A DNA stretch of 64,000 nt from Anaeromyxobacter sp. (GCA_049840735.1 JASGJN010000020.1:800001-864000), one strand, 5' to 3'. Shown: positions 1 to 64,000, counted from the stretch's first letter. Numbers and translations are program-made. Notes: generated by a model not told the origin, from the letters alone.

Positions 1-465
1 GCGCGCACGTCTTCCGCGACTCGGGAACTGGTGGGTCGCCCACGAAGAGTACGCTAAGGCGAGTCGGATCGAGGGGCGCCCGGACAGCTGGCGGTTGGTC
101 CTCCGCCGTGAGCACCACTTCCGGACGCCAGAGGAGTGCCATGCTGGCAGCGAAGAACGAGGACACGACGCTCGCGAGACACCACGCCACGCCTCCCAGC
201 CCGGCCAGGTTTGCCAGGACGTCGACGGCGGTGGTCCTCGGCGGAACCGGCATGCCTTCTGGGCCCAGCAACAAGCATGCCCCTCGCGCCTTGACCACAT
301 CCTCCCGACAGGACGGGAGTTCCGGGAATGTCCTGCGGCGCCATCTTCATCGGCTCGTGACAGGATGGCATTGCCCTCCCGTTGTCGTTCGCGGTCCCTG
401 TCAACTTGGCACGCCCCCTGCCCCGTCACTGGTGTAGCCGTTCTCGCGGCCAAGGAGGTTGGGAC

Positions 466-612
466 GCCCTCTACCTGACGGTGAACCCGGCACCGGCCGC
501 CCCTACGCCCGACATCCAGGGCGCCGTGGAGCGGGCCGCGGCCGGGCTGGACGGCCTCCGGGGCCACGACGTCCGGCGCTCCTTCGTCACCCTGGCGCGG
601 CGCAGCGGTCGA
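466..612 (+). pseudogene. Tyrosine recombinase/integrase remnant
   Basis: Translates to ...ERAAAGLDGLRGHDVRRSFVTLARRSG, matching the H-D-L-R-R-S/T-F catalytic box; no start and no downstream catalytic Tyr region. Confidence 0.55.
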
Positions 613-687
613 GCCTGCCGAGCGTACGCTTCTGAACCTTCGGGCAGGGCATCCCTCCAGCGTGGAGGGGGACACGCCGGCAGACGC

Positions 688-1192
688 TCACTTCATCTCT
701 TGGCCCTTCTCTGCAACGAAGTCCGCTACCCACCTTGCCATCGCCCGCACGTCGATGGCGCGGCCATCCTCGACGCGCTTCGAGAATCATGGTGAGCGCG
801 TTGAGGTGGAGGCTCGTTTCGCGGAACCGCAGCGTGGGGTCGGCACCGTACTTGTCGGTCACCTCCCACCAGCTCAGCCCGTCGACCGACGCCGCCAGGG
901 CATCCCCGAACACGATCCCGAGCGACTGAAGCTCCCACGTCGCGCTCGCCGGGATGACCTTGGCATCCACGATCTTCTGGAGCAAGTCGAAGTCCCGGGG
1001 GGTGCGCGTGATCCGTTCGCCAGGGAATTGTTCGGCGACGACGCGCGCAACGAAGGAGCGCTGCGTGTCCATGCTGGCGATCAGCTCGGGAGGCAGCGTA
1101 CGGAAAGTCGTGTCCACCGAAGAAGCCCCCTTGGCTTTACCGAAGGAAATGCCCATCGCAATGCACGCCAGCAACGCGAGCCGAGAAGTCAT
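688..1192 (-). CDS. DUF3806-like protein with signal peptide (one +1 frameshift at ~786)
   Basis: DFDLLQKIVD...WELQSLGIVFGDAL...WWEVTDKYGADPTLR...LNALTMI; deleting one base at GAATC 784-788 continues as SKRVEDG to TGA at 688. Confidence 0.7.
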
Positions 1193-1275
1193 TCCGAACC
1201 CCTCAGACAACATAGCGCGGGTCTGGTCGGTCCGGGGTAGCACTGAGTCTTGCCGGCGCCTTCGCCTGCGTTCCG

Positions 1276-1329
1276 GGCGACGAGCCCGAAGGTCCACCGT
1301 CCAAAAGTCCCGTTCAGCGATCCGCCCGG
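1276..1329. repeat. ~54-bp imperfect direct repeat, copy 1
   Basis: ggcgacgagcccgaaggtccaccgtccaaaagtcccgttcagcgatccgcccgg; 47/54 identical to 2662-2715. Confidence 0.85.
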
Positions 1330-1361
1330 TGGAGCAGGAAGGGGCTCATCGCGCACCGCCG

Positions 1362-1733
1362 TCAGAAGTACCGCCCCCGCGAGATGATGAAGTCGATCTC
1401 CCCGTACTGCTCCAGCCACTGAAAGCCGTCCTCCGTCGAGCCGTCCATGAACGGTTCCAGGAACCCGAGCACATGGTCGAGCGTACCCTCGGTGAGCTGC
1501 CACGTGAAGGCATTCGGCCCAGTGCACCGGATCCCGGTTCCGCCGCCCCGCTGCACACGCACCCTACACGCATCGACGGCTTCCACTCCCGGGAGCGCCG
1601 AGAGTTCCACGCCCTCCTCCGTGAGCGTGGTGAGCGTCGCCGCTAGGGCGCGAACAACCTCGGCCTCGCTGCCGTAGAGCAGCAGCGTTGGGTTCCGGTC
1701 GGGACCTGCCTCTCCCATGAACTCCAGCTTCAT
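1362..1733 (-). CDS. Hypothetical protein (~123 aa)
   Basis: ATG at 1733 preceded by GGAGG; globular acidic sequence MKLEFMGEAGPDRNPTLLLYG...FQWLEQYGEIDFIISRGRYF. Confidence 0.65.
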   Translation of the reverse strand: MKLEFMGEAGPDRNPTLLLYGSEAEVVRALAATLTTLTEEGVELSALPGVEAVDACRVRVQRGGGTGIRCTGPNAFTWQLTEGTLDHVLGFLEPFMDGSTEDGFQWLEQYGEIDFIISRGRYF

Positions 1734-1838
1734 CCGTACCTCCACCTCGACCATGGCTCAACGTTGCAGCGCAACTCCGGTGACGATTCTCACGGTCCAG
1801 CTCCCACCGGCGTCACAACCCGCGGAAGGCCGGGGAAC

Positions 1839-2531
1839 CTACTGCGGCGACCGGATCGCGATCTTCACGGCTTCGATCTCGAGAACGTCGCCGCTCTGAA
1901 GCTCGATCTCGATCCGGCTCGCTTCGCTACCGGCGTGGATGGGGCGCGGGCCGCGCACCTCGTTCACGTATGCGCTCCCTCCCCCACCCCAGGGCTCGCG
2001 CCGGGGAGCCTTCACCAACAAGACGCCCTCTGCTGCGATGCTCACCCTTCCCGCCGCCGTCCTGAACCAGACGAGCGCTGTTCCAGCCGCAAGGTCGAGG
2101 TGCAGTTCCTCGATCACCGCGTCGTGGAGATCAGGCCCTGGCCGCCTCCATCTTGCCTGGGCAGCAGCGACCAGCTGCCGGTCTTCATCGTCGCCAGCTG
2201 ACTGCGCCAAGGCCTCTGCTCGCCGCAGGCAATCATGGGCCTCGTCGATGCGGCCAAGACGGAAGTAGACGTCAGCCAGCGCAACAAGCGTGAATGGCTC
2301 CGGACCTTCGGTGGCAATCGCCTCGTCGTAGTAGCTCGCCGCCCTCAAGAGGTTCCCGTCCTGCTCGCAGAGAAGCCCCGCGGTCTTGCCCAGCAGGGAG
2401 GTGTTTGCTGGCCTGGACGCGCTCGAACGAGTGCGCGCCAACGCTGCCTCCAGGCAAGCGACGGCTTCCCCCACCCTGCCCGCCCGAGCCAATTCAGAAG
2501 CGGCTCGAAGCGGACTGCTCTCATCTTCCAT
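1839..2531 (-). CDS. TPR-repeat protein fused to a small immunity-protein-like domain
   Basis: N-terminal TPR-like helices (EAVACLEAAL; LADVYFRLGRIDEAHDCLRRA); C-terminal LHDA...PRREPWG...VNEV...IELQSGDVLEIEA. Confidence 0.65.
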   Translation of the reverse strand: MEDESSPLRAASELARAGRVGEAVACLEAALARTRSSASRPANTSLLGKTAGLLCEQDGNLLRAASYYDEAIATEGPEPFTLVALADVYFRLGRIDEAHDCLRRAEALAQSAGDDEDRQLVAAAQARWRRPGPDLHDAVIEELHLDLAAGTALVWFRTAAGRVSIAAEGVLLVKAPRREPWGGGGSAYVNEVRGPRPIHAGSEASRIEIELQSGDVLEIEAVKIAIRSPQ

Positions 2532-2661
2532 GGCCGAGTCCCCGCCTCGAAATCCGCGCGCAACCGTCAGCGTACCAGTGGGACCAACCTCCGCGCAGAC
2601 CCGAGGCGGCTCGCATGATAGCGCGGCCGGAGCGGATCAAGCCGCGGACCAGCATGCCCTC

Positions 2662-2715
2662 GGCGACGAGCTCGAAGGTCCACCGTCTAGGAGTCCCATT
2701 CAACGATCCGCCGGG
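2662..2715. repeat. ~54-bp imperfect direct repeat, copy 2
   Basis: ggcgacgagctcgaaggtccaccgtctaggagtcccattcaacgatccgccggg; matches 1276-1329. Confidence 0.85.
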
Positions 2716-3483
2716 GGGGGCAGAAGGAGGCGGGGGAACCGGGAGGGCACCGCGCGCCGCCGCGATGGCGATGGACTGTGCCATTCGACTCATGCTCCGC
2801 CAAGCTGGACCAGCCGCGGCGCGGGGTGCGGCAGCGCGGTCGGGGGTTCTTGCCCTGCTCGCCCCCGACGCCACGGCACCCCTGCATCAAAGAAGAAGGC
2901 AGGCCGCGGGTGGTCGAAGCGCCTGCTGCATCACCTTCTGCGGAACGAGCGCTACATCGGGCGGGTGATCTGGAACCGGCGCGAGTGGGTCAAGGTGAAC
3001 GACAGCAGGCGGCGCCCTCTCATCCGGGCCCGGGAGGAGTGGCATGTCCGCGATGAGCCGGCGCTGGCCATCATCGACGCCTCGACCTGGGCCAGAAACA
3101 GCGGCCTCGCGCAAGGGCCGCAGAGCAGACCGGGGAGATTCGAGCGGCTGGAGCGGCCAGGTCCATCCAGGCCCGGATCGATAAGATCACCGAGGCGCTC
3201 GCGGGGATCGGCTACTCCGAGCCGCTGGAGGCGAAGCTGAGATCCGAGGAGGCGCGCCTGCTGGACGCACGTCAGGCGCTGGCCGCCGCGAGCAGGCCCG
3301 TCGCCGCCCCTGCCGTACCCCTGGCGTACTCCAGCAGCGCCGTCCTGGCCCTGCTGGCGAACGCCGGGGCCGCGGTGGCCTCCCGCCCCCAGAAGGCCAG
3401 GGCGCTGCGCCAGGGCGTCGTCGAGGGCATCCTGATGCAGCCCACGCCCGACGGGTATGCGGTGCGCGTGAGCCTGAAAAAGC

Positions 3484-3517
3484 TCGACCCCTCGGCTCAA
3501 GAGAGCGGAGGGGTCGA
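3484..3517 (-). terminator. Intrinsic terminator-like hairpin downstream of a tRNA 3'-end copy
   Basis: tcgacccctc...gaggggtcga 10-bp stem; on the minus strand followed by gcTTTTT. Confidence 0.6.
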
Positions 3518-3529
3518 TGACTACCAGAC

Positions 3530-3578
3530 TGGTTGCGGGGGCGCGCTCGTGACCTTGTCTGCTCCCCTGCTCTTCATG
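3530..3578. repeat. att junction: tRNA-fMet 3'-end core plus P' arm, copy 1
   Basis: tggttgcgggggc identical to 26441-26453, then gcgctcgtgaccttgtctgctcccctgctcttcatg similar to 7986-8021. Confidence 0.85.
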
Positions 3579-3707
3579 ACTCACAGGTGAGGCGGTCAGA
3601 AACGTCCGTATTCTTGCATACCTACCGACGCTTCGCGCCTCGCCACGGGCCCTAATCCGTTCGAGCCCCTGGGCGCCCCTCATTCCCGCGCCCCCGAGCG
3701 TTGGCGA

Positions 3708-3745
3708 TGTTACTATTTGTCTCCTGATACAGTCACCAGGCGACA
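3708..3745 (+). promoter_or_regulatory. Probable abiE promoter (extended -10) and inverted-repeat operator
   Basis: TGtTACTAT at 3708-3716 followed by tgtctcctg-N10-caggcgaca (3718-3745) just before the ATG; AbiEi proteins are known to autorepress via promoter inverted repeats. Confidence 0.55.
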
Positions 3746-3754
3746 TTCCGAACC

Positions 3755-4393
3755 ATGGCATCGACCTCCAAGCTCGACGCACTCCTCCGGCTCGCCCGTG
3801 CCGGGCCACTCCGTGCGCGCGACCTGGAGGGGGCCGGAATCCCCAGGACATACCTGCGGCGCCTCACCGACCGCGGCCTCCTCGAGCAGCTCGACCGGGG
3901 TCTCTATGGGCTGCCCGACGCTCCGGTGACCGAGCTTCACTCCGTCGCCCAGGTGGCGAAGCGCATCCCGCACGCGACCGTCGCTCTCCTCAGCGCGCTC
4001 CAGATCCACGGCCTCACCAGTGAGGCGCCGCACGCAGTCTGGCTCCTGATCGATCGGGGTGCGCGGACCCCACGGGTCGGCCAGCCCAGGCTCGAAGTCG
4101 TCAGGGCGAGCGGCGCGGCGCGCACACATGGCATCGAGCGCCACGTGATCGAAGGGGTGAATGTGGGTATCACCACGCCGGCGAAGACAGTCGCGGACTG
4201 CTTCAGGTACCGGCGCCACGTCGGGCTCGAGGTCGCGCTCGCGGCCCTCCGGGCGTACCTGGGTCGGCCCAAGGCCACTCGGCCGGAGCGCTCCCGGCTG
4301 CAGCGAGGCTCCCCCATCGACGCCCTCATCGAGGCGGCGAAGGCCGACCGCATCTACTCCGTGCTCCGTCCCTACCTGGAGGCGCTCGCATGA
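3755..4393 (+). CDS. abiEi: Type IV TA antitoxin, AbiEi family
   Basis: N-terminal wHTH (RARDLEGAGIPRTYLRRL...LDRGLY), LLSALQIHGLT, TTPAKTVADCFRYR; ATGA overlap with the toxin gene. Confidence 0.9.
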   Translation: MASTSKLDALLRLARAGPLRARDLEGAGIPRTYLRRLTDRGLLEQLDRGLYGLPDAPVTELHSVAQVAKRIPHATVALLSALQIHGLTSEAPHAVWLLIDRGARTPRVGQPRLEVVRASGAARTHGIERHVIEGVNVGITTPAKTVADCFRYRRHVGLEVALAALRAYLGRPKATRPERSRLQRGSPIDALIEAAKADRIYSVLRPYLEALA

Positions 4394-5310
4394 AGCGGGA
4401 GGGTCCGAACGTTGGCGCGCGCGCCCGCGTCCAGCTGCTGCGGCTGGCGAAGGAGCGCGGGGAGGACTTCCAGCTGGTCCTCTTGCGCTACGCACACGAG
4501 CGCCTGATGTATCGCCTTGCAGCCTCCCGGCACGCAGCTGCGTTCGTTCTCAAGGGAGCTGCGCTCTTCACCGTCTGGACCGGGCATCCGCACCGGGCCA
4601 CCCGTGACCTCGACCTGCTCGGCTTCGGTGATCCCTCGCAGGAGCGGCTGCGGGCTACCTTCGTCGAGGTCGCCCATCTTCCCGTTCCCGACGACGGGGT
4701 GGAATTCGACGGAGCAGGGATCGAGGTGGGGCCCATCCGCGAGGGCGAGGAGTACGGCGGCGTCCGCGTGCACCTGGTCGCGCGCATCGTCACGGCCGTC
4801 ATCCGCCTCCAGATCGACGTCGGCTTCGGGGACGCGATCACCCCTGCCGCCGTCGAGCTCGACTTCCCTCCCCTCCTCGACTTCCCAGCCCCTCGACTGC
4901 GGGCCTATCCCCGGGAAACCGTCGTCGCCGAGAAGCTCGAGGCGATGGTGAAGCTCGGCCTCGCGAACAGCCGCCTGAAGGACTTCTACGACCTCGCGGA
5001 GCTCTCTCGACTGTTCCCCTTCGACGGCGCGCTGCTAGCCGCGGCCATCCGCGCCACGTTCGAGCGGCGCGGGACCGAGCTCCCGCGAGGTCTACCCGTA
5101 GCGCTCACCTCGGCTTTCGCGGAGGACCCGCAGAAGCAGGAGCAGTGGCGCGGCTTCGTGAGGAAGGCGGGCGTCCAGGATGCCCCCAGCCTTGGCTCGA
5201 CAGTCGCGCTTGTAGCCGCGTTTGCCGGTCCAGCGCTCGCCGCTGGCGAGGGTACTACTCGATGGGCGGCGAGCTGGCCACCGGGCGGTCCGTGGATCCC
5301 GGTTCGCTAG
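4390..5310 (+). CDS. abiEii: Type IV TA toxin, AbiEii nucleotidyltransferase
   Basis: FVLKGAAL, RATRDLDLLG, LQIDVGFGD, ETVVAEKLEA, NSRLKDFYDL motifs. Confidence 0.9.
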   Translation: MKREGPNVGARARVQLLRLAKERGEDFQLVLLRYAHERLMYRLAASRHAAAFVLKGAALFTVWTGHPHRATRDLDLLGFGDPSQERLRATFVEVAHLPVPDDGVEFDGAGIEVGPIREGEEYGGVRVHLVARIVTAVIRLQIDVGFGDAITPAAVELDFPPLLDFPAPRLRAYPRETVVAEKLEAMVKLGLANSRLKDFYDLAELSRLFPFDGALLAAAIRATFERRGTELPRGLPVALTSAFAEDPQKQEQWRGFVRKAGVQDAPSLGSTVALVAAFAGPALAAGEGTTRWAASWPPGGPWIPVR

Positions 5311-5382
5311 GTCCCAAGGCGTGGTCACGGGCAAGGCCACCACGCGCAAGGAGAGCTTGTCGCGTACGGTGCACAGCCACCC

Positions 5383-6216
5383 TCACCTGCTCCGGCGCGC
5401 TGGGCGGCGCTCCTCGGCGAGCGCCAAGAGGCCAGCCACCGTGCGCTGCCCTGCCTTGGCCCTGGGACGGCTGCGCGCCTGGAAGTTCCGGAGCAGTACT
5501 GCCCCAAGCGCCAGGCTGGGGTCGTCGGCCGCGCGCCGAAGCCAGGCGTCCTTGGTCTTCGCCGGCATCGCGCCCACCCACCGGCGGAAGGCCGCACGAT
5601 CGTGGTGCGTTTCCGCGCTGCGCGTCGCCGCGGCCGCCAGGAGACAGGCATCGATCCGCAGGAGCGATGCCATCGCCTCCTGGGCCGCCGTGAGCGAGCC
5701 AAGCCCCGCCGGCACAGACGGCTCTACGGCGTCGCCGTCCAGCTCACCTTCCTGGACTGCCAGCAGCCACGCCAGGTACGCCGGGCGGAGATCGCCCGCC
5801 ATCAGCTCCGCGCGCGCTCCGGACAGGACCGCAAGCTGGGCGTCCTCGTCGTCCTCGAACTCGGGGGGCTCATCCTCGCCGCTCACCAGGTCGATCACGA
5901 GGTGTCCGACGCGCGCAGTGAGCTGCGCCGCCCGGGAACCCGGGAAGTAAGGGGCGAGCACGGCACGCTTCACGCGCGCCGCCGGGAGGCGCAGCATCAG
6001 CCGGTGGGTGCCCCAGTTCGCGAAGTACAGGTGGGCGTCGAAGTACCGCTCCAGCAACTTCGCCGGATCCGCCTTGAGGTCGCCCCAGTGGTACTCGTTC
6101 CAGAAGCGCGTCGGGGTGATGGTGGCACGGCTCGAGATGCGACGCAGGGCCGTCATCTGCCGCCCGGTCAGCGGGCGGTCCAGCGCGACGAACTCGTACC
6201 ACTGGTACTCGCTCAT
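5383..6216 (-). CDS. Conserved hypothetical protein (MSEYQWYEF family), possibly C-terminally truncated
   Basis: GGAGG RBS; MSEYQWYEFVALDRPLT...SSRATITPTRFWNEYHWGDLK...YFDAHLYFANWGTHRLMLRLP. Confidence 0.75.
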   Translation of the reverse strand: MSEYQWYEFVALDRPLTGRQMTALRRISSRATITPTRFWNEYHWGDLKADPAKLLERYFDAHLYFANWGTHRLMLRLPAARVKRAVLAPYFPGSRAAQLTARVGHLVIDLVSGEDEPPEFEDDEDAQLAVLSGARAELMAGDLRPAYLAWLLAVQEGELDGDAVEPSVPAGLGSLTAAQEAMASLLRIDACLLAAAATRSAETHHDRAAFRRWVGAMPAKTKDAWLRRAADDPSLALGAVLLRNFQARSRPRAKAGQRTVAGLLALAEERRPARRSR

Positions 6217-6324
6217 GATTTCCTCCTGGCTCGGCGCGGCTCAGGCTGCGCTACGTCCGGCGCCCCGCCTTGACAGCGGACGTTGTGTGCGCTCTAGGTC
6301 TCGCACACTACACGGAGCACGTCC

Positions 6325-7740
6325 ATGCCGTTCATCCGACGCCGCGGAAACCAGCTCGTGCTCGCCCACGGGGAACGCGAACCAGGGACAGGCAAGGTCC
6401 AGCAGCGGATCCTGTTCACGCTCTACTCACGTCCCGAGGCGCTCGCTGCCATCGGCCGCACGGATCCCCATGCCCGACACCAGTTCCGCGGCCTCATCGA
6501 GGATGCCTACCCGAAGCTCCGCTTCGACTGGAAGGCTATCGAGGGCGCCATCGCCTCCCACCTCGAGGCCCTGCCGGAGTCGGTACCGAGTACCGGACGA
6601 CCCGGCTGCTCTCCCGCTTCCGAGCCGACCTGTGCGCCTTCGCGCGTCAGCTCATCGTGGCCGAGCCACACTCGCTCCTCTCCGCGAGCCAGGTCATCGA
6701 CGAACACCGGCGGGAGCTCCATCTCATCGTGAAGCTCATCCAGGACCGGCTGCAAACGCGGCCTCCCGAGCCCAACGCCTACAACCAAGACAACCCCTGG
6801 TTCTGGCGAGCGGCGTTCCGGGGCCACGACGTTCCGGCGGATATCGAGGAGCGTGCGGCCACGCATTACGAGCGTCACGAGTTCGACGACGCCGAAACAA
6901 TCTTCCGGCTGCTGGTGGACGCGTTCGACGACTACGCCGAAGGCCACAACTATTTGGGATTGATCGCATACCAGCGCTCACGGCTCGCCGATGCCGTCGG
7001 ACACTTCCGGAAGACCGTCGAGATCGGCCGCCGGCTCTTCCCGAAGCGCGTGGCCAGATCCAGCTGGTGGACCAACCTGTCCACGCGCCCCTACATGCGC
7101 GGCCTGGGCAACCTTGCGCTGGCGCTCAACGAGAGCGGCGCCTTCGCCGAGGCCCTTGAGATATGCCGGCGACTGGAAGACGAGTGCGATGACCCAATCA
7201 CCGCCAACGCCCACCGGGCCTCCGTCTGCATGAACGCGAGCCGGTGGGCTGACGCGGCGAAGGCTGCACTCCACAATCGCAACGTCAATCCGACTGAGAG
7301 TCTGGTCGCGGGCCTTGCCCAGTTCGAGCGGGGCCAGCGCGAGGACGCGATCGTCTCCCCTCCTGCACGGCGCACTGAACAGCCCTCGCGCAGCCCAGAT
7401 GCTTGCAGGTCGGCGCACCCCGTCGCCGGAGAGTTCACTGGAGGGCCGTGACCACAACAGCGGGGTCCACCTGCGCCGCACCTTGCAGTTCTACCTGGCT
7501 GCGCGACGACGGCCCGCCCTCCGCTACCTTGCAGCGCTTCTCGATGCCCCGCAGGTCTCGGCCCTCGTCGACGAAAAGCAGGAGGCCGCGCGCCGGTGGT
7601 CCTCCTCGGGGCGGGAGGGCAAGCGGTCGGATTTCGACCGAGTGGCGGAGATGCAGACGCTCGAGTTCGCCAAAGCTCAGGCCCGGGGCCTTCCACCGAG
7701 CATCGGGGCCAGGTTCACATCCCTCCGCTCGGGAGTATGA
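6325..7740 (+). CDS. TPR-containing protein (~470 aa) split by two frameshifts (~6580, ~7357)
   Basis: Three consecutive protein-like frames: MPFIRRRGNQLVL..., YRTTRLLSRF...YAEGHNYLGLIAY...RPYMRGLGNLALAL, LLHGALNSPRAAQML...; GGAG RBS; TTGACA at 6270. Confidence 0.7.
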
Positions 7741-7937
7741 CTGGACACGCCACTCACATTACTCCCGCGAAGAGCGGCCATTGCCACACCTGCGCCCTCG
7801 CGCCCGGTGCAGCGCTGCCCGCCAGACTCCCTCGGCTCGACAACATTCATGAGCGTCGTCGACTCCAGGGATGGCGTCGTGACCACGTCAGCCCGCGTCA
7901 AGTTGGGAGCCGCAACGACCATCCTCCAGAAATCAGA

Positions 7938-7967
7938 AACCCCGACCGCCTCGCGGCAATCGGGGTT
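7938..7967 (-). terminator. Intrinsic terminator-like hairpin downstream of a tRNA 3'-end copy
   Basis: aaccccga...tcggggtt stem; minus strand continues T-rich (tctgatttct). Confidence 0.6.
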
Positions 7968-7970
7968 CCA

Positions 7971-8021
7971 GTTGGTTGCGGGGGCGCGCTGGTGAGGTTG
8001 TCTGCGCCGCTCAGCTTCATG
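7971..8021. repeat. att junction (left boundary of the youngest island): core plus P' arm, copy 2
   Basis: gttggttgcgggggc (15 bp) identical to 26439-26453, then gcgctggtgaggttgtctgcgccgctcagcttcatg. Confidence 0.9.
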
Positions 8022-8464
8022 CTGTGATCATCCACTGCGCCCTCTCACGATCACTTCCCCCGTCGGGGTCGACGGCGCCTCCTGGTCGTGGAGTCAGTTC
8101 GTGAGAGACGAAAACGAAGTGACGGGCGGGCGGTCACGTCATGTCGACGTGACCGCCTCTCGGGGAACGCGGCGAGTCAGGCGCGCGTTTTGGTCGTCCT
8201 GGACAGGCTTCGGGCAATCGCAGGTGCGGCCCCGCACGGCCGGCGATGTCCGCCGCTTGCGTTTGGCGTTTGTCGCGTAGCGTTCTCGTGGCACTTCGTT
8301 GTCCGTAGACCTACAGTCTCGTGGGATGCGCCGCACTCGAGCAGCCTCTGACGATGCACCGATCAGCTTCATGAGGTCCCCGCCCACAACGTCCCCACCC
8401 AGGCTAGCCGCCAGTTCGTGTCGTCGATTCTGGTAATGGCGGTTCGATATTGAGTTCGGCCGGC

Positions 8465-9223
8465 TCAAGGCCCCACCCCACTCGATGGCGCGCTCACGAC
8501 TAGGCGTCGGAACGCTTCTGTGACTCGGGCCTGAGCTTCTGCTGCTGACTCGTTCCAGATGCCCGCTAACACTGGAACGATCTGCGCAGTCTCCAAGGGA
8601 ACACAGGGCGACCGCGAACGGCGCCGAAGGGTCCATCCGACTCGGGCAGCAGCCGGTCCCTCGGCATCGCTGCCACCGCAGCACGGCCTCTCGCAGACGA
8701 AAGCATCGAGGGGTTCACCGAAAACCAGCAGCCCATCTCGGCGGCACGAGCAGATCTGCCGGTCAGTTCCCAGATACCAGTGAAGTACGAACTTGCCTGC
8801 GGATGGCTCTTCCTGGAGGACATCGAGGATCCCTCCAGCTGCGCCACGGCTATGCAACGAAACGATCCGCCCTCCGGCTGTTCGGCAGAGGCGCAGGATG
8901 TGCCTGAGAACGTCTTGCTGGCGCCCGAGATGCTGGCGATGCAGAGGGGATCCATCTAGCCCCACTTCTCCGACGTAGGCAGTCTTCACCAGTAATGCTT
9001 CAAACCGCGAGAGCTCGTGCTCGTGCGTCGCCACAAGTTCTGGGTGAAGGCCGACCGCGGTGCGGATCCGGCTCGCCGAAGGTACGAGCTGCGAAGTTCC
9101 GTGGAACGCAGAAGGAACTGTCGTGACCGACAGAACGTAGATGCGACGTGCAACGCACTCCCGCACGACCCACGCCGCGTCAGGGTAGAGATCGAGATGG
9201 CAGTGCAGGTCTACTACAACCAC
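8465..9223 (-). CDS. qatD: QatD, TatD-family nuclease of the Qat anti-phage system (two compensating indels at ~8752 and ~8594)
   Basis: DLHCHLDLYPD, TAVGLHPEL, VGEVGLDGS, SLHSRGA, VLHWY; middle segment GCWFSVNPSML...LLPESDGPF lies in an alternate frame. Confidence 0.9.
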   Translation of the reverse strand: MVVVDLHCHLDLYPDAAWVVRECVARRIYVLSVTTVPSAFHGTSQLVPSASRIRTAVGLHPELVATHEHELSRFEALLVKTAYVGEVGLDGSPLHRQHLGRQQDVLRHILRLCRTAGGRIVSLHSRGAAGGILDVLQEEPSAGKFVLHWYLGTDRQICSCRRDGLLVFGEPLDAFVCERPCCGGSDAEGPAAARVGWTLRRRSRSPCVPLETAQIVPVLAGIWNESAAEAQARVTEAFRRLVVSAPSSGVGP

Positions 9224-10482
9224 GCGATGGTACCCACGAACGACCGCAACTCGTTCAAGCCCCGCCGAACCACGTCGACGTATAGCGCTCGCTGAGCGGT
9301 GTCACTCGGCAGCGGCCCGGACGCGACAGTCCAGCGTTCGAGATCGCGCTGTTTCAGCGCCGCGGTAGCGAGGCGGACGGCAAGCACGTCGTCGTTGCTT
9401 CCTTCGACGGCCAGGTTCACAGCGTAGTACGGGGTCTTGTCCTTCACGGCCGCGTAATCCATCGCCGCGCGACGAATGAGGCAAGGCACGCAGCGGCCGC
9501 ACTGCTTGTTCAGCCGCTTCCCCTTCCCGCACGAGTACGACAGGTGCGCGAGCTTCCTAATCCTGTCGTCACCGCATGCCTTGAGCATCTCGCCCTTCGT
9601 CTTGCTGCCGTACGGGTTCAAGATCTTCGCTTCGATGCCGACAGCATCAAGAACCTTCTGTATGGAGCCGATGAAGTACGGATGCGTCGTTCTCGTGCTC
9701 AGGCTCCCCAGTCGGCGATACGTGAGCGGCGGGTTGATAGCGATGAGCCCGTTCTCGGGCACGTACACAGTCACGGGCGCACCGATGTCCGCGACGAGCG
9801 CGCTGGCCGCGAGCGCGCCATAAGAAATGAACAGCAGGGAGCGCGCTCTGCACGACGGCTCATATGGTGGCTTGAACCGTTCCCGCACCCGCCCCTCGAA
9901 CCGGTGCGCTCCGAGGCCGATTGCAGTCGCAAGCTCCGCCTGCACACCACCCTCCTTCGGCGACGCCTGACTGACAAGAAGAGGGGACCTGCCCTTCGCG
10001 ACGAGATCAAGCGCTCCGATGAGGCTATCCATCCCACCCGAGAACAGGCATACGCAGTCGCGGTCAGTATTCGTTTGCTTGACGTCCGGCGGTCCGATGC
10101 CGCCATCTTTGAAAGACACCCTCCAGATGTCCCCTGTCAAGAACGTGAGTGCGTCCGCCAGCGCGCGCCCATGCGCGTTCCACGGGGCTGGTTCCATGAG
10201 CTCGACCGTCAGGTCGATCTCGCGCGTCCAGCCGTCGGCCGCTTCGTTGCGCAACACGAACCGATCTGCGGCGAAGACCGAGAGCGCGAAGGACAGGAAG
10301 TCCCATGCCCGAACGCTCGGGGCACGCGGTAACTGCTTCGTCGACTTCAGCAGCCATTTGCCCAACCCAGGCAAGCGCTCCGTTCCCGTGTTGTAGAGCG
10401 CGACGGGGACACCCCCCTGTGCCTTTGCGGCCGCCTTCGCACGCGCGCGGTCGGGCCCTGCGTACACGCGGGTCAGCGCCAT
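9214..10482 (-). CDS. qatC: QatC, QueC-like protein of the Qat system
   Basis: CLFSGGMDSLIGA PP-loop, VYVPENGLIAINPPL...RLGSLSTRTTHP, NPYGSKTKGEM, SCGK...CGRCVPCLIRR. Confidence 0.93.
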   Translation of the reverse strand: MALTRVYAGPDRARAKAAAKAQGGVPVALYNTGTERLPGLGKWLLKSTKQLPRAPSVRAWDFLSFALSVFAADRFVLRNEAADGWTREIDLTVELMEPAPWNAHGRALADALTFLTGDIWRVSFKDGGIGPPDVKQTNTDRDCVCLFSGGMDSLIGALDLVAKGRSPLLVSQASPKEGGVQAELATAIGLGAHRFEGRVRERFKPPYEPSCRARSLLFISYGALAASALVADIGAPVTVYVPENGLIAINPPLTYRRLGSLSTRTTHPYFIGSIQKVLDAVGIEAKILNPYGSKTKGEMLKACGDDRIRKLAHLSYSCGKGKRLNKQCGRCVPCLIRRAAMDYAAVKDKTPYYAVNLAVEGSNDDVLAVRLATAALKQRDLERWTVASGPLPSDTAQRALYVDVVRRGLNELRSFVGTIAWL

Positions 10483-11324
10483 CTCGCCATCTCCTCTTCG
10501 ACCACCTCAACAAGCCTCCTCACCAGCGCCGTCATAGAGGCGGGAGTGAGTGAGTCGCCCCAGCTGTCCATCACCTCACCGCCAACCGCCTGCGCAGCTT
10601 CGTGGATGACCTCACGGATGTCGTTCTCACGTTGCACCGCAGCCGCGGGACTTGCGGCGCCTGCAAGTGCTCGTCCCGCATCGCCGGCCACAGCGACGAA
10701 GACGAGCTCCGCAGCCAGAGCGAGGGTTGCGATCCGAATCGCATTTGCGTCCAGTGCGGTGGGGTCGAAGACATCGACCCCCTCCAGCGCAGTCGCAAGC
10801 GCCTCCCCTACAGCGATCCGCGCCCATTCGTCGTCAAGAATGCCGGGGGGGCAAAACGCATCGACGATCCGCGACACCGCGGCGTCCGCTGGGAGCCCCA
10901 CGAGCGTTCGGACATCGACAGGGGCGCCCAGAATCGGTGGCAACCCAGCGACAGCCCGCGATACGCCGGCGAGAGCGGCGCCAGCGCGACTTGCGGCTCG
11001 AGCGACGCGCCGGCTTCCAGTGTGCGCTCCGCCGGACGCGTGCGCCCATGAGCCGAGCGCCCGCCGCGCGTCGGCTCGAGATCCCGTGCGCGCGCAATGC
11101 CGCAGCGAGATGCGAAACCCGGAGAAGCGCCGCGGCTCGGCTTCCGGGGCAGGTCCGTCCGACTCAGGTCCTTGTTCCGCCGGGCCCGGCGGTTGCGAGG
11201 CGCCTTCTCCGCCGCCCTGATCCTCACCGACATCTGGAGGCGGCATGCTGCCTCCGCCTTCCGCCCAGGGCGGCACGAGAGGCGAACCAGGCCGAGCGTC
11301 TCTCTTCGATTGCGATGTCCCCAT
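10473..11324 (-). CDS. qatB: QatB, Qat system associated protein
   Basis: MGTSQS...SPLVPPWA N-terminus; position between qatA and qatC. Confidence 0.88.
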   Translation of the reverse strand: MGTSQSKRDARPGSPLVPPWAEGGGSMPPPDVGEDQGGGEGASQPPGPAEQGPESDGPAPEAEPRRFSGFRISLRHCARTGSRADARRALGSWAHASGGAHTGSRRVARAASRAGAALAGVSRAVAGLPPILGAPVDVRTLVGLPADAAVSRIVDAFCPPGILDDEWARIAVGEALATALEGVDVFDPTALDANAIRIATLALAAELVFVAVAGDAGRALAGAASPAAAVQRENDIREVIHEAAQAVGGEVMDSWGDSLTPASMTALVRRLVEVVEEEMARWR

Positions 11325-11340
11325 CTGACAACTCCACCCG

Positions 11341-13083
11341 CTACTTTCGCAGGAAGCCCGTCAGCCTAAATGCTGATGCGTCGCCCTTGTTGATCGTCAC
11401 GGGGAGAGTCTCCACATACGCGCGAAGCTCGGCCTCGCACTCAGGAGCCGATTTCGCCAGGATGATCGCGCCATGAACCCCCTGGACGCGCTTCGACCAC
11501 TCCGCCTGACGCATCGCGCGGATAAGTTCGGTCATCACGATGACTCGGTCGGCTGGCGCAAGTTCCTCCGCTATCCTCGCTGCAGCTGGGGAAGCGACGG
11601 AATCGACCAGCAGTAGAGCGTCGATGGCCTGCCGTACGGCTTCCGTGATCCCGGCGCGCGGGAGCGCGGGCGCCATGACATCGCGGCTCAAGAAGACTGC
11701 CGGCTTCAGGTCAATCTTGTCATCGAACGGAGGATCCATCCCTCGCCACCGCTCGACGAACGCCTCGAACTTCTTCCACTCCGGCGGCAGCTCAGCCTGA
11801 TTCTTATCAGTTGCTGGCGCGAGCACCTCTGTGCCCGTCCCCGTCATGACGATTCGGTAGAGCGCGAGCGTCGCCGCCTCGTCCGTGCCGCGCTCGAACA
11901 CAGCGAGCTTTGCAAGCGTTGCAAGGTCGACGGCCATTCCTCTGCTCGCAGCAAGCTCAGCGCGCAGCATGATCGAGTTCAGAAGTCGCTTCACGATCCG
12001 TGGGTTGCCCTGAATAGCGGGCGCGGACACAAGCATCGGCGCGAGCTGATCGGCAACGCTGAGTTGGTCCAACATGCCACCCGGCTTTCCGGCCAACTCG
12101 TCGATGTCCTTTCTGGTGAACGTCGCGCCTCGCCAGGCGTTCTGAAGCGATGACATCAGTACCGACTGCACGTCCTTGAGCTTGCCAGGAGCCTTCAGCG
12201 AGACAAACAGCGAGAACATGTACGCGCGAAGATCTTCGGGCCCCACCTGCGGCACACGAAGCGGAACTTGGATGACCTTGTCCAAGTAGTCGCGGATGTG
12301 AGGGGCCTCCGGATCGCTGAAATGCTTGGCGACCGAGTGTCGAATCATGCCCTCGTCAGCAGCAATCACAAAGGCCGTTCGCGGCATGAACAAGAACAGG
12401 CGCATAGCCTCCAGCGTGCCGATGGCGACGTCGGGCAGGCATCTGTCCAAGTTGTCGACGAATAGCACAAGAGTTCGGTCCGACTCCTCGAGGACTTCGC
12501 CAAACTCTTTGCGGAACAGGTGAATCTGCTTGGGCGGGGTCTTCTTCTTCTCCGGCTTGATTAAAGCCTGCGCCTGGGACTTTGCCGATGAGGCACCCTG
12601 CTTCAGTGCCTCGTAGTCTGCCGGCTTTCCCTCGCCGGACCCCAGCGCAGCGAGCGAATGGATGGCCGACCCCACCGGGAGAGGCACGCCGGTGGCGACA
12701 CTAGCCCCGAGATCAACCGCAAGCGCAATCGCGCGAAAATAGTTCACTCGCTTCGCGAGCTTGAGCGCCTTCTTGTACAGCGGCGTGTCCTTCTCGAGCT
12801 GAGCGAGCAACTTTGCCGCGACGACCTCCATCAACGCGGCGCGAGCGTCATCAAACCCCTGATACAGCCAAGCATCAAAAGTAATGACGAGCGGCTTCGA
12901 CTTACCCACCGATGACAGCCGCGCCTGAACTAGCTGAAGGACTGTCGACTTCCCCGTCCCCCAGCCTCCGAACACTCCAACCGATATCGGGAGCAGTTCG
13001 GGTTTTGTGACCAGCGCCGCGATCTGGTCGGCGACTTCAGTAAAGTTCAGGAAGTCCTGGTCGGCCTCGCTGTCTCGCCACAT
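11341..13083 (-). CDS. qatA: QatA, KAP-family P-loop NTPase of the Qat system
   Basis: MWRDSEADQDFLNF start, Walker A GGWGTGKS, FDAWLYQGFDDARAAL, Walker B LFVDNLDRCLP, DYLDKVIQVP, GNPRIVKRLLN. Confidence 0.93.
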   Translation of the reverse strand: MWRDSEADQDFLNFTEVADQIAALVTKPELLPISVGVFGGWGTGKSTVLQLVQARLSSVGKSKPLVITFDAWLYQGFDDARAALMEVVAAKLLAQLEKDTPLYKKALKLAKRVNYFRAIALAVDLGASVATGVPLPVGSAIHSLAALGSGEGKPADYEALKQGASSAKSQAQALIKPEKKKTPPKQIHLFRKEFGEVLEESDRTLVLFVDNLDRCLPDVAIGTLEAMRLFLFMPRTAFVIAADEGMIRHSVAKHFSDPEAPHIRDYLDKVIQVPLRVPQVGPEDLRAYMFSLFVSLKAPGKLKDVQSVLMSSLQNAWRGATFTRKDIDELAGKPGGMLDQLSVADQLAPMLVSAPAIQGNPRIVKRLLNSIMLRAELAASRGMAVDLATLAKLAVFERGTDEAATLALYRIVMTGTGTEVLAPATDKNQAELPPEWKKFEAFVERWRGMDPPFDDKIDLKPAVFLSRDVMAPALPRAGITEAVRQAIDALLLVDSVASPAAARIAEELAPADRVIVMTELIRAMRQAEWSKRVQGVHGAIILAKSAPECEAELRAYVETLPVTINKGDASAFRLTGFLRK

Positions 13084-13389
13084 GGTCGGTGAACGTAGCA
13101 CGCAGCGTCGACATCAAGCACAACTGTGTATGCGACAGGGTGTCGTGATCTCGGCGGATGGGCGACAGCACCCCGCCACACCTTCATTCACGGTAAGATC
13201 GAACCGCAGCAACGATGCCGCTGCGGTTCACGCCCACTCGGTCACTGGCCGCATCCGCCCGGCTCCAAGGCCGCAATCGATTTCCCGGCGCCTCCACCAC
13301 TCAACTACCGGAGAACATAGGGGCCCGCGCAAGCGAGCTTCTTCGTGTCCCCCACGTCTCTCCCGTCCTCTCCGTCTCCTGTTCGCCGG

Positions 13390-13605
13390 CGATCGAGGAG
13401 CCGGATCGCGGCGTCCTTCGCCCCAGGCAACAGGATGCATGCAGCGCATCGTCTTCGTCAGGTTGGGGCGCCCCGCCAGTTCCTGAATCGCCTCCGCGGG
13501 CGGGCCATGCATCGCGAGGCGCCACCAGAACGAGTGGCGCAGGACGTGGACCCGCCTTTCACCGGCAGCGCTGCCTGGCGCTGCGCCTGTTCCATCCAGC
13601 GACAG
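13390..13605 (-). pseudogene. Tyrosine integrase C-terminal remnant
   Basis: VHVLRHSFWWRLAMHGPPAEAIQELAGRPNLTKTMRCMHP matches HxLRH...LGH...T.RY with His->Arg and catalytic Tyr->Cys; frameshifted. Confidence 0.8.
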
Positions 13606-13638
13606 ACGAGCGTGTTCGTCGGTGCGGAACTGTTGATG

Positions 13639-13923
13639 CTAGCGGCGGAAAATGCCGTTCGGATCGTTCACGACCCGGCCGCTGGAGTCTCGTTCAACGC
13701 CGACCATACGATCGAACACGGCGCGCATCTCCGGAGGAAGCGCCTCCTTCTTCTTCCTCTCGTCGGCCACGTGGAACCGCCAGCCTAAAAAGAACGCGAC
13801 GCCTAGCGTGCCGACGCCGCCGATCGCGGCCCACAACACTGAGAACACGCTGTCAGTTGCGTATCCGCCGGCGAAGCCGCCGAGCACCGCCCCTACGAGC
13901 AACGTGATGACCACCGGTCCCAT
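13639..13923 (-). CDS. Small two-TM membrane protein (94 aa)
   Basis: GGGGAGG RBS; two Gly-rich hydrophobic segments followed by a charged tail. Confidence 0.65.
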   Translation of the reverse strand: MGPVVITLLVGAVLGGFAGGYATDSVFSVLWAAIGGVGTLGVAFFLGWRFHVADERKKKEALPPEMRAVFDRMVGVERDSSGRVVNDPNGIFRR

Positions 13924-14050
13924 TTGCGCCTCCCCTGTCTCTCAGATGATATCACCAGCATACCAGCCGATCGGACACGAACACATGACGTGCGACATCG
14001 TTCGTGCGCTAATATTCCGGGCCGAACGCAGTCGTACTCCGGGGGTGAGG

Positions 14051-15403
14051 ATGGCTGACGCGCCGATTCACGAGTTCGAGAAGGTTCGGTTCTTCGCGGA
14101 GCACCTCGAGACCAAGGGCCAGCGAGTTGAGTATTCGCGGATCCGCTCCCTCGACTTCGCGCGCATCACGCAGAATTCGTCCGGCCAGGCGCACCACCAG
14201 ACGATCCTTCTGGTCGAACTTACGGACGGGTCGAAGCCTGTCGAATTCTCGGTGGTCCCGAACCGCTCGATCTTCGGGGGAGACGACTACGACGCGCGAG
14301 CCGGCGCGCTCGACGCGCTCCATACTTTCCTGGCTCGCGCGACCTATGACCAGCGACTCCGGTATTACCTCACGGAGCTAAGCGAACGCGGGTACTTCAC
14401 GTACGGCGACAAGCGATTCCATCCTGACGGAACTGTCGCGCTCGAGAACGGCCGCACGGTCTCCGTCACCGAGCACGCGCTCTCGGTTCAGCCCCACAGC
14501 ATCACGATCGAGATACCGGCGGCCAAGAAGGGACTTCAGCGATTCAAGGACTTTTGGGACTCACCAAGAGTCCAGATCCTCGCGTTCACGAACAACGACT
14601 GCATGATGGCGCTTCTCAAGCTCGTCTACGGCATCCAGTGGTTCAAGATGGATGACCTCCGGTTCGGGGCAACGAGTTTGCGAAAGCCCGGCGAGACCAC
14701 CAGGCCACCTGACCACGTACTCTTCAGCTCACCGGCACCGAGGAACCGTTCTGGGTCCGAGGCCGCTACTGATTTCCGAAACGTTGACTCAGAGCGGGTG
14801 CTCGACGCCTGCAAGGCGATGGCCGCGCACCTCGCTGACTTCGCCGCTCCACGAGTTCAGGCCTCGAAGCTGCAGTGGGGGTTCGGGTACCAGATGCTCG
14901 ACGTGAAGAGCCCCGAGGCCGTCCAGGCTTTCGCGAAGTGCCTGCCCGAATCGGCATTCCTCGGTTACTCCTTCGGCGTGCTGTGTATGCTCGCCTGCGT
15001 TCACCTGCCGGCATTCCCGGGGACCGAGGGGTATCAGAAGGCGCGAACCCTCGTCGGGACGGAACTGTGGTACCGGATGCTCGACGGGCTTCCGAAGCTC
15101 GTCCATACAGCCATGGGCGAGAAGCTGACGGAGATGATGGTTCGCACAGCCATCGCGGAGATCGACGCGGCGTTCAAGAACGTTCAGGAGTGTGCCGGCC
15201 TCATGAACGCGCATGCGGACAACCCGCTCGCGCCTCTGCAACGGGCACTCGCGAAGCGCACGGGCCTTTGGGTAGCGGACGACGCGGTAAACCTCGACCG
15301 GTCGCTCCACGACGAAACCAAGAACCTACTCGCACTGGGTGCTGGCGTCCTGGGGGTCCCGGTGAGCCCCTCGGCAGCGAAGTCGGCCAGCTTCGGCCGT
15401 TAG
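14051..15403 (+). CDS. Hypothetical protein (~450 aa, two-domain)
   Basis: GGTGAGG before ATG at 14051; protein-like composition; beta-rich N-half and helical C-half; stop codon overlaps that of the convergent ORF. Confidence 0.7.
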   Translation: MADAPIHEFEKVRFFAEHLETKGQRVEYSRIRSLDFARITQNSSGQAHHQTILLVELTDGSKPVEFSVVPNRSIFGGDDYDARAGALDALHTFLARATYDQRLRYYLTELSERGYFTYGDKRFHPDGTVALENGRTVSVTEHALSVQPHSITIEIPAAKKGLQRFKDFWDSPRVQILAFTNNDCMMALLKLVYGIQWFKMDDLRFGATSLRKPGETTRPPDHVLFSSPAPRNRSGSEAATDFRNVDSERVLDACKAMAAHLADFAAPRVQASKLQWGFGYQMLDVKSPEAVQAFAKCLPESAFLGYSFGVLCMLACVHLPAFPGTEGYQKARTLVGTELWYRMLDGLPKLVHTAMGEKLTEMMVRTAIAEIDAAFKNVQECAGLMNAHADNPLAPLQRALAKRTGLWVADDAVNLDRSLHDETKNLLALGAGVLGVPVSPSAAKSASFGR

Positions 15404-16032
15404 TAGAAGCGGAGACGTGCTTCCCACTGCAGCGCGGAAGCACGGTCAGATGCTTCCCTCCGAACGGCTTCAAGCGCCCCGGGCCGGTAACGGTAGCTCG
15501 AGCACCGACTGTTGTAATCCTGGACGTACCTGTTGAACGTATCAACCCGGCCATTGTTGGTCACCAGCGGCTTCATGTATCCGATCCGCTCGTCCTCGAA
15601 GATGCAGTAGCGGAGTTCGCTTATCGAGAGTGACCTCCCAGACCCGACGGGCGGCTTCGTTTCCGTGGAATCCGACCTACCGTACGAGGATCGCACCCCG
15701 TCCCCGGAGTTCCCAGAAGAACTCGCCGGAGACGAGTACGACGCGCTGCCGGAGCTCGCGGTGTATCGGCTCGGTTTTGTGCTCGCCGTGTCGCACATCC
15801 AGACCAAAGCCGCGATACCCCCAACGACCCACACCTTGGCAGGGATCGCGCCAAGCAGTGCTGCCAGCCCCCCAGAGCCGTTCGCTGCGGGTCGCGGGGA
15901 TGGGGCCGGGGTCCGCGGTATCGGAGGCGGCGGTGCGCGGGCGGCCCGCTCTGCCGCATCCACGTCAGCAGCAACGTCGGACACCAGGTCAGCGAGCCCA
16001 GAGAAGCCAACGGGATCCGAGGAGCCGCTCAT
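15400..16032 (-). CDS. Single-pass membrane protein with a C-terminal two-Cys domain (gene 5 of Hsp70 operon)
   Basis: GFSGLADLVSD N-terminus, Pro linker, TM VWVVGGIAALVWMC, Ser linker, ELRYC...FNRYVQDYNSRCSSYRYR; starts 4 bp after the upstream stop. Confidence 0.75.
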   Translation of the reverse strand: MSGSSDPVGFSGLADLVSDVAADVDAAERAARAPPPPIPRTPAPSPRPAANGSGGLAALLGAIPAKVWVVGGIAALVWMCDTASTKPSRYTASSGSASYSSPASSSGNSGDGVRSSYGRSDSTETKPPVGSGRSLSISELRYCIFEDERIGYMKPLVTNNGRVDTFNRYVQDYNSRCSSYRYRPGALEAVRREASDRASALQWEARLRFY

Positions 16033-16036
16033 GAGG

Positions 16037-17098
16037 TCACCTCAACTTCCCTTGCCGCATGAGTTCCGCGAGCAACGCCGCGTTCGAAGGCACGTTCGCC
16101 ATCCTGTCCAGGGTTGCGATGTCGTTGTCTAGGAACTCGACGACGCGGGGGACCTCGGCGAAGACGGCGCGGAGCATCGAGGTCAGCCTCCGAGCGGCCC
16201 ATAGCATCGCATGCTCGTTATGTAGATCGACGGCTGTCGAGCGAACCCGGTTGACGAGCTGGATGCTCGGGGTGTGATCGATCCCCCTCGCCATCGCACT
16301 GAGCTGGATCGGTTGCGCCACCGCGTCCCAGTTTCGTACCACCTGCTCGATGCGTTCGATGAGACGATCGAGGGTTGCCCGCTGTGCTCCCTTCTTCGCC
16401 GCCGAAGTGAGAGCGCCGAGTAGCTGGCCGACGGCCACTGACTCGAGTTCCAGGAACCGCGCCGCATCAACCTCGTACGAGTCAACGAACTGGTCGACGA
16501 GCAACGGCGCATGCTGGCGCCCCTTGCCGGTCGTGCGGTCCACAATCGCGGTCACCGTCTCTACGAGTTGACGGGTCGGCATGCGGTCGAGCGCGGTGCG
16601 CACCGCAGCTACATAGAACCTGCGCTGTTCTGCGATCGCCTCCTCAACGAGGTCCTGCTGCAGAACCTCGGGCATCTCCGCCGCGGCGCGGTCCTCGTTG
16701 ATTGCGTCGAACACCTCCTCAGGATCCGTCTCGTCGTGAGCGGTGGCGAGCGTGACGATCCATTCGACGGCAGCCCCCACGGGCATGGAAGTCGTGGTGA
16801 TCGCCAGAGCAGACGCCGCAAGATTCGCCATCGCCAACGGAGGCAAGCCGTTCGCGCGGACAGCGGAAGCGGTGGCCAGATCGCGGACTAGGTTCGTGCA
16901 ACTCTCTGGATCCACCCCCGGTAGCCAGCTCACCTCAACCGAAACACGCTGCCTCGGGTTGGTGAGATCCGCACGCGCCTTTGCGCACACGTCGGAGTCC
17001 ATCATCAGCGCGCGGTCCTCGGCGAGCTGCATGATGCGGCGGCGACTGTCTCTGGTAGTGGCACCGAGGAGGTGGAAGGGGTTCTCGCGTAGGTTCAT
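16037..17098 (-). CDS. Helical protein with an N-terminal J-domain-like region lacking HPD (gene 4)
   Basis: NPFHLLGATTRDSRRRI...AKARADLTNPRQR resembles J-domain helices I, II and III; ATGA overlap with the AAA gene. Confidence 0.7.
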   Translation of the reverse strand: MNLRENPFHLLGATTRDSRRRIMQLAEDRALMMDSDVCAKARADLTNPRQRVSVEVSWLPGVDPESCTNLVRDLATASAVRANGLPPLAMANLAASALAITTTSMPVGAAVEWIVTLATAHDETDPEEVFDAINEDRAAAEMPEVLQQDLVEEAIAEQRRFYVAAVRTALDRMPTRQLVETVTAIVDRTTGKGRQHAPLLVDQFVDSYEVDAARFLELESVAVGQLLGALTSAAKKGAQRATLDRLIERIEQVVRNWDAVAQPIQLSAMARGIDHTPSIQLVNRVRSTAVDLHNEHAMLWAARRLTSMLRAVFAEVPRVVEFLDNDIATLDRMANVPSNAALLAELMRQGKLR

Positions 17099-18535
17099 GG
17101 CGTCCTGAAGCCGATGGCCGTGGGCTTCGCGTCTTCCTTCGAACGAGATGGAGCGGACTCGAGCGCCGCCTCCAAGCTGCGGAGGTCGATGGTATCGAGG
17201 CCCCGCTTGGCTGCGAGTCTCGCGCCCTCCCGCACCACGAACGCCACATCCGAAAGCGGTCGGCCGACGAGCTTCACCGCAAGAGTTGTGACGTCGACCG
17301 CAATGCCACCTGGGATCCGGGACAGAACACTCGACAGTAGCGACCGGACCTCCAACTCACCTGGCATCCCGACTTCGATGACGTGGTCGAACCTGCCGCG
17401 GCGCAAAATCGCGGGGTCGATCATCTCGATCCTGTTCGTCATCCCGATGACCAGGACGCGGTTCTCGACAGCTTCAGGCATGCGGCGGAGAAACTCCGCA
17501 ACCTCTTCAACGTGATGAAGCCCCTGCCCACCGCCCGCCTGTCGATCCGACAGGAACGACTCCATCTCATCGATCACGATAACCGAGGGCGACGCCTTGA
17601 TCGCGTCGTCGAAGACCTTCGCGATCTTCCTGCCGGTTTCGTGGATGTACGGGCTGCCGATGGTGCTCGAATCGACGGAGAAGCTAGGCCAGCCGAGGTA
17701 CTCGATCAGCCGCTCGATCGCGAACGTCTTTCCCGATCCAGGTGGGCCGTACAACGCAACCGGCGCCGGGAACTGAAGCCCCAGCGGGGCGTAGCGACTC
17801 TCGTTGTCAATCAGGTCGATGACGTGTTCGAGGAAAAAGTTCTCGAGCGCAGCGCGTCCTGGCAGCGTGAATGGCTGACGGGACGGAGAACCGGTGGGGC
17901 CAGCCTTGGGCTGCTTCCCACCACCCTCCGAGCCGGCGTTCACGAGGGTACCGCCGGCGCCGGGAACTGTGTCGGCAGCAGCGAAGCCCGCCGCATCAAG
18001 AACGCTCTTCAAGTCAGGGGTAGTCAGTCGTCCGACTAGCGAGACTAGTCGTCTGAACGACGTCGTCGAGACCCGAACTCCGCCGGTCAGCCACATCCCG
18101 AGCACTACGTCATCCGATAGCGCTGGGGCGAGGGACCAGGTCGGCAGCAGCCGCGAGATCCGCTCCACGTAGAGAGCGTCATGCAGCGGCGCATCCCGCG
18201 TGATGCGACGTGTCTCGTAAAAGGCGATGGCGAAGCTCATCGCCTCGGCCTTGTTCCACGGCCCTCGGGACTCCACTACGGGGCACACCACCTGATTTGC
18301 TGAACTCTCGAAGAAGGCGATCTGCTCGCCGGCAAACGATACGTAGCGAGGCGCAACTTGATCGAGCAGCCTTGCATCGGTCCATCGCTGCAGTAGTGCC
18401 TTCCGGACAACCAGCGCGCGTCCGCCTGAGCTTGTCTCGTACACCTGCCACCCGGGGCCCTCGAAGAGGGCCCGGCGAGACGTGTTGCCCTGTTCCAGCC
18501 GAAACCCTGAAGGCAACCAAGGATTCGATGGCCAT
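17095..18535 (-). CDS. AAA+ ATPase (classical FtsH/CDC48-like module) with an uncharacterised N-domain (gene 3); +1 indel at ~18524
   Basis: Walker A GPPGSGKT, Walker B VIVIDEME, SRH GMTNRIEMIDPAILRRGRFD; ATG at 18535 overlaps the Hsp70 stop (TGATG); removing one base gives MAIDPWLPSGFRL. Confidence 0.88.
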
Positions 18536-21033
18536 CAGCCCCTCAGGATGTTCGCGGCCTCGAACATGTCCCCACTCCTCGCGCCACTGATCCGAATCCG
18601 CGCGAGCCCCTGGACCACTTCTCGGAGTCGGTCGATTTGGTCCCCCTGCAGTGCGGCAACGCCTGCCTGGACCAGCTCAGCGAACCGCCTCCTGTCCAGG
18701 AAGTCATCCGGGGAGTCAACCATCGACTTGAACCGCCCGACGACGAACCAGTCCTGCCGCCACAGAATCTCGAATCCGCGTCCCCTCACCTCGTCGATGA
18801 TGTTCTCGAAGTCCTTGTCGCGCGTATCCACGGCCCTCTGAGCGGTCAGGAAGAGCGCATCGACAGCCTTGATCTCGGCAGGCCGCGCGTGAGGTCTGAT
18901 GAGCTTGTCAAACGAGGCCGTCAGCTCATCGAGCTCGATCTGCCGGATCTCCCTCGAGTGTTCCATTCGGACATCCGCGAGGAGCTTCTTGGCCTCAAGC
19001 ACGTCGTCGCGGGCTTGCTTCGCTGTCTCGGGATCTTGCTCTGCCGGCCTGAGCGCTGCTGCTGCCGACAGCTTCTCGCGCGCCTCGTCAATCTTGGGAT
19101 TGTCGATACGTTCGGCGAGCTTGTCGAGCCGCTCGTTCGCTTCCTCGACGTCCCTCACGATCTTCGCACCGGCCGCCGTGAAATCGACTTGCCCGTCCTG
19201 TCGCGAGTAGTAGTTCCGCCCCGAGTGAAACGAGGCACCGATCCGGGGGACCGAGACTTCGAGCGTGATGAGCCCACTGTCCGTGATCTCGTACTCGCAT
19301 ACGAGATCATCACCTGCGGCGATGACTCCGTCCTCGAAGTCCGTCCCGACGATCTTCATCGAGCCGACGAACTCGTTGTCATGGATGACATCCTTGATTT
19401 CGCCTTCCCAGAGTTTGATGTTGATCGAGCCGGAGGTCTGCGCTCGAAGCGACTCCCCCGCCTTGAATTGGGCCTTCCCTTTCTTCGGGAGTGGGTCGCC
19501 CTGCTTCAGCAGGTACTCCGAAACCGAGCGGCCTCCCATCTTGTCCAGAGCCTCGACGAAGACTGAGTGAGACGCCGGGATTGCGTCGATCGTCGCCGCC
19601 GTTCGAGCGATGACGATTCGGTTGGACTCGAGCGGTATCGATGCCCCGCTCGAATCGAACGCGAACACCTTGAACTGATGCTCTCCCTGCACTGGGAGCT
19701 GCAACTCGACGGCGGTACCGTCCGACAACGGGAGACGGCCGGAGGTCCAGCCCGTGTCGAGGCTGTCGACCTGGAACTCGGCGCCGACCGGACGGGGGCC
19801 CTCGACCTTCGCCACGACTCGAGCTTTTGCTTGCGTGGTCCTCGCGTTGAAGACGAAGGAGACCTTAACCAGCCCGGTGGCTGCGACCGACCCCTTAGAA
19901 CCCTTGCGGCTTCGGCTGGACGAGCTCCAGTCGATCGACTCGGCGAAGACCGCAGCGCCCTCCGCGACCGCGGTCATCGGGTTCACTTCCGTGCTCCCGC
20001 GGACCCCAAGCTCCTCGCAGACCCTGTCTCGCAGAGGCTTGTATTGGGTAGGACCACCGACAAATACGACCCCCCGTTTGACATCCTCCGCGCGGAAGCC
20101 CGACCTCGCCAGGGTCTCCTTCGTGGCCCGGATCGAATCGTCCACCTTTTGCGAGATGAGCCGGTCGTACTGCTGCCGCGAGATCTCGACCTCGAAGTAG
20201 ACGTCAGAACCGGAACGATCCTTGACTGCGACCTCCCGCTCGTCGAGTCGCACCACGGCGGTTTCGTTCGCGGACAGCTCGATCTTGGCCCTTTCTGTCG
20301 CCCAAGTGGCGACCTGCACCAGCTTGCGCCAAGCCGGGTCTTCAAGAAGCGCGTCCGGCAGATCGAAGTTGGAACGCAACCAGGGAGCGACAACGTCAGT
20401 AACGAGTGCCCGGTCGAAGTCGCGCCCGCCGCACATGGCGATGCCGCCGTGCGCGTGAAGCGTGACGCGGCCGCCGATGCTCTCCGCGATGGCGATGTCG
20501 AGCGTGCCGCCACCCAGGTCGTAGATGACGAAGATGCCGTCGTCGCGGTTCCCCCGCATGACGCTCATGACGGCTGCGACGGGCTCCTGCATGAGCGCGA
20601 CCTTCCCCAACTCTGCGAGTTCGGCCGCCTGGAGAGTCGCGTCCTTCTGCATCTGGCTGAACGCAGCAGGGACAGTGATCACGGTCCCTGTTTCAGGAGC
20701 CCGCCGGACCTCCTCGGGAAGGTAACCAAACAGGGTCCGGAGGATCTCCGCGGAACACTGCTCCGGGGAAAGCGTCAGGCCGGCAGCCGGCAGGGAGATT
20801 GGCGTTCCCGTACCCATCAGTCGCTTGAATCGCAGTGCCGCTGCGTCCTCGTACTTCGGTGCGCTGTCGTAGGCGCGGATGCCGACGAGACGGCCGCCGC
20901 GCTTCTGGTACAGGAGCGCGGAAGGCGTTACGTCGTTCTGCTCCGGACTCTTCCACAGCCGCACAGCCTTACCGTCGAATGTCGCGATCGCGCTGTTCGT
21001 TGTCCCGAGGTCGATTCCGACGTAGTGCCTCAT
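18535..21033 (-). CDS. Atypical Hsp70/DnaK-family protein, 832 aa (gene 2)
   Basis: [56 protein letters not shown] at 21033 overlaps the upstream stop (ATGA). Confidence 0.93.
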   Translation of the reverse strand: MRHYVGIDLGTTNSAIATFDGKAVRLWKSPEQNDVTPSALLYQKRGGRLVGIRAYDSAPKYEDAAALRFKRLMGTGTPISLPAAGLTLSPEQCSAEILRTLFGYLPEEVRRAPETGTVITVPAAFSQMQKDATLQAAELAELGKVALMQEPVAAVMSVMRGNRDDGIFVIYDLGGGTLDIAIAESIGGRVTLHAHGGIAMCGGRDFDRALVTDVVAPWLRSNFDLPDALLEDPAWRKLVQVATWATERAKIELSANETAVVRLDEREVAVKDRSGSDVYFEVEISRQQYDRLISQKVDDSIRATKETLARSGFRAEDVKRGVVFVGGPTQYKPLRDRVCEELGVRGSTEVNPMTAVAEGAAVFAESIDWSSSSRSRKGSKGSVAATGLVKVSFVFNARTTQAKARVVAKVEGPRPVGAEFQVDSLDTGWTSGRLPLSDGTAVELQLPVQGEHQFKVFAFDSSGASIPLESNRIVIARTAATIDAIPASHSVFVEALDKMGGRSVSEYLLKQGDPLPKKGKAQFKAGESLRAQTSGSINIKLWEGEIKDVIHDNEFVGSMKIVGTDFEDGVIAAGDDLVCEYEITDSGLITLEVSVPRIGASFHSGRNYYSRQDGQVDFTAAGAKIVRDVEEANERLDKLAERIDNPKIDEAREKLSAAAALRPAEQDPETAKQARDDVLEAKKLLADVRMEHSREIRQIELDELTASFDKLIRPHARPAEIKAVDALFLTAQRAVDTRDKDFENIIDEVRGRGFEILWRQDWFVVGRFKSMVDSPDDFLDRRRFAELVQAGVAALQGDQIDRLREVVQGLARIRISGARSGDMFEAANILRG

Positions 21034-21386
21034 GCATTCGCCTTCCGAAGGAGCACGGTTCCTGCCCGAACGAGCTGGCTCTCGCCCATGAGGATGGGCT
21101 CGAGCATCTGGTCGATGACGAGTGCATCGTCGGCCGCGAAGTCTCCGAGGTTCAGCGGAGTGACGGCGGCCCCGGGATCGAACGGTTGGTTCTCGACGTT
21201 TACGAGCCGCAACCCTGCGGCATCGAGCGATTCCGTCAGCTTCTTGACGTACCACCGCAACTGGCTCTCGTAGCGAGCCTTCTCGCCGGCATCGAGCCTG
21301 GCGAGCATTCTCACGAACACTCGCGTGAAGCGCCAGGACTCGACAGCCATGTCGATGAGCGCCTTGCGTTCGTTCGAATCGTTCAT
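21030..21386 (-). CDS. Short GrpE-like protein (gene 1)
   Basis: LDAAGLRLVNVENQPFDPG...IDQMLEPILMGESQLVRAGTVLL matches the GrpE head pattern; AAGGAG upstream. Confidence 0.7.
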   Translation of the reverse strand: MNDSNERKALIDMAVESWRFTRVFVRMLARLDAGEKARYESQLRWYVKKLTESLDAAGLRLVNVENQPFDPGAAVTPLNLGDFAADDALVIDQMLEPILMGESQLVRAGTVLLRKANA

Positions 21387-22019
21387 GGAGCGTCGTCTCT
21401 CCTTGGTCTCGCTCACTCTGGACGCTGCGCTCCTGACTCCGAGAACGCTTCAGCTCATTCGAGAATGATGCGGAAGTCTTTGCCCGCTGTCGAGATCTCG
21501 CCTGCTCCGCGGGAGTGGAGTTTCGACACCAACGTTAGGCCCTGCCACTCCACTTTCGAACTGTGCCGCTGAAATGTGATCGAGGCGACCGGTACTGCTG
21601 CGAGTGCCAGGCCGCCGCACGGGTTAGCTGCATCCGCGCCGCTCGCCTGTGCCACCGCAGGTCCGCGAAATGACGGGCGGATCAGCGGGGCGTCGGCGAT
21701 CGCCGCGCCCGCCGCCGCTGGACACGCCTATCGCTCACATACGCGGTGTCGGCTTCCTCGCCACCTGCAGCAGCGCCTTCGTCTACGCAACGGTGGACGG
21801 CGGTCCGGCGGCGTGGATTAGGCCTTACAGCGGGTCACCGCGGCCGGCTGGCGCGTTACGATGGACACCGCCTCCGCAGTGCCTCGCGGCGGCGCGTTGC
21901 TCATTTTCAAGGCCAACCGCCGGGGGGCCTCGGAGCAATGCACCCGAGTGATCAACGCTCCAGGGCGGCGTCGTTCCTCGCCCGCCCGCGACCACGAGCG
22001 ACGACTAAGAAACCTCTCA

Positions 22020-22262
22020 CTAGATGTAAGTGAGGATCAGGATATCGTCCGGGTCCCAGTGCGCCAGCACGGAGTTCTCTCGAGCGAGTTGCTGCCGCGT
22101 CTTCGCGCCCGAGGCGATCGCTGCCTCGTCCCGCGCCTTGTCCTGAGCCTTCGCGGCGCGGAAGGGCGTCATCGGGCGCGAGGGACCCACGCGACGGCCC
22201 CAGCACGACCAGTCATCTGGAGCAGTAGGGGCCCGCGTGTCGCGGGGTTTCCGGTACGCCAT
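22020..22262 (-). CDS. Small hypothetical protein (80 aa)
   Basis: ORF downstream of and co-oriented with the XRE regulator; no recognisable motif. Confidence 0.35.
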   Translation of the reverse strand: MAYRKPRDTRAPTAPDDWSCWGRRVGPSRPMTPFRAAKAQDKARDEAAIASGAKTRQQLARENSVLAHWDPDDILILTYI

Positions 22263-22330
22263 GGTTGATACGTACCACCGGCAAACTCTGCGCGCCACCA
22301 CCCCCGGAACGCCTCGCCGGCTGCGGGCGC

Positions 22331-22570
22331 CTACCTGGACCGCTCCTGCGGACCCCCGAGCAGCTCCCAGAGGTCCACCCCGATCGCCGCGCTGACCCTC
22401 AGCAGCGTCCGGATGGTCGGGTTGACGGCCCCCTGCTCCAGCCGCTGGTACCGTTTGTAGTCGATGCCGCTGCTTGCGGCGACGGCCTCTTGCGTGAGGT
22501 CCGCCCGCACTCGCGCCGCGCGGATGCGCCGCCCGACTTCCTTGAGGGCCTTCGTCTCGGTGGTCGGCAT
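22331..22570 (-). CDS. XRE-family HTH transcriptional regulator
   Basis: VGRRIRAARVRADLTQEAVAASSGIDYKRYQRLEQGAVNPTIRTLLRVSAAIGV. Confidence 0.9.
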   Translation of the reverse strand: MPTTETKALKEVGRRIRAARVRADLTQEAVAASSGIDYKRYQRLEQGAVNPTIRTLLRVSAAIGVDLWELLGGPQERSR

Positions 22571-22591
22571 GCGCCGCCGAGAATCGATGGC

Positions 22592-22620
22592 TTGGGAAGA
22601 TCAGGACACCGCACTATAAT
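22592..22620 (+). promoter_or_regulatory. Sigma70-like promoter in the divergent XRE intergenic region
   Basis: TTGGGA-N17-TATAAT (22615-22620); ATG at 22629 only 8 nt downstream; overlapping TATAGT on the minus strand. Confidence 0.55.
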
Positions 22621-22628
22621 ACGGTGCC

Positions 22629-23160
22629 ATGTTCGAATCCGCCCGCGAGTTCTACGAAGCCGACCCGACCGTTCGCACCGTCCGGCTTGGACATTCCCGC
22701 ATCGTCATCCCCGCCGTGAAGCCAGTGAGCGAGGATCTCCCTGACCCGGGATCCCAGCCTTCGCATGTACAACGGCGACCTCATCCGATGCGTCACTGTG
22801 GCCGCCTGGTGTGGCAACGCCGCGGCCCTGCGGGCCCACGACGAGTGGGAGCGAACGATCACGCGCGAGCGCCTGGGTCCCGAGGCCGATCCGCTCCTCG
22901 GCTGGCACGAGCTAGGTTCCCTGGCTCCTGGTGGAGCGGCGCTCGAGGAGTTCGACTTCAGTGCGTGCAACCACTGGATCATCGCCGAGGCGATCCGCGG
23001 CCAGTTCTGGTGGAGGGCCGTCGAGCGGGCGGAGTGGTTTCCGGCGGCTCGAGCGTGCCTGGAGTCAATGAAGGCCCCGCGGCCGATGCCCCGGTCGAGG
23101 CACCGGAGCCGCACAGGTCGACGTCGCCCGGGCGGCGACCGTCGCGACAGGGCACGGTAG
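22629..23160 (+). CDS. Hypothetical protein divergent from XRE (+1 frameshift at ~22740)
   Basis: MFESAREFYEADPTVRTVRLGHSRIVIPAVKPVSEDL joins LTRDPSLRMYNGDLIRCV...CNHWIIAEAIRGQFWW after removing one C. Confidence 0.55.
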
Positions 23161-23615
23161 CACCGGGCACTCGACTGAAACCGCTTCTCAGCGTTGCCGG
23201 GCGCGTGGCCACCGTCCCGGCCAAGCGACCTCCCCTGCCTTCCTCACGATCTCCCGCGACTCCCCCGTCCCTGGCTCAGTCTTCCGCCTACCCGACTGGC
23301 CTGGGGCCTCCTCACTCTCCACGCCTGACCCGGCCCCGAACTCGTCGCCTGTCTTCAGCTTAGCCACCCCGGCCTTCATCCAAGCACCCGACCACCTCGG
23401 CCCAGCCTTTCTTCCCTTCTTCCTCCCTCTCCCCTCCGACTTCCACAGGCATCCCCTGCTCGCGCCCCAACCCTGCAACTTCCATTTTCTGACACTCCCA
23501 ACACCACCCTCATCCTCCCCCTTCTCCCCTTCTCGTCATCCATCTCTCCACTACCTCACTCCTCATCCATCCTCCAATCCGACCTTCCCTCCGCTTCCTC
23601 CTGTTTCACTCACCA

Positions 23616-23676
23616 CTCACCCCGCTCCGACCCCTTACTCCAAGTCGTCGGGAGTGAGGGGTCGGAGCGGGGTGAG
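23616..23676. repeat. 26-bp inverted repeat (hairpin, 9-nt loop)
   Basis: ctcaccccgctccgaccccttactcc-aagtcgtcg-ggagtgaggggtcggagcggggtgag, one mismatch. Confidence 0.9.
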
Positions 23677-24291
23677 CCATTTCGTGCGCTTATCGCAAGT
23701 CCCGGCATGAGCAGGAACGTCGTGTGTTCTTCAGCGTTTCCCTCATCTGGCCGTCACCCTCGGTGACGCTCAGGGTGCCTACACCCCTGGCAATCCGAAT
23801 CGCCAGGGCTGTAGGCAGGCAAACGCATCCCGCAGTTGCCTGGCGTTCTGCCTGCCTACACCCCCGTTCGACGCAGAGGACGGAGCGCCGGCGGCGAGTT
23901 CGCCGCTTGCGCAACCTCGGTCGAACTTGTCGAGGCAGGCGCGGCGGAGTTCCCATTCTGTGCGCCCATGACTGGTCCCACGCCTCCCTGAACCTCGCAA
24001 TCAACCAACCACCTCTCGCTGCGGTTGATTGCGCTCGCGGGCTGGTCATGCCACGCGGGCTGGCCCGGGCCGGTGCGCGCCGAGTCCGCACCACCACCGA
24101 GCATCTGGGCCACTCCGTGGCTGCGCCCCAGCGGGTTGCGGTGGCCGCCATCCCCGGGTTGACTGCGCTCCACCTTGCCCTGGGTTCGCGAGGACCCGAT
24201 TTGTATTCTATTTGCACTACATTGAGATCACGATTGCGTGTCTCACTAACAACGATTTGACCTTTTCTGAGCCCCCGGGCAGGATGAACCG

Positions 24292-24794
24292 ATGCCCTCG
24301 GCGCGCTCCCAGCGATCCAGAAGGCGTGGCACGCCCGCAGAGACGAGCGACTCGCTCCAGCTCGCGCTGCCCGGGCTGACTGGCGTGGAGCCGGGTTCTC
24401 CCGCCCCCGGAGAAAGCACTCGGCCGGAGGATCCGCCCTACCCCGAGCCTCGACGCCAGCCGGTGACCGCACCCCAGGAGCGCGAGACGTCTGTCGCCGC
24501 TCCATGCGCGATGAAGCAAGCGCCCTCTCGCGAAGCGCCCAGCACGCGAGAGGAGCGCCTTGCACCCCCTGCCGCGGAGCAAACGCCCGCCCCGCCTTCC
24601 AAGCAACCCCCGCGCCGCGAACACAGTCTTGAGGTCCGCGTCGATCGCACCGGCTCCGACTCCTCGATACGCCGCATCACGAACCAGTACGTGGACCGCG
24701 CCGCCAGGATCGCCGCCAAGCTCTATCTGGAGGACCGGCTCCCGCCGCTCACCGGAGTCGGGCCCATCAACCCTGCCCTCCTGGGGAAGAAGCC

Positions 24795-24798
<4 letters not shown>
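24292..24798 (+). CDS. Hypothetical protein coupled to the recombinase (candidate accessory or directionality factor)
   Basis: GTGA overlap with the recombinase start; Pro-rich N-part, compact C-part; AT-rich region at ~24195-24270 upstream. Confidence 0.5.
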
Positions 24799-26520
<1,722 letters not shown>

Positions 26521-26548
26521 GGTGGGAAAGTCGTTGAAGCGAGGCGGA

Positions 26549-26577
26549 CTTCTACCGGTGACCCCGCCTTGGGTCAA
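26549..26577 (-). promoter_or_regulatory. tRNA promoter
   Basis: TTGACC-N17-TAGAAG on the minus strand ~30 nt upstream of the tRNA. Confidence 0.55.
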
Positions 26578-26626
26578 GCAGTTTCTCGCGTTCGCCCGTG
26601 GGGGCGGGTGAGCGCCTGGCTGGGAC

Positions 26627-27466
26627 TCACGAACGCGCACGGAGGACGGCTCCGGGCACCAGCAGCACCGCCGCCAAGGCCACCATGGTGGCGCCGGTGG
26701 GGAGCTCCCACAGCCAGCTCAGCACGTACCCTCCGCCTGCGGCGACGAGGCCGATGATGGTCGCGATCAGGAAGGCGGCCTTGAACGACGCCCGGCCGAG
26801 CAGGGCTGCGCCGGCGGGCAGGGTCAGGAAGGCGAACACGGGGAGCGCGCCGAGGGCCCTGGCGGTCACGGGGATGGCCAGGCCGATGGTCAGGAAGAGC
26901 AGCGCGTCCCAAAAGCCCACGGACATCCCCAGGGCGCGGGCGGTCTCGGGGTCGAAAGACACGAAGGCCAGCTCCTTCGTGAACACCAGATGCACGGCCA
27001 GGCAGAGCGCGGCCACCACGGCGATCACGGCCAGGTCGCCGGCGGGCACGGCCACGGCGTTCCCGAACACCATGCCGCCGAGGTCGTGCGCGGCGTGGAC
27101 GAGCTGGCTCACGCCCAGCACCACCAGCGCGGACGCGGTGATCCAGACGGCGCCGACGGCGGCCTCGGCGGGGATGCGCCGCGAGCGGAACGCGCCCAGC
27201 AGGAGCGCCCCCACAACCGAGAAGGCGATGGCCACGGCCAGCTGCTCGGAGGCGTGCTCGGTCTGGACGTGGAACCGCTCCTCCACCAGCAGCGTGCTCA
27301 CCAGCCCCAGGGTCGAGAGCTGCGTCAGCGCCGCCGAGACGAACACGGTCCGGCGCAGCACCACGTAGACGCCCAGCGCGCCCAGCAGCGCGCCGGACAG
27401 CACCGAGGCGGCGAGCGGGACCTCCCAGATGTCGCGCGCCTCGAGGAACCCTTGCAGCGCGCTCAC
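26627..27466 (-). CDS. Zn/Mn ABC transporter permease (ZnuB/MntB-like)
   Basis: LGVYVVLRRTVFVSAAL, KELAFVSFDPETARALG; multiple TM segments. Confidence 0.9.
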   Translation of the reverse strand: MSALQGFLEARDIWEVPLAASVLSGALLGALGVYVVLRRTVFVSAALTQLSTLGLVSTLLVEERFHVQTEHASEQLAVAIAFSVVGALLLGAFRSRRIPAEAAVGAVWITASALVVLGVSQLVHAAHDLGGMVFGNAVAVPAGDLAVIAVVAALCLAVHLVFTKELAFVSFDPETARALGMSVGFWDALLFLTIGLAIPVTARALGALPVFAFLTLPAGAALLGRASFKAAFLIATIIGLVAAGGGYVLSWLWELPTGATMVALAAVLLVPGAVLRARS

Positions 27467-28242
27467 GGCCGCACCTCCCCGTCGGTCGGGTACACGAGCC
27501 TGCGCCCGTCCAGCTCGCGCACGGCCACGGACCGCCCGTAGAGCGCGCCCAGCGCGGCGGGCTGGAGCATCTCGTCCAGCGGCCCCACCTTGAAGAGCGC
27601 CTTGTCCTTGTCCACGAACGCCAGCGTGCGGGCGTAGTTGGCCACCGCCTCGAGCCGGTGCGAGACCATCACGATGGCCAGCTCGCCGCCCTGGTGGATC
27701 TGGCGGAGCAGGTCCATGGTGGCCAGCTCGGCGGCGGGGTCCATGCCGTTGGTGGGCTCGTCCAGCACCAGCAGCTCCGGCCTGGCCGCCAGCGCCCGCG
27801 CGATCAGCGTCCGCTGCCGCTGGCCGCCGGAGAGCTCGCCGTAGGGGTGATCGTGCAGGTGCGCGATGCCGACCCGCTCCAGCGCCTGCCGCACGGCGGC
27901 GCGGTCCTCGGCGCCGGGGCGCCGCCAGGGCCCGAGCCCGGGCACGCGGCCCATCAGCGCCACCTCCCCGGCGCGGAAGGGCCAGATGGCGTCCACGTGC
28001 TCGCGCTGCGGCACATAGCCGATGCGCAGCCCGCGCCGCAGCCGCCGCTGCCCGGAGACGAGCGGCAGCGCGCCCAGCGCGGTCCGGACCAGGGTGGTCT
28101 TCCCGCCGCCGTTGGGCCCGACCACGGCCAGGAAGTCGCCGGGCAGCACGGCCAGCGCCACGCCGGACAGCAGCGGCCGGCGGCCGTAGCCCACCGCGGC
28201 CGCGGACAGCTCCACCAGCGGCTCGCCTGCGGCCCCGCTCAT
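27463..28242 (-). CDS. Zn/Mn ABC transporter ATP-binding protein
   Basis: GPNGGGKT, IGYVPQ, LSGGQRQR, LLVLDEPT. Confidence 0.92.
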   Translation of the reverse strand: MSGAAGEPLVELSAAAVGYGRRPLLSGVALAVLPGDFLAVVGPNGGGKTTLVRTALGALPLVSGQRRLRRGLRIGYVPQREHVDAIWPFRAGEVALMGRVPGLGPWRRPGAEDRAAVRQALERVGIAHLHDHPYGELSGGQRQRTLIARALAARPELLVLDEPTNGMDPAAELATMDLLRQIHQGGELAIVMVSHRLEAVANYARTLAFVDKDKALFKVGPLDEMLQPAALGALYGRSVAVRELDGRRLVYPTDGEVRP

Positions 28243-29174
28243 CGCAGCGCCCCGGTGATGCGGGTCACCAGCGCGTCGAGGTACTTCGGGTAGTCGGTGA
28301 TCCCCGGCTCGCCGCCCACGTCGCCGGGGATCTGCACCACCTTGGCGCCGGAGTGGCGCGCCACCACCTCGGACGACCGCGTGTCATAGTAGTTCTCCAC
28401 CACGATGGCCTTCACGCCCTTCTGCTGCGCCAGCTGCACCAGCTCGGCCAGGTGGCTGGGCGGCGGCGGCGTGCCGGGGCGGGGCTCCAGCTCGCCCGCG
28501 GAGACCAGCCCGGACCAGTCGAGGAAGTACGTCAGCGTCCGGTGCTGCGAGTAGATGGCCTTGCCGCGCACCGCCGCCAGCGCGGCCCCCCAGCGCGCCT
28601 GGTCGGCCTGGAGCGCCTTCCGGAAGGCGGCCAGGTTGGCCTGGTAGGCGGCCGCGCCGCCCGGATCGAGCTGGGAGAGCTTCTGCGCCAGGGCTGCCGC
28701 CACCTCCAGCCCGCGGCGCGGGTCGTCCAGGTAGTGCGGGTTGCCGGCCGGGTGCAGGTCGCCGCTGGAGCGGTCCACGGGGCCGGTGGGCACGTCCAGC
28801 ACCTGGATGGCCTGGGCCGCGGTGAGCCGGCGCTTGCCGCCGGGCTGGATCTCGCCGTTGCGCGACTGGGTCACGAGCGGCGGCAGCCAGCCAATCTCCA
28901 GGTCCAGCCCGATGTCCACCAGCAGCTCGGCGTTGCGCAGCTTCACCGCCAGCATGGGGTTGGCGTCCACGAAGTGCGGGTCCTGAACGCCCTTCGACAG
29001 GCTCTCGACGGAGACGCGGTCACCGCCCACGGCGCGGGCCAGGCTGGCCAGCCCCTCGGTGGTGGTGACCACGCGCAGCGCCGCGGCGGCGCGCGAGGGG
29101 ACGGCCAGGGCCAGGGCCGCCAGCAGCGCGGCGGCGGCGAGGCGGCGGAACGAAGACGTCTTTGGGCAGCTCAT
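28239..29174 (-). CDS. Zn/Mn ABC transporter substrate-binding protein
   Basis: Signal peptide, QDPHFVD, GDLHPAGNPHYLDDP. Confidence 0.9.
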   Translation of the reverse strand: MSCPKTSSFRRLAAAALLAALALAVPSRAAAALRVVTTTEGLASLARAVGGDRVSVESLSKGVQDPHFVDANPMLAVKLRNAELLVDIGLDLEIGWLPPLVTQSRNGEIQPGGKRRLTAAQAIQVLDVPTGPVDRSSGDLHPAGNPHYLDDPRRGLEVAAALAQKLSQLDPGGAAAYQANLAAFRKALQADQARWGAALAAVRGKAIYSQHRTLTYFLDWSGLVSAGELEPRPGTPPPPSHLAELVQLAQQKGVKAIVVENYYDTRSSEVVARHSGAKVVQIPGDVGGEPGITDYPKYLDALVTRITGALR

Positions 29175-29183
29175 GTGCGCCTC

Positions 29184-30419
29184 CTAGAACGGGTGGGCGC
29201 CGTGCGCGCCCATGATGAACTCGAAGCCCAGCAGCCCTTCGACGCCGCCCTCTCCGCCGGGCAGCCAGTCCTGCGAGACCTGCAGCCGCAGCCGCATGAA
29301 CTCGGACGCGAACCAGCTCCCGACCACGCCGGCGCGCCGCTCGGTGCCGGCCTCCCCCTCCCCGGCCGCCGGCGCCTCCTCGTAGCGGAGGCCGGCGCCC
29401 CACCAGGCGTTCGGGCGCCAGGAGCCCTCGGCCCACCACCCGTGCTCGGTCCCGTTCCCCTCGGCCAGGCCGCGGAAGCGGCGCAGGTACACCTCCGACT
29501 CCAGCGTGACGTAGCCGCGGCCCGCGATGGGCCGGTACTTCACCATCAGGTCGGCGCCGCCCAAATCGCGGTGGCCCCCGCCGGGCTCGGCCCGCAGCGC
29601 GCCGGAGAACCCCAGGCCGACGGTGGTGGCTTCGCCCAGCGAGGCGTACTGGAGGAGCCGCGCCGCGCCAGTCAGCTCCGCCGCGTCCTCCTCGGTGGGC
29701 TGGGTGTCCTGCGCGGCCAGGTGCAGCTCGGCGAACCAGGGCACGGGCGCGAGCCAGGCCAGGGCCACGCCGGGACCGGAGAGCGACTCCTCGGCCAGGA
29801 GCCGGTGCTGCGCCAGCGGCGCGTCCACGAAGCGCCAGGCGTGCGGGTGGCTCTGGTTGAACCGGCCGAACGGGGTGAAGAACTTGCCGGCGCGCAGCTG
29901 CAGGCCGGCGGGGAGCGAGAGCGTGGTGGCGTAGGCCTCCTCCACCTCCGCGCCCTCCGGGGTGAAGGCCACGAACACGTCGGCCCGCACGTACGGGTCC
30001 ACCACGGCCCGCAGCCCCAGCTCCACCTCCTGGAACAGGAAGGTGGGCCGGTCCTCCTGCCCGTAGGGGCCGGGCCTGGGGGAGAGCGCCTCGACGTCGT
30101 AGCCGTCCCACGCGGCCGCGAAGCTGCCGATGGCGGAGAGGTCGGGCATGAGCAGCAGGCGCGCCAGCGGGTTGCCGCCGGTCGTGCCGGCGGCGGGGGC
30201 CTGTGCGGTGCCGGCGGGAGCGGCGGGAGCGGACGGGGCCGGGGATGTGCCCAGCTCCTTGGCGATCTCGGCCTCGAGGCGGGCCTTCTCGGCGTCGGAC
30301 TGGGCCTGCGGGCCGGCGGGGGTGGACGGGGCGGCGGCCGCGCCGGACTGGGCGCGGGAGAGGGACGGAACGGCGGCGAGGGTGGCCACGAGGACCACGA
30401 CCATGGGTGAAGACGTCAC
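29184..30419 (-). CDS. Zinc-regulated outer-membrane receptor/porin-like protein
   Basis: GGAGG before GTG at 30419; QEVELGLRAVVDPY, EEAYATTLSLP, FGRFNQSHPHAWRFVD, C-terminal GAHGAHPF. Confidence 0.8.
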   Translation of the reverse strand: MTSSPMVVVLVATLAAVPSLSRAQSGAAAAPSTPAGPQAQSDAEKARLEAEIAKELGTSPAPSAPAAPAGTAQAPAAGTTGGNPLARLLLMPDLSAIGSFAAAWDGYDVEALSPRPGPYGQEDRPTFLFQEVELGLRAVVDPYVRADVFVAFTPEGAEVEEAYATTLSLPAGLQLRAGKFFTPFGRFNQSHPHAWRFVDAPLAQHRLLAEESLSGPGVALAWLAPVPWFAELHLAAQDTQPTEEDAAELTGAARLLQYASLGEATTVGLGFSGALRAEPGGGHRDLGGADLMVKYRPIAGRGYVTLESEVYLRRFRGLAEGNGTEHGWWAEGSWRPNAWWGAGLRYEEAPAAGEGEAGTERRAGVVGSWFASEFMRLRLQVSQDWLPGGEGGVEGLLGFEFIMGAHGAHPF

Positions 30420-30584
30420 GGACGACCTCCGGCGCGCACGCAGGCGCGCCCAGCAGCGATGGGCAACGAGCAGGGGCGCGCGACGAGCGCGCCCGCCACG
30501 AGCCGCCAAACGGCACCTGCCCTTCGACTTCGCCCCGACTTGCGTCGGGGCTACGCTCAGGGCGAACGGGTGGTGGCGGTTCCG

Positions 30585-30845
30585 CTAGCTGCTGATGGGA
30601 GGCGACTGCCCCGGGATGGCGCCCAGCGGCGCGCCGGTGACCGGCGAGGCGGCGGGGACGGCCACCTCGCGCTCCGGCCAGGCCGTGGGCGGGGCGACGT
30701 CGGGGGTGCTGCTGGTGGCCACGTCCGAGCTGCCGGCCACGCAGACGGCGCACCCGTGGGTGCCCGCGGGGCCGGAGTGGACGTGGGGCGCCGCCGCCGT
30801 CAGGGCGAGGAAGACCGCGAGGCCGGCGGCGAGCAGCGCGCGCAT
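30585..30845 (-). CDS. DUF2946-like small leader protein (TM, His, CxxC, C-terminal xxPP)
   Basis: TM helix, APHVH, GCAVC, Pro-rich spacer, IPGQSPP; first gene of the metal-uptake operon. Confidence 0.65.
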   Translation of the reverse strand: MRALLAAGLAVFLALTAAAPHVHSGPAGTHGCAVCVAGSSDVATSSTPDVAPPTAWPEREVAVPAASPVTGAPLGAIPGQSPPISS

Positions 30846-30940
30846 CGGCTGGAGTAGTGATCCTCGGCCGGGCCGATGTCAACGCGAAGTCGGTGCGGCT
30901 CCCTGCCCGGGGCCGCGCGGCCCCCCCGCCCCTTCCGCAC

Positions 30941-32116
30941 CTACCCCAGCACACCCGCCGCGCGCAGCGCCGCGATCTCCGCCTCGGTGAACCCGGCCTC
31001 GGCCAGGACCTCGGCGCCGTGCGCGCCCAGCTGCGGCGCGGGCCGGCGCGGCGCGGTGAGGCCACGCAGGCGCACCGGGGAGGCGACGCCGGGGATGGCC
31101 CGCCCCTCCCACGGCGTCTCCACCTCCAGGAACGCGCCGCGCGCGCGGAGCTGCGGATCGGCCCGCGGCTCGTCGCCCTCCAGCACCGGCGAGAGGCAGA
31201 CGTCGTGCTCGGCGGCGAAGGCCGCCCACTCCGCCCGCGTGCGCGCCGCGAAGATGGCCTCGAGCTCCGCGCGCGGCCCGGCGCCGCCCTCGTCCAGCTG
31301 CCGCTCCGCCAGCTCCGGCCGCCCCACCGCCCGGCAGAAGGCGGCGAAGAACTTGGGCTCGAGCGCGGCCAGGGCCACGAAGCGGCCGTCGCGGGTCGGG
31401 TAGACGCCGTAGCAGGCGGCCCCGCCGCCCAGCAGCTCGGCCCCGCGCCGCAGCGGCGCCTCGCGCGCCCAGGCCATGGCCAGCGGCATGGCCAGCAGCG
31501 CCAGCGCCCCCTCGGTCATGGAGACGTCCACGTGCGCGCCCTGCCCGCTCGCGGCCCGCCCCACCAGCGCCGCAAGCACCCCGGCCACCGCGGGCCACGC
31601 GCCGCCGGCCAGGTCGGCGGCCTGTACGCCGGGCGGCACCGGCGCCGCCGGGGGGCCGTTGAGCGCCAGCGCGCCGGCCAGCGCCATGTAGTTGAGGTCG
31701 TGGCCGGCCCGGCCGGCGGCGGGGCCGTCCTGGCCGTGGCCGGAGATGGAGCAGAGCACCAGGCGCGGCTGGCGCGCGTGGAGCGCCTCCCACCCGCAGC
31801 CGAGCCGGTCCAGCACGCCGGGCCGGAACGACTCCATCACCGCGTCGGCGGAGGCCGCCAGCCGCAGGAAGGCGTCGCGCCCCTCCGGCCGCGCCAGGTC
31901 CAGCGCCAGCGAGCGCTTGTTGCGGTTGAGGGCGTGGAACGCAGCGGACTGCTCGGCCAGGAGCGGCGGCGTCCAGCGCAGCCAGTCGCCGCCGCGCGGA
32001 TCCTCCACCTTGACGACGTCCGCGCCCAGGTCCGCCAGCACGAGCGTGGCGAAGGGCCCAGGCAGGAGCCGGGTCAGGTCCAGGATGCGGACGCCCGCGA
32101 GCGGCAGCCGCTCCAC
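30941..32116 (-). CDS. CaiB/BaiF family III CoA-transferase / acyl-CoA racemase
   Basis: LAGVRILDLTRLLPGP, LNRNKRSLALDL, ESFRPGV, GHDLNY. Confidence 0.93.
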   Translation of the reverse strand: MERLPLAGVRILDLTRLLPGPFATLVLADLGADVVKVEDPRGGDWLRWTPPLLAEQSAAFHALNRNKRSLALDLARPEGRDAFLRLAASADAVMESFRPGVLDRLGCGWEALHARQPRLVLCSISGHGQDGPAAGRAGHDLNYMALAGALALNGPPAAPVPPGVQAADLAGGAWPAVAGVLAALVGRAASGQGAHVDVSMTEGALALLAMPLAMAWAREAPLRRGAELLGGGAACYGVYPTRDGRFVALAALEPKFFAAFCRAVGRPELAERQLDEGGAGPRAELEAIFAARTRAEWAAFAAEHDVCLSPVLEGDEPRADPQLRARGAFLEVETPWEGRAIPGVASPVRLRGLTAPRRPAPQLGAHGAEVLAEAGFTEAEIAALRAAGVLG

Positions 32117-32129
32117 GGTCAGCCCGGGC

Positions 32130-32459
32130 TCAGGTGAGGATCTGCTGCAGCTTCATGGCCAGCCCCATGTCGCCCTGGATCTTGAGCTTGCCGGACATGA
32201 AGGCCATCTGCGGGTTGAGCTTCCCGTTCACGATGGCGAGGAAGTCGGCGTCGGTGGCCGCCACCGTGCACTTCGCGGCGGTGACCGCACCCTCGGTCAC
32301 CTTCCCGCCGGGCGCCGTGCAGTCCACCGTCCAGGCGCCGCCGCCGGGGCCGGAGATGTTGAACTGGTAGACCGCGTTGATCTTCGTGACCACGTCCGGC
32401 TTGGCCTGGAACTTGTGCGGGATGTGGTTCTCGAAGACTTCCTTGACCGTCGTGGCCAT
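32130..32459 (-). CDS. SCP2 sterol/lipid-binding domain protein
   Basis: GKLNPQMAFMSGKLKIQGDMGLAMKL. Confidence 0.92.
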   Translation of the reverse strand: MATTVKEVFENHIPHKFQAKPDVVTKINAVYQFNISGPGGGAWTVDCTAPGGKVTEGAVTAAKCTVAATDADFLAIVNGKLNPQMAFMSGKLKIQGDMGLAMKLQQILT

Positions 32460-32578
32460 GGCGCTCCTCGCGCGCGGCGCGAGCCGCGATCGACCCGTGA
32501 ATCGGCCTTCCTAAGTATTGGCGCGGGAAGGGCGTGTCAAGCGCACCGCGTCATCGAAGGCGAGGGGTGCTCGCTCGC

Positions 32579-32971
32579 TCAAGGCGCAGGGGACGGCCGG
32601 CCGCCGGACAGGACCTCCTGCAGCGTGCCGGTGAGCGTGTCCGGATCGACGGGCTTGATGAGGATGGCGTCCACCTCGTGGCCGCGCGCCTGCGTGATGT
32701 CCTCGCGCTCGGCCCAGCCGGTCACGACCACCACCGGTATGCCGGGCGAGATGGCCTTGGCGGCGCGCGCCAGCTCGAGGCCGCCCATGCCCGGCATGCC
32801 CACGTCGGTCACCACGGCGGCGACCGGGCCCTCGGCGAGCAGCTGCAGGCCGATCTGCCCGGTGGCCGCCGGCACCACCTCGTAGCCGGAGCCGGCCAGC
32901 ACCTCGGCCATGAGCTCCCGGTTGTCGTCGTCGTCCTCCACCAGCAGGACGCGTTGCCGCTCGGACTCCAT
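32579..32971 (-). CDS. Single-domain response regulator
   Basis: VLLVEDDDD, TDVGMPGMGG, VVTGW, IKP. Confidence 0.92.
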   Translation of the reverse strand: MESERQRVLLVEDDDDNRELMAEVLAGSGYEVVPAATGQIGLQLLAEGPVAAVVTDVGMPGMGGLELARAAKAISPGIPVVVVTGWAEREDITQARGHEVDAILIKPVDPDTLTGTLQEVLSGGRPSPAP

Positions 32972-33085
32972 CCGGACTCACCCCATCAAGGCCTGGGGGC
33001 CCCGCCGGCTGGCGCCAGCGGGTCCCGGGTCAGTCTTGCACCTCCACGCCGGGCGGGGCGACCGCCTCATGGGGTGGCCCCCCGG

Positions 33086-34897
33086 CTATTCGGCGTAGAA
33101 GGCGTCGAGCAGGGCCTTGTGCTTCTGCGTGACCACCTTGCGCTTGACCTTGAGCGTGGGCGTGAGCTCGCCCGTCTCCTGCGTGAAGTCGCGCGGCAGG
33201 ATCTCGAACTTCTTGATGGTGGAGTAGCTGGCCTGGCGCGCGTTGAGCGCGTCGATCGCCTCCTGGATGCGGGCGCGCAGCTTGGGATCGCGGTGCACGC
33301 CCTCGCTCCAGGGCAGGTGGTGCTCGCTGGCCCAGCGCCGCGCGTTCTCCTCGTTGAGCGTGACGAGCGCGGAGAGGAACTTGCGCTGGTCGCCGTGGAC
33401 CATCACCTGCGAGATGAGCGGGTCGGTCTTGAGCTCGTTCTCGAGGTTCTGGGGGGCCACGTTCTTGCCGCCGGCGGTGACGATGATGTCCTTCTTGCGA
33501 TCGGTGATCTTGAGGCAGCCGGCCTCGTCCACGTGGCCGATGTCGCCGGTGCAGAGCCAGCCGTCCTTGAGCGCCTCGGCGGTGGCGGTGGGGTTGTTGT
33601 AGTAGCCCGTCATGATCCCCGGCCCCTTGATGAGGATCTCGCCGTCCTCGGCGATCTTCACCTCGGTGCCCGGGACCGGCGGCCCCACGGTGCCGATCCG
33701 GATGCGGCCCGGCCGGTTGACGAAGGTCCCGGCGGAGGACTCGGTAAGCCCGTAGCCCTCGGCGATGGAGAAGCCCAGCTGGTCGAAGAAGTGGGCGATC
33801 TTGGGCGAGAGCGGCGCGCCGCCGGAGACGAAGAGCCGGATGCGCCCGCCGAACCGCTCGCTGAGCGTGTGCGCCAGCTTGGGGAAGACCAGCTTTCGCC
33901 CGACCAGCAGGCCGAAGGAGCTGAACTCCTTGCCGACCTCCTTGGCCGCGGCGTAGCCCTCGAAGCTCTCCAGCGCCAGCGCGAAGAGCTTCCCCTTGAG
34001 GCCGGGCGTGGCCAGCCCCTTGGTCACCACCGCGTTGTAGGCCTTCTCGAAGATGCGCGGCACCGAGGGCATCACGGTGGGGCGCACCTCGCCGGCGTTC
34101 TCGACGATCTTCTCCAGCGACTCGACGAACGCGCAGGTGGCGCCGGTCGAGAACCAGACCGCCTCGATCACCTTGGCGAAGGAGTGGGCCATGGGCAGGA
34201 ACATCAGCACCAGGTCCTCGGGCTGGACGATCTTGAGCTCCTCGACCGCCATCCCCTCGTAGACCCAGTTGCCGTGGGTGAGGATCACGCCCTTGGGGTT
34301 GCCGGTGGTGCCGGAGGTGTAGATGAACGAGGCCGCGTCGTCCTTGCCCACCGACGCCAGCCGCTCGGCGTGGGCGCCGGGGTGGGCCTGCCGCCAGGCC
34401 GCGCCCAGCTGCTCCAGGTCCGCCAGCGTCCGCTCGAACCCGTCGGCTGCGCCGCCGGAGGCGCGGATGATCCCCTCCAGCGCCGGCAGCTGCCCGCGGA
34501 CCTCGCGGATCTTGTCCACCTGGGTGGCGGAGTCGCAGAAGATGAAGCGCGCCCCCGAGTCGGCCAGGATGTACTGGCACTCGGCGGCCTTGTTGGACTG
34601 GTAGATGGTGACGGTGATGCCGCCCGCGCCCAGGATGCCCAGGTCGGCCAGGATCCACTCCAGCGCCGTCTCCCCGATGACCGCCACGCGGTCGCCGCGC
34701 CGGAGTCCCAGCGATGCCAGGCCGTCGGCGACGTCGCGCGCCCGCCGGGCCATCGCGGCCCAGGACACGTCGCTCCAGGCGCCGTCGCGCTTGTGTCGCA
34801 CGGCGGTCCGCTCGCCCCGCCGCTGCGCCTGCGCCTCGAACAGCTCCACCAGGTTCCGCGCCACCGCGCCCTTCCGGATCTCGGCCTCGGCGATCAT
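33086..34897 (-). CDS. Long-chain fatty acid-CoA ligase
   Basis: YTSGTTGNPKG, SGGAPL, EGYGLTE, TGDIG, ITDRKKD; GGGAG before ATG at 34897. Confidence 0.93.
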   Translation of the reverse strand: MIAEAEIRKGAVARNLVELFEAQAQRRGERTAVRHKRDGAWSDVSWAAMARRARDVADGLASLGLRRGDRVAVIGETALEWILADLGILGAGGITVTIYQSNKAAECQYILADSGARFIFCDSATQVDKIREVRGQLPALEGIIRASGGAADGFERTLADLEQLGAAWRQAHPGAHAERLASVGKDDAASFIYTSGTTGNPKGVILTHGNWVYEGMAVEELKIVQPEDLVLMFLPMAHSFAKVIEAVWFSTGATCAFVESLEKIVENAGEVRPTVMPSVPRIFEKAYNAVVTKGLATPGLKGKLFALALESFEGYAAAKEVGKEFSSFGLLVGRKLVFPKLAHTLSERFGGRIRLFVSGGAPLSPKIAHFFDQLGFSIAEGYGLTESSAGTFVNRPGRIRIGTVGPPVPGTEVKIAEDGEILIKGPGIMTGYYNNPTATAEALKDGWLCTGDIGHVDEAGCLKITDRKKDIIVTAGGKNVAPQNLENELKTDPLISQVMVHGDQRKFLSALVTLNEENARRWASEHHLPWSEGVHRDPKLRARIQEAIDALNARQASYSTIKKFEILPRDFTQETGELTPTLKVKRKVVTQKHKALLDAFYAE

Positions 34898-34917
34898 CTC
34901 GCTCCCCTCCGTCGTGT

Positions 34918-35694
34918 TCACTCGGCGTCCATCAGCTTCCGGGCCACGGCCTGCCAGCGCCGCTCCTCGGGTGCATCGTACCGGCCCGGCGGGTTGGCCA
35001 GGGCCTTCTCCAGCTGCGCCCGCGCCTCCTTGCCGTGCCCTTCCTTTCGGTACAGCTCGGCCAGGTAGACCCGGGCGCGGACGTTGTCCGGGTTGCGGCC
35101 CAGGGCCGCCAGCAACGCCTTCTCGCTCTTCTCCGCGTCGTACTTGGGCCAGGGCAGCTTGAACCAGAACCGGCCCCAGGCCGTCTGGATGGCGCCGTGC
35201 TCGAAGGCGGGGTCCAGCTTCTCGGCCCGGGACAGCGCCGCCTTGAACTTGCCCTCGATCCCCTCGCGCAGGGCCCGGAAGACGCCGATGCCGAGCGAGT
35301 AGTTGCCCATCCCGGCGGCGGCGTAGTGGTGCCCCTCCACCCGGCCCGGATCGGCCTTCTCGGCGCGCTCGGCGTAGCCCCAGCCCTGCTTCCCGGTCCG
35401 GCTCTTCACCTCGTCCTTGAGCGCCGGGTCGTCCGACTCCCAGAAGCAGCGCCGCGCCTGCCGCCACAGGACCTCGTAATCCTCCGGCGCCAGCTGCTCG
35501 GCCTCGTCCAGCCTGGCCCGCAGCTCATCCAGCGCGCCGGGCTCGTCCCGGCGGGCGTAGGCGGCGTCGGCCTGCTGGAGCAAGGCGGCGAGCCCTGCCG
35601 GCTCACGACGCGACGCGTCAGGAGCCCCTGGATCCTGGGCCAGGGCGAGCGCCGGAACGAGGGCGACGCTCCACAGGAGGACTGGTCGAAGCAT
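34918..35694 (-). CDS. Exported TPR protein
   Basis: Signal peptide MLRPVLLWSVALVPALALA, TPR helices. Confidence 0.75.
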   Translation of the reverse strand: MLRPVLLWSVALVPALALAQDPGAPDASRREPAGLAALLQQADAAYARRDEPGALDELRARLDEAEQLAPEDYEVLWRQARRCFWESDDPALKDEVKSRTGKQGWGYAERAEKADPGRVEGHHYAAAGMGNYSLGIGVFRALREGIEGKFKAALSRAEKLDPAFEHGAIQTAWGRFWFKLPWPKYDAEKSEKALLAALGRNPDNVRARVYLAELYRKEGHGKEARAQLEKALANPPGRYDAPEERRWQAVARKLMDAE

Positions 35695-35767
35695 GGGCCC
35701 ATGCATGGTGCGCATGCGGCAACCTGTCCGCAACGACCAAGCGAGGCGTTAACGAAAAGTAGAAACG

Positions 35768-35797
35768 CGAGAACCCGGCCTCGCGACCGGGTTCTCG
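35768..35797 (-). terminator. Intrinsic terminator
   Basis: cgagaacccgg...ccgggttctcg stem; minus strand continues cgtttctactttt. Confidence 0.65.
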
Positions 35798-35841
35798 GAA
35801 CGTCAACCCTGCCGGGGCCGCCCCAGGGCGGCGGGGGCCGT

Positions 35842-37806
35842 CTAGTACGGCCCGCCCGGCCCGGGGTTGTTCGCGTCGCCCGTGGAGCAGAGGCAGGTGC
35901 CCACGCTGGTCGGGCTCGGCACCACGAACTCGCCGCTGGGCAGCACGCCGGCGAAGCAGCTCCAGTCGTCGGACCGGCCGCCCAGGACCGAGGCGCACTG
36001 GGCCTTCGACTGGCAGCCGCCCGCCGGCAGCTGGCCGATGTAGTCGGCCGAGTAGGTCTCGCCCGCGCCCGCCTCGCAGGCGTGCGTGGCGTGGTTGATG
36101 AAGACGTAGCGGCTGGCGGCGGTGGGCCTCTTCTGGTCGGCGGTCACCTGCTCGGCCGAGGCGGTGAACCACCAGTCCCACCCCGCGGCGACCGCCTCGT
36201 CGGCGGTCAGGTTGACCGGCGCCGGCCCGTGGCAGGTCTTGCGCGTGGTGCCCTTGGTGTCGGCGATGCGCAGCAGGGTGATGTCGCTGCTGGCGGGCTG
36301 CGTGGGCAGGGTGAGGCCGGTGGGCGGCTTCACGATGTCTGCGATGCGGTCGAGGATGACGTCGAAGTCGGGGTCGCAGATGGAGCCGACCACCACGTCC
36401 GCGCCCTTGGACCTGAACTGGGCCGCGGCCTGCAGCAAGCGCGAGCCAGGGGCCTGGCCGCCGCAGGTGGCGCTGGTGCACGTGCTGGTGCTGCCGGTGC
36501 AGGCGTAGTCGCAGCAGATGCCGGGCGTGCAGCTGGCGTCCTCGCACACGCCCTGGGTCGAGGTGATGAAGGCGGCGCCCAGCGGGCGGCCCAGGCCGGT
36601 GAAGTAGCTCACCATGTCGCTCACGGCGTACTGCTTGCGCTGGCCGTCGGGCAGGCCGGCGTCGGCCACGCAGGTGTCGCTGCCGGGCGGGCCGCTCAGG
36701 ATCACGCCGTTCACCGCGTCGGCCGGCGAGGAGCAGTCGTCCTCGTCACCCACGAACACCAGCACCAGCTTGGCCTTGTCGGCGGCGTGCGGCCAGAGGG
36801 CCTTGGCGGTGGTGACCTCGCCGGCCTCGTTGCGCGTGTCCTGCTGCCCCTCGGCGGAGAGCGCCTTCTGCAGCGCCAGCTTGCCGGCCTGGAGCCCCTG
36901 CTCCTCGCCCGAGCCGCAGGTGCCGGCGATGACGTTGCCCTGCCAGGTGCCGCCCACCTGCTGCGCGAACCAGCCCTGCAGCTGCGCCGAGGTGTAGCCC
37001 TGGCGGTTGCAGGAGGTGCCGGAGCTGCAGGCCGGCAGGCCGGACGGGCGGGTGTCCGCGTAGATCTCCTTGTCGAAGTGGAGCACGCGCGGGTTGTCGC
37101 CCTGCCCGATGAAGGCGCCGCCCGGGTAGGCGCCGCCGTTGGTGGCGTTGCCGGGGGAGCAGGTGGAGTCGAAGCGGAAGCGCGTCTGCAGGTCACCGCA
37201 GGCGGCGCCGGCGGTGGCCGCGCTGGCCTCGCAGAGCACCGGCTCGGTGCGGGCCGGGTTGTTGCTGCTGTCGCAGCAGACCAGCGAGCCGGTGAAGCCG
37301 TTGCAGGTGGTCTTGCAGGTGTCGCCCGGGCGCGTCGGGTTGCAGGCGTCGCTCGCGCTGGCGCAGGCCTTCACCTGCTTGAGCGGCGCGATGGCGCTCG
37401 TGCCCGAGGTGTTGCAGCAGACCGGCGTCCCCGCGGTCACGCCGGGGCAGTCGGTCCGGCAGAACGCCGTGGTGGGCGCGCTGTAGAAGACCGAGGTGCT
37501 GGTGACGGCGACGTGGAAGTCGATGGTGGGGACGGCGTTGGCCTTCCGGTCCAGGTTGGTCTGATCCAGGTTCTGGATGAAGGACTGGAAGTTCTCGGCG
37601 ATCTTCTGCTGCTCGCCGCCCATGGAGCCCGAGTCGTCCACGACGAAGAGGACGTCGGCCGTCGAGATGTCCGACAGCTTCACGCGCTCCGAGCCGGGCT
37701 GGATGAGGCAGTGCCCGACCGGATTGAAGTTGTAGTTCTGGCAGCCCGTCGCAGCGAGCGTCAGGGCGGCGATCAGGATCCCGTGGCGCCGGGACGGTTG
37801 CAGCAT
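35842..37806 (-). CDS. Cys-rich VWA-domain lipoprotein (CglB/CglD-like myxobacterial surface protein)
   Basis: GGAGG RBS, lipobox AATGC, MIDAS DVLFVVDDSGSM, many Cys. Confidence 0.75.
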   Translation of the reverse strand: MLQPSRRHGILIAALTLAATGCQNYNFNPVGHCLIQPGSERVKLSDISTADVLFVVDDSGSMGGEQQKIAENFQSFIQNLDQTNLDRKANAVPTIDFHVAVTSTSVFYSAPTTAFCRTDCPGVTAGTPVCCNTSGTSAIAPLKQVKACASASDACNPTRPGDTCKTTCNGFTGSLVCCDSSNNPARTEPVLCEASAATAGAACGDLQTRFRFDSTCSPGNATNGGAYPGGAFIGQGDNPRVLHFDKEIYADTRPSGLPACSSGTSCNRQGYTSAQLQGWFAQQVGGTWQGNVIAGTCGSGEEQGLQAGKLALQKALSAEGQQDTRNEAGEVTTAKALWPHAADKAKLVLVFVGDEDDCSSPADAVNGVILSGPPGSDTCVADAGLPDGQRKQYAVSDMVSYFTGLGRPLGAAFITSTQGVCEDASCTPGICCDYACTGSTSTCTSATCGGQAPGSRLLQAAAQFRSKGADVVVGSICDPDFDVILDRIADIVKPPTGLTLPTQPASSDITLLRIADTKGTTRKTCHGPAPVNLTADEAVAAGWDWWFTASAEQVTADQKRPTAASRYVFINHATHACEAGAGETYSADYIGQLPAGGCQSKAQCASVLGGRSDDWSCFAGVLPSGEFVVPSPTSVGTCLCSTGDANNPGPGGPY

Positions 37807-37962
37807 CGAGAACCTCCGTTTCGCCGCAATGATAGCCGTCTTCGTCCCACGGGCAAACGACGCGGACGTGTTTCGGCCCATTTCACTCGCCGCGCACGGG
37901 CGCGCAGGGCGACGCACCTTGCCCCACCCGGCGGCGTCCGGCGCCGGCCCCGCGCCCCTCCC

Positions 37963-39528
<1,566 letters not shown>

Positions 39529-39619
39529 GGCGGCCTCTCGCCCCTGCGCAGGTCCTGGAGAGAACGGCCGCCCGCCCCGCGCCTGCCGGCGGGACGGGCG
39601 GAGGAGAACCTCGGGGAGA

Positions 39620-41227
<1,608 letters not shown>

Positions 41228-41321
41228 TCACCGGAGCGGCAACGCCGCCGCGCGCCGGCGGCCGCGCGGACGGGCGGTCGGTGCCTTGCCCCGGGCTCGT
41301 CCGCAAAGTGATAATCGCGCC

Positions 41322-43757
41322 GTGGATCCCCACGACAAGCGAGGAGCCGAGCGCGCGCCCGCCGCGATGCTGGTCCGCGTGGCGTATGGGTCCATCGACG
41401 AGTTCGCCGAGAAGTTCGCGGTGAACGTGTCGCGCGGCGGCGTGTTCCTCCGCACCCGCGAGCCCAGGCCGGTGGGCACGGCGCTGTCGCTGGAGCTGCG
41501 GCTCCAGGACGGCTCCGCCGCGCTCCGGGCCCGGGGGGTGGTGCGCTGGGTCCAGACCGAGGACCTGCACGCCCACCCGCCCCGCGCGCCCGGTATCGGC
41601 GTCCAGTTCACCTGGCTGGACGAGCCCTCGCGCGAGCTGCTGGAGCGCATGGTGGCGCTCCGCGAGCGCGCCACGGCGGGGGCGCCCGGCCCCACCCTCA
41701 CCCCGCCGCCCATCGCCGCGGGCGCGCCGGCCGCGCCGCCGGTGCTCACGCCGCCGCCCGCGCCGGCCGTCACCGCGCCGCCGGTCCTGACGCCCGCCCC
41801 GGCCTTCACCCCGCCCCCGGCGCGGGTCCGGCCGGCCACCACGCCCGGGCCCATCCCGGTGCTGACGCCCTCGCCGACCCGCTCGCCGCCGCCCATCCCG
41901 GCGCCCGCGCCCGCCGAGGCGGCGCCGCCCGAGGCCGTCACCCCGCCGCAGCCCCCGCGCATCCCGGCCCAGGCCGACCTCTCCGCCCCGCACCGGATCG
42001 AGCAGCTCTCGGCCGGCCCGGCCCGGCTCGCGATCGGCCTGCCCGACGCGCCCGAGCCCATCACCAGGCTCTCGCGCACCATCATCGGCATCGACCTCGG
42101 CACCACCAACTCCTGCGCGGCGGTGGTGAAGGACGGCCGGCCCTACGTGATCCCCTCGCGCGAGGGCTACAACACCGTCCCGTCCATCGTGGCGCTCAAC
42201 GCGCGCAACCGGATCGTGGTCGGCCACCTCGCCAAGGCGCAGCTGCTCACCAACCCGCGCGCCACGGTCTGGGGCGCCAAGCGGCTGGTGGGCCGCCCCT
42301 TCGACTCGCAGGTGGTGCAGGAGATCAAGAGCAAGTTCGCCTACGAGATCGTGGCCGGCCCGGACGGCCTGGCCGCGGTGCAGCTGGGGCCGGAGACGCT
42401 CACGCTGGAGCAGGTCTCGGCGCTGGTGCTGCGCGAGGTGAAGGAGGTCGCGCAGAACCACCTCGGCGAGGAGGTGAACCGGGCGGTCATCACCGTGCCG
42501 GCCTACTACAACGAGCGGCAGCGCGCCGCGGTCCGGCTGGCGGGCGCGCTGGCGGGGCTGCAGGTGGAGCGGATCCTCAACGAGCCCACCGCCGCCGCCA
42601 TCGCCTACGCCCACGGGCGCCACCTCACCCAGCGCGTGATGGTCTACGACCTGGGCGGCGGCACCTTCGACGCCTCGGTGCTGGAGCTCTCGGACAACGT
42701 CTACGAGGTGGTCTCGACCGGCGGCGACACGTTCCTGGGCGGCGTGGACTTCGACGCCCGCATCGTGGACCGGCTCCTGGCCGACTGGGAGGCCCGGACC
42801 GGCGCGCCGTTCGAGGGGGACCGCGTGGCGCTGTCGCGCCTGGTGGACGCGGCCGAGCGGGCCAAGTGCGGCCTCTCCGAGCGGACCGAGTTCCCCATCC
42901 AGCTGCCGTTCCTGGCCATGCGCGACGGCCAGCCGGTGGGGCTGGAGACGGCGCTGGGGCGCGACGCCGTGGTCGGGCTGGTGGAGCCGCTGGTGGACCG
43001 GACGCTGGAGGTCTGCCAGGAGGTGCTGGCGGCCAAGGACCTCACGCCCGCCGACGTGGAGGAGATCCTGCTGGTGGGCGGCCAGTCGCGCATGCCGCTG
43101 GTCCACGAGAAGGTGGCCGCCTTCTTCGGCCGGGCGCCCTCGCGCGCCGTCCACCCCGACGAGGCGGTGGCGGTGGGCGCGGCGCTGCTGGCCCACTCCC
43201 TGGGCAGCGCCGAGGGGATGGTGCTGATCGACGTGCTGCCCATGTCGATCAACATCGGCCTGCCCGGCGGCCGCGTGAAGACCATCATCGAGCGGAACAC
43301 GCCGCTGCCGGCGCGCAAGCAGTACGGGCTGGCCACCACCCGCGACGGCCAGACCGAGTTCGAGCTGGTGGTGCTGCAAGGCGAGGGGCCGGCGGCCACC
43401 GACTGCGAGTACCTGGGGACGCTGCGCCTGACCGGGCTGCCGGCCGGACCGCGCGGCATGGTGAAGATCGCCGTCACCTTCGAGCTGGGCGCCGAGTGCC
43501 TGCTCACCGTGACCGCCCGCGAGCTCAACACCGGGCGGCAGGTGCAGGCGGTCATGTCCACGGTGGACGGGCCGGAGGCCGCGCGCCGGAAGCTGGACGA
43601 CGGCCTGATGCGCGGGGCCACCGGGGCCATCCCGCTGCAGACCACGCCGCCGGGCGGCTTCCCGCGCCCGCCGGCAGCGCCTGAGGTGCCGCCCATGCGC
43701 AAGGTCGGCCTGGGCGGGCTGATCCGGCGGCTGCTGGGCCGGGGCGAGGCGCGCTGA
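41322..43757 (+). CDS. PilZ (TIGR02266-type) - Pro-rich linker - Hsp70 fusion protein
   Basis: NVSRGGVFL...GIGVQF Pil[41 protein letters not shown]; no helical lid. Confidence 0.9.
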
Positions 43758-43763
43758 GGAAGG

Positions 43764-44492
43764 TCAGGTCCGGTCGGCCGGATCGCCGCGCGGGGCCTGG
43801 TCGGCCGGGGCCGCGTCGTCCGGGGCCGGCTCGCCCGCCGGCGAGGCGCGCCGCTGCTGCAGCCAGCGCAGCGTGAGCCCCAGCACCACCACCACCGCGG
43901 CGGCCAGGATCCACCAGCTGAAGCGGTGCGCCCAGTGCGCCGCCTCCTGGATGTTGGAGCCGAACCAGTAGCCCAGGCACACCCAGAGCGGCGCCGAGAC
44001 CAGCGCGGCCACGCCGTCGAAGAGCAGGAACTCCCAGTACGGCAGGCGGGAGTGGCCGGCGGTGAAGTAGGTCGGGGCGCGCAGCCCGGGCAGGAAGCGG
44101 GCCACCACCACCACCAGGTTGCCCCGCCGGCGCATCAGCTTCTCGACGTGCTCCAGCTTGGCGGGCGTGATCACGCGGCGCAGCGGGCGGAAGTCGGCCA
44201 CGTGCGCGCCGAAGCGCCGCCCCAGGAGGTAGATGGCCGAGTCGCCGACCAGGATGCCGGCCAGCCCGACCACGATCATGCCCAGCAGCCCGCGGTCGCG
44301 GAGCATGAGGTGGACGGTGGCCGCGTCGGCGTCGTTGGTGCGGGCCAGCCACGCCAGCACGCCGCCGGTGACCAGCACCACGTCCTCGGGCATGGGCAGC
44401 CCGAAGCCGCAGAGCACCAGCACCACGAAGACGAAGGCGAACCCGAGGTGGAGCGAGTGCCCCCCCAGCAGGTTGACCAGCCAGTCCAGCAT
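43764..44492 (-). CDS. DedA-family membrane protein
   Basis: GLPMPEDVVLVTGG, GDSAIYLLGR, ARFLPGLR. Confidence 0.9.
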   Translation of the reverse strand: MLDWLVNLLGGHSLHLGFAFVFVVLVLCGFGLPMPEDVVLVTGGVLAWLARTNDADAATVHLMLRDRGLLGMIVVGLAGILVGDSAIYLLGRRFGAHVADFRPLRRVITPAKLEHVEKLMRRRGNLVVVVARFLPGLRAPTYFTAGHSRLPYWEFLLFDGVAALVSAPLWVCLGYWFGSNIQEAAHWAHRFSWWILAAAVVVVLGLTLRWLQQRRASPAGEPAPDDAAPADQAPRGDPADRT

Positions 44493-44627
44493 CCGCTCCC
44501 CTGCTCCTTCCGCGCAGCCCAGGGCTCCCCTGGGTGGCCGCGACCCGTCACGGGCGCGCGCCGAGCCCGCTTCGTACCGGAGTCCGGCCGCGCCGTCCAC
44601 CGGCGCGAGACCGTCCCGGCGACGACC

Positions 44628-45089
44628 TCACCCGCCTTGCGGCTTGAGCGCGGCCCGCTGGACGAGTTCGCGCGCCTCGCCCATGCGCGCGGCCAGGTCG
44701 GCCGCGATGGCCAGGGCCAGCTTCAGGCAGGCCTGGGGCTTGGTCGCCTGCAGCGCCAGGAAGTCGCGGTGGGCCAGCTCCACCACCTCGGTCTGGGAGG
44801 CGGCCACCGCCGAGACCAGCCGGACGCTGCGGGCCAGGATGCCCAGCTCGCCCAGGTGCTCCCCCGGGCCGAGCACGGTCAGCTCCCGCTCGCCGCCGTC
44901 GGACTTCTGGACCACGCGGACCGACCCGGCCTTCACGATGAAGAGCGACTCCCCCACCATGCTCTCCACGAAGAGCGGGCTGCCGGCAGGGAAGGCCTTC
45001 TCCTGCGCGATGCGCGCGAAGAGCTGGATCCCCACGTCGGAGAAGTCCTTGAAGAGCGTCGAGCTGCGCAGGGCCTCGGCCACCGTCAT
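44628..45089 (-). CDS. Cyclic-nucleotide-binding domain protein
   Basis: LFIVKAGSVRV, LGPGEHLGELG; ATGA overlap with the upstream gene. Confidence 0.85.
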   Translation of the reverse strand: MTVAEALRSSTLFKDFSDVGIQLFARIAQEKAFPAGSPLFVESMVGESLFIVKAGSVRVVQKSDGGERELTVLGPGEHLGELGILARSVRLVSAVAASQTEVVELAHRDFLALQATKPQACLKLALAIAADLAARMGEARELVQRAALKPQGG

Positions 45090-45616
45090 CGCGCTGACCA
45101 CCCTTCCCTCACGTACTGCGCCGCGTAGGCCACGTAGTGGGCCGCGCTCACCGGCAGGTGCGCCAGCTCCTCCGGCGTGAGCGGGCGCTTCACCTTCGCC
45201 GGCTGCCCCAGCACCAGCGTGCCCGGGGGGACCACCATGCCCGGCGGGACCAGCGCCCCGGCGCCGACCATCGCGTCCGGGCCGATCACGGCCCCGTCCA
45301 GCACGATGGCCCCGATGCCGATCAGGCACCGGTCCTTGACCGTACAGCCGTGCAGCACGGCGCGGTGACCGACCGTGACGTCGTCGCCGAGGGTGGTGGG
45401 ATGGGTGTGCGAGGTCACGTGGACCACGCACTGGTCCTGGAGGTTGGTGCGGGCGCCGATGCGGACGGCGTTCACGTCACCGCGGACGACGGCCCCGAAC
45501 CAGAGCGAGCCGCCCTCCCCGATCTCCACGTCCCCGATCACCGCGCTGCCCTCCATCACGAAGACCGATGGGTGCAGGCGCGGCGACTTTCCGCCGAACG
45601 GCCGGATGATCGCCAT
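45086..45616 (-). CDS. Gamma carbonic anhydrase-family (hexapeptide repeat) protein
   Basis: VIGDVEIG, VRGDVN, TNLQD, VGHRAVLHGC. Confidence 0.93.
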   Translation of the reverse strand: MAIIRPFGGKSPRLHPSVFVMEGSAVIGDVEIGEGGSLWFGAVVRGDVNAVRIGARTNLQDQCVVHVTSHTHPTTLGDDVTVGHRAVLHGCTVKDRCLIGIGAIVLDGAVIGPDAMVGAGALVPPGMVVPPGTLVLGQPAKVKRPLTPEELAHLPVSAAHYVAYAAQYVREGWSAR

Positions 45617-45628
45617 CAACGGCGGATG

Positions 45629-47614
45629 CTAAGAGATGTCCCACGGTTCGCCAAGTGGCAAAGCGTGGGCCAGGTCGGTTCGCCATCGGGCCCGCTCGGG
45701 CGTGGTCTGGCTTTCGCCAGCCTCATCCCGGGTTGGGCCCGTGGCCGTGCCGACGATTCGCCGAGCCACCGGCTTGCTTGCCGGTGTGGACGTCCGCCAT
45801 GCGAAGGACGGCTCGCGGGCGAAGAGGTCGGTTGACTCGGACCGGGCGTCTTGCCGCCCGAGACAGCAAGGGCTTCGAAGAAGGCTCCCGATTTGTTCGC
45901 GGGCGCGCTTGGTCGCATCGTAGTCGACGCGCGCCGAGCCGGGCTCGCCGGGCCGATTGAGGACGAGGAAGGCGCCGAGGACCGCGGAGACGGCGTCCCT
46001 GTCCCCTTCCAGCCCGCATCGGGGGCAACGGTGGACCCGTTCGGCAAGCGACTTCTCCACCCGGGCGCCGCAGGGGCAGTGCTGGGACAGGGCTGTGGTC
46101 TGCGTGGGGATCCGGACCACGCCGCCAACGCCCCCGGCAAACGCAGCGACGGCCCGAGCCTCCCGGTCGATGGCAGCGACCAGCGTCCCCGGCGTGAACG
46201 CGGCCACACCGCGCCCCCATCTGCGCGCCCAGACGGAGATGGCCACGTCCTCGACGAAGAGGCGGTAGCCGTGAGTCCGCACAACCTCTGCCGCGGACTG
46301 CCGAGCCCGGCCGCGCCGTGCCTGGCCGCACGACGCTGCATCGGCAGCCTGCGCTGCGCGGAGAAGGCGGTAGCGCTTCGAGAGCGAGTCCCGCCGGTGG
46401 GCCTGGAGCGGGACGCCATCGAACCGCGCCAACCGTGGACCTCCAGGGATCACCTCGACCGGCGGGAGGCCGGCGGCAGCCCGCCGGCGGGCCCGCTTCT
46501 CCTGCCGCCTGGAGAGCTGGTACTCCGCCCGGTTTGCCGCCCGGCGCGACCGCTCCAGGGCACGCTGCCTGCGCCGTTCACGGCGCTTGCGACCCCGGTC
46601 CCGCACCTTGGCCTGGCCGTCCAGCTCCATCTTTGTGAGCCGCAGGCCCGCCCCAGCCATCTGGGAGACGACAGTCAAGTTGGACACGTTGACGTCAATC
46701 CCCGCCATGCGCTCCGCTTCGTCCTTGGCCGCCGCTTCCCGCCGCGCCTGCGTCGAAGGTGAGACGTACGGCTGGGCGAGGACCATCAGATGCGCCTCGT
46801 ACCGCCAGCCACCGGGCGCATACGGCGCGCGCGTACGCACGAGGTCGACCTTGTGCCAGCGGGCCGGGTCGACCAGGTGATGGTCCAGGATGGGCTGGTT
46901 GCACGGGGCGGTGGGGAGACGGACCGGCAGGACCAGGGCGCCTCCAGCCAGGCCGCTGAAGACCAGGGCCAGCGGCCCCTGGTAGGCCCACCAGTCGGTT
47001 CGCGGGGCAGCGGCCTCGGGGAGCTGGAGTCGCCTCGGCTGCACGAAGCTGCCGTCTGGCCTGGTGTACCTGGCCCGGTGGCCGGCGAGGGAGCCGTGGA
47101 GCCGGAAAGTCTCCCATTTCCGCTCCCGGGTGTGTGAGCGGGCCCGGCCAGGGAGCCGGGTGAAGTCGAACCAGCGCCCGACGTGGAGGAGCCCATGCCG
47201 CTTGCCGGTAGCGTCGGGGAACAGGTGGCGCTCCACCGACGTCCAGACCGAGTCGGCAAGGTGCATCGCCAGCGCCTTGGTGACGTTCCGCCGGAGGTGA
47301 GGCGCCGCGTCGAGGTGGGCGTAGGCTGTCTGCTCCAGCGCCTCACGCGTGAGTCCCAGTCTGGTGCGGGTCTCGGAGGCGCTTCGGGCCCGCGCATCCC
47401 CCGCCGCCCAGTAGGCCCGCACCCGGTCCCTTGCCGTCCGCTGCAGCGCTCGCCGGAGCTGGTAGGCCCCGGAGAAGATTCCCTCGAGCCGACGTCGCTG
47501 CACCGGGTCGTGGATGTCCAGCGCGAGCCGCAGCACAGAGAGCCCGTCCTCGGGCCGGCGGCTCCAGGGCCGCTGCCGGTTCGGACCACGGGTTGGCTTG
47601 GCAGACGCGCTCAC
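45629..47614 (-). CDS. tnpB: Large TnpB/Cas12-like RuvC nuclease (~660 aa; start uncertain, frame open to 47821)
   Basis: RuvC-I AGIDVNVSN, RuvC-II LFVED, SQHCPCG...HRCPRCG Zn finger, RuvC-III DRDAVSA. Confidence 0.85.
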   Translation of the reverse strand: MSASAKPTRGPNRQRPWSRRPEDGLSVLRLALDIHDPVQRRRLEGIFSGAYQLRRALQRTARDRVRAYWAAGDARARSASETRTRLGLTREALEQTAYAHLDAAPHLRRNVTKALAMHLADSVWTSVERHLFPDATGKRHGLLHVGRWFDFTRLPGRARSHTRERKWETFRLHGSLAGHRARYTRPDGSFVQPRRLQLPEAAAPRTDWWAYQGPLALVFSGLAGGALVLPVRLPTAPCNQPILDHHLVDPARWHKVDLVRTRAPYAPGGWRYEAHLMVLAQPYVSPSTQARREAAAKDEAERMAGIDVNVSNLTVVSQMAGAGLRLTKMELDGQAKVRDRGRKRRERRRQRALERSRRAANRAEYQLSRRQEKRARRRAAAGLPPVEVIPGGPRLARFDGVPLQAHRRDSLSKRYRLLRAAQAADAASCGQARRGRARQSAAEVVRTHGYRLFVEDVAISVWARRWGRGVAAFTPGTLVAAIDREARAVAAFAGGVGGVVRIPTQTTALSQHCPCGARVEKSLAERVHRCPRCGLEGDRDAVSAVLGAFLVLNRPGEPGSARVDYDATKRAREQIGSLLRSPCCLGRQDARSESTDLFAREPSFAWRTSTPASKPVARRIVGTATGPTRDEAGESQTTPERARWRTDLAHALPLGEPWDIS

Positions 47615-47876
47615 CCGCTCATCGTGAATCCGGACCCTGACATTCCGTTCAGCACGACGGAGCAGGTCGTCCGCGGATCGACGGCGACCAAACCGGATCG
47701 TTCGCGACGCCGGCCTGGCGCCGTCACCGCAAAGCGCGCCCGCGTCGAGCACGTCCTCGCTCGCCTCAACGACTGGAGCGTCCTCGGGACCACCGCCGAC
47801 GGGGGTGCCACCCGAATGCACCGTCGCCGCCCGGCCTTCCTCTACGACCTCAAGCTCGAAGTTCGGGACGCCTCTT
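45631..47876 (-). mobile_element. 2,246-bp non-autonomous TnpB-bearing insertion with imperfect terminal inverted repeats
   Basis: Ends AAGAGATGTCCCACGGTTCG / AAGAGGCGTCCCGAACTTCG (14/20); removal restores vanZ ...ARASIRR-TGATG overlapping the gamma-CA start. Confidence 0.8.
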
Positions 47877-48260
47877 GGCCCGCGCCCCGGCGCGCCGCAA
47901 GGCGATGGTCACCGCGACCGCGCCGGCCAGCGCCCCGGCGGTATCGGCGGCCCAGTCGGTCGGGTCGCTGGAGCGGCCCGGCACGTAGGCCTGGTGCCAC
48001 TCGTCGGTCACGCCGTAGAGGCTGCCCACCGCGGCGGCCAGCAGCAGCACGCGCGCAGATCGGACCCCCGCCGCGTGCAGGGCGCCGGCCAGCAGCGCGC
48101 CCAGCACCGCGTAGCCCGCGCCGTGCGAGAGCTTGTCGTGCAGGAGGAAGGCCTCGGGGAACGGCGGCCGGGCGAGCGACGAGAGCCAGGCGATGAGCCC
48201 GGCCCACGCCACCGCGGCGAGCCCCAGCGCCAGGGCGGTGCGCCTCGCTGCGCCGCTCAC
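47850..48260 (-). CDS. VanZ-family membrane protein (C-terminus supplied by the insertion)
   Basis: HDKLSHGAGYAVLG, YGVTDEWHQAYVPGRSSDPTDWAAD; GTGA overlap with miaB. Confidence 0.88.
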   Translation of the reverse strand: MSGAARRTALALGLAAVAWAGLIAWLSSLARPPFPEAFLLHDKLSHGAGYAVLGALLAGALHAAGVRSARVLLLAAAVGSLYGVTDEWHQAYVPGRSSDPTDWAADTAGALAGAVAVTIALRRAGARAKRRPELRA

Positions 48261-49648
48261 GCCAGCACGCCAGAGAGCGAGCTGCCCCCGGAGCGGGTGA
48301 TGCGCGCGCGCACCAGCGCGCCGGCCGGGGCCTCCGCCTCGCTCGCCGCCAGGTGGACCATCCGGTTCTCCGGGGTCCGTCCCAGCCGCTCGCCGGGCTC
48401 CTCCGACGGGCCCTCCACCAGCACCTCCACCTCGGCCCCGAGCTGGCTGGCCAGGATCCCGACGGCGATGTGGCGCTGGGCGGCCAGCATCCGCTCCAGC
48501 CGCGCCACCGCCAGCTCGCGCGGCACCTCCTGCCACTCCGGCCCGGAGCCGAGCCGCAGGCTGGCCACCGTGTGCGGCCGCGGGCTGAAGACGAAGGCGA
48601 AGATCTGCTCGTAGCGCGCCCGCTCCAGCAGGGCCATGGAGCGCTCGAAGTCCTGGTCCGTCTCGCCCGGGAAGCCCACGATGAAGTCGGTGGTGACGGC
48701 GATGCCGGGGCGCGCCGCGCGCAGCCGGTCGAAGCGCTCCAGGTACGCCTCCACCCCGTAGTCGCGCCGCATCCGCGCCAGCACCGGGTCCGAGCCGGAC
48801 TGCACCGGCAGGTGGAAGTGCGGCATCACCTTGGGCTCGTCGCGGAAGGCCTCGATGAGCGCGTCGGAGAGGTCGTGGGGGTGGCTGGTGGTGAAGCGGA
48901 TGCGGGCGATCCCCGGCACCGCCGCCACGCGCCGGAGCAGGTCGGCGAAGGTGCAGCGGCCGGCGTAGGAGTTGACGTTCTGGCCGATGAGCGTCACCTC
49001 GCGGACGCCCACCTCGGCCAGCGCGGCGCACTCGGCCACCACCTCCGGGAACGGCCGCGACACCTCGCGGCCGCGGGTGTGCGGCACGATGCAGAAGGCG
49101 CAGACGTTGTCGCAGCCCTTCATGGCGGTGACGAAGGCGGTGGCCCGCCCCCGGGCCGCCTCCGGGTCGGCGCGGGGGAAGACGTACTCCTCCGAGTCCA
49201 TCCACCCGGTCTCGGCGAACCGCTCGCTGGCCCGCGCGCGGGCCACCAGCTCCGGCAGCCTGCCGATGTTGTCCGGCCCGAAGACGAAGTCCACGTAGGG
49301 GACCCGCTGCAGCAGCCGGTCCTTCTCCTGCTGCGCCACGCAGCCGGAGACGGCGATCAGCGCCCCGCGGCGCGCCTTCACCTCGCGGTAGCGCCCCAGC
49401 GCCGATAGCAGCTTCTGCTCCGCCTTCTCGCGCACCGCGCAGGTGTTGAGCAGGATGAGGTCGGCCTCGTCCGGCGTGGCGGCGCGGCCGAAGGCGTGGC
49501 GGCCCAGCAGCTCGACCATGCGGTCGGAGTCCGACTCGTTCATCTGGCAGCCGAAGGTGTGGACGTACACCTTCTGCGCCGGCGGCGCGGACGGCGCCGG
49601 GGCGGGCTCGCCGGCGGGCTTCCTGGTGAGCGGGACGAGATCGGACAC
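48257..49648 (-). CDS. miaB: tRNA methylthiotransferase MiaB
   Basis: TFGCQMN, NTCAVRE, GCDNVCAFCIVP radical SAM motif, HLPVQSG, TRAM domain. Confidence 0.96.
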   Translation of the reverse strand: MSDLVPLTRKPAGEPAPAPSAPPAQKVYVHTFGCQMNESDSDRMVELLGRHAFGRAATPDEADLILLNTCAVREKAEQKLLSALGRYREVKARRGALIAVSGCVAQQEKDRLLQRVPYVDFVFGPDNIGRLPELVARARASERFAETGWMDSEEYVFPRADPEAARGRATAFVTAMKGCDNVCAFCIVPHTRGREVSRPFPEVVAECAALAEVGVREVTLIGQNVNSYAGRCTFADLLRRVAAVPGIARIRFTTSHPHDLSDALIEAFRDEPKVMPHFHLPVQSGSDPVLARMRRDYGVEAYLERFDRLRAARPGIAVTTDFIVGFPGETDQDFERSMALLERARYEQIFAFVFSPRPHTVASLRLGSGPEWQEVPRELAVARLERMLAAQRHIAVGILASQLGAEVEVLVEGPSEEPGERLGRTPENRMVHLAASEAEAPAGALVRARITRSGGSSLSGVLA

Positions 49649-49690
49649 GGGGCGGTAGGTATTGAATCCGGCGGCCGCAGTCAACTGAAC

Positions 49691-49835
49691 GGGGGCCTGC
49701 GGCCCCCGCCCCGCCGGCAGAGCCGTCGGGGCCCCACCCCTGCTGCGGCGGAGCCTGGCGCGCTGCGGCCTGTCGGCCTTTGCGCGCTATCCGCCGGAGA
49801 GGGGCTGCGCCCCTCCCCCAGCTGCGCTGGGGCCC
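49691..49835. repeat. REP-like cluster of short hairpins with CTGCG loops
   Basis: gggggc-ctgcg-gccccc, gagggg-ctgcg-cccctc, ccccag-ctgcg-ctgggg in one intergenic region. Confidence 0.55.
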
Positions 49836-49885
49836 CCACCCCGCGGACCGCGACAGGCCTGCGCCCCATCGACCGCTCGTCCCCT

Positions 49886-51280
49886 TCAGCGCGGCACGAG
49901 CGCGTCGGCGATCCCCTCCAGCTCGGCCAGGGTGGTCACCGGCGCCACCCGATCGCAGCGGCGCGCGTAGAGCGGCATGTCGCTGTCCCCCGAGCCCCAG
50001 GCCTGGCGCGGCTCGGGGCAGATCCAGAGCACCCGCCGGGCGCGCCGCCGCAGCTCCTCCAGGACCCACGCCTCCGGCGGGTTGTAGTTGTTGCGGCCGT
50101 CCCCCACCACCAGCACGGTGGTCCGGCGCGTGACGGCGCCCAGGAAGTCGCGGTGGAAGGTGCGCAGCACGCGGCCGTAGTTGGAGTTCGCGGCCAGGCT
50201 CACCGCCCGCGCCGCCACCGCCAGGTCCGCGGCGCGCGAGGGATCCCGCTCGGCCCGGAGCTGGGCGGTCACCTCGGCCAGGTCGGAGACGAAGACGAAG
50301 GTCCGCACCCGGGTGAAGAGCGTCTGGAGCGTGTAGAGGAAGAGCAGCATGAGCCGGGTGACGTGGCGCACCGACTCGGACACGTCGCACAGCACCACCA
50401 GCTCGGGCCGGTGCGGCCGGCGCAGCCGGAAGAGCAGCCGGGCCGGGAAGCCGCCCAGCCCCAGGTTCCGCCGCAGCGTGCGCCGCACCGCCAGCACCCC
50501 GCGGCGCCGCGAGCGGTCGCGCCGCACCAGCCGCGTGCGGAGCCGCTCCGCCAGCCGCCGCACCGCCGCCTCCACGCGCACCGCCTCCTCGCGCGAGACC
50601 GGCGCCAGCCCGGCGGCGGCGTCCTGGCGCTCGCGCACCGTCCGCGCCCGCCCCTCCAGCTCGGCCACGGTCCGGGCCGCCGCCTCCACCTTGCGCAGCG
50701 CCGCGTCCAGCCGCTCGGCCACCAGCTGCACCCGGTCCGGATTCGAGCCCGCGCTCGCGCAGGGCCGCCTCGAGCCGCGCCAGGTCGTCCTCCAGCGCGG
50801 CGCCGCCCGCGGCGGCCAGGACCCGCCGCGCCTGGAAGCCGGCCGCGCCGGCCGAGCCGCCGGAGAAGTCCACCTGCAGCGCCGCGCCGCGGAGCAGCCG
50901 CGCCAGCAGCGCCGGGTCGCCCTCCAGCGCGGCCCGGGCCAGCGGGCTCATCCCCGCGGTGAGCTGCTCCAGCGTGCGGGCGATCATCTCAGATCGTCCC
51001 CCTCCAGCAGCCCCTGCTCGCGCAGCTCGCGCAGCAGCCCGCGCTCCAGCCCCTCCAGCAGGCGGCCGGCCGGGGAGAAGAAGAGCTCGAAGAGCCCGTC
51101 GAAGACCTTCACGTCGGCGGCGCGCTTCACCAGCGTGGCGCGCAGCGCGCCGCGGAGGGCGGCCCGATCCTCGACCCCGGTCAGCGCGGCCGCGGCCACG
51201 GCGTCGGCCACCTCGGCCGGCGAGGCGCGGACCCCGTTGGACCGGAGCAGGCCGGCGAACTCGACGACGCGCGCGTCCAC
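49886..51280 (-). CDS. CoxE-like VWA-domain protein (two compensating indels at ~50990 and ~50742)
   Basis: FAGLLRSNGVRASPAE N-terminus; LVVLCDVSESV, VVGDGRNNYNPP, WGSGDSDM. Confidence 0.85.
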
Positions 51281-51409
51281 GCGTGGACTGTAGCGGGCAA
51301 CGGACCTCGGGCGTCAGGCCTCAGGTGGAGCGCTCGCTGGGTCCGGGGGCCCCAGGGCTGGTGCCTTCCCGGCTGCGCCCCGCCCCGGAACCGGGTACAC
51401 CAGTGGCCC

Positions 51410-52651
51410 ATGGGCTCGCCCGTCACCTGGCTCTTCCTGGCGTTCTTCACCGCCCAGCTCGCCATCGAGGCCAGCCTGCTCGTCCTCAACCTGCGCCGCG
51501 CCTCGGAGCGGCACGGCGTGCCCCCGGCGCTGGCCGGCCTCATCGACCCGGCGGTCGCCCAGCGCAGCCGGGCCTACACGCTGGCCAACGGTCGCTTCGC
51601 GCTGGTCTCGATGGTCTTCTCCGCCGCGACCACGCTGGTGGTGCTCCTCTCCGGCCTGCTGCCCTGGCTGGACCGCACGCTGGCCGCCGCAGGCCTGCAG
51701 GGCGCGCACCGCTTCGTCGCGTTCCTGGTGGCGCTCTCGCTGGGCGCCAGCCTGCTGGGCCTCCCCTTCTCCGTCTACCGGACCTTCGTGCTGGAGCAGC
51801 GGTTCGGCTTCAACCGGGTGGGCCCGCGGCTCTGGATCCTGGACCGGGTGAAGGGGCTCGCGCTCCAGGCGCTGCTGGGCATCCCGCTGCTGTACGCGGT
51901 CCACGCCTTCATGCGCTACGCGGGCGGCCTGTGGTGGCTGTGGCTGTTCGGGTTCCTGCTGCTGGTCCAGGTGCTGCTGCGCTGGGCCTACCCGACGCTC
52001 ATCGCCCCGCTCTTCAACCGCTTCGCGCCGCTGCCGGTGGGGCCGCTGCGGGAGCGGCTGGAGGCGCTGGCCAGCGAGGCCGGCTTCGAGAACCGGGGGC
52101 TGTTCGTGATGGACGCCTCGCGCCGCTCCGGCCACTCCAACGCCTACTTCACCGGCATCGTGCGGCCGCGCATCGTCCTGTTCGACACGCTGGTGCAGGC
52201 CATGAGCGTGGACGAGGCCGCGAGCGTGCTGGCCCACGAGATTGGCCACTTCCGCCGCAGGCACGTGCACAAGGGGCTGGCGCTCTCGGCCGCCATGACG
52301 CTGGCGCTGCTCTACGCGCTCTCGCTGCTGGTCGCCTGGACGCCGCTCTACGCCGCCTTCGGCTTCGACGCCCCCTCGTTCCACGCGGCGCTGGCGCTGT
52401 TCACGCTGGGCGGGGGCGCGTTCCTGTTCTGGATGGCGCCGCTGGGCGCCCTGCTCTCGCGGCGGCACGAGTACGAGGCCGACCGCTACGCGGTGGCCCT
52501 GGCGCGCGCGCCGGCCTCGCTCAAGAGCGCGCTGCTGCGGCTCAACGGGGAGAACCTCTCCAACCTGCACCCGCACCCGTGGTACAGCGCCTGGCACTAC
52601 AGCCACCCGGCGCTGGTGGAGCGGCTGGCGGCGATAGATCGCGCGGCGTGA
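51410..52651 (+). CDS. M48-family (Ste24-like) membrane zinc metalloprotease
   Basis: MDASRRSGHSNAYFTG, LAHEIGH, EYEADRYA, YSHP. Confidence 0.93.
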   Translation: MGSPVTWLFLAFFTAQLAIEASLLVLNLRRASERHGVPPALAGLIDPAVAQRSRAYTLANGRFALVSMVFSAATTLVVLLSGLLPWLDRTLAAAGLQGAHRFVAFLVALSLGASLLGLPFSVYRTFVLEQRFGFNRVGPRLWILDRVKGLALQALLGIPLLYAVHAFMRYAGGLWWLWLFGFLLLVQVLLRWAYPTLIAPLFNRFAPLPVGPLRERLEALASEAGFENRGLFVMDASRRSGHSNAYFTGIVRPRIVLFDTLVQAMSVDEAASVLAHEIGHFRRRHVHKGLALSAAMTLALLYALSLLVAWTPLYAAFGFDAPSFHAALALFTLGGGAFLFWMAPLGALLSRRHEYEADRYAVALARAPASLKSALLRLNGENLSNLHPHPWYSAWHYSHPALVERLAAIDRAA

Positions 52652-52667
52652 GGCGCTCGCCCCGCCC

Positions 52668-53621
52668 CTACCCGAACTTGAACGGCATCACCACCGAGAG
52701 CTCGAGCGGGCCCTGGGCGTTCGACCCGGGCACGAACTTGCAGCCCTTGACCGCATCCCAGATGGCGTCGCTGACGCGCTTGTCGGGCGGGGTGCCCAGC
52801 ACCTCGAACTGCTTGGGGACGCCGTCGGTGCCCACCGCGAACTTGACCGTGACGGCGCCGGGCGGCGTGGAGAGGCGCGGCAGGCGGATGGCGTCCATCA
52901 CGCAGCGCGGGCTCTCCAGCCTCGGCTTCACGATGTCGCCGGAGACGGGCGCGGGGCGCGGGGGCGTGGTCACCGCGACCGGCTGCACCGGGGCGGGCGC
53001 TGGCGCGGCCGGAGCCGGAGCCGGAGCCGGCGCGGGCGCGACGGCCACGATTGGCGCTGGGGCCGGAGCGGCGGGAGCGGCGGCCGGCGCGGCGGCGGTC
53101 CGGGCCGGCCTGGCCCTGGGCTCGGGGCGCGGCTTCTCGTGGGCTCGGGCGGGCTTGTCCGCGGCGGGCGCGGCCGGGGCGGCCGGCGCAGGGGCCGGCG
53201 CGACCTCGGCGACCGGGGCCGGGGCGGGCTGGACCGGCGCGGCCGCGACCGGGGCCGGCGGCGGCGTGGCGGCGGGGGTGGGCTCGGGGGGCGGGCCACC
53301 GCTGGTGGCCCACCAGGCGGCGCCGCCCACCACGGCGGCAGAGAGCACCACCACGCCGATCAGCAGCGGCGCCGCGCTCCCCTTCTTCGTGGCCGGCACG
53401 GCGGCGAAGGCGGGCCCCGCCTCCGGCCCCTTGTAGCGCCGGCGGGCGTCCGGGGTGGGCGTGTGGCGCGGTCCGGGCGCGGGCGCCCCGGGCGCCTGGT
53501 CGTCCAGCACGAAGTCCTCGTACCCGCCCGCAGGCGCGACCGCGGCTCCGCAGGCGGGGCAGCGCTGGGCGGTGCCCGGCACGGCGGCGCCGCACGAGGC
53601 GCAGGTGGCGTCGGACTTCAT
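52668..53621 (-). CDS. Zn-ribbon - TM - Pro-rich - TonB C-terminal domain protein
   Basis: CASCG...CPACG, single TM, PA-rich linker, VTVKFAVGTDG...CKFVPG; GGAGGAG RBS. Confidence 0.75.
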   Translation of the reverse strand: MKSDATCASCGAAVPGTAQRCPACGAAVAPAGGYEDFVLDDQAPGAPAPGPRHTPTPDARRRYKGPEAGPAFAAVPATKKGSAAPLLIGVVVLSAAVVGGAAWWATSGGPPPEPTPAATPPPAPVAAAPVQPAPAPVAEVAPAPAPAAPAAPAADKPARAHEKPRPEPRARPARTAAAPAAAPAAPAPAPIVAVAPAPAPAPAPAAPAPAPVQPVAVTTPPRPAPVSGDIVKPRLESPRCVMDAIRLPRLSTPPGAVTVKFAVGTDGVPKQFEVLGTPPDKRVSDAIWDAVKGCKFVPGSNAQGPLELSVVMPFKFG

Positions 53622-53775
53622 GGCTCTCCTCCCGGCCGGCGCGTCCTCCAGGGCGCGCGGGCACACCCTCCTTGTACCAGCCTGGACGCGGCCGGCCCAG
53701 ATCGGAGGGGAACCGTGAGTCCTACCTTGGCGCCTGCGCCTTCCGGCGGCCGCGCTCAGCGCGCGTGACGTGCGC

Positions 53776-55561
53776 TCAGACCGCGCCGTAGATGGCGGCG
53801 ACCTTGGGACCGATGGAGGCCAGCAGCGCGTCGCGCTTGAGCTTCAAGGTCGGGGTGACCAGGGCCGGGTGGTCCTGGGGCGAGCCGGCGATGACCACCA
53901 GCCGCTTGGGCTTCTCGTACTCGCTGAACTCGCGCAGCGCCCCGCGCGCCCGCGCCAGCAGCGCCTCGGCCGCGTCCTGCCCGCTCGCGGCCAGCCGCTC
54001 CAGCTCCTCGCGGGCCACGAACACCGCCGCGGCCACGAACGGCTTGCCCTCGCCCAGCAGCACCGCGCCCTCGAACGGCGCGGCCGAGGCGATGGCCTGC
54101 TCGATGGGCTCGGGCGAGAGCTTCTTGCCGGTGGAGAGGACCATGAGGTGCTTCTTGCGCCCCTCGATCCGGAGCAGGCCCTCGTCGTCGATGCGCCCCA
54201 GGTCGCCGGTGCGGAAGAAGCCGTCCGGGGTGAAGGCGGCCTCGTCGTCGGCGGCGTCCAGGTAGCCGGAGAAGAGCAGCGGGCCGCGCAGCCAGAGCTC
54301 CCCGTCGGGCGCGAACCGGACCTCGTGGTCCGGCGTGATCAGCCCGGCGCTGGCGGCCCGGCGCGGGCCGGTGAAGAGGTTGGAGGAGATGAGGCCGGCC
54401 GTCTCGCTCATCCCGTAGAGCTCGACGTAGGGGATCCCCAGCGACTCGAAGAAGCGGAACAGCCCCGGGGACGCCGGCGCGCCGCCGGAGAACAGGCCCT
54501 TCACGCGGCCGCCCAGCCGCTGCCGCACCGCCCGCCCCACCAGCCGGTCGGCCAGCCGGGCCAGCAGCCGGTCCGCCACCGTCCCCGCGCCGTCCACCCG
54601 CACCCGCGCCGCGCCCTCCAGGGCCCGCCGGGCCAGGGCCCGCAGCGGCGCCGGCAGGCTCTCCAGCCGGGCCTCCACCGCCATGCGGATCCGGTCGTAG
54701 ACCAGCGGCACGGAGAACAGGTAGGTGGGCCCGAAGCCCATGGCGCGCTCGATGTCCTCGCGCCGCGCCACCATCACCAGCCCGTGCCCCTGCGCCACCG
54801 CCAGCGCGAACTGGTCGTGGCCGGCCACGTGGGCGAAGGGCAGGAAGTGGAGCCCGAGGTCCTGGTCGGTGGTCCCCACCGCCAGGTTGCCGCCGTCGAT
54901 GGCGTGCACGATGGCGCGCTGCGGGACGCGCACGCCCTTGGGCCGGCCGGTGGTGCCGCTGGTGAAGAGGAGCAGGTAGGGATCCTCCTGCCCGACCGCC
55001 GCGGCCAGCGCCTCCAGCTCCGCCACCGGCAGCGCCGGCGCGTCCGGGCCGGTCAGCGCGTCCAGCGCCACGGTGCGGACCGTCTCCGGGACCCCCTGGA
55101 GCGGCTCGGCGCTGGCGACGAGCCGCAGCCCGGCCGCGGCCAGCGCGCCGGCCACCGGCGCGAGCTTGGCCCACTGCTTGGCCGAGGAGACCACCAGCGC
55201 CCGCGGCGACACCCGGCCGGCGATGGCCTGCACCTGGTCGGCGGAGAGGCTGGAGAAGAGCGCGGCCGGCTCGGCCCGCAGCAGCTGCGTGCCCAGCGCC
55301 ACCAGCTGCCAGTCCGGCGAGTTCTCCGCCAGCAGCAGCACCCGGTCCCCCGCCGTCACGCCGGCCGCGCGCAGCGCGCCCGCCGCGCGCCCGGCGCCGT
55401 CGCGGAACGCGGCGAAGGTGAAGCTGCGCGGGGGCGCCTCGGGCGACGCCGGGTCGATGAAGCGGAGGAAGGTCCGCTCCGGGTGACGGGCTGCGCTGGC
55501 CACCATCAGGGCGGGCAGCGTCCGGCCTGCGAAGCGCTCGAATCGGAAGGTTGCGGGGCAT
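53776..55561 (-). CDS. AMP-dependent acyl-CoA ligase (+1 indel at ~55542)
   Basis: FTSGTTGRPKG, SGGAP, YGMSET, TGDLG; GGAGGAG before ATG at 55561; one-base fix gives MPRNLPIERFAGRT. Confidence 0.88.
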
Positions 55562-55640
55562 CCGGGCGGAGACTCCTCCCGGGATGTCACCGCCGTGTCA
55601 CGGCCGCGCAGCGAGAAGTGGGCCCGTTCCCCACCTGGAC

Positions 55641-56966
55641 CTACTTCACCAAGAGGGCCACGCCTTCGACGTGGTGCGTCATGGGGAACATGTCCACCGG
55701 CACCACCTCGGCCAGGGCGAAGCCGGCCTCGGCGCAGGCCCGCAGGTCGCGCGCGAAGGTGGCCGGGTCGCAGGAGACGTAGACCGCGCGGCTCACGCCC
55801 AGCTCGCGCAGCGCGGGGCCGATGCCCTTGGCCCCGTCGCGCGGCGGGTCGAGCAGCACCGCGTCGAAGCGGCGCGCGGCCGGCCCGCGCTCGCGCGCCA
55901 GGGCCAGCGCCAGCTTGAGCGCGTCGCCGCCGAAGAAGCGGACCTCGGCCCCGCCGCGCCGCTCCGCCTGGTCGGCGCGCGCCAGCTCCAGCGCCGGCCC
56001 CTGCACCTCCACGGCCGCCACCGCCCGGGCCCGGGCCGCCAGCGCGCCGGTGAAGTTGCCGGCGCCGCAGTGCAGCTCCAGCACGTCGGCGCCCTCGGGG
56101 CGCAGGAGCCGCAGCGCCACCTCCACCAGCGCCGCGTTGGCGCCGCGGTTGGCCTGCTGGAAGACGTCGGGCCGGGTCCGCTGCAGCCCGGCCTCGGGGC
56201 GGGCCGGGTCGCGCGCCAGCCGCAGCACCGGGTCGCCCACCAGGGCGGGCGGGCCGGCCTCGGCCTGGAGCACCAGCCCGGCCAGCGCCGGCACCTCCTC
56301 CAGCAGCCGCGCGGACCGCTCGCGCAGCGCCGCGGTCACCTCCGGCACGCGCAGCAGCGCCGCGCCGCGCCGCTCCGCCTCCGACCACTCCAGCGCCACC
56401 TCGTGGGCCGGCAGCCGCGCCGCCACCAGCGCCGGCCCCAGCACCTCGCGCAGGGCGTCCAGCCCCGGCTCCAGCAGGTGGCAGGTGCGCAGCCGGACCG
56501 GCTCGTGCGAGCGGCGGCGGAAGAACACCAGCCCGCCGGAGGCGCGGTCCAGGTGGAACTTGGCCCGGGACCGGTAGCGGAGCGAGGCGGGGGACGGGAC
56601 GATGGGCCGCAGCGGCAGGCCAGCCGGGTCGAAGCGGCCGATCCGCTGCAGCGCGGCGGTCAGGGTCCGGACCTTGGCCTCGAGCTGGAGCCCGTAGTCC
56701 ACGTGCTGCCACTCGCAGCCGCCGCAGCCGGCGTCGAGCCCCGGCCCGGCCCCCAGGCCGAAGTGCGGGCAGGAGGCGGCGATGCGGGCCGGGCCTGGGC
56801 GCACCACCTCGAGCAGCTCGGCGTGCGCGGCCCCCTCCCCCGCCGCGAAGCGCACCCGCACCCGGTCGCCGGGGGCGGTGCAGGGGACGAAGACGGGACG
56901 GGCGCCCTGGCGGGCGACGCCCTCGCCGCCCGGTGCCAGCTCCTCGATGTCGATGATCTCTTCCAC
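55641..56966 (-). CDS. rlmD: 23S rRNA m5U methyltransferase (RlmD/TrmA family)
   Basis: TRAM domain, CPHF...CGGC, FQQAN, LDPPRDG, YVSCDPATFARD, DMFPMTHHVE. Confidence 0.9.
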   Translation of the reverse strand: MEEIIDIEELAPGGEGVARQGARPVFVPCTAPGDRVRVRFAAGEGAAHAELLEVVRPGPARIAASCPHFGLGAGPGLDAGCGGCEWQHVDYGLQLEAKVRTLTAALQRIGRFDPAGLPLRPIVPSPASLRYRSRAKFHLDRASGGLVFFRRRSHEPVRLRTCHLLEPGLDALREVLGPALVAARLPAHEVALEWSEAERRGAALLRVPEVTAALRERSARLLEEVPALAGLVLQAEAGPPALVGDPVLRLARDPARPEAGLQRTRPDVFQQANRGANAALVEVALRLLRPEGADVLELHCGAGNFTGALAARARAVAAVEVQGPALELARADQAERRGGAEVRFFGGDALKLALALARERGPAARRFDAVLLDPPRDGAKGIGPALRELGVSRAVYVSCDPATFARDLRACAEAGFALAEVVPVDMFPMTHHVEGVALLVK

Positions 56967-57006
56967 GGCGGGGAGATGGCGGGCGAGGTCCGGCCGCGCC
57001 AGCGGA

Positions 57007-57363
57007 TCAGACCTGCTCCAGCCCTTGGCGCAGCCGCTGGACGAACGCCTCCAGCTCGGCGCGCTGCGTCTCCTCGATGCCGGTGAACTCGACGCCCATG
57101 CCCGGGACCATGTTGGCCCGGTTGTCGAACTCGGTGACGCGGGTCACCCGGCCGGCGAGCTGGCAGGGGAAGGAGGCGCCGGGGAGCTGGATGAGGATGG
57201 TGACCGGCGTACCCACCGGCAGCGGCTTGCGGGTGTTGATGAAGAGGCCGCCCTGGCTGATGTTGGTGGCCCAGTCGGAGAGGAAGCTGCCCACGCTCCG
57301 GTACGCGACCGGGATGGCGTGGTGCAGGCGCATCGCGCGCCGCTTGTTATCCCTCGCCGTCAT
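57007..57363 (-). CDS. PilZ domain protein (TIGR02266-type)
   Basis: KRRAMR, NISQGGLFI, GMGVEF. Confidence 0.9.
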   Translation of the reverse strand: MTARDNKRRAMRLHHAIPVAYRSVGSFLSDWATNISQGGLFINTRKPLPVGTPVTILIQLPGASFPCQLAGRVTRVTEFDNRANMVPGMGVEFTGIEETQRAELEAFVQRLRQGLEQV

Positions 57364-57378
57364 CTCGGAAAAACTCTA

Positions 57379-58176
57379 TCAGGCGGGCGAGGCGGGGCCA
57401 AGGAGGAGTCGGACCGCGACACCGCGCCTCCGGCCCAGCCGCTCGGCCGCGCTCCCCTCGCGCACCGACACCTCCACCCGGCCGCCGCTGCCCACCAAGG
57501 CCAGCAGCGCGCCCCGCTCCACCTCCCCGAAGGTCCGCACGAACGGGACGGGCGCCCCGTCCACCTGCGCCTCGCGGACCGGGCGGCCCTCCAGGTCGGC
57601 GCCGCGGATGGAGGTCACGAGGTTCCCGTAGGGATCGGCCGCCAGCGTCACGCCGCCCACCTCGTCCCCCGCCTCGCTGGCGGTCGCCTCCGGCCAGTCC
57701 AGCCGGACCGGGTCGGTCACCTCCGGCCCCAGCGCCGCCGGCGTGCCGCCGCGGGCCAGGTAGGCGGCCGCCGGTGCGAACAGGTCGCGGCCGTGGAAGG
57801 TGGCGCTGCGCGGCAGCGGCAGGATGCCCCCGCCCAGCAGCGAGCGGACGCGGGTGCCCCGGCCCAGGAACGGGGTGAGCAGCCCGTTGTCCGGCCCGAG
57901 CAGCCGGCGCCCCTCTGCGTCGATGACGCAGAGCGCGCGCCGGGCGGTGCCCACGCCGGGATCGACCACCGCCAGGTGGATGGCGTCGCGCGCGAACCAG
58001 GGGAGGCAGGCCTCCAGGAGCAGCGCGCCGGCCAGGATGTCGTAGGGCGGGACCTCGTGCGTGACGTCCACGATGCGCGCGTCGGGGTGGGCGGCCAGCA
58101 GCACGCCCTTCACCTGCGCCGGATACCCGGAGCCGGCGCCGAAGTCGGTGGTGAGCGTGAAGAGCGGCCCGGCCAT
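57379..58176 (-). CDS. SAM hydroxide adenosyltransferase / chlorinase-fluorinase family (DUF62)
   Basis: [40 protein letters not shown]. Confidence 0.92.
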
Positions 58177-58181
58177 CCCGC

Positions 58182-58838
58182 TCACGCGGCCATCGGCTTC
58201 AGCTCGGGCGCCACGATCAGCCTCGGCTCGGTCAGCGCCTGGACGGTCTCGACCGTCTCGCCCGGCGCCAGCTCGCGGAGCACCAGGCCGTCCGGCGAGA
58301 CGTCGATCCAGGCGCGGTCGGTGCACAGCGCCGACACGCAGCGCAGCCCGGTGATGGGCAGCGTGCACTGGCGGAGGATCTTGGGCTTCCCGTCCTTGGT
58401 GGCGTGCTCCATCATCACCACCACGCGCTTCGCCCCCACCACCAGGTCCATCCCGCCGCCCATCCCCTTCACCATCTTGCCCGGCACCAGCCAGTTGGCC
58501 AGGTCGCCGCGCTCGGAGACCTCGAGCGCGCCCAGGATGGCCAGGTCGATGTGGCCGCCGCGGATCATGGCGAAGGACTCGGCCGACGAGAAGAAGGCGG
58601 CGCCGGGGAGCACCGTGACCGTCTCCTTGCCGGCGTTGATGAGGTCCGCGTCCTCCTCGCCGTCCACCGGGTACGGGCCCACGCCCAGGATCCCGTTCTC
58701 CGACTGGAGCACCACCTCCACGCCGGCCGGCACGTAGTTCGCGACCAGGGTGGGCATCCCGATGCCCAGGTTGACGTAGAAGCCGTCGCGCAGCTCCCGG
58801 GCGACGCGCGCGGCGATCTGCTCTCGCGTGAGCGGCAT
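58182..58838 (-). CDS. scoB: 3-oxoacid CoA-transferase subunit B
   Basis: [24 protein letters not shown]. Confidence 0.95.
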
Positions 58839-58850
58839 GAGCGGTTCCTC

Positions 58851-59550
58851 CTAGGTGCGGGGACGGACGGTGCGGCGCTCGATCCAGCGCTCGTAGCGCT
58901 CGCCGCGGACCAGCCGCTTCACGTAGATGCCGGGCGTGTGGACCTGGTCCGGGTCCAGCTCGCCCGGCTTCACCACCTGCTCCGCCTCGGCGATGGTCAC
59001 GGCCGCGGCCGCGGCCATCATGGGCCTGGAAGTTCCGGGTGGTCTTCCGGAAGACGAGGTTGCCCCAGGTGTCGGCCTTCCAGGCGCGGACCAGCGCGAA
59101 GTCGGCCTTGAGCGGCAGCTCCAGCAGGTACTCGCGCCCGGCCAGCGTGCGGGTCTCCTTGCCCTGCGCCACCTGCGTGCCCACGCCGGTGGCGGTGTAG
59201 AAGCCGCCGATGCCGGCGCCGCCGGCGCGGATCCGCTCCGCCAGCGTGCCCTGCGGCACCAGCTCCACCTCCAGCTCGCCGGAGAGGTACTGGCGCTCGA
59301 ACTCCTTGTTCTCGCCCACGTAGGACGCGACGATCCTGCGGATCTGCCGCGCCTTGAGCAGCACCCCCAGCCCCAGGTCGGTGGTGCCGCAGTTGTTGGA
59401 GATGAGGACCAGGTCCTTCACGCCCTTGCGGTGCAGCGCCTGGATCAGGTTCTCCGGGTTCCCGCACAGCCCGAACCCGCCCACCATCACGGTGGCGCCG
59501 TCCCGGATGTCCGCCACCGCCGCGTCGGCCGACTCGACCCGCTTGTCCAT
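58851..59550 (-). CDS. scoA: 3-oxoacid CoA-transferase subunit A (+1 frameshift at ~59025)
   Basis: [37 protein letters not shown]; continues [13 protein letters not shown]...VHTPGIYV in the adjacent frame. Confidence 0.9.
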
Positions 59551-59563
59551 GTGGCCTCCCGGG

Positions 59564-60745
59564 CTAGCGCTCCACCACCACCGCCACCGCCTCGCCGCCG
59601 CCGATGCAGAGCGAGGCCAGCCCGCGCCGCAGGCCGCCGTCCTCCAGGGCGTGCAGCAGCGTCACCAGGATCCGCGCGCCCGACGCGCCGATGGGGTGGC
59701 CGAGCGCCACCGCCCCGCCGCGCACGTTCACCTTGCGTGGATCGAGCCCGAGCAGGCGGTTGTTGGCGATGGCCACCACCGCGAAGGCCTCGTTGATCTC
59801 CCACAGGTCCACGTCCTGCACGCCCAGTCCGGCCCGCGCCAGCGTGGTCCGGATGGCGTCGGCCGGCGCGATGGTGAACTCGATGGGCGCGCGGGCGGCG
59901 CCCCCCCAGGCGGTGATGCGGCCCAGCACCGTGCGCCCCTCGGCCCTGGCCCGCTCGGCGCTCATCAGCACCAGCGCGGCGGCGCCGTCATTGATGGAGG
60001 AGGCGTTGGCGGCGGTGACGGTGCCGTCCTTCTTGAAGACCGGCTTGAGCGTGGGGATCTTGTCCGGGCGGGCGCCGCGCGGCCCCTCGTCCTCGGCCAC
60101 GGTGACCGGGTCGCCCTTCTTCCCCTCAATCACCACCGGCACCATCTCCGCCTTGAACAGGCCGGCCTTCTGCGCCTCCTGCGCGCGGCGGGTGGACTCC
60201 AGCGCGTACTCGTCCTGGGCGGCCCGCGGGATGTCCTGGGTGGCGGCGCAGTGCTCGGCGCACATCCCCATGTGCTGCTGGCCGTACACGTCCCACAGGC
60301 CGTCGTGGATCATCCCGTCCACCAGCTCGATGTTCCCCATCCGCGCGCCGGTGCGGGCCACGCGGTCGTAGTACGGGACGTTGGACATCGACTCCATGCC
60401 GCCCGCCACCACCACCTCGGCGTCGCCGAGCGCGATGGCCTGGGCGCCGGAGATGACCGCCTTGAGCCCGGAGCCGCAGACCTTGTTGAGCGTCCAGGCC
60501 GGCGTCTTCTCGGGCAGGCCGGCGTGGATGGCCGCCTGGCGGGCCGGGGCCTGCCCCTCGCCCGCCTGCAGCACGTTGCCCATGATCACCTCGTCCACGG
60601 CCGCCGGCGCCACGCCGGCGCGCTCGAGCGCCGCGCGGATGGCCACCGCGCCGAGGCGCGGGGCGGGCACGGGCGCGAGCCCGCCGAGGAAGGAGCCGAT
60701 CGGTGTGCGGGCAGCGCCGACGATGACGACCTCGCGTCCGGCCAT
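59564..60745 (-). CDS. Acetyl-CoA C-acetyltransferase (thiolase)
   Basis: [28 protein letters not shown]. Confidence 0.95.
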
Positions 60746-60910
60746 GACGTCCTCCGATGTGATCTCGCTGGGTGGGAAGCCGGCCCGGCTCTCCCGGGCG
60801 CGCCTGGAACATTAGGGAGCAGCGCGCGCGGCCGTCAACCGGACGTGCAGGGCGCTGCCCGGCGATCCTTGCCCCCGGTCCGCCCGCCCGGCACGCCACC
60901 CATTCCAGGG

Positions 60911-63395
60911 TCAGGCGGCCGCCACCTCGCGCACCAGCCGGCGAAGGTCGTCGGCGCCGAACGGCTTCTCCAGCCGGGCGTTCGGGACGCGCTCCAGGAA
61001 CTCGCCCGCCCGGGCGGTGAACGCGCCGCCGGTCAGGAACACCATGCGCCGCGCCACCTCCGGCGCCCGGACCTCCAGCAGGCCGTGCAGCTCCATGCCG
61101 GTCATCTCGGGCATCATCAGGTCGCAGAGCACCACGTCGAACCGGGCCCCGGTTCCCAGCCGCTGCAGCGCCTCAGCCCCGCTGGACGCCAGCTCCACCT
61201 CGAAGGCCCCGGCCAGCATCCTTTGCATCGCCCGGGCCACCGCGCGATCGTCGTCCACCACCAGCACCCGGAGCTTCCCCTCGGCCGTGCCGGGGCCCGG
61301 TGTGGGCGGTTCCGCCTCTGCCTGTGCCGGCGGCGGCGGCTCCGGCTGTACCGGCACAGCTGCCGGCGCCGGCGTGAACGCAGGCGCCACCACCGCCTCC
61401 GCCCCGGCGGCCGGCAGCGCGACGCGGAAGGTGCTCCCCTTCCCCGGCGCGCTCTCCAGCTCGATGGAGCCGCCCAGGCCGGTCACGATGCCGAGGCAGA
61501 TGGAGAGCCCCAGCCCGGTGCCGGCGCCGACCGGCCTGGTGGTGAAGAACGGCTGGAAGGCGCGCGCCTGCACCTCGGCGGTCATGCCCTCGCCGGTGTC
61601 CACCACCTCCAGGACCACCGACCGCCCGGCGCGGCGAGCCGAGACCCGCACCTCGTTGGCGTGGGCGTGGCCCTCCGGGATGGCCTGGGCAGCGTTGACG
61701 AGCAGGTTGACCAGCACCTGCACCAGCCGCCCCTCGCTCCCCAGCACCGGCGGCAGCCCGGGCTCGAGCTGCACCACCAGGCGCGCCCGCTGCCTGAGCT
61801 CCGACTCGGCCAGCGCCACCGCCGAGCGGAGCACGCCGGCCAGGTCCACCGGCTCCGGCGGCGTGTTCTCCGGCTCGCGCGAGAACACCCGCAGCCCGCG
61901 CACCACCTCGCGCACCCGCGCCGCCCCCTCGCCCGCGTCGCGCAGCGCCGCGGTCACCTCGGCCGCCGCGGCCGGGTCGGCGCCCGCCAGCGCCTCGATC
62001 CGCTCCGTGGCCACCTGCACGTTGGCGATGACGTAGGCCAGCGGGTTGTTGACCTCGTGGGCCACGCCCGCGGCCAGCGTGCCCACGCCGGCCAGGCGGT
62101 AGGCCTCCTCGGCCCGGCGGCGATCGGTCAGGTCGCGCACGGCGCAGATGGCCACCGCCCCCCCGGCGCGGTCCATGAGCGTGGCGGCCACCTCCACCGG
62201 GAGCGCGCCGCCCCCGGGGACCTGCAGGTGCGTCTCGAAGACGGCGCTCCGCTCCCGCTGCAGCGCCTCCCAGCGCGCGCGCCACTCCGGCTCGCCGGCC
62301 CCCACCACGAACCGCCAGATGGGCGGCGTGCCCGGCCCGCCCAGCTCCGGCCCGACCAGCCGCCGGGCGGCGGCGTTGGCGTAGACGATGCGCCCGGCGG
62401 CGTCGAGGATGCCCACCGGGTCGAAGCTGCGATTCGAGCGCCTCGGTGGTGAAGCGGAGCCGCTCGGCGGCGGCGGCCAGCGCCACCGCGGCCCGGCGCC
62501 GCTCGGCGACGGTGGCGGCCACCAGGTACTGCGTGGAGATGAGCATCCCCAGGAACAGCTGCAGCGCCGGGCCGACGTCGAAGCCGTCGCCGAGCGGCCC
62601 GCGGAAGAGCCGGGTGCCGGCGAAGGAGATGGCCGAGACGCCCAGCGCGGCCGCGGTGGTCCCGCGCGTGCCGAAGCGGAGCGCGCCCCAGAGCATGACC
62701 GGGATGACCAGGTACTCCTGCGCCAGCCAGTGGTCGCGCGGCGCGAAGAAGACCAGCGCCGCCGACCCGGTGGTGGCGGCGGTGGCCGCGACCGCCTCCA
62801 GCGCCCGCCCGGGCCGGCGGAGCAGCGGCGGGACGGGACGGCCCCACCAGGCCAGCACCGTCCCGGCCACCAGCAGCGTGCCCAGCGCCGAGCCGGCCGA
62901 CCAGCGCGCCCAGTCGAGGCCGAACCCCTGGCTGGTCAGCAGCGCCACCGCGACGGCCCCGATCATCCCGGACAGCGTGGTGCAGGCGAAGGCGGCCACG
63001 ACGATCAGCACCGCGACGTCGCGCAGCCGCGACATGGAGGGGCGCTCGCCGCCGGCAGCCCGCTGCAGGGCCCAGGCGCCCAGCAGCGACTCGGCGGAGT
63101 TGCCGGCGAAGAAGAGCAGCGAAGCCCAGACCGGCTGCCCGTGCAGCAGGTTGGAGGCGAGGTTGGCGGGCAGCGCGGCCGCCACCACCCAGGGCCAGGC
63201 GCGCCGCGGCCAGAGCAGCAGCGGCACCAGGTACACGCCGCTGGCCGGCCAGAAGGTGGAGTAGTAGGTGGTGCCGATGGTGAGCTGGCGCCCCAGCTCC
63301 GCCGAGAGCAGGTAGGCCACCGAGAACAGCACCAGCGCCAGCGGCGAGGGGCGCCTGCCGGCGCTCGTCGCGGGCCGGGTCATGCCGGAGTCCAT
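60911..63395 (-). CDS. Hybrid sensor kinase MASE1-PAS-HisKA-HATPase-REC (+1 indel at ~62433)
   Basis: MASE1 (FWPASGV...WGALRFG), GVAHEVNNPL, NLLVNAAQA, GTGLGLS, CDLMMP. Confidence 0.88.
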
Positions 63396-63553
63396 GTGGC
63401 CCTCCCGGGCCACTATAGGCGCAGGAGGCCTCGCCCCCCGGCGATCCGGCGCGCCTGCGCCCCTCAAGGGCGCCGCCTGGTGCGCCCGCGACCCGCTGGC
63501 GTTTGCGCCGGGTCCGGGCAGCCGGGGAAGGCCGGAGCGGAGCCGCGCCGTGA

Positions 63554-64000
63554 CTATCGGTGCGTGATCTCGCCGCTCCCTGCAACGGAGGCGCTGCGCA
63601 CCTGGCCGGGCCCGTCCCACTGGACCTCGCCCGAGCCGGAGACCGCGGCGTCCAGCCAGCCGCCGCCCAGCCGGAGCTCGACGTCGCCCGAGCCGGCCAC
63701 CGAGACCTTGGCGTCGTGGGCGGTGAGCTGGTCCGCGTCCACGCCACCGGAGCCGGAGATGGCGATCTGGAGCAGGTCGGCCGACCCGGAGAGCTCCACG
63801 TCGCCGGAGCCGTTCACGTCCACCCCCAGCGCGGCGGCCTGGCCCGACCAGCGCACGTCGCCCGAGCCGGAGATGGAGACGTTGAAGTCCCCGCCCTTCG
63901 TCCCCTCGAGCTGGGCGTCGCCGGAGCCGGAGAGGGCCACGCCGCGCAGCTCGGGCACGGTCACGCGGACCTTGCCCTCGCCCTGGTAGTTCATGTCGTG
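63554..64000 (-). CDS. DUF2807 / GIN-domain protein (partial, 5' end outside window)
   Basis: Repeated xSGSGDV motifs. Confidence 0.8.
   Translation of the reverse strand, partial: HDMNYQGEGKVRVTVPELRGVALSGSGDAQLEGTKGGDFNVSISGSGDVRWSGQAAALGVDVNGSGDVELSGSADLLQIAISGSGGVDADQLTAHDAKVSVAGSGDVELRLGGGWLDAAVSGSGEVQWDGPGQVRSASVAGSGEITHR

Follow-up and report, generated by a model that had tools for sequence, protein, structure and literature searches.

In the passages of PMC8215388 that deal with it, the E. coli HscC is described as a specialised Hsp70 whose gene lies near those of the membrane-anchored DjlB and DjlC, and it is thought to act on membrane proteins. Hsp70 and GrpE are also found, together with membrane proteins of which some are peptidoglycan-binding, in the GAP1-N2 GTPase conflict operons of Kaur et al. 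2020 (PMC7159879, sections on these operons), and the Hsp70-like units CnuD/CnuCD are placed within predicted defence systems in the sections of PMC11090510 on Type III CoCoNuT. IetAS provides a case of a classical AAA+ ATPase in a defence context. In eukaryotes, ER-associated degradation (ERAD) by Cdc48/p97 brings together a Cdc48-type ATPase, Hsp70, and membrane proteins that dock through short motifs on their cytoplasmic side.

The cassette considered here consists of five genes, g1 to g5, in a 64,000-nucleotide stretch of Anaeromyxobacter sp. DNA (the whole of which is called the window), and judged from the sequences it is made of known chaperone parts in an arrangement for which no match among known systems was found. 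Like HscC, it has a specialised Hsp70 with dedicated membrane-anchored partners; however, DjlB and DjlC are true J-proteins anchored by their own tails, and in the passages on HscC there is no mention of a private GrpE, an AAA+ ATPase, a docking tag, or outer domains that vary (PMC8215388). The GAP1-N2 systems are centred on TRAFAC GTPases, GAP1, and FNIII-DnaJ, belong mainly to actinobacteria and firmicutes, and in the sections concerned are described with no Cdc48-like ATPase (PMC7159879), whereas no GTPase, GAP1, or FNIII-repeat gene is present among the five genes or their island neighbours, and the families that recur across the cassette loci are the cassette genes themselves. The CoCoNuT ATPases differ in being degenerate, tied to McrBC and nucleases, and associated with predicted RNA binding, and the sections on them leave GrpE unmentioned and contain no membrane receptors (PMC11090510). 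The likeness to IetAS is limited to the ATPase g3, which matches the IetA models weakly (E 4e-20; 62 bits against a cut-off of 510), and the cassette is without an S8 protease partner. The likeness to ERAD is an analogy only, because the cassette has one AAA ring, an unrelated N-domain, and no ubiquitin or proteasome genes, and its tag is modelled on g4 and not on the ATPase.

The cassette shares with DnaK-DnaJ-GrpE and ClpB the intact Hsp70 catalysis residues, a docked substrate-binding domain, a GrpE homologue, and an AAA+ unfoldase partner. It differs in that 100 residues are inserted ahead of the linker of its Hsp70, which also has an enlarged helical tail and lacks R167, that its GrpE is truncated, that no HPD J-domain is present, that a single-ring Cdc48-like ATPase takes the place of ClpB, and that the whole is accessory and patchy. 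The locus had been predicted to be something other than the housekeeping grpE-dnaK-dnaJ locus, and the genome indeed has its own grpE-dnaK-dnaJ on contig C21, by which the housekeeping reading is ruled out. It had also not been recognised as a named system, and none was found: in PADLOC 2.0 (2023 library) no profile matches g1, g2, g4, or g5, and g3 matches only IetA and TRIP13 weakly; NCBIfam of June 2026 contains no family matching the cassette; and a full-text literature search returned no description of it, with supplementary candidate tables and subscription papers as places where its genes could be listed.

Table 1. Positions of the cassette genes and of the island features in the window.
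Feature	Position	Strand	Basis or remark
g1, mini-GrpE, 118 aa	21030..21386	-	predicted nucleotide-exchange factor; profile-profile match to GrpE
g2, divergent Hsp70, 832 aa	18535..21033	-	Pfam HSP70, structure model
g3, single-ring classical AAA+ ATPase	17095..18535	-	PDB profile search, motifs
g4, helical adaptor, 353 aa	16037..17098	-	complex model, groove conservation
g5, single-pass membrane protein, 210 aa	15400..16032	-	family architecture
g5 docking tag (predicted), residues 6-21	15970..16017	-	alignment of 41 tags
g6, convergent 450-aa gene, possible accessory	14051..15403	+	phmmer resemblance to g4 C-terminal extension
QatABCD anti-phage system, neighbour in same island	8465..13101	-	PADLOC + NCBIfam
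Large serine recombinase, overlaps tRNA 3' end	24795..26462	+	Pfam Resolvase, Recombinase, Zn_ribbon_recom
tRNA-Met, integration site; att core 26439-26453	26441..26517	-	ARAGORN, repeat
15-bp direct repeat of tRNA-Met 3' end, probable far island end	7971..7985	.	repeat + GC step

The original prediction described five co-oriented genes with ATGA, TGATG, and ATGA junctions and one 4-bp gap, and all of these are present. The TGATG overlap of g2 and g3 stands as a junction but not as the start of the AAA gene, since its ATG is out of frame as sequenced. That ATG opens another frame with a 118-aa ORF (18179-18535), and the AAA frame first opens at a TTG at 18516. The three closest g3 relatives (479-481 aa, 76-88% over residues 1-190) start at the equivalent ATG, which suggests one extra base near the g3 start in the window. 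An indel-prone assembly is suspected, because the sequenced qatD likewise shifts its frame near codon 157 and two further Hsp70 paralogues of the genome are each broken across frames. The out-of-frame start of g3 is probably an assembly error, with real decay as the alternative, and the frameshift may impair the copy of the cassette in the window.

The location in a tRNA-integrated island that also holds QatABCD, likewise predicted, agrees with the end repeat of tRNA-Met, the serine recombinase, and the distance of 2.3 kb between QatABCD and g5. The island probably extends over about 18.5 kb, from the tRNA-Met to the 15-bp repeat. This repeat has a genome-wide E of 0.88, so its weight comes from its location at a GC step, where the GC content drops from 0.67-0.71 to 0.62-0.66. 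The GC3 of the five cassette genes is 0.73-0.80, compared with 0.96-0.98 in three flanking core genes. No transfer genes were seen in the island of the window. A promoter scan gave one weak sigma-70-like site (21493-21465) upstream of g1, in a scan with 3 sites found against 1.0 expected, and a terminator scan gave results at chance level only. The N-terminal half of g6 resembles one form of a C-terminal extension that is absent from the short g4 of the window; in phmmer, 10 of the 249 proteins of the g4 family match it (best E 5e-8, for a set of this small size), and no meaningful match came from a PDB sequence search with g6. The idea that g6 is a fixed sixth gene of the cassette was rejected, for no equivalent is found beside the cassette in the three nearest genome loci (L001, L160, and L161).

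A scan of GTDB genomes gave 331 stretches with g2 relatives, of which the best 80, with 54-64% Hsp70 identity, were kept; being the closest of the 331, they describe one subfamily, and so do the locus counts below. These 80 loci come from beta-, gamma-, and alphaproteobacteria, Desulfobacterota, Nitrospirota, Acidobacteriota, Chlorobium, Chloroflexota, and others. g1 lies directly upstream of the Hsp70 gene in all of these best 80 of 331, and g3 comes next after it in 65 of the 68 with room; two of the three loci without g3 have truncated Hsp70 matches. Among the 51 loci with 6 kb of room, g4 is present in 49 and a g5-type domain in 43 (two as fusions), g4 standing before g5 in 21 loci and g5 before g4 in 22, often with extra genes inserted. 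Of a conserved five-gene order, therefore, the GrpE-Hsp70-AAA part holds and the order of g4 and g5 does not.

The distribution within lineages is sparse. g4 occurs in 2 of 24 other genomes of the genus and in none of 16 others of the order (several incomplete), and the cassette Hsp70 gene occurs in 1 of 5,426 E. coli genomes, where the copy (L218) is native and adjoins rdrB and dptF remnants. The cassette of L001 is in a tyrosine-integrase island, and in L025, L026, L035, and L041 it lies amid the backbone genes of conjugative elements. A match to g2 at E ≤ 1e-60 is found on twelve plasmids; among the four inspected, one has the cassette as Tn7 cargo, one has it between Zorya and BREX genes, and one is a Vibrio plasmid. 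This pattern, conserved yet patchy and in varied elements, bears out the proposal of a mobile, dedicated chaperone machine, distinct from the housekeeping one, that has its own GrpE-like factor and a partner anchored in the envelope, and the sequence comparisons indicate a real, conserved, widespread, and mobile system.

The short GrpE-like gene of the original prediction, g1, has remote GrpE homology by profile-profile comparison, in addition to its fixed position upstream of the Hsp70 gene. Against 18 canonical GrpEs, hhalign gave P=89% over 44 columns with a score of 41, the best of 20 shuffles scoring 18.5; there is no Pfam match, and a PDB sequence search with the g1 profile gave no GrpE. 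On this evidence g1 is a remote, shortened GrpE, comprising the helical bundle and the beta domain without the long N-terminal coiled coil, and it is predicted to be the nucleotide-exchange factor for its Hsp70.

For g2, the structure model and the kept catalytic residues agree with the earlier assignment as an Hsp70 and indicate a full one. It is laid out as a nucleotide-binding domain (1-370), an inserted beta domain (~378-477), a displaced linker, a substrate-binding beta domain (~481-603), and an enlarged helical domain (622-813); Pfam HSP70 covers only 5-365, with 174 bits. The predicted model (pLDDT 84.9) matches ATP-bound BiP with Z 42.7 over 464 residues at 2.8 A (model 1-612, chain 27-530), and the substrate-binding beta domain is modelled as docked on the nucleotide-binding domain, as in members of the Hsp70 family. 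D8, K70, E150, D172, and T177 are kept in 50-51 of 51 relatives; they presumably correspond to D8, K70, E171, D194, and T199 of E. coli DnaK. A canonical DnaK is defined by the NCBIfam cut-off, a length of ~600-640 aa, a linker directly after the nucleotide-binding domain, and R167, and g2 falls outside this definition, with 175 bits against a cut-off of 822, 832 aa with the insert, and no R167. The position of R167 is Ala in 50 of 51 g2 relatives. In the part of PMC8215388 on this contact, DnaK R167 bonds D35 of the HPD motif of DnaJ.

The HPD motif is also missing on the side of g4, which had been called J-like. It occurs in the J-like region, at the N-terminus, of none of 249 g4-family proteins (elsewhere in 3), and in alignment with the J-domain the ends align and the loop is deleted, with a score of 17.5 that does not exceed the best shuffle (18.2). 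Among named Atlas clusters, the nearest include some of DnaJ, with values of 0.78-0.79 that fall short of the usable mark. The J-likeness is therefore weak, and by sequence g4 is at most a degenerate J-protein. That both HPD and R167 are lost would fit a private route of activation. g4 matches no family in Pfam, PADLOC, or NCBIfam, a PDB sequence search with its profile gave nothing meaningful, and no match was found among 50,697 annotated phage records; the profile itself matches 2,577 clusters (50% identity) at E ≤ 0.001. Most relatives carry ~200 C-terminal residues more than the form in the window, and their C- and N-terminal domains are variable, including zinc ribbon, GYF_2, FGE-like, and TPR domains in single cases. 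Among 57 long relatives scanned, one is fused to a canonical Hsp70 and one to a DnaJ C-terminal domain; these fusions hint at a co-chaperone role and could be assembly chimaeras.

The assignment of g3 as a classical AAA+ ATPase was correct, since the motifs of the clade are all present: Walker A, Walker B, sensor-1, and the second region of homology with its Arg finger are intact. A PDB profile search placed NVL, VAT, and p97 at the top (E 1e-64 to 1e-59), and the fold match to p97 has Z 23.4 over 248 residues at 3.0 A. Cdc48/p97 proper is defined by two tandem AAA domains, and g3 has one in 479 aa and reaches 89 bits against a cut-off of 803; it is thus best classed, from its sequence, as a single-ring ATPase closest to Cdc48/p97/VAT/NVL. 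Its N-domain (about residues 1-175) is alpha/beta and gave no usable Atlas match, the fold search being filled by the AAA domain. A degenerate protein-kinase fold was tried for this domain and rejected (score 10.6 against 14 kinases; best shuffle 20.2).

The single-pass membrane protein with a two-Cys domain, as g5 had been described, is confirmed by the architecture of its family, in which an N-terminal tag, a Pro-rich linker, and a membrane helix precede the two-Cys outer domain. The g5 of the window is a minimal form: many relatives also have peptidoglycan-binding and repeat domains, which it lacks. PG_binding_1 is present in 17 of 24 selected, mostly long, relatives, and beyond it these proteins have unrelated Cys-rich, TPR, or other repeats. 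A conserved inner core with hypervariable outer repeats, as found in this family, is the pattern that would be expected of an arms race. In the alignment of 41 tags, G9 and F10 are invariant and G12, L13, and S18 are at least 90% conserved. A tag profile built without the protein of the window matches g5 only, among the six-frame ORFs of at least 80 aa in the genome. Unrelated membrane proteins of the cassette operons begin with the same tag, and often a locus has two of them.

Of the 58 loci that have g4, 48 also encode tagged proteins. None does among the four in which g4 forms one protein with a membrane helix and an outer domain. These four belong to the ten g4 loci without a tagged protein, the others being three that have less than 2 kb of room, one whose degenerate tag falls below threshold, and two unexplained (L051 and L080), in which g4 is unfused and there is enough room, yet no tagged partner is present. 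In L006 and L052, g4 ends in a bare membrane helix and the tagged partners are kept. That tagged proteins accompany g4 but are absent where g4 carries its own membrane helix and outer domain suggests that the tag tethers g4; L006 and L052, and the unexplained L051 and L080, count against this reading. A model of the tag-g4 complex scored 0.83, the best of 3 controls scoring 0.01; among solved complexes 116 of 157 reach this mark, and among mismatched pairs 2 of 215, a calibration that is roughly applicable because own alignments were used here. Contacts agreed between runs to at least 96%, and the partner pLDDT was at least 78. The groove predicted for the tag is formed by g4 residues 167-179 and 208-260. 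The 13 closest contact residues of g4 have a conservation of 0.70 against a domain average of 0.56 (p 0.02), whereas the full 41-residue interface, with 0.52, is not above the average. In nine of nine membrane-fused g4 proteins, which are related and hence not independent, the fit to the consensus is poorer in the groove than elsewhere in the domain, by 0.01 to 0.34, and unfused g4 proteins have no such deficit. A sequence search found no solved complex like that of tag and g4. The proposed docking of the tag in the g4 groove, by which g4 would be tethered to the membrane, is supported by the model and by the fusions.

Enrichment of defence neighbours was assessed for 25 of the 80 loci, with full flanks and on contigs >150 kb, with one 15-kb control window per contig. 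Proteins of at least 200 aa (185 flank, 218 control) were compared with PADLOC at E ≤ 1e-20; the simple gene caller missed some genes (e.g. g5), so the test may undercount in both sets. Any PADLOC match was found in 16/25 cassette loci and 6/25 same-contig controls (p 0.01), and matches with half of the profile covered in 10/25 and 3/25 (p 0.05). The three positive controls are DnaQ-like and sigma-54 housekeeping genes; with housekeeping matches set aside, a post hoc choice, the numbers become 10 loci and 0 controls. Three of the positive loci are of one element type, and when these are collapsed the comparison is 8/22 against 3/25 (p 0.08), or p 0.001 with the housekeeping controls set aside. 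The neighbours include type I restriction, Hachiman, AbiEii, an IetA-like ATPase, HEC-05, and PsyrA. In contrast, 15 of the 25 loci have no well-covered defence neighbour, two of them being in ICEs, and many copies in ICEs, in Tn7 cargo, or beside metabolic genes are without defence neighbours. The expected enrichment thus exists over random windows and does not extend to these many copies. These counts show that the cassette resides in defence-rich islands, not that it acts in defence; any cargo of islands would be expected to have more defence genes nearby than random chromosome has.

The gene set, its mobility, the intact Hsp70 and Cdc48-like ATPase, and the GrpE homology of g1 can be read from the sequences, as can a family of single-pass proteins that have a common cytoplasmic tag and interchangeable outer domains. 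The reading that we tentatively favour, at somewhat less than even chance, is a mobile system for envelope surveillance in which membrane proteins would be extracted or remodelled, probably in defence against invading phage or other foreign machinery. The tagged receptors would monitor the envelope, and g4 would clip onto the tag and recruit the private Hsp70 through a non-canonical J-like contact; g1 would reset the nucleotide of the Hsp70, and the AAA+ ring may pull on or extract a membrane-embedded client, as Cdc48 does in ER-associated degradation. Least certain are the trigger and the client. The system might respond to damage in the periplasm or peptidoglycan, or to a foreign protein there, and it might act on the entry or assembly apparatus of an invader or on the receptor itself. 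The cassette contains no nuclease or other recognisable toxic effector domain, so direct remodelling is likelier than cell suicide. On the fourth inspected plasmid (L084), a distant Sinorhizobium form consists of a g4-membrane fusion, g1, and g2 only, without an AAA gene, so extraction may not be the core function. A stricter version, which we regard as doubtful, is a portable ERAD-like immune machine in which swappable receptors with one tag, an HPD-R167-free Hsp70, and a Cdc48-like ring extract proteins of invading phage or of rivals from the membrane without a toxic effector.

The lack of a toxic effector also suits a specialised machine for envelope quality control or biogenesis, HscC-like, that would act under stress in the folding, insertion, or turnover of its own tagged proteins or of others in the envelope, and that islands would carry for general fitness instead of defence. 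It has the precedent of HscC as a membrane-targeted Hsp70 (in the passages of PMC8215388 that concern it), the tag might just as well label a substrate as form a tether, and the many copies away from defence genes agree with it; however, the rapid swapping of outer domains on a fixed core, the rarity and patchiness, and the repeated placement in restriction, Hachiman, Zorya, BREX, RADAR, and Qat clusters fit conflict better, and we consider quality control unlikely, if still a serious candidate. The receptor-like topology of g5 and the specific modelled contact between tag and groove, with the variable terminal domains of g4, would also suit a transmembrane signalling relay, in which an outside cue leads the Hsp70 and the AAA+ ATPase to release receptor-held g4, or its C-terminal domain, in an anti-sigma-like manner. 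Such a relay is improbable, as the loci have no conserved sigma factor, kinase, or DNA-binding regulator, permanent g4-membrane fusions exist, and the short g4 of the window has no output domain. About as improbable is a service to the mobile element itself, such as entry exclusion or remodelling of the conjugation apparatus: the membrane location, the presence on plasmids, and the four loci between conjugative backbone genes speak for it, whereas the carriers are unrelated (serine-recombinase island, tyrosine-integrase island L001, Tn7, plasmids) and the island of the window is without transfer genes.

The cassette presents one Hsp70 with all its partners in one operon, and offers an apparent co-loss of HPD and R167 and a tag-adaptor interface modelled at residue level. 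If the cassette is defensive, it would mean a kind of immunity through chaperone-driven remodelling at the membrane with swappable receptors. If it is not, the cassette would still be an undescribed modular chaperone that is targeted to the membrane.

Among the loci carrying relatives of the cassette, the order of type I restriction genes, cassette and Hachiman hamAB recurs (L037, L039 and L053, and also L010 and L028), with hamAB on the same strand immediately after the last tagged gene, i.e., the gene for a membrane protein with an N-terminal cytoplasmic tag. An extended form of the cassette, with five or six extra conserved genes, among them those for an RDD membrane protein and for another protein bearing the tag, resides in ICEs and Tn7 (L018, L025, L026, L031, L035, L041, L050 and L081). 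No AAA ATPase gene is present near the distant three-gene form on the Sinorhizobium plasmid (L084). In the family of the helical adaptor g4, the fusion partners found in P0130, P0142, P0190, P0134 and P0249 are canonical Hsp70, the DnaJ C-terminal domain, an FGE-like domain, GYF_2 with zinc ribbons, and TPRs.

Features in and around the island and at L084 (window coordinates except for L084)
Feature	Position	Strand	Remarks
AbiEii nucleotidyltransferase, TPR and DUF3806 genes	4390-5310 and 587-7451	+ (4390-5310)	just beyond att repeat
qatD	8465-9223	-	frame change near codon 157; apparent continuation in another frame
g6, convergent with cassette	14051-15403	+	N-terminal half similar to C-terminal extension absent from short g4
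XRE-type helix-turn-helix gene, then small ORF	22020-22570	-	~1 kb upstream of g1
Second Hsp70 paralogue	42081-43559	+	outside island; more canonical than g2
Three-gene rhizobial plasmid form	L084, 9715-14514		g4-membrane-two-Cys fusion, g1, Hsp70

The host genome has more than ten Hsp70-like genes, the second Hsp70 paralogue among them. The AbiEii/TPR/DUF3806 stretch has an intermediate GC content (0.67-0.71) and is possibly an older island adjoining the tRNA-Met island. Within the latter, the frame change in qatD reflects either an assembly indel or decay of the Qat system. A non-coding segment of the island (23190-23680) displays strong purine skew and short inverted repeats. The XRE-type gene and its small ORF are a possible regulator or toxin-antitoxin-like pair. 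Gene g6 may be a split accessory or the relic of a rearranged cassette.
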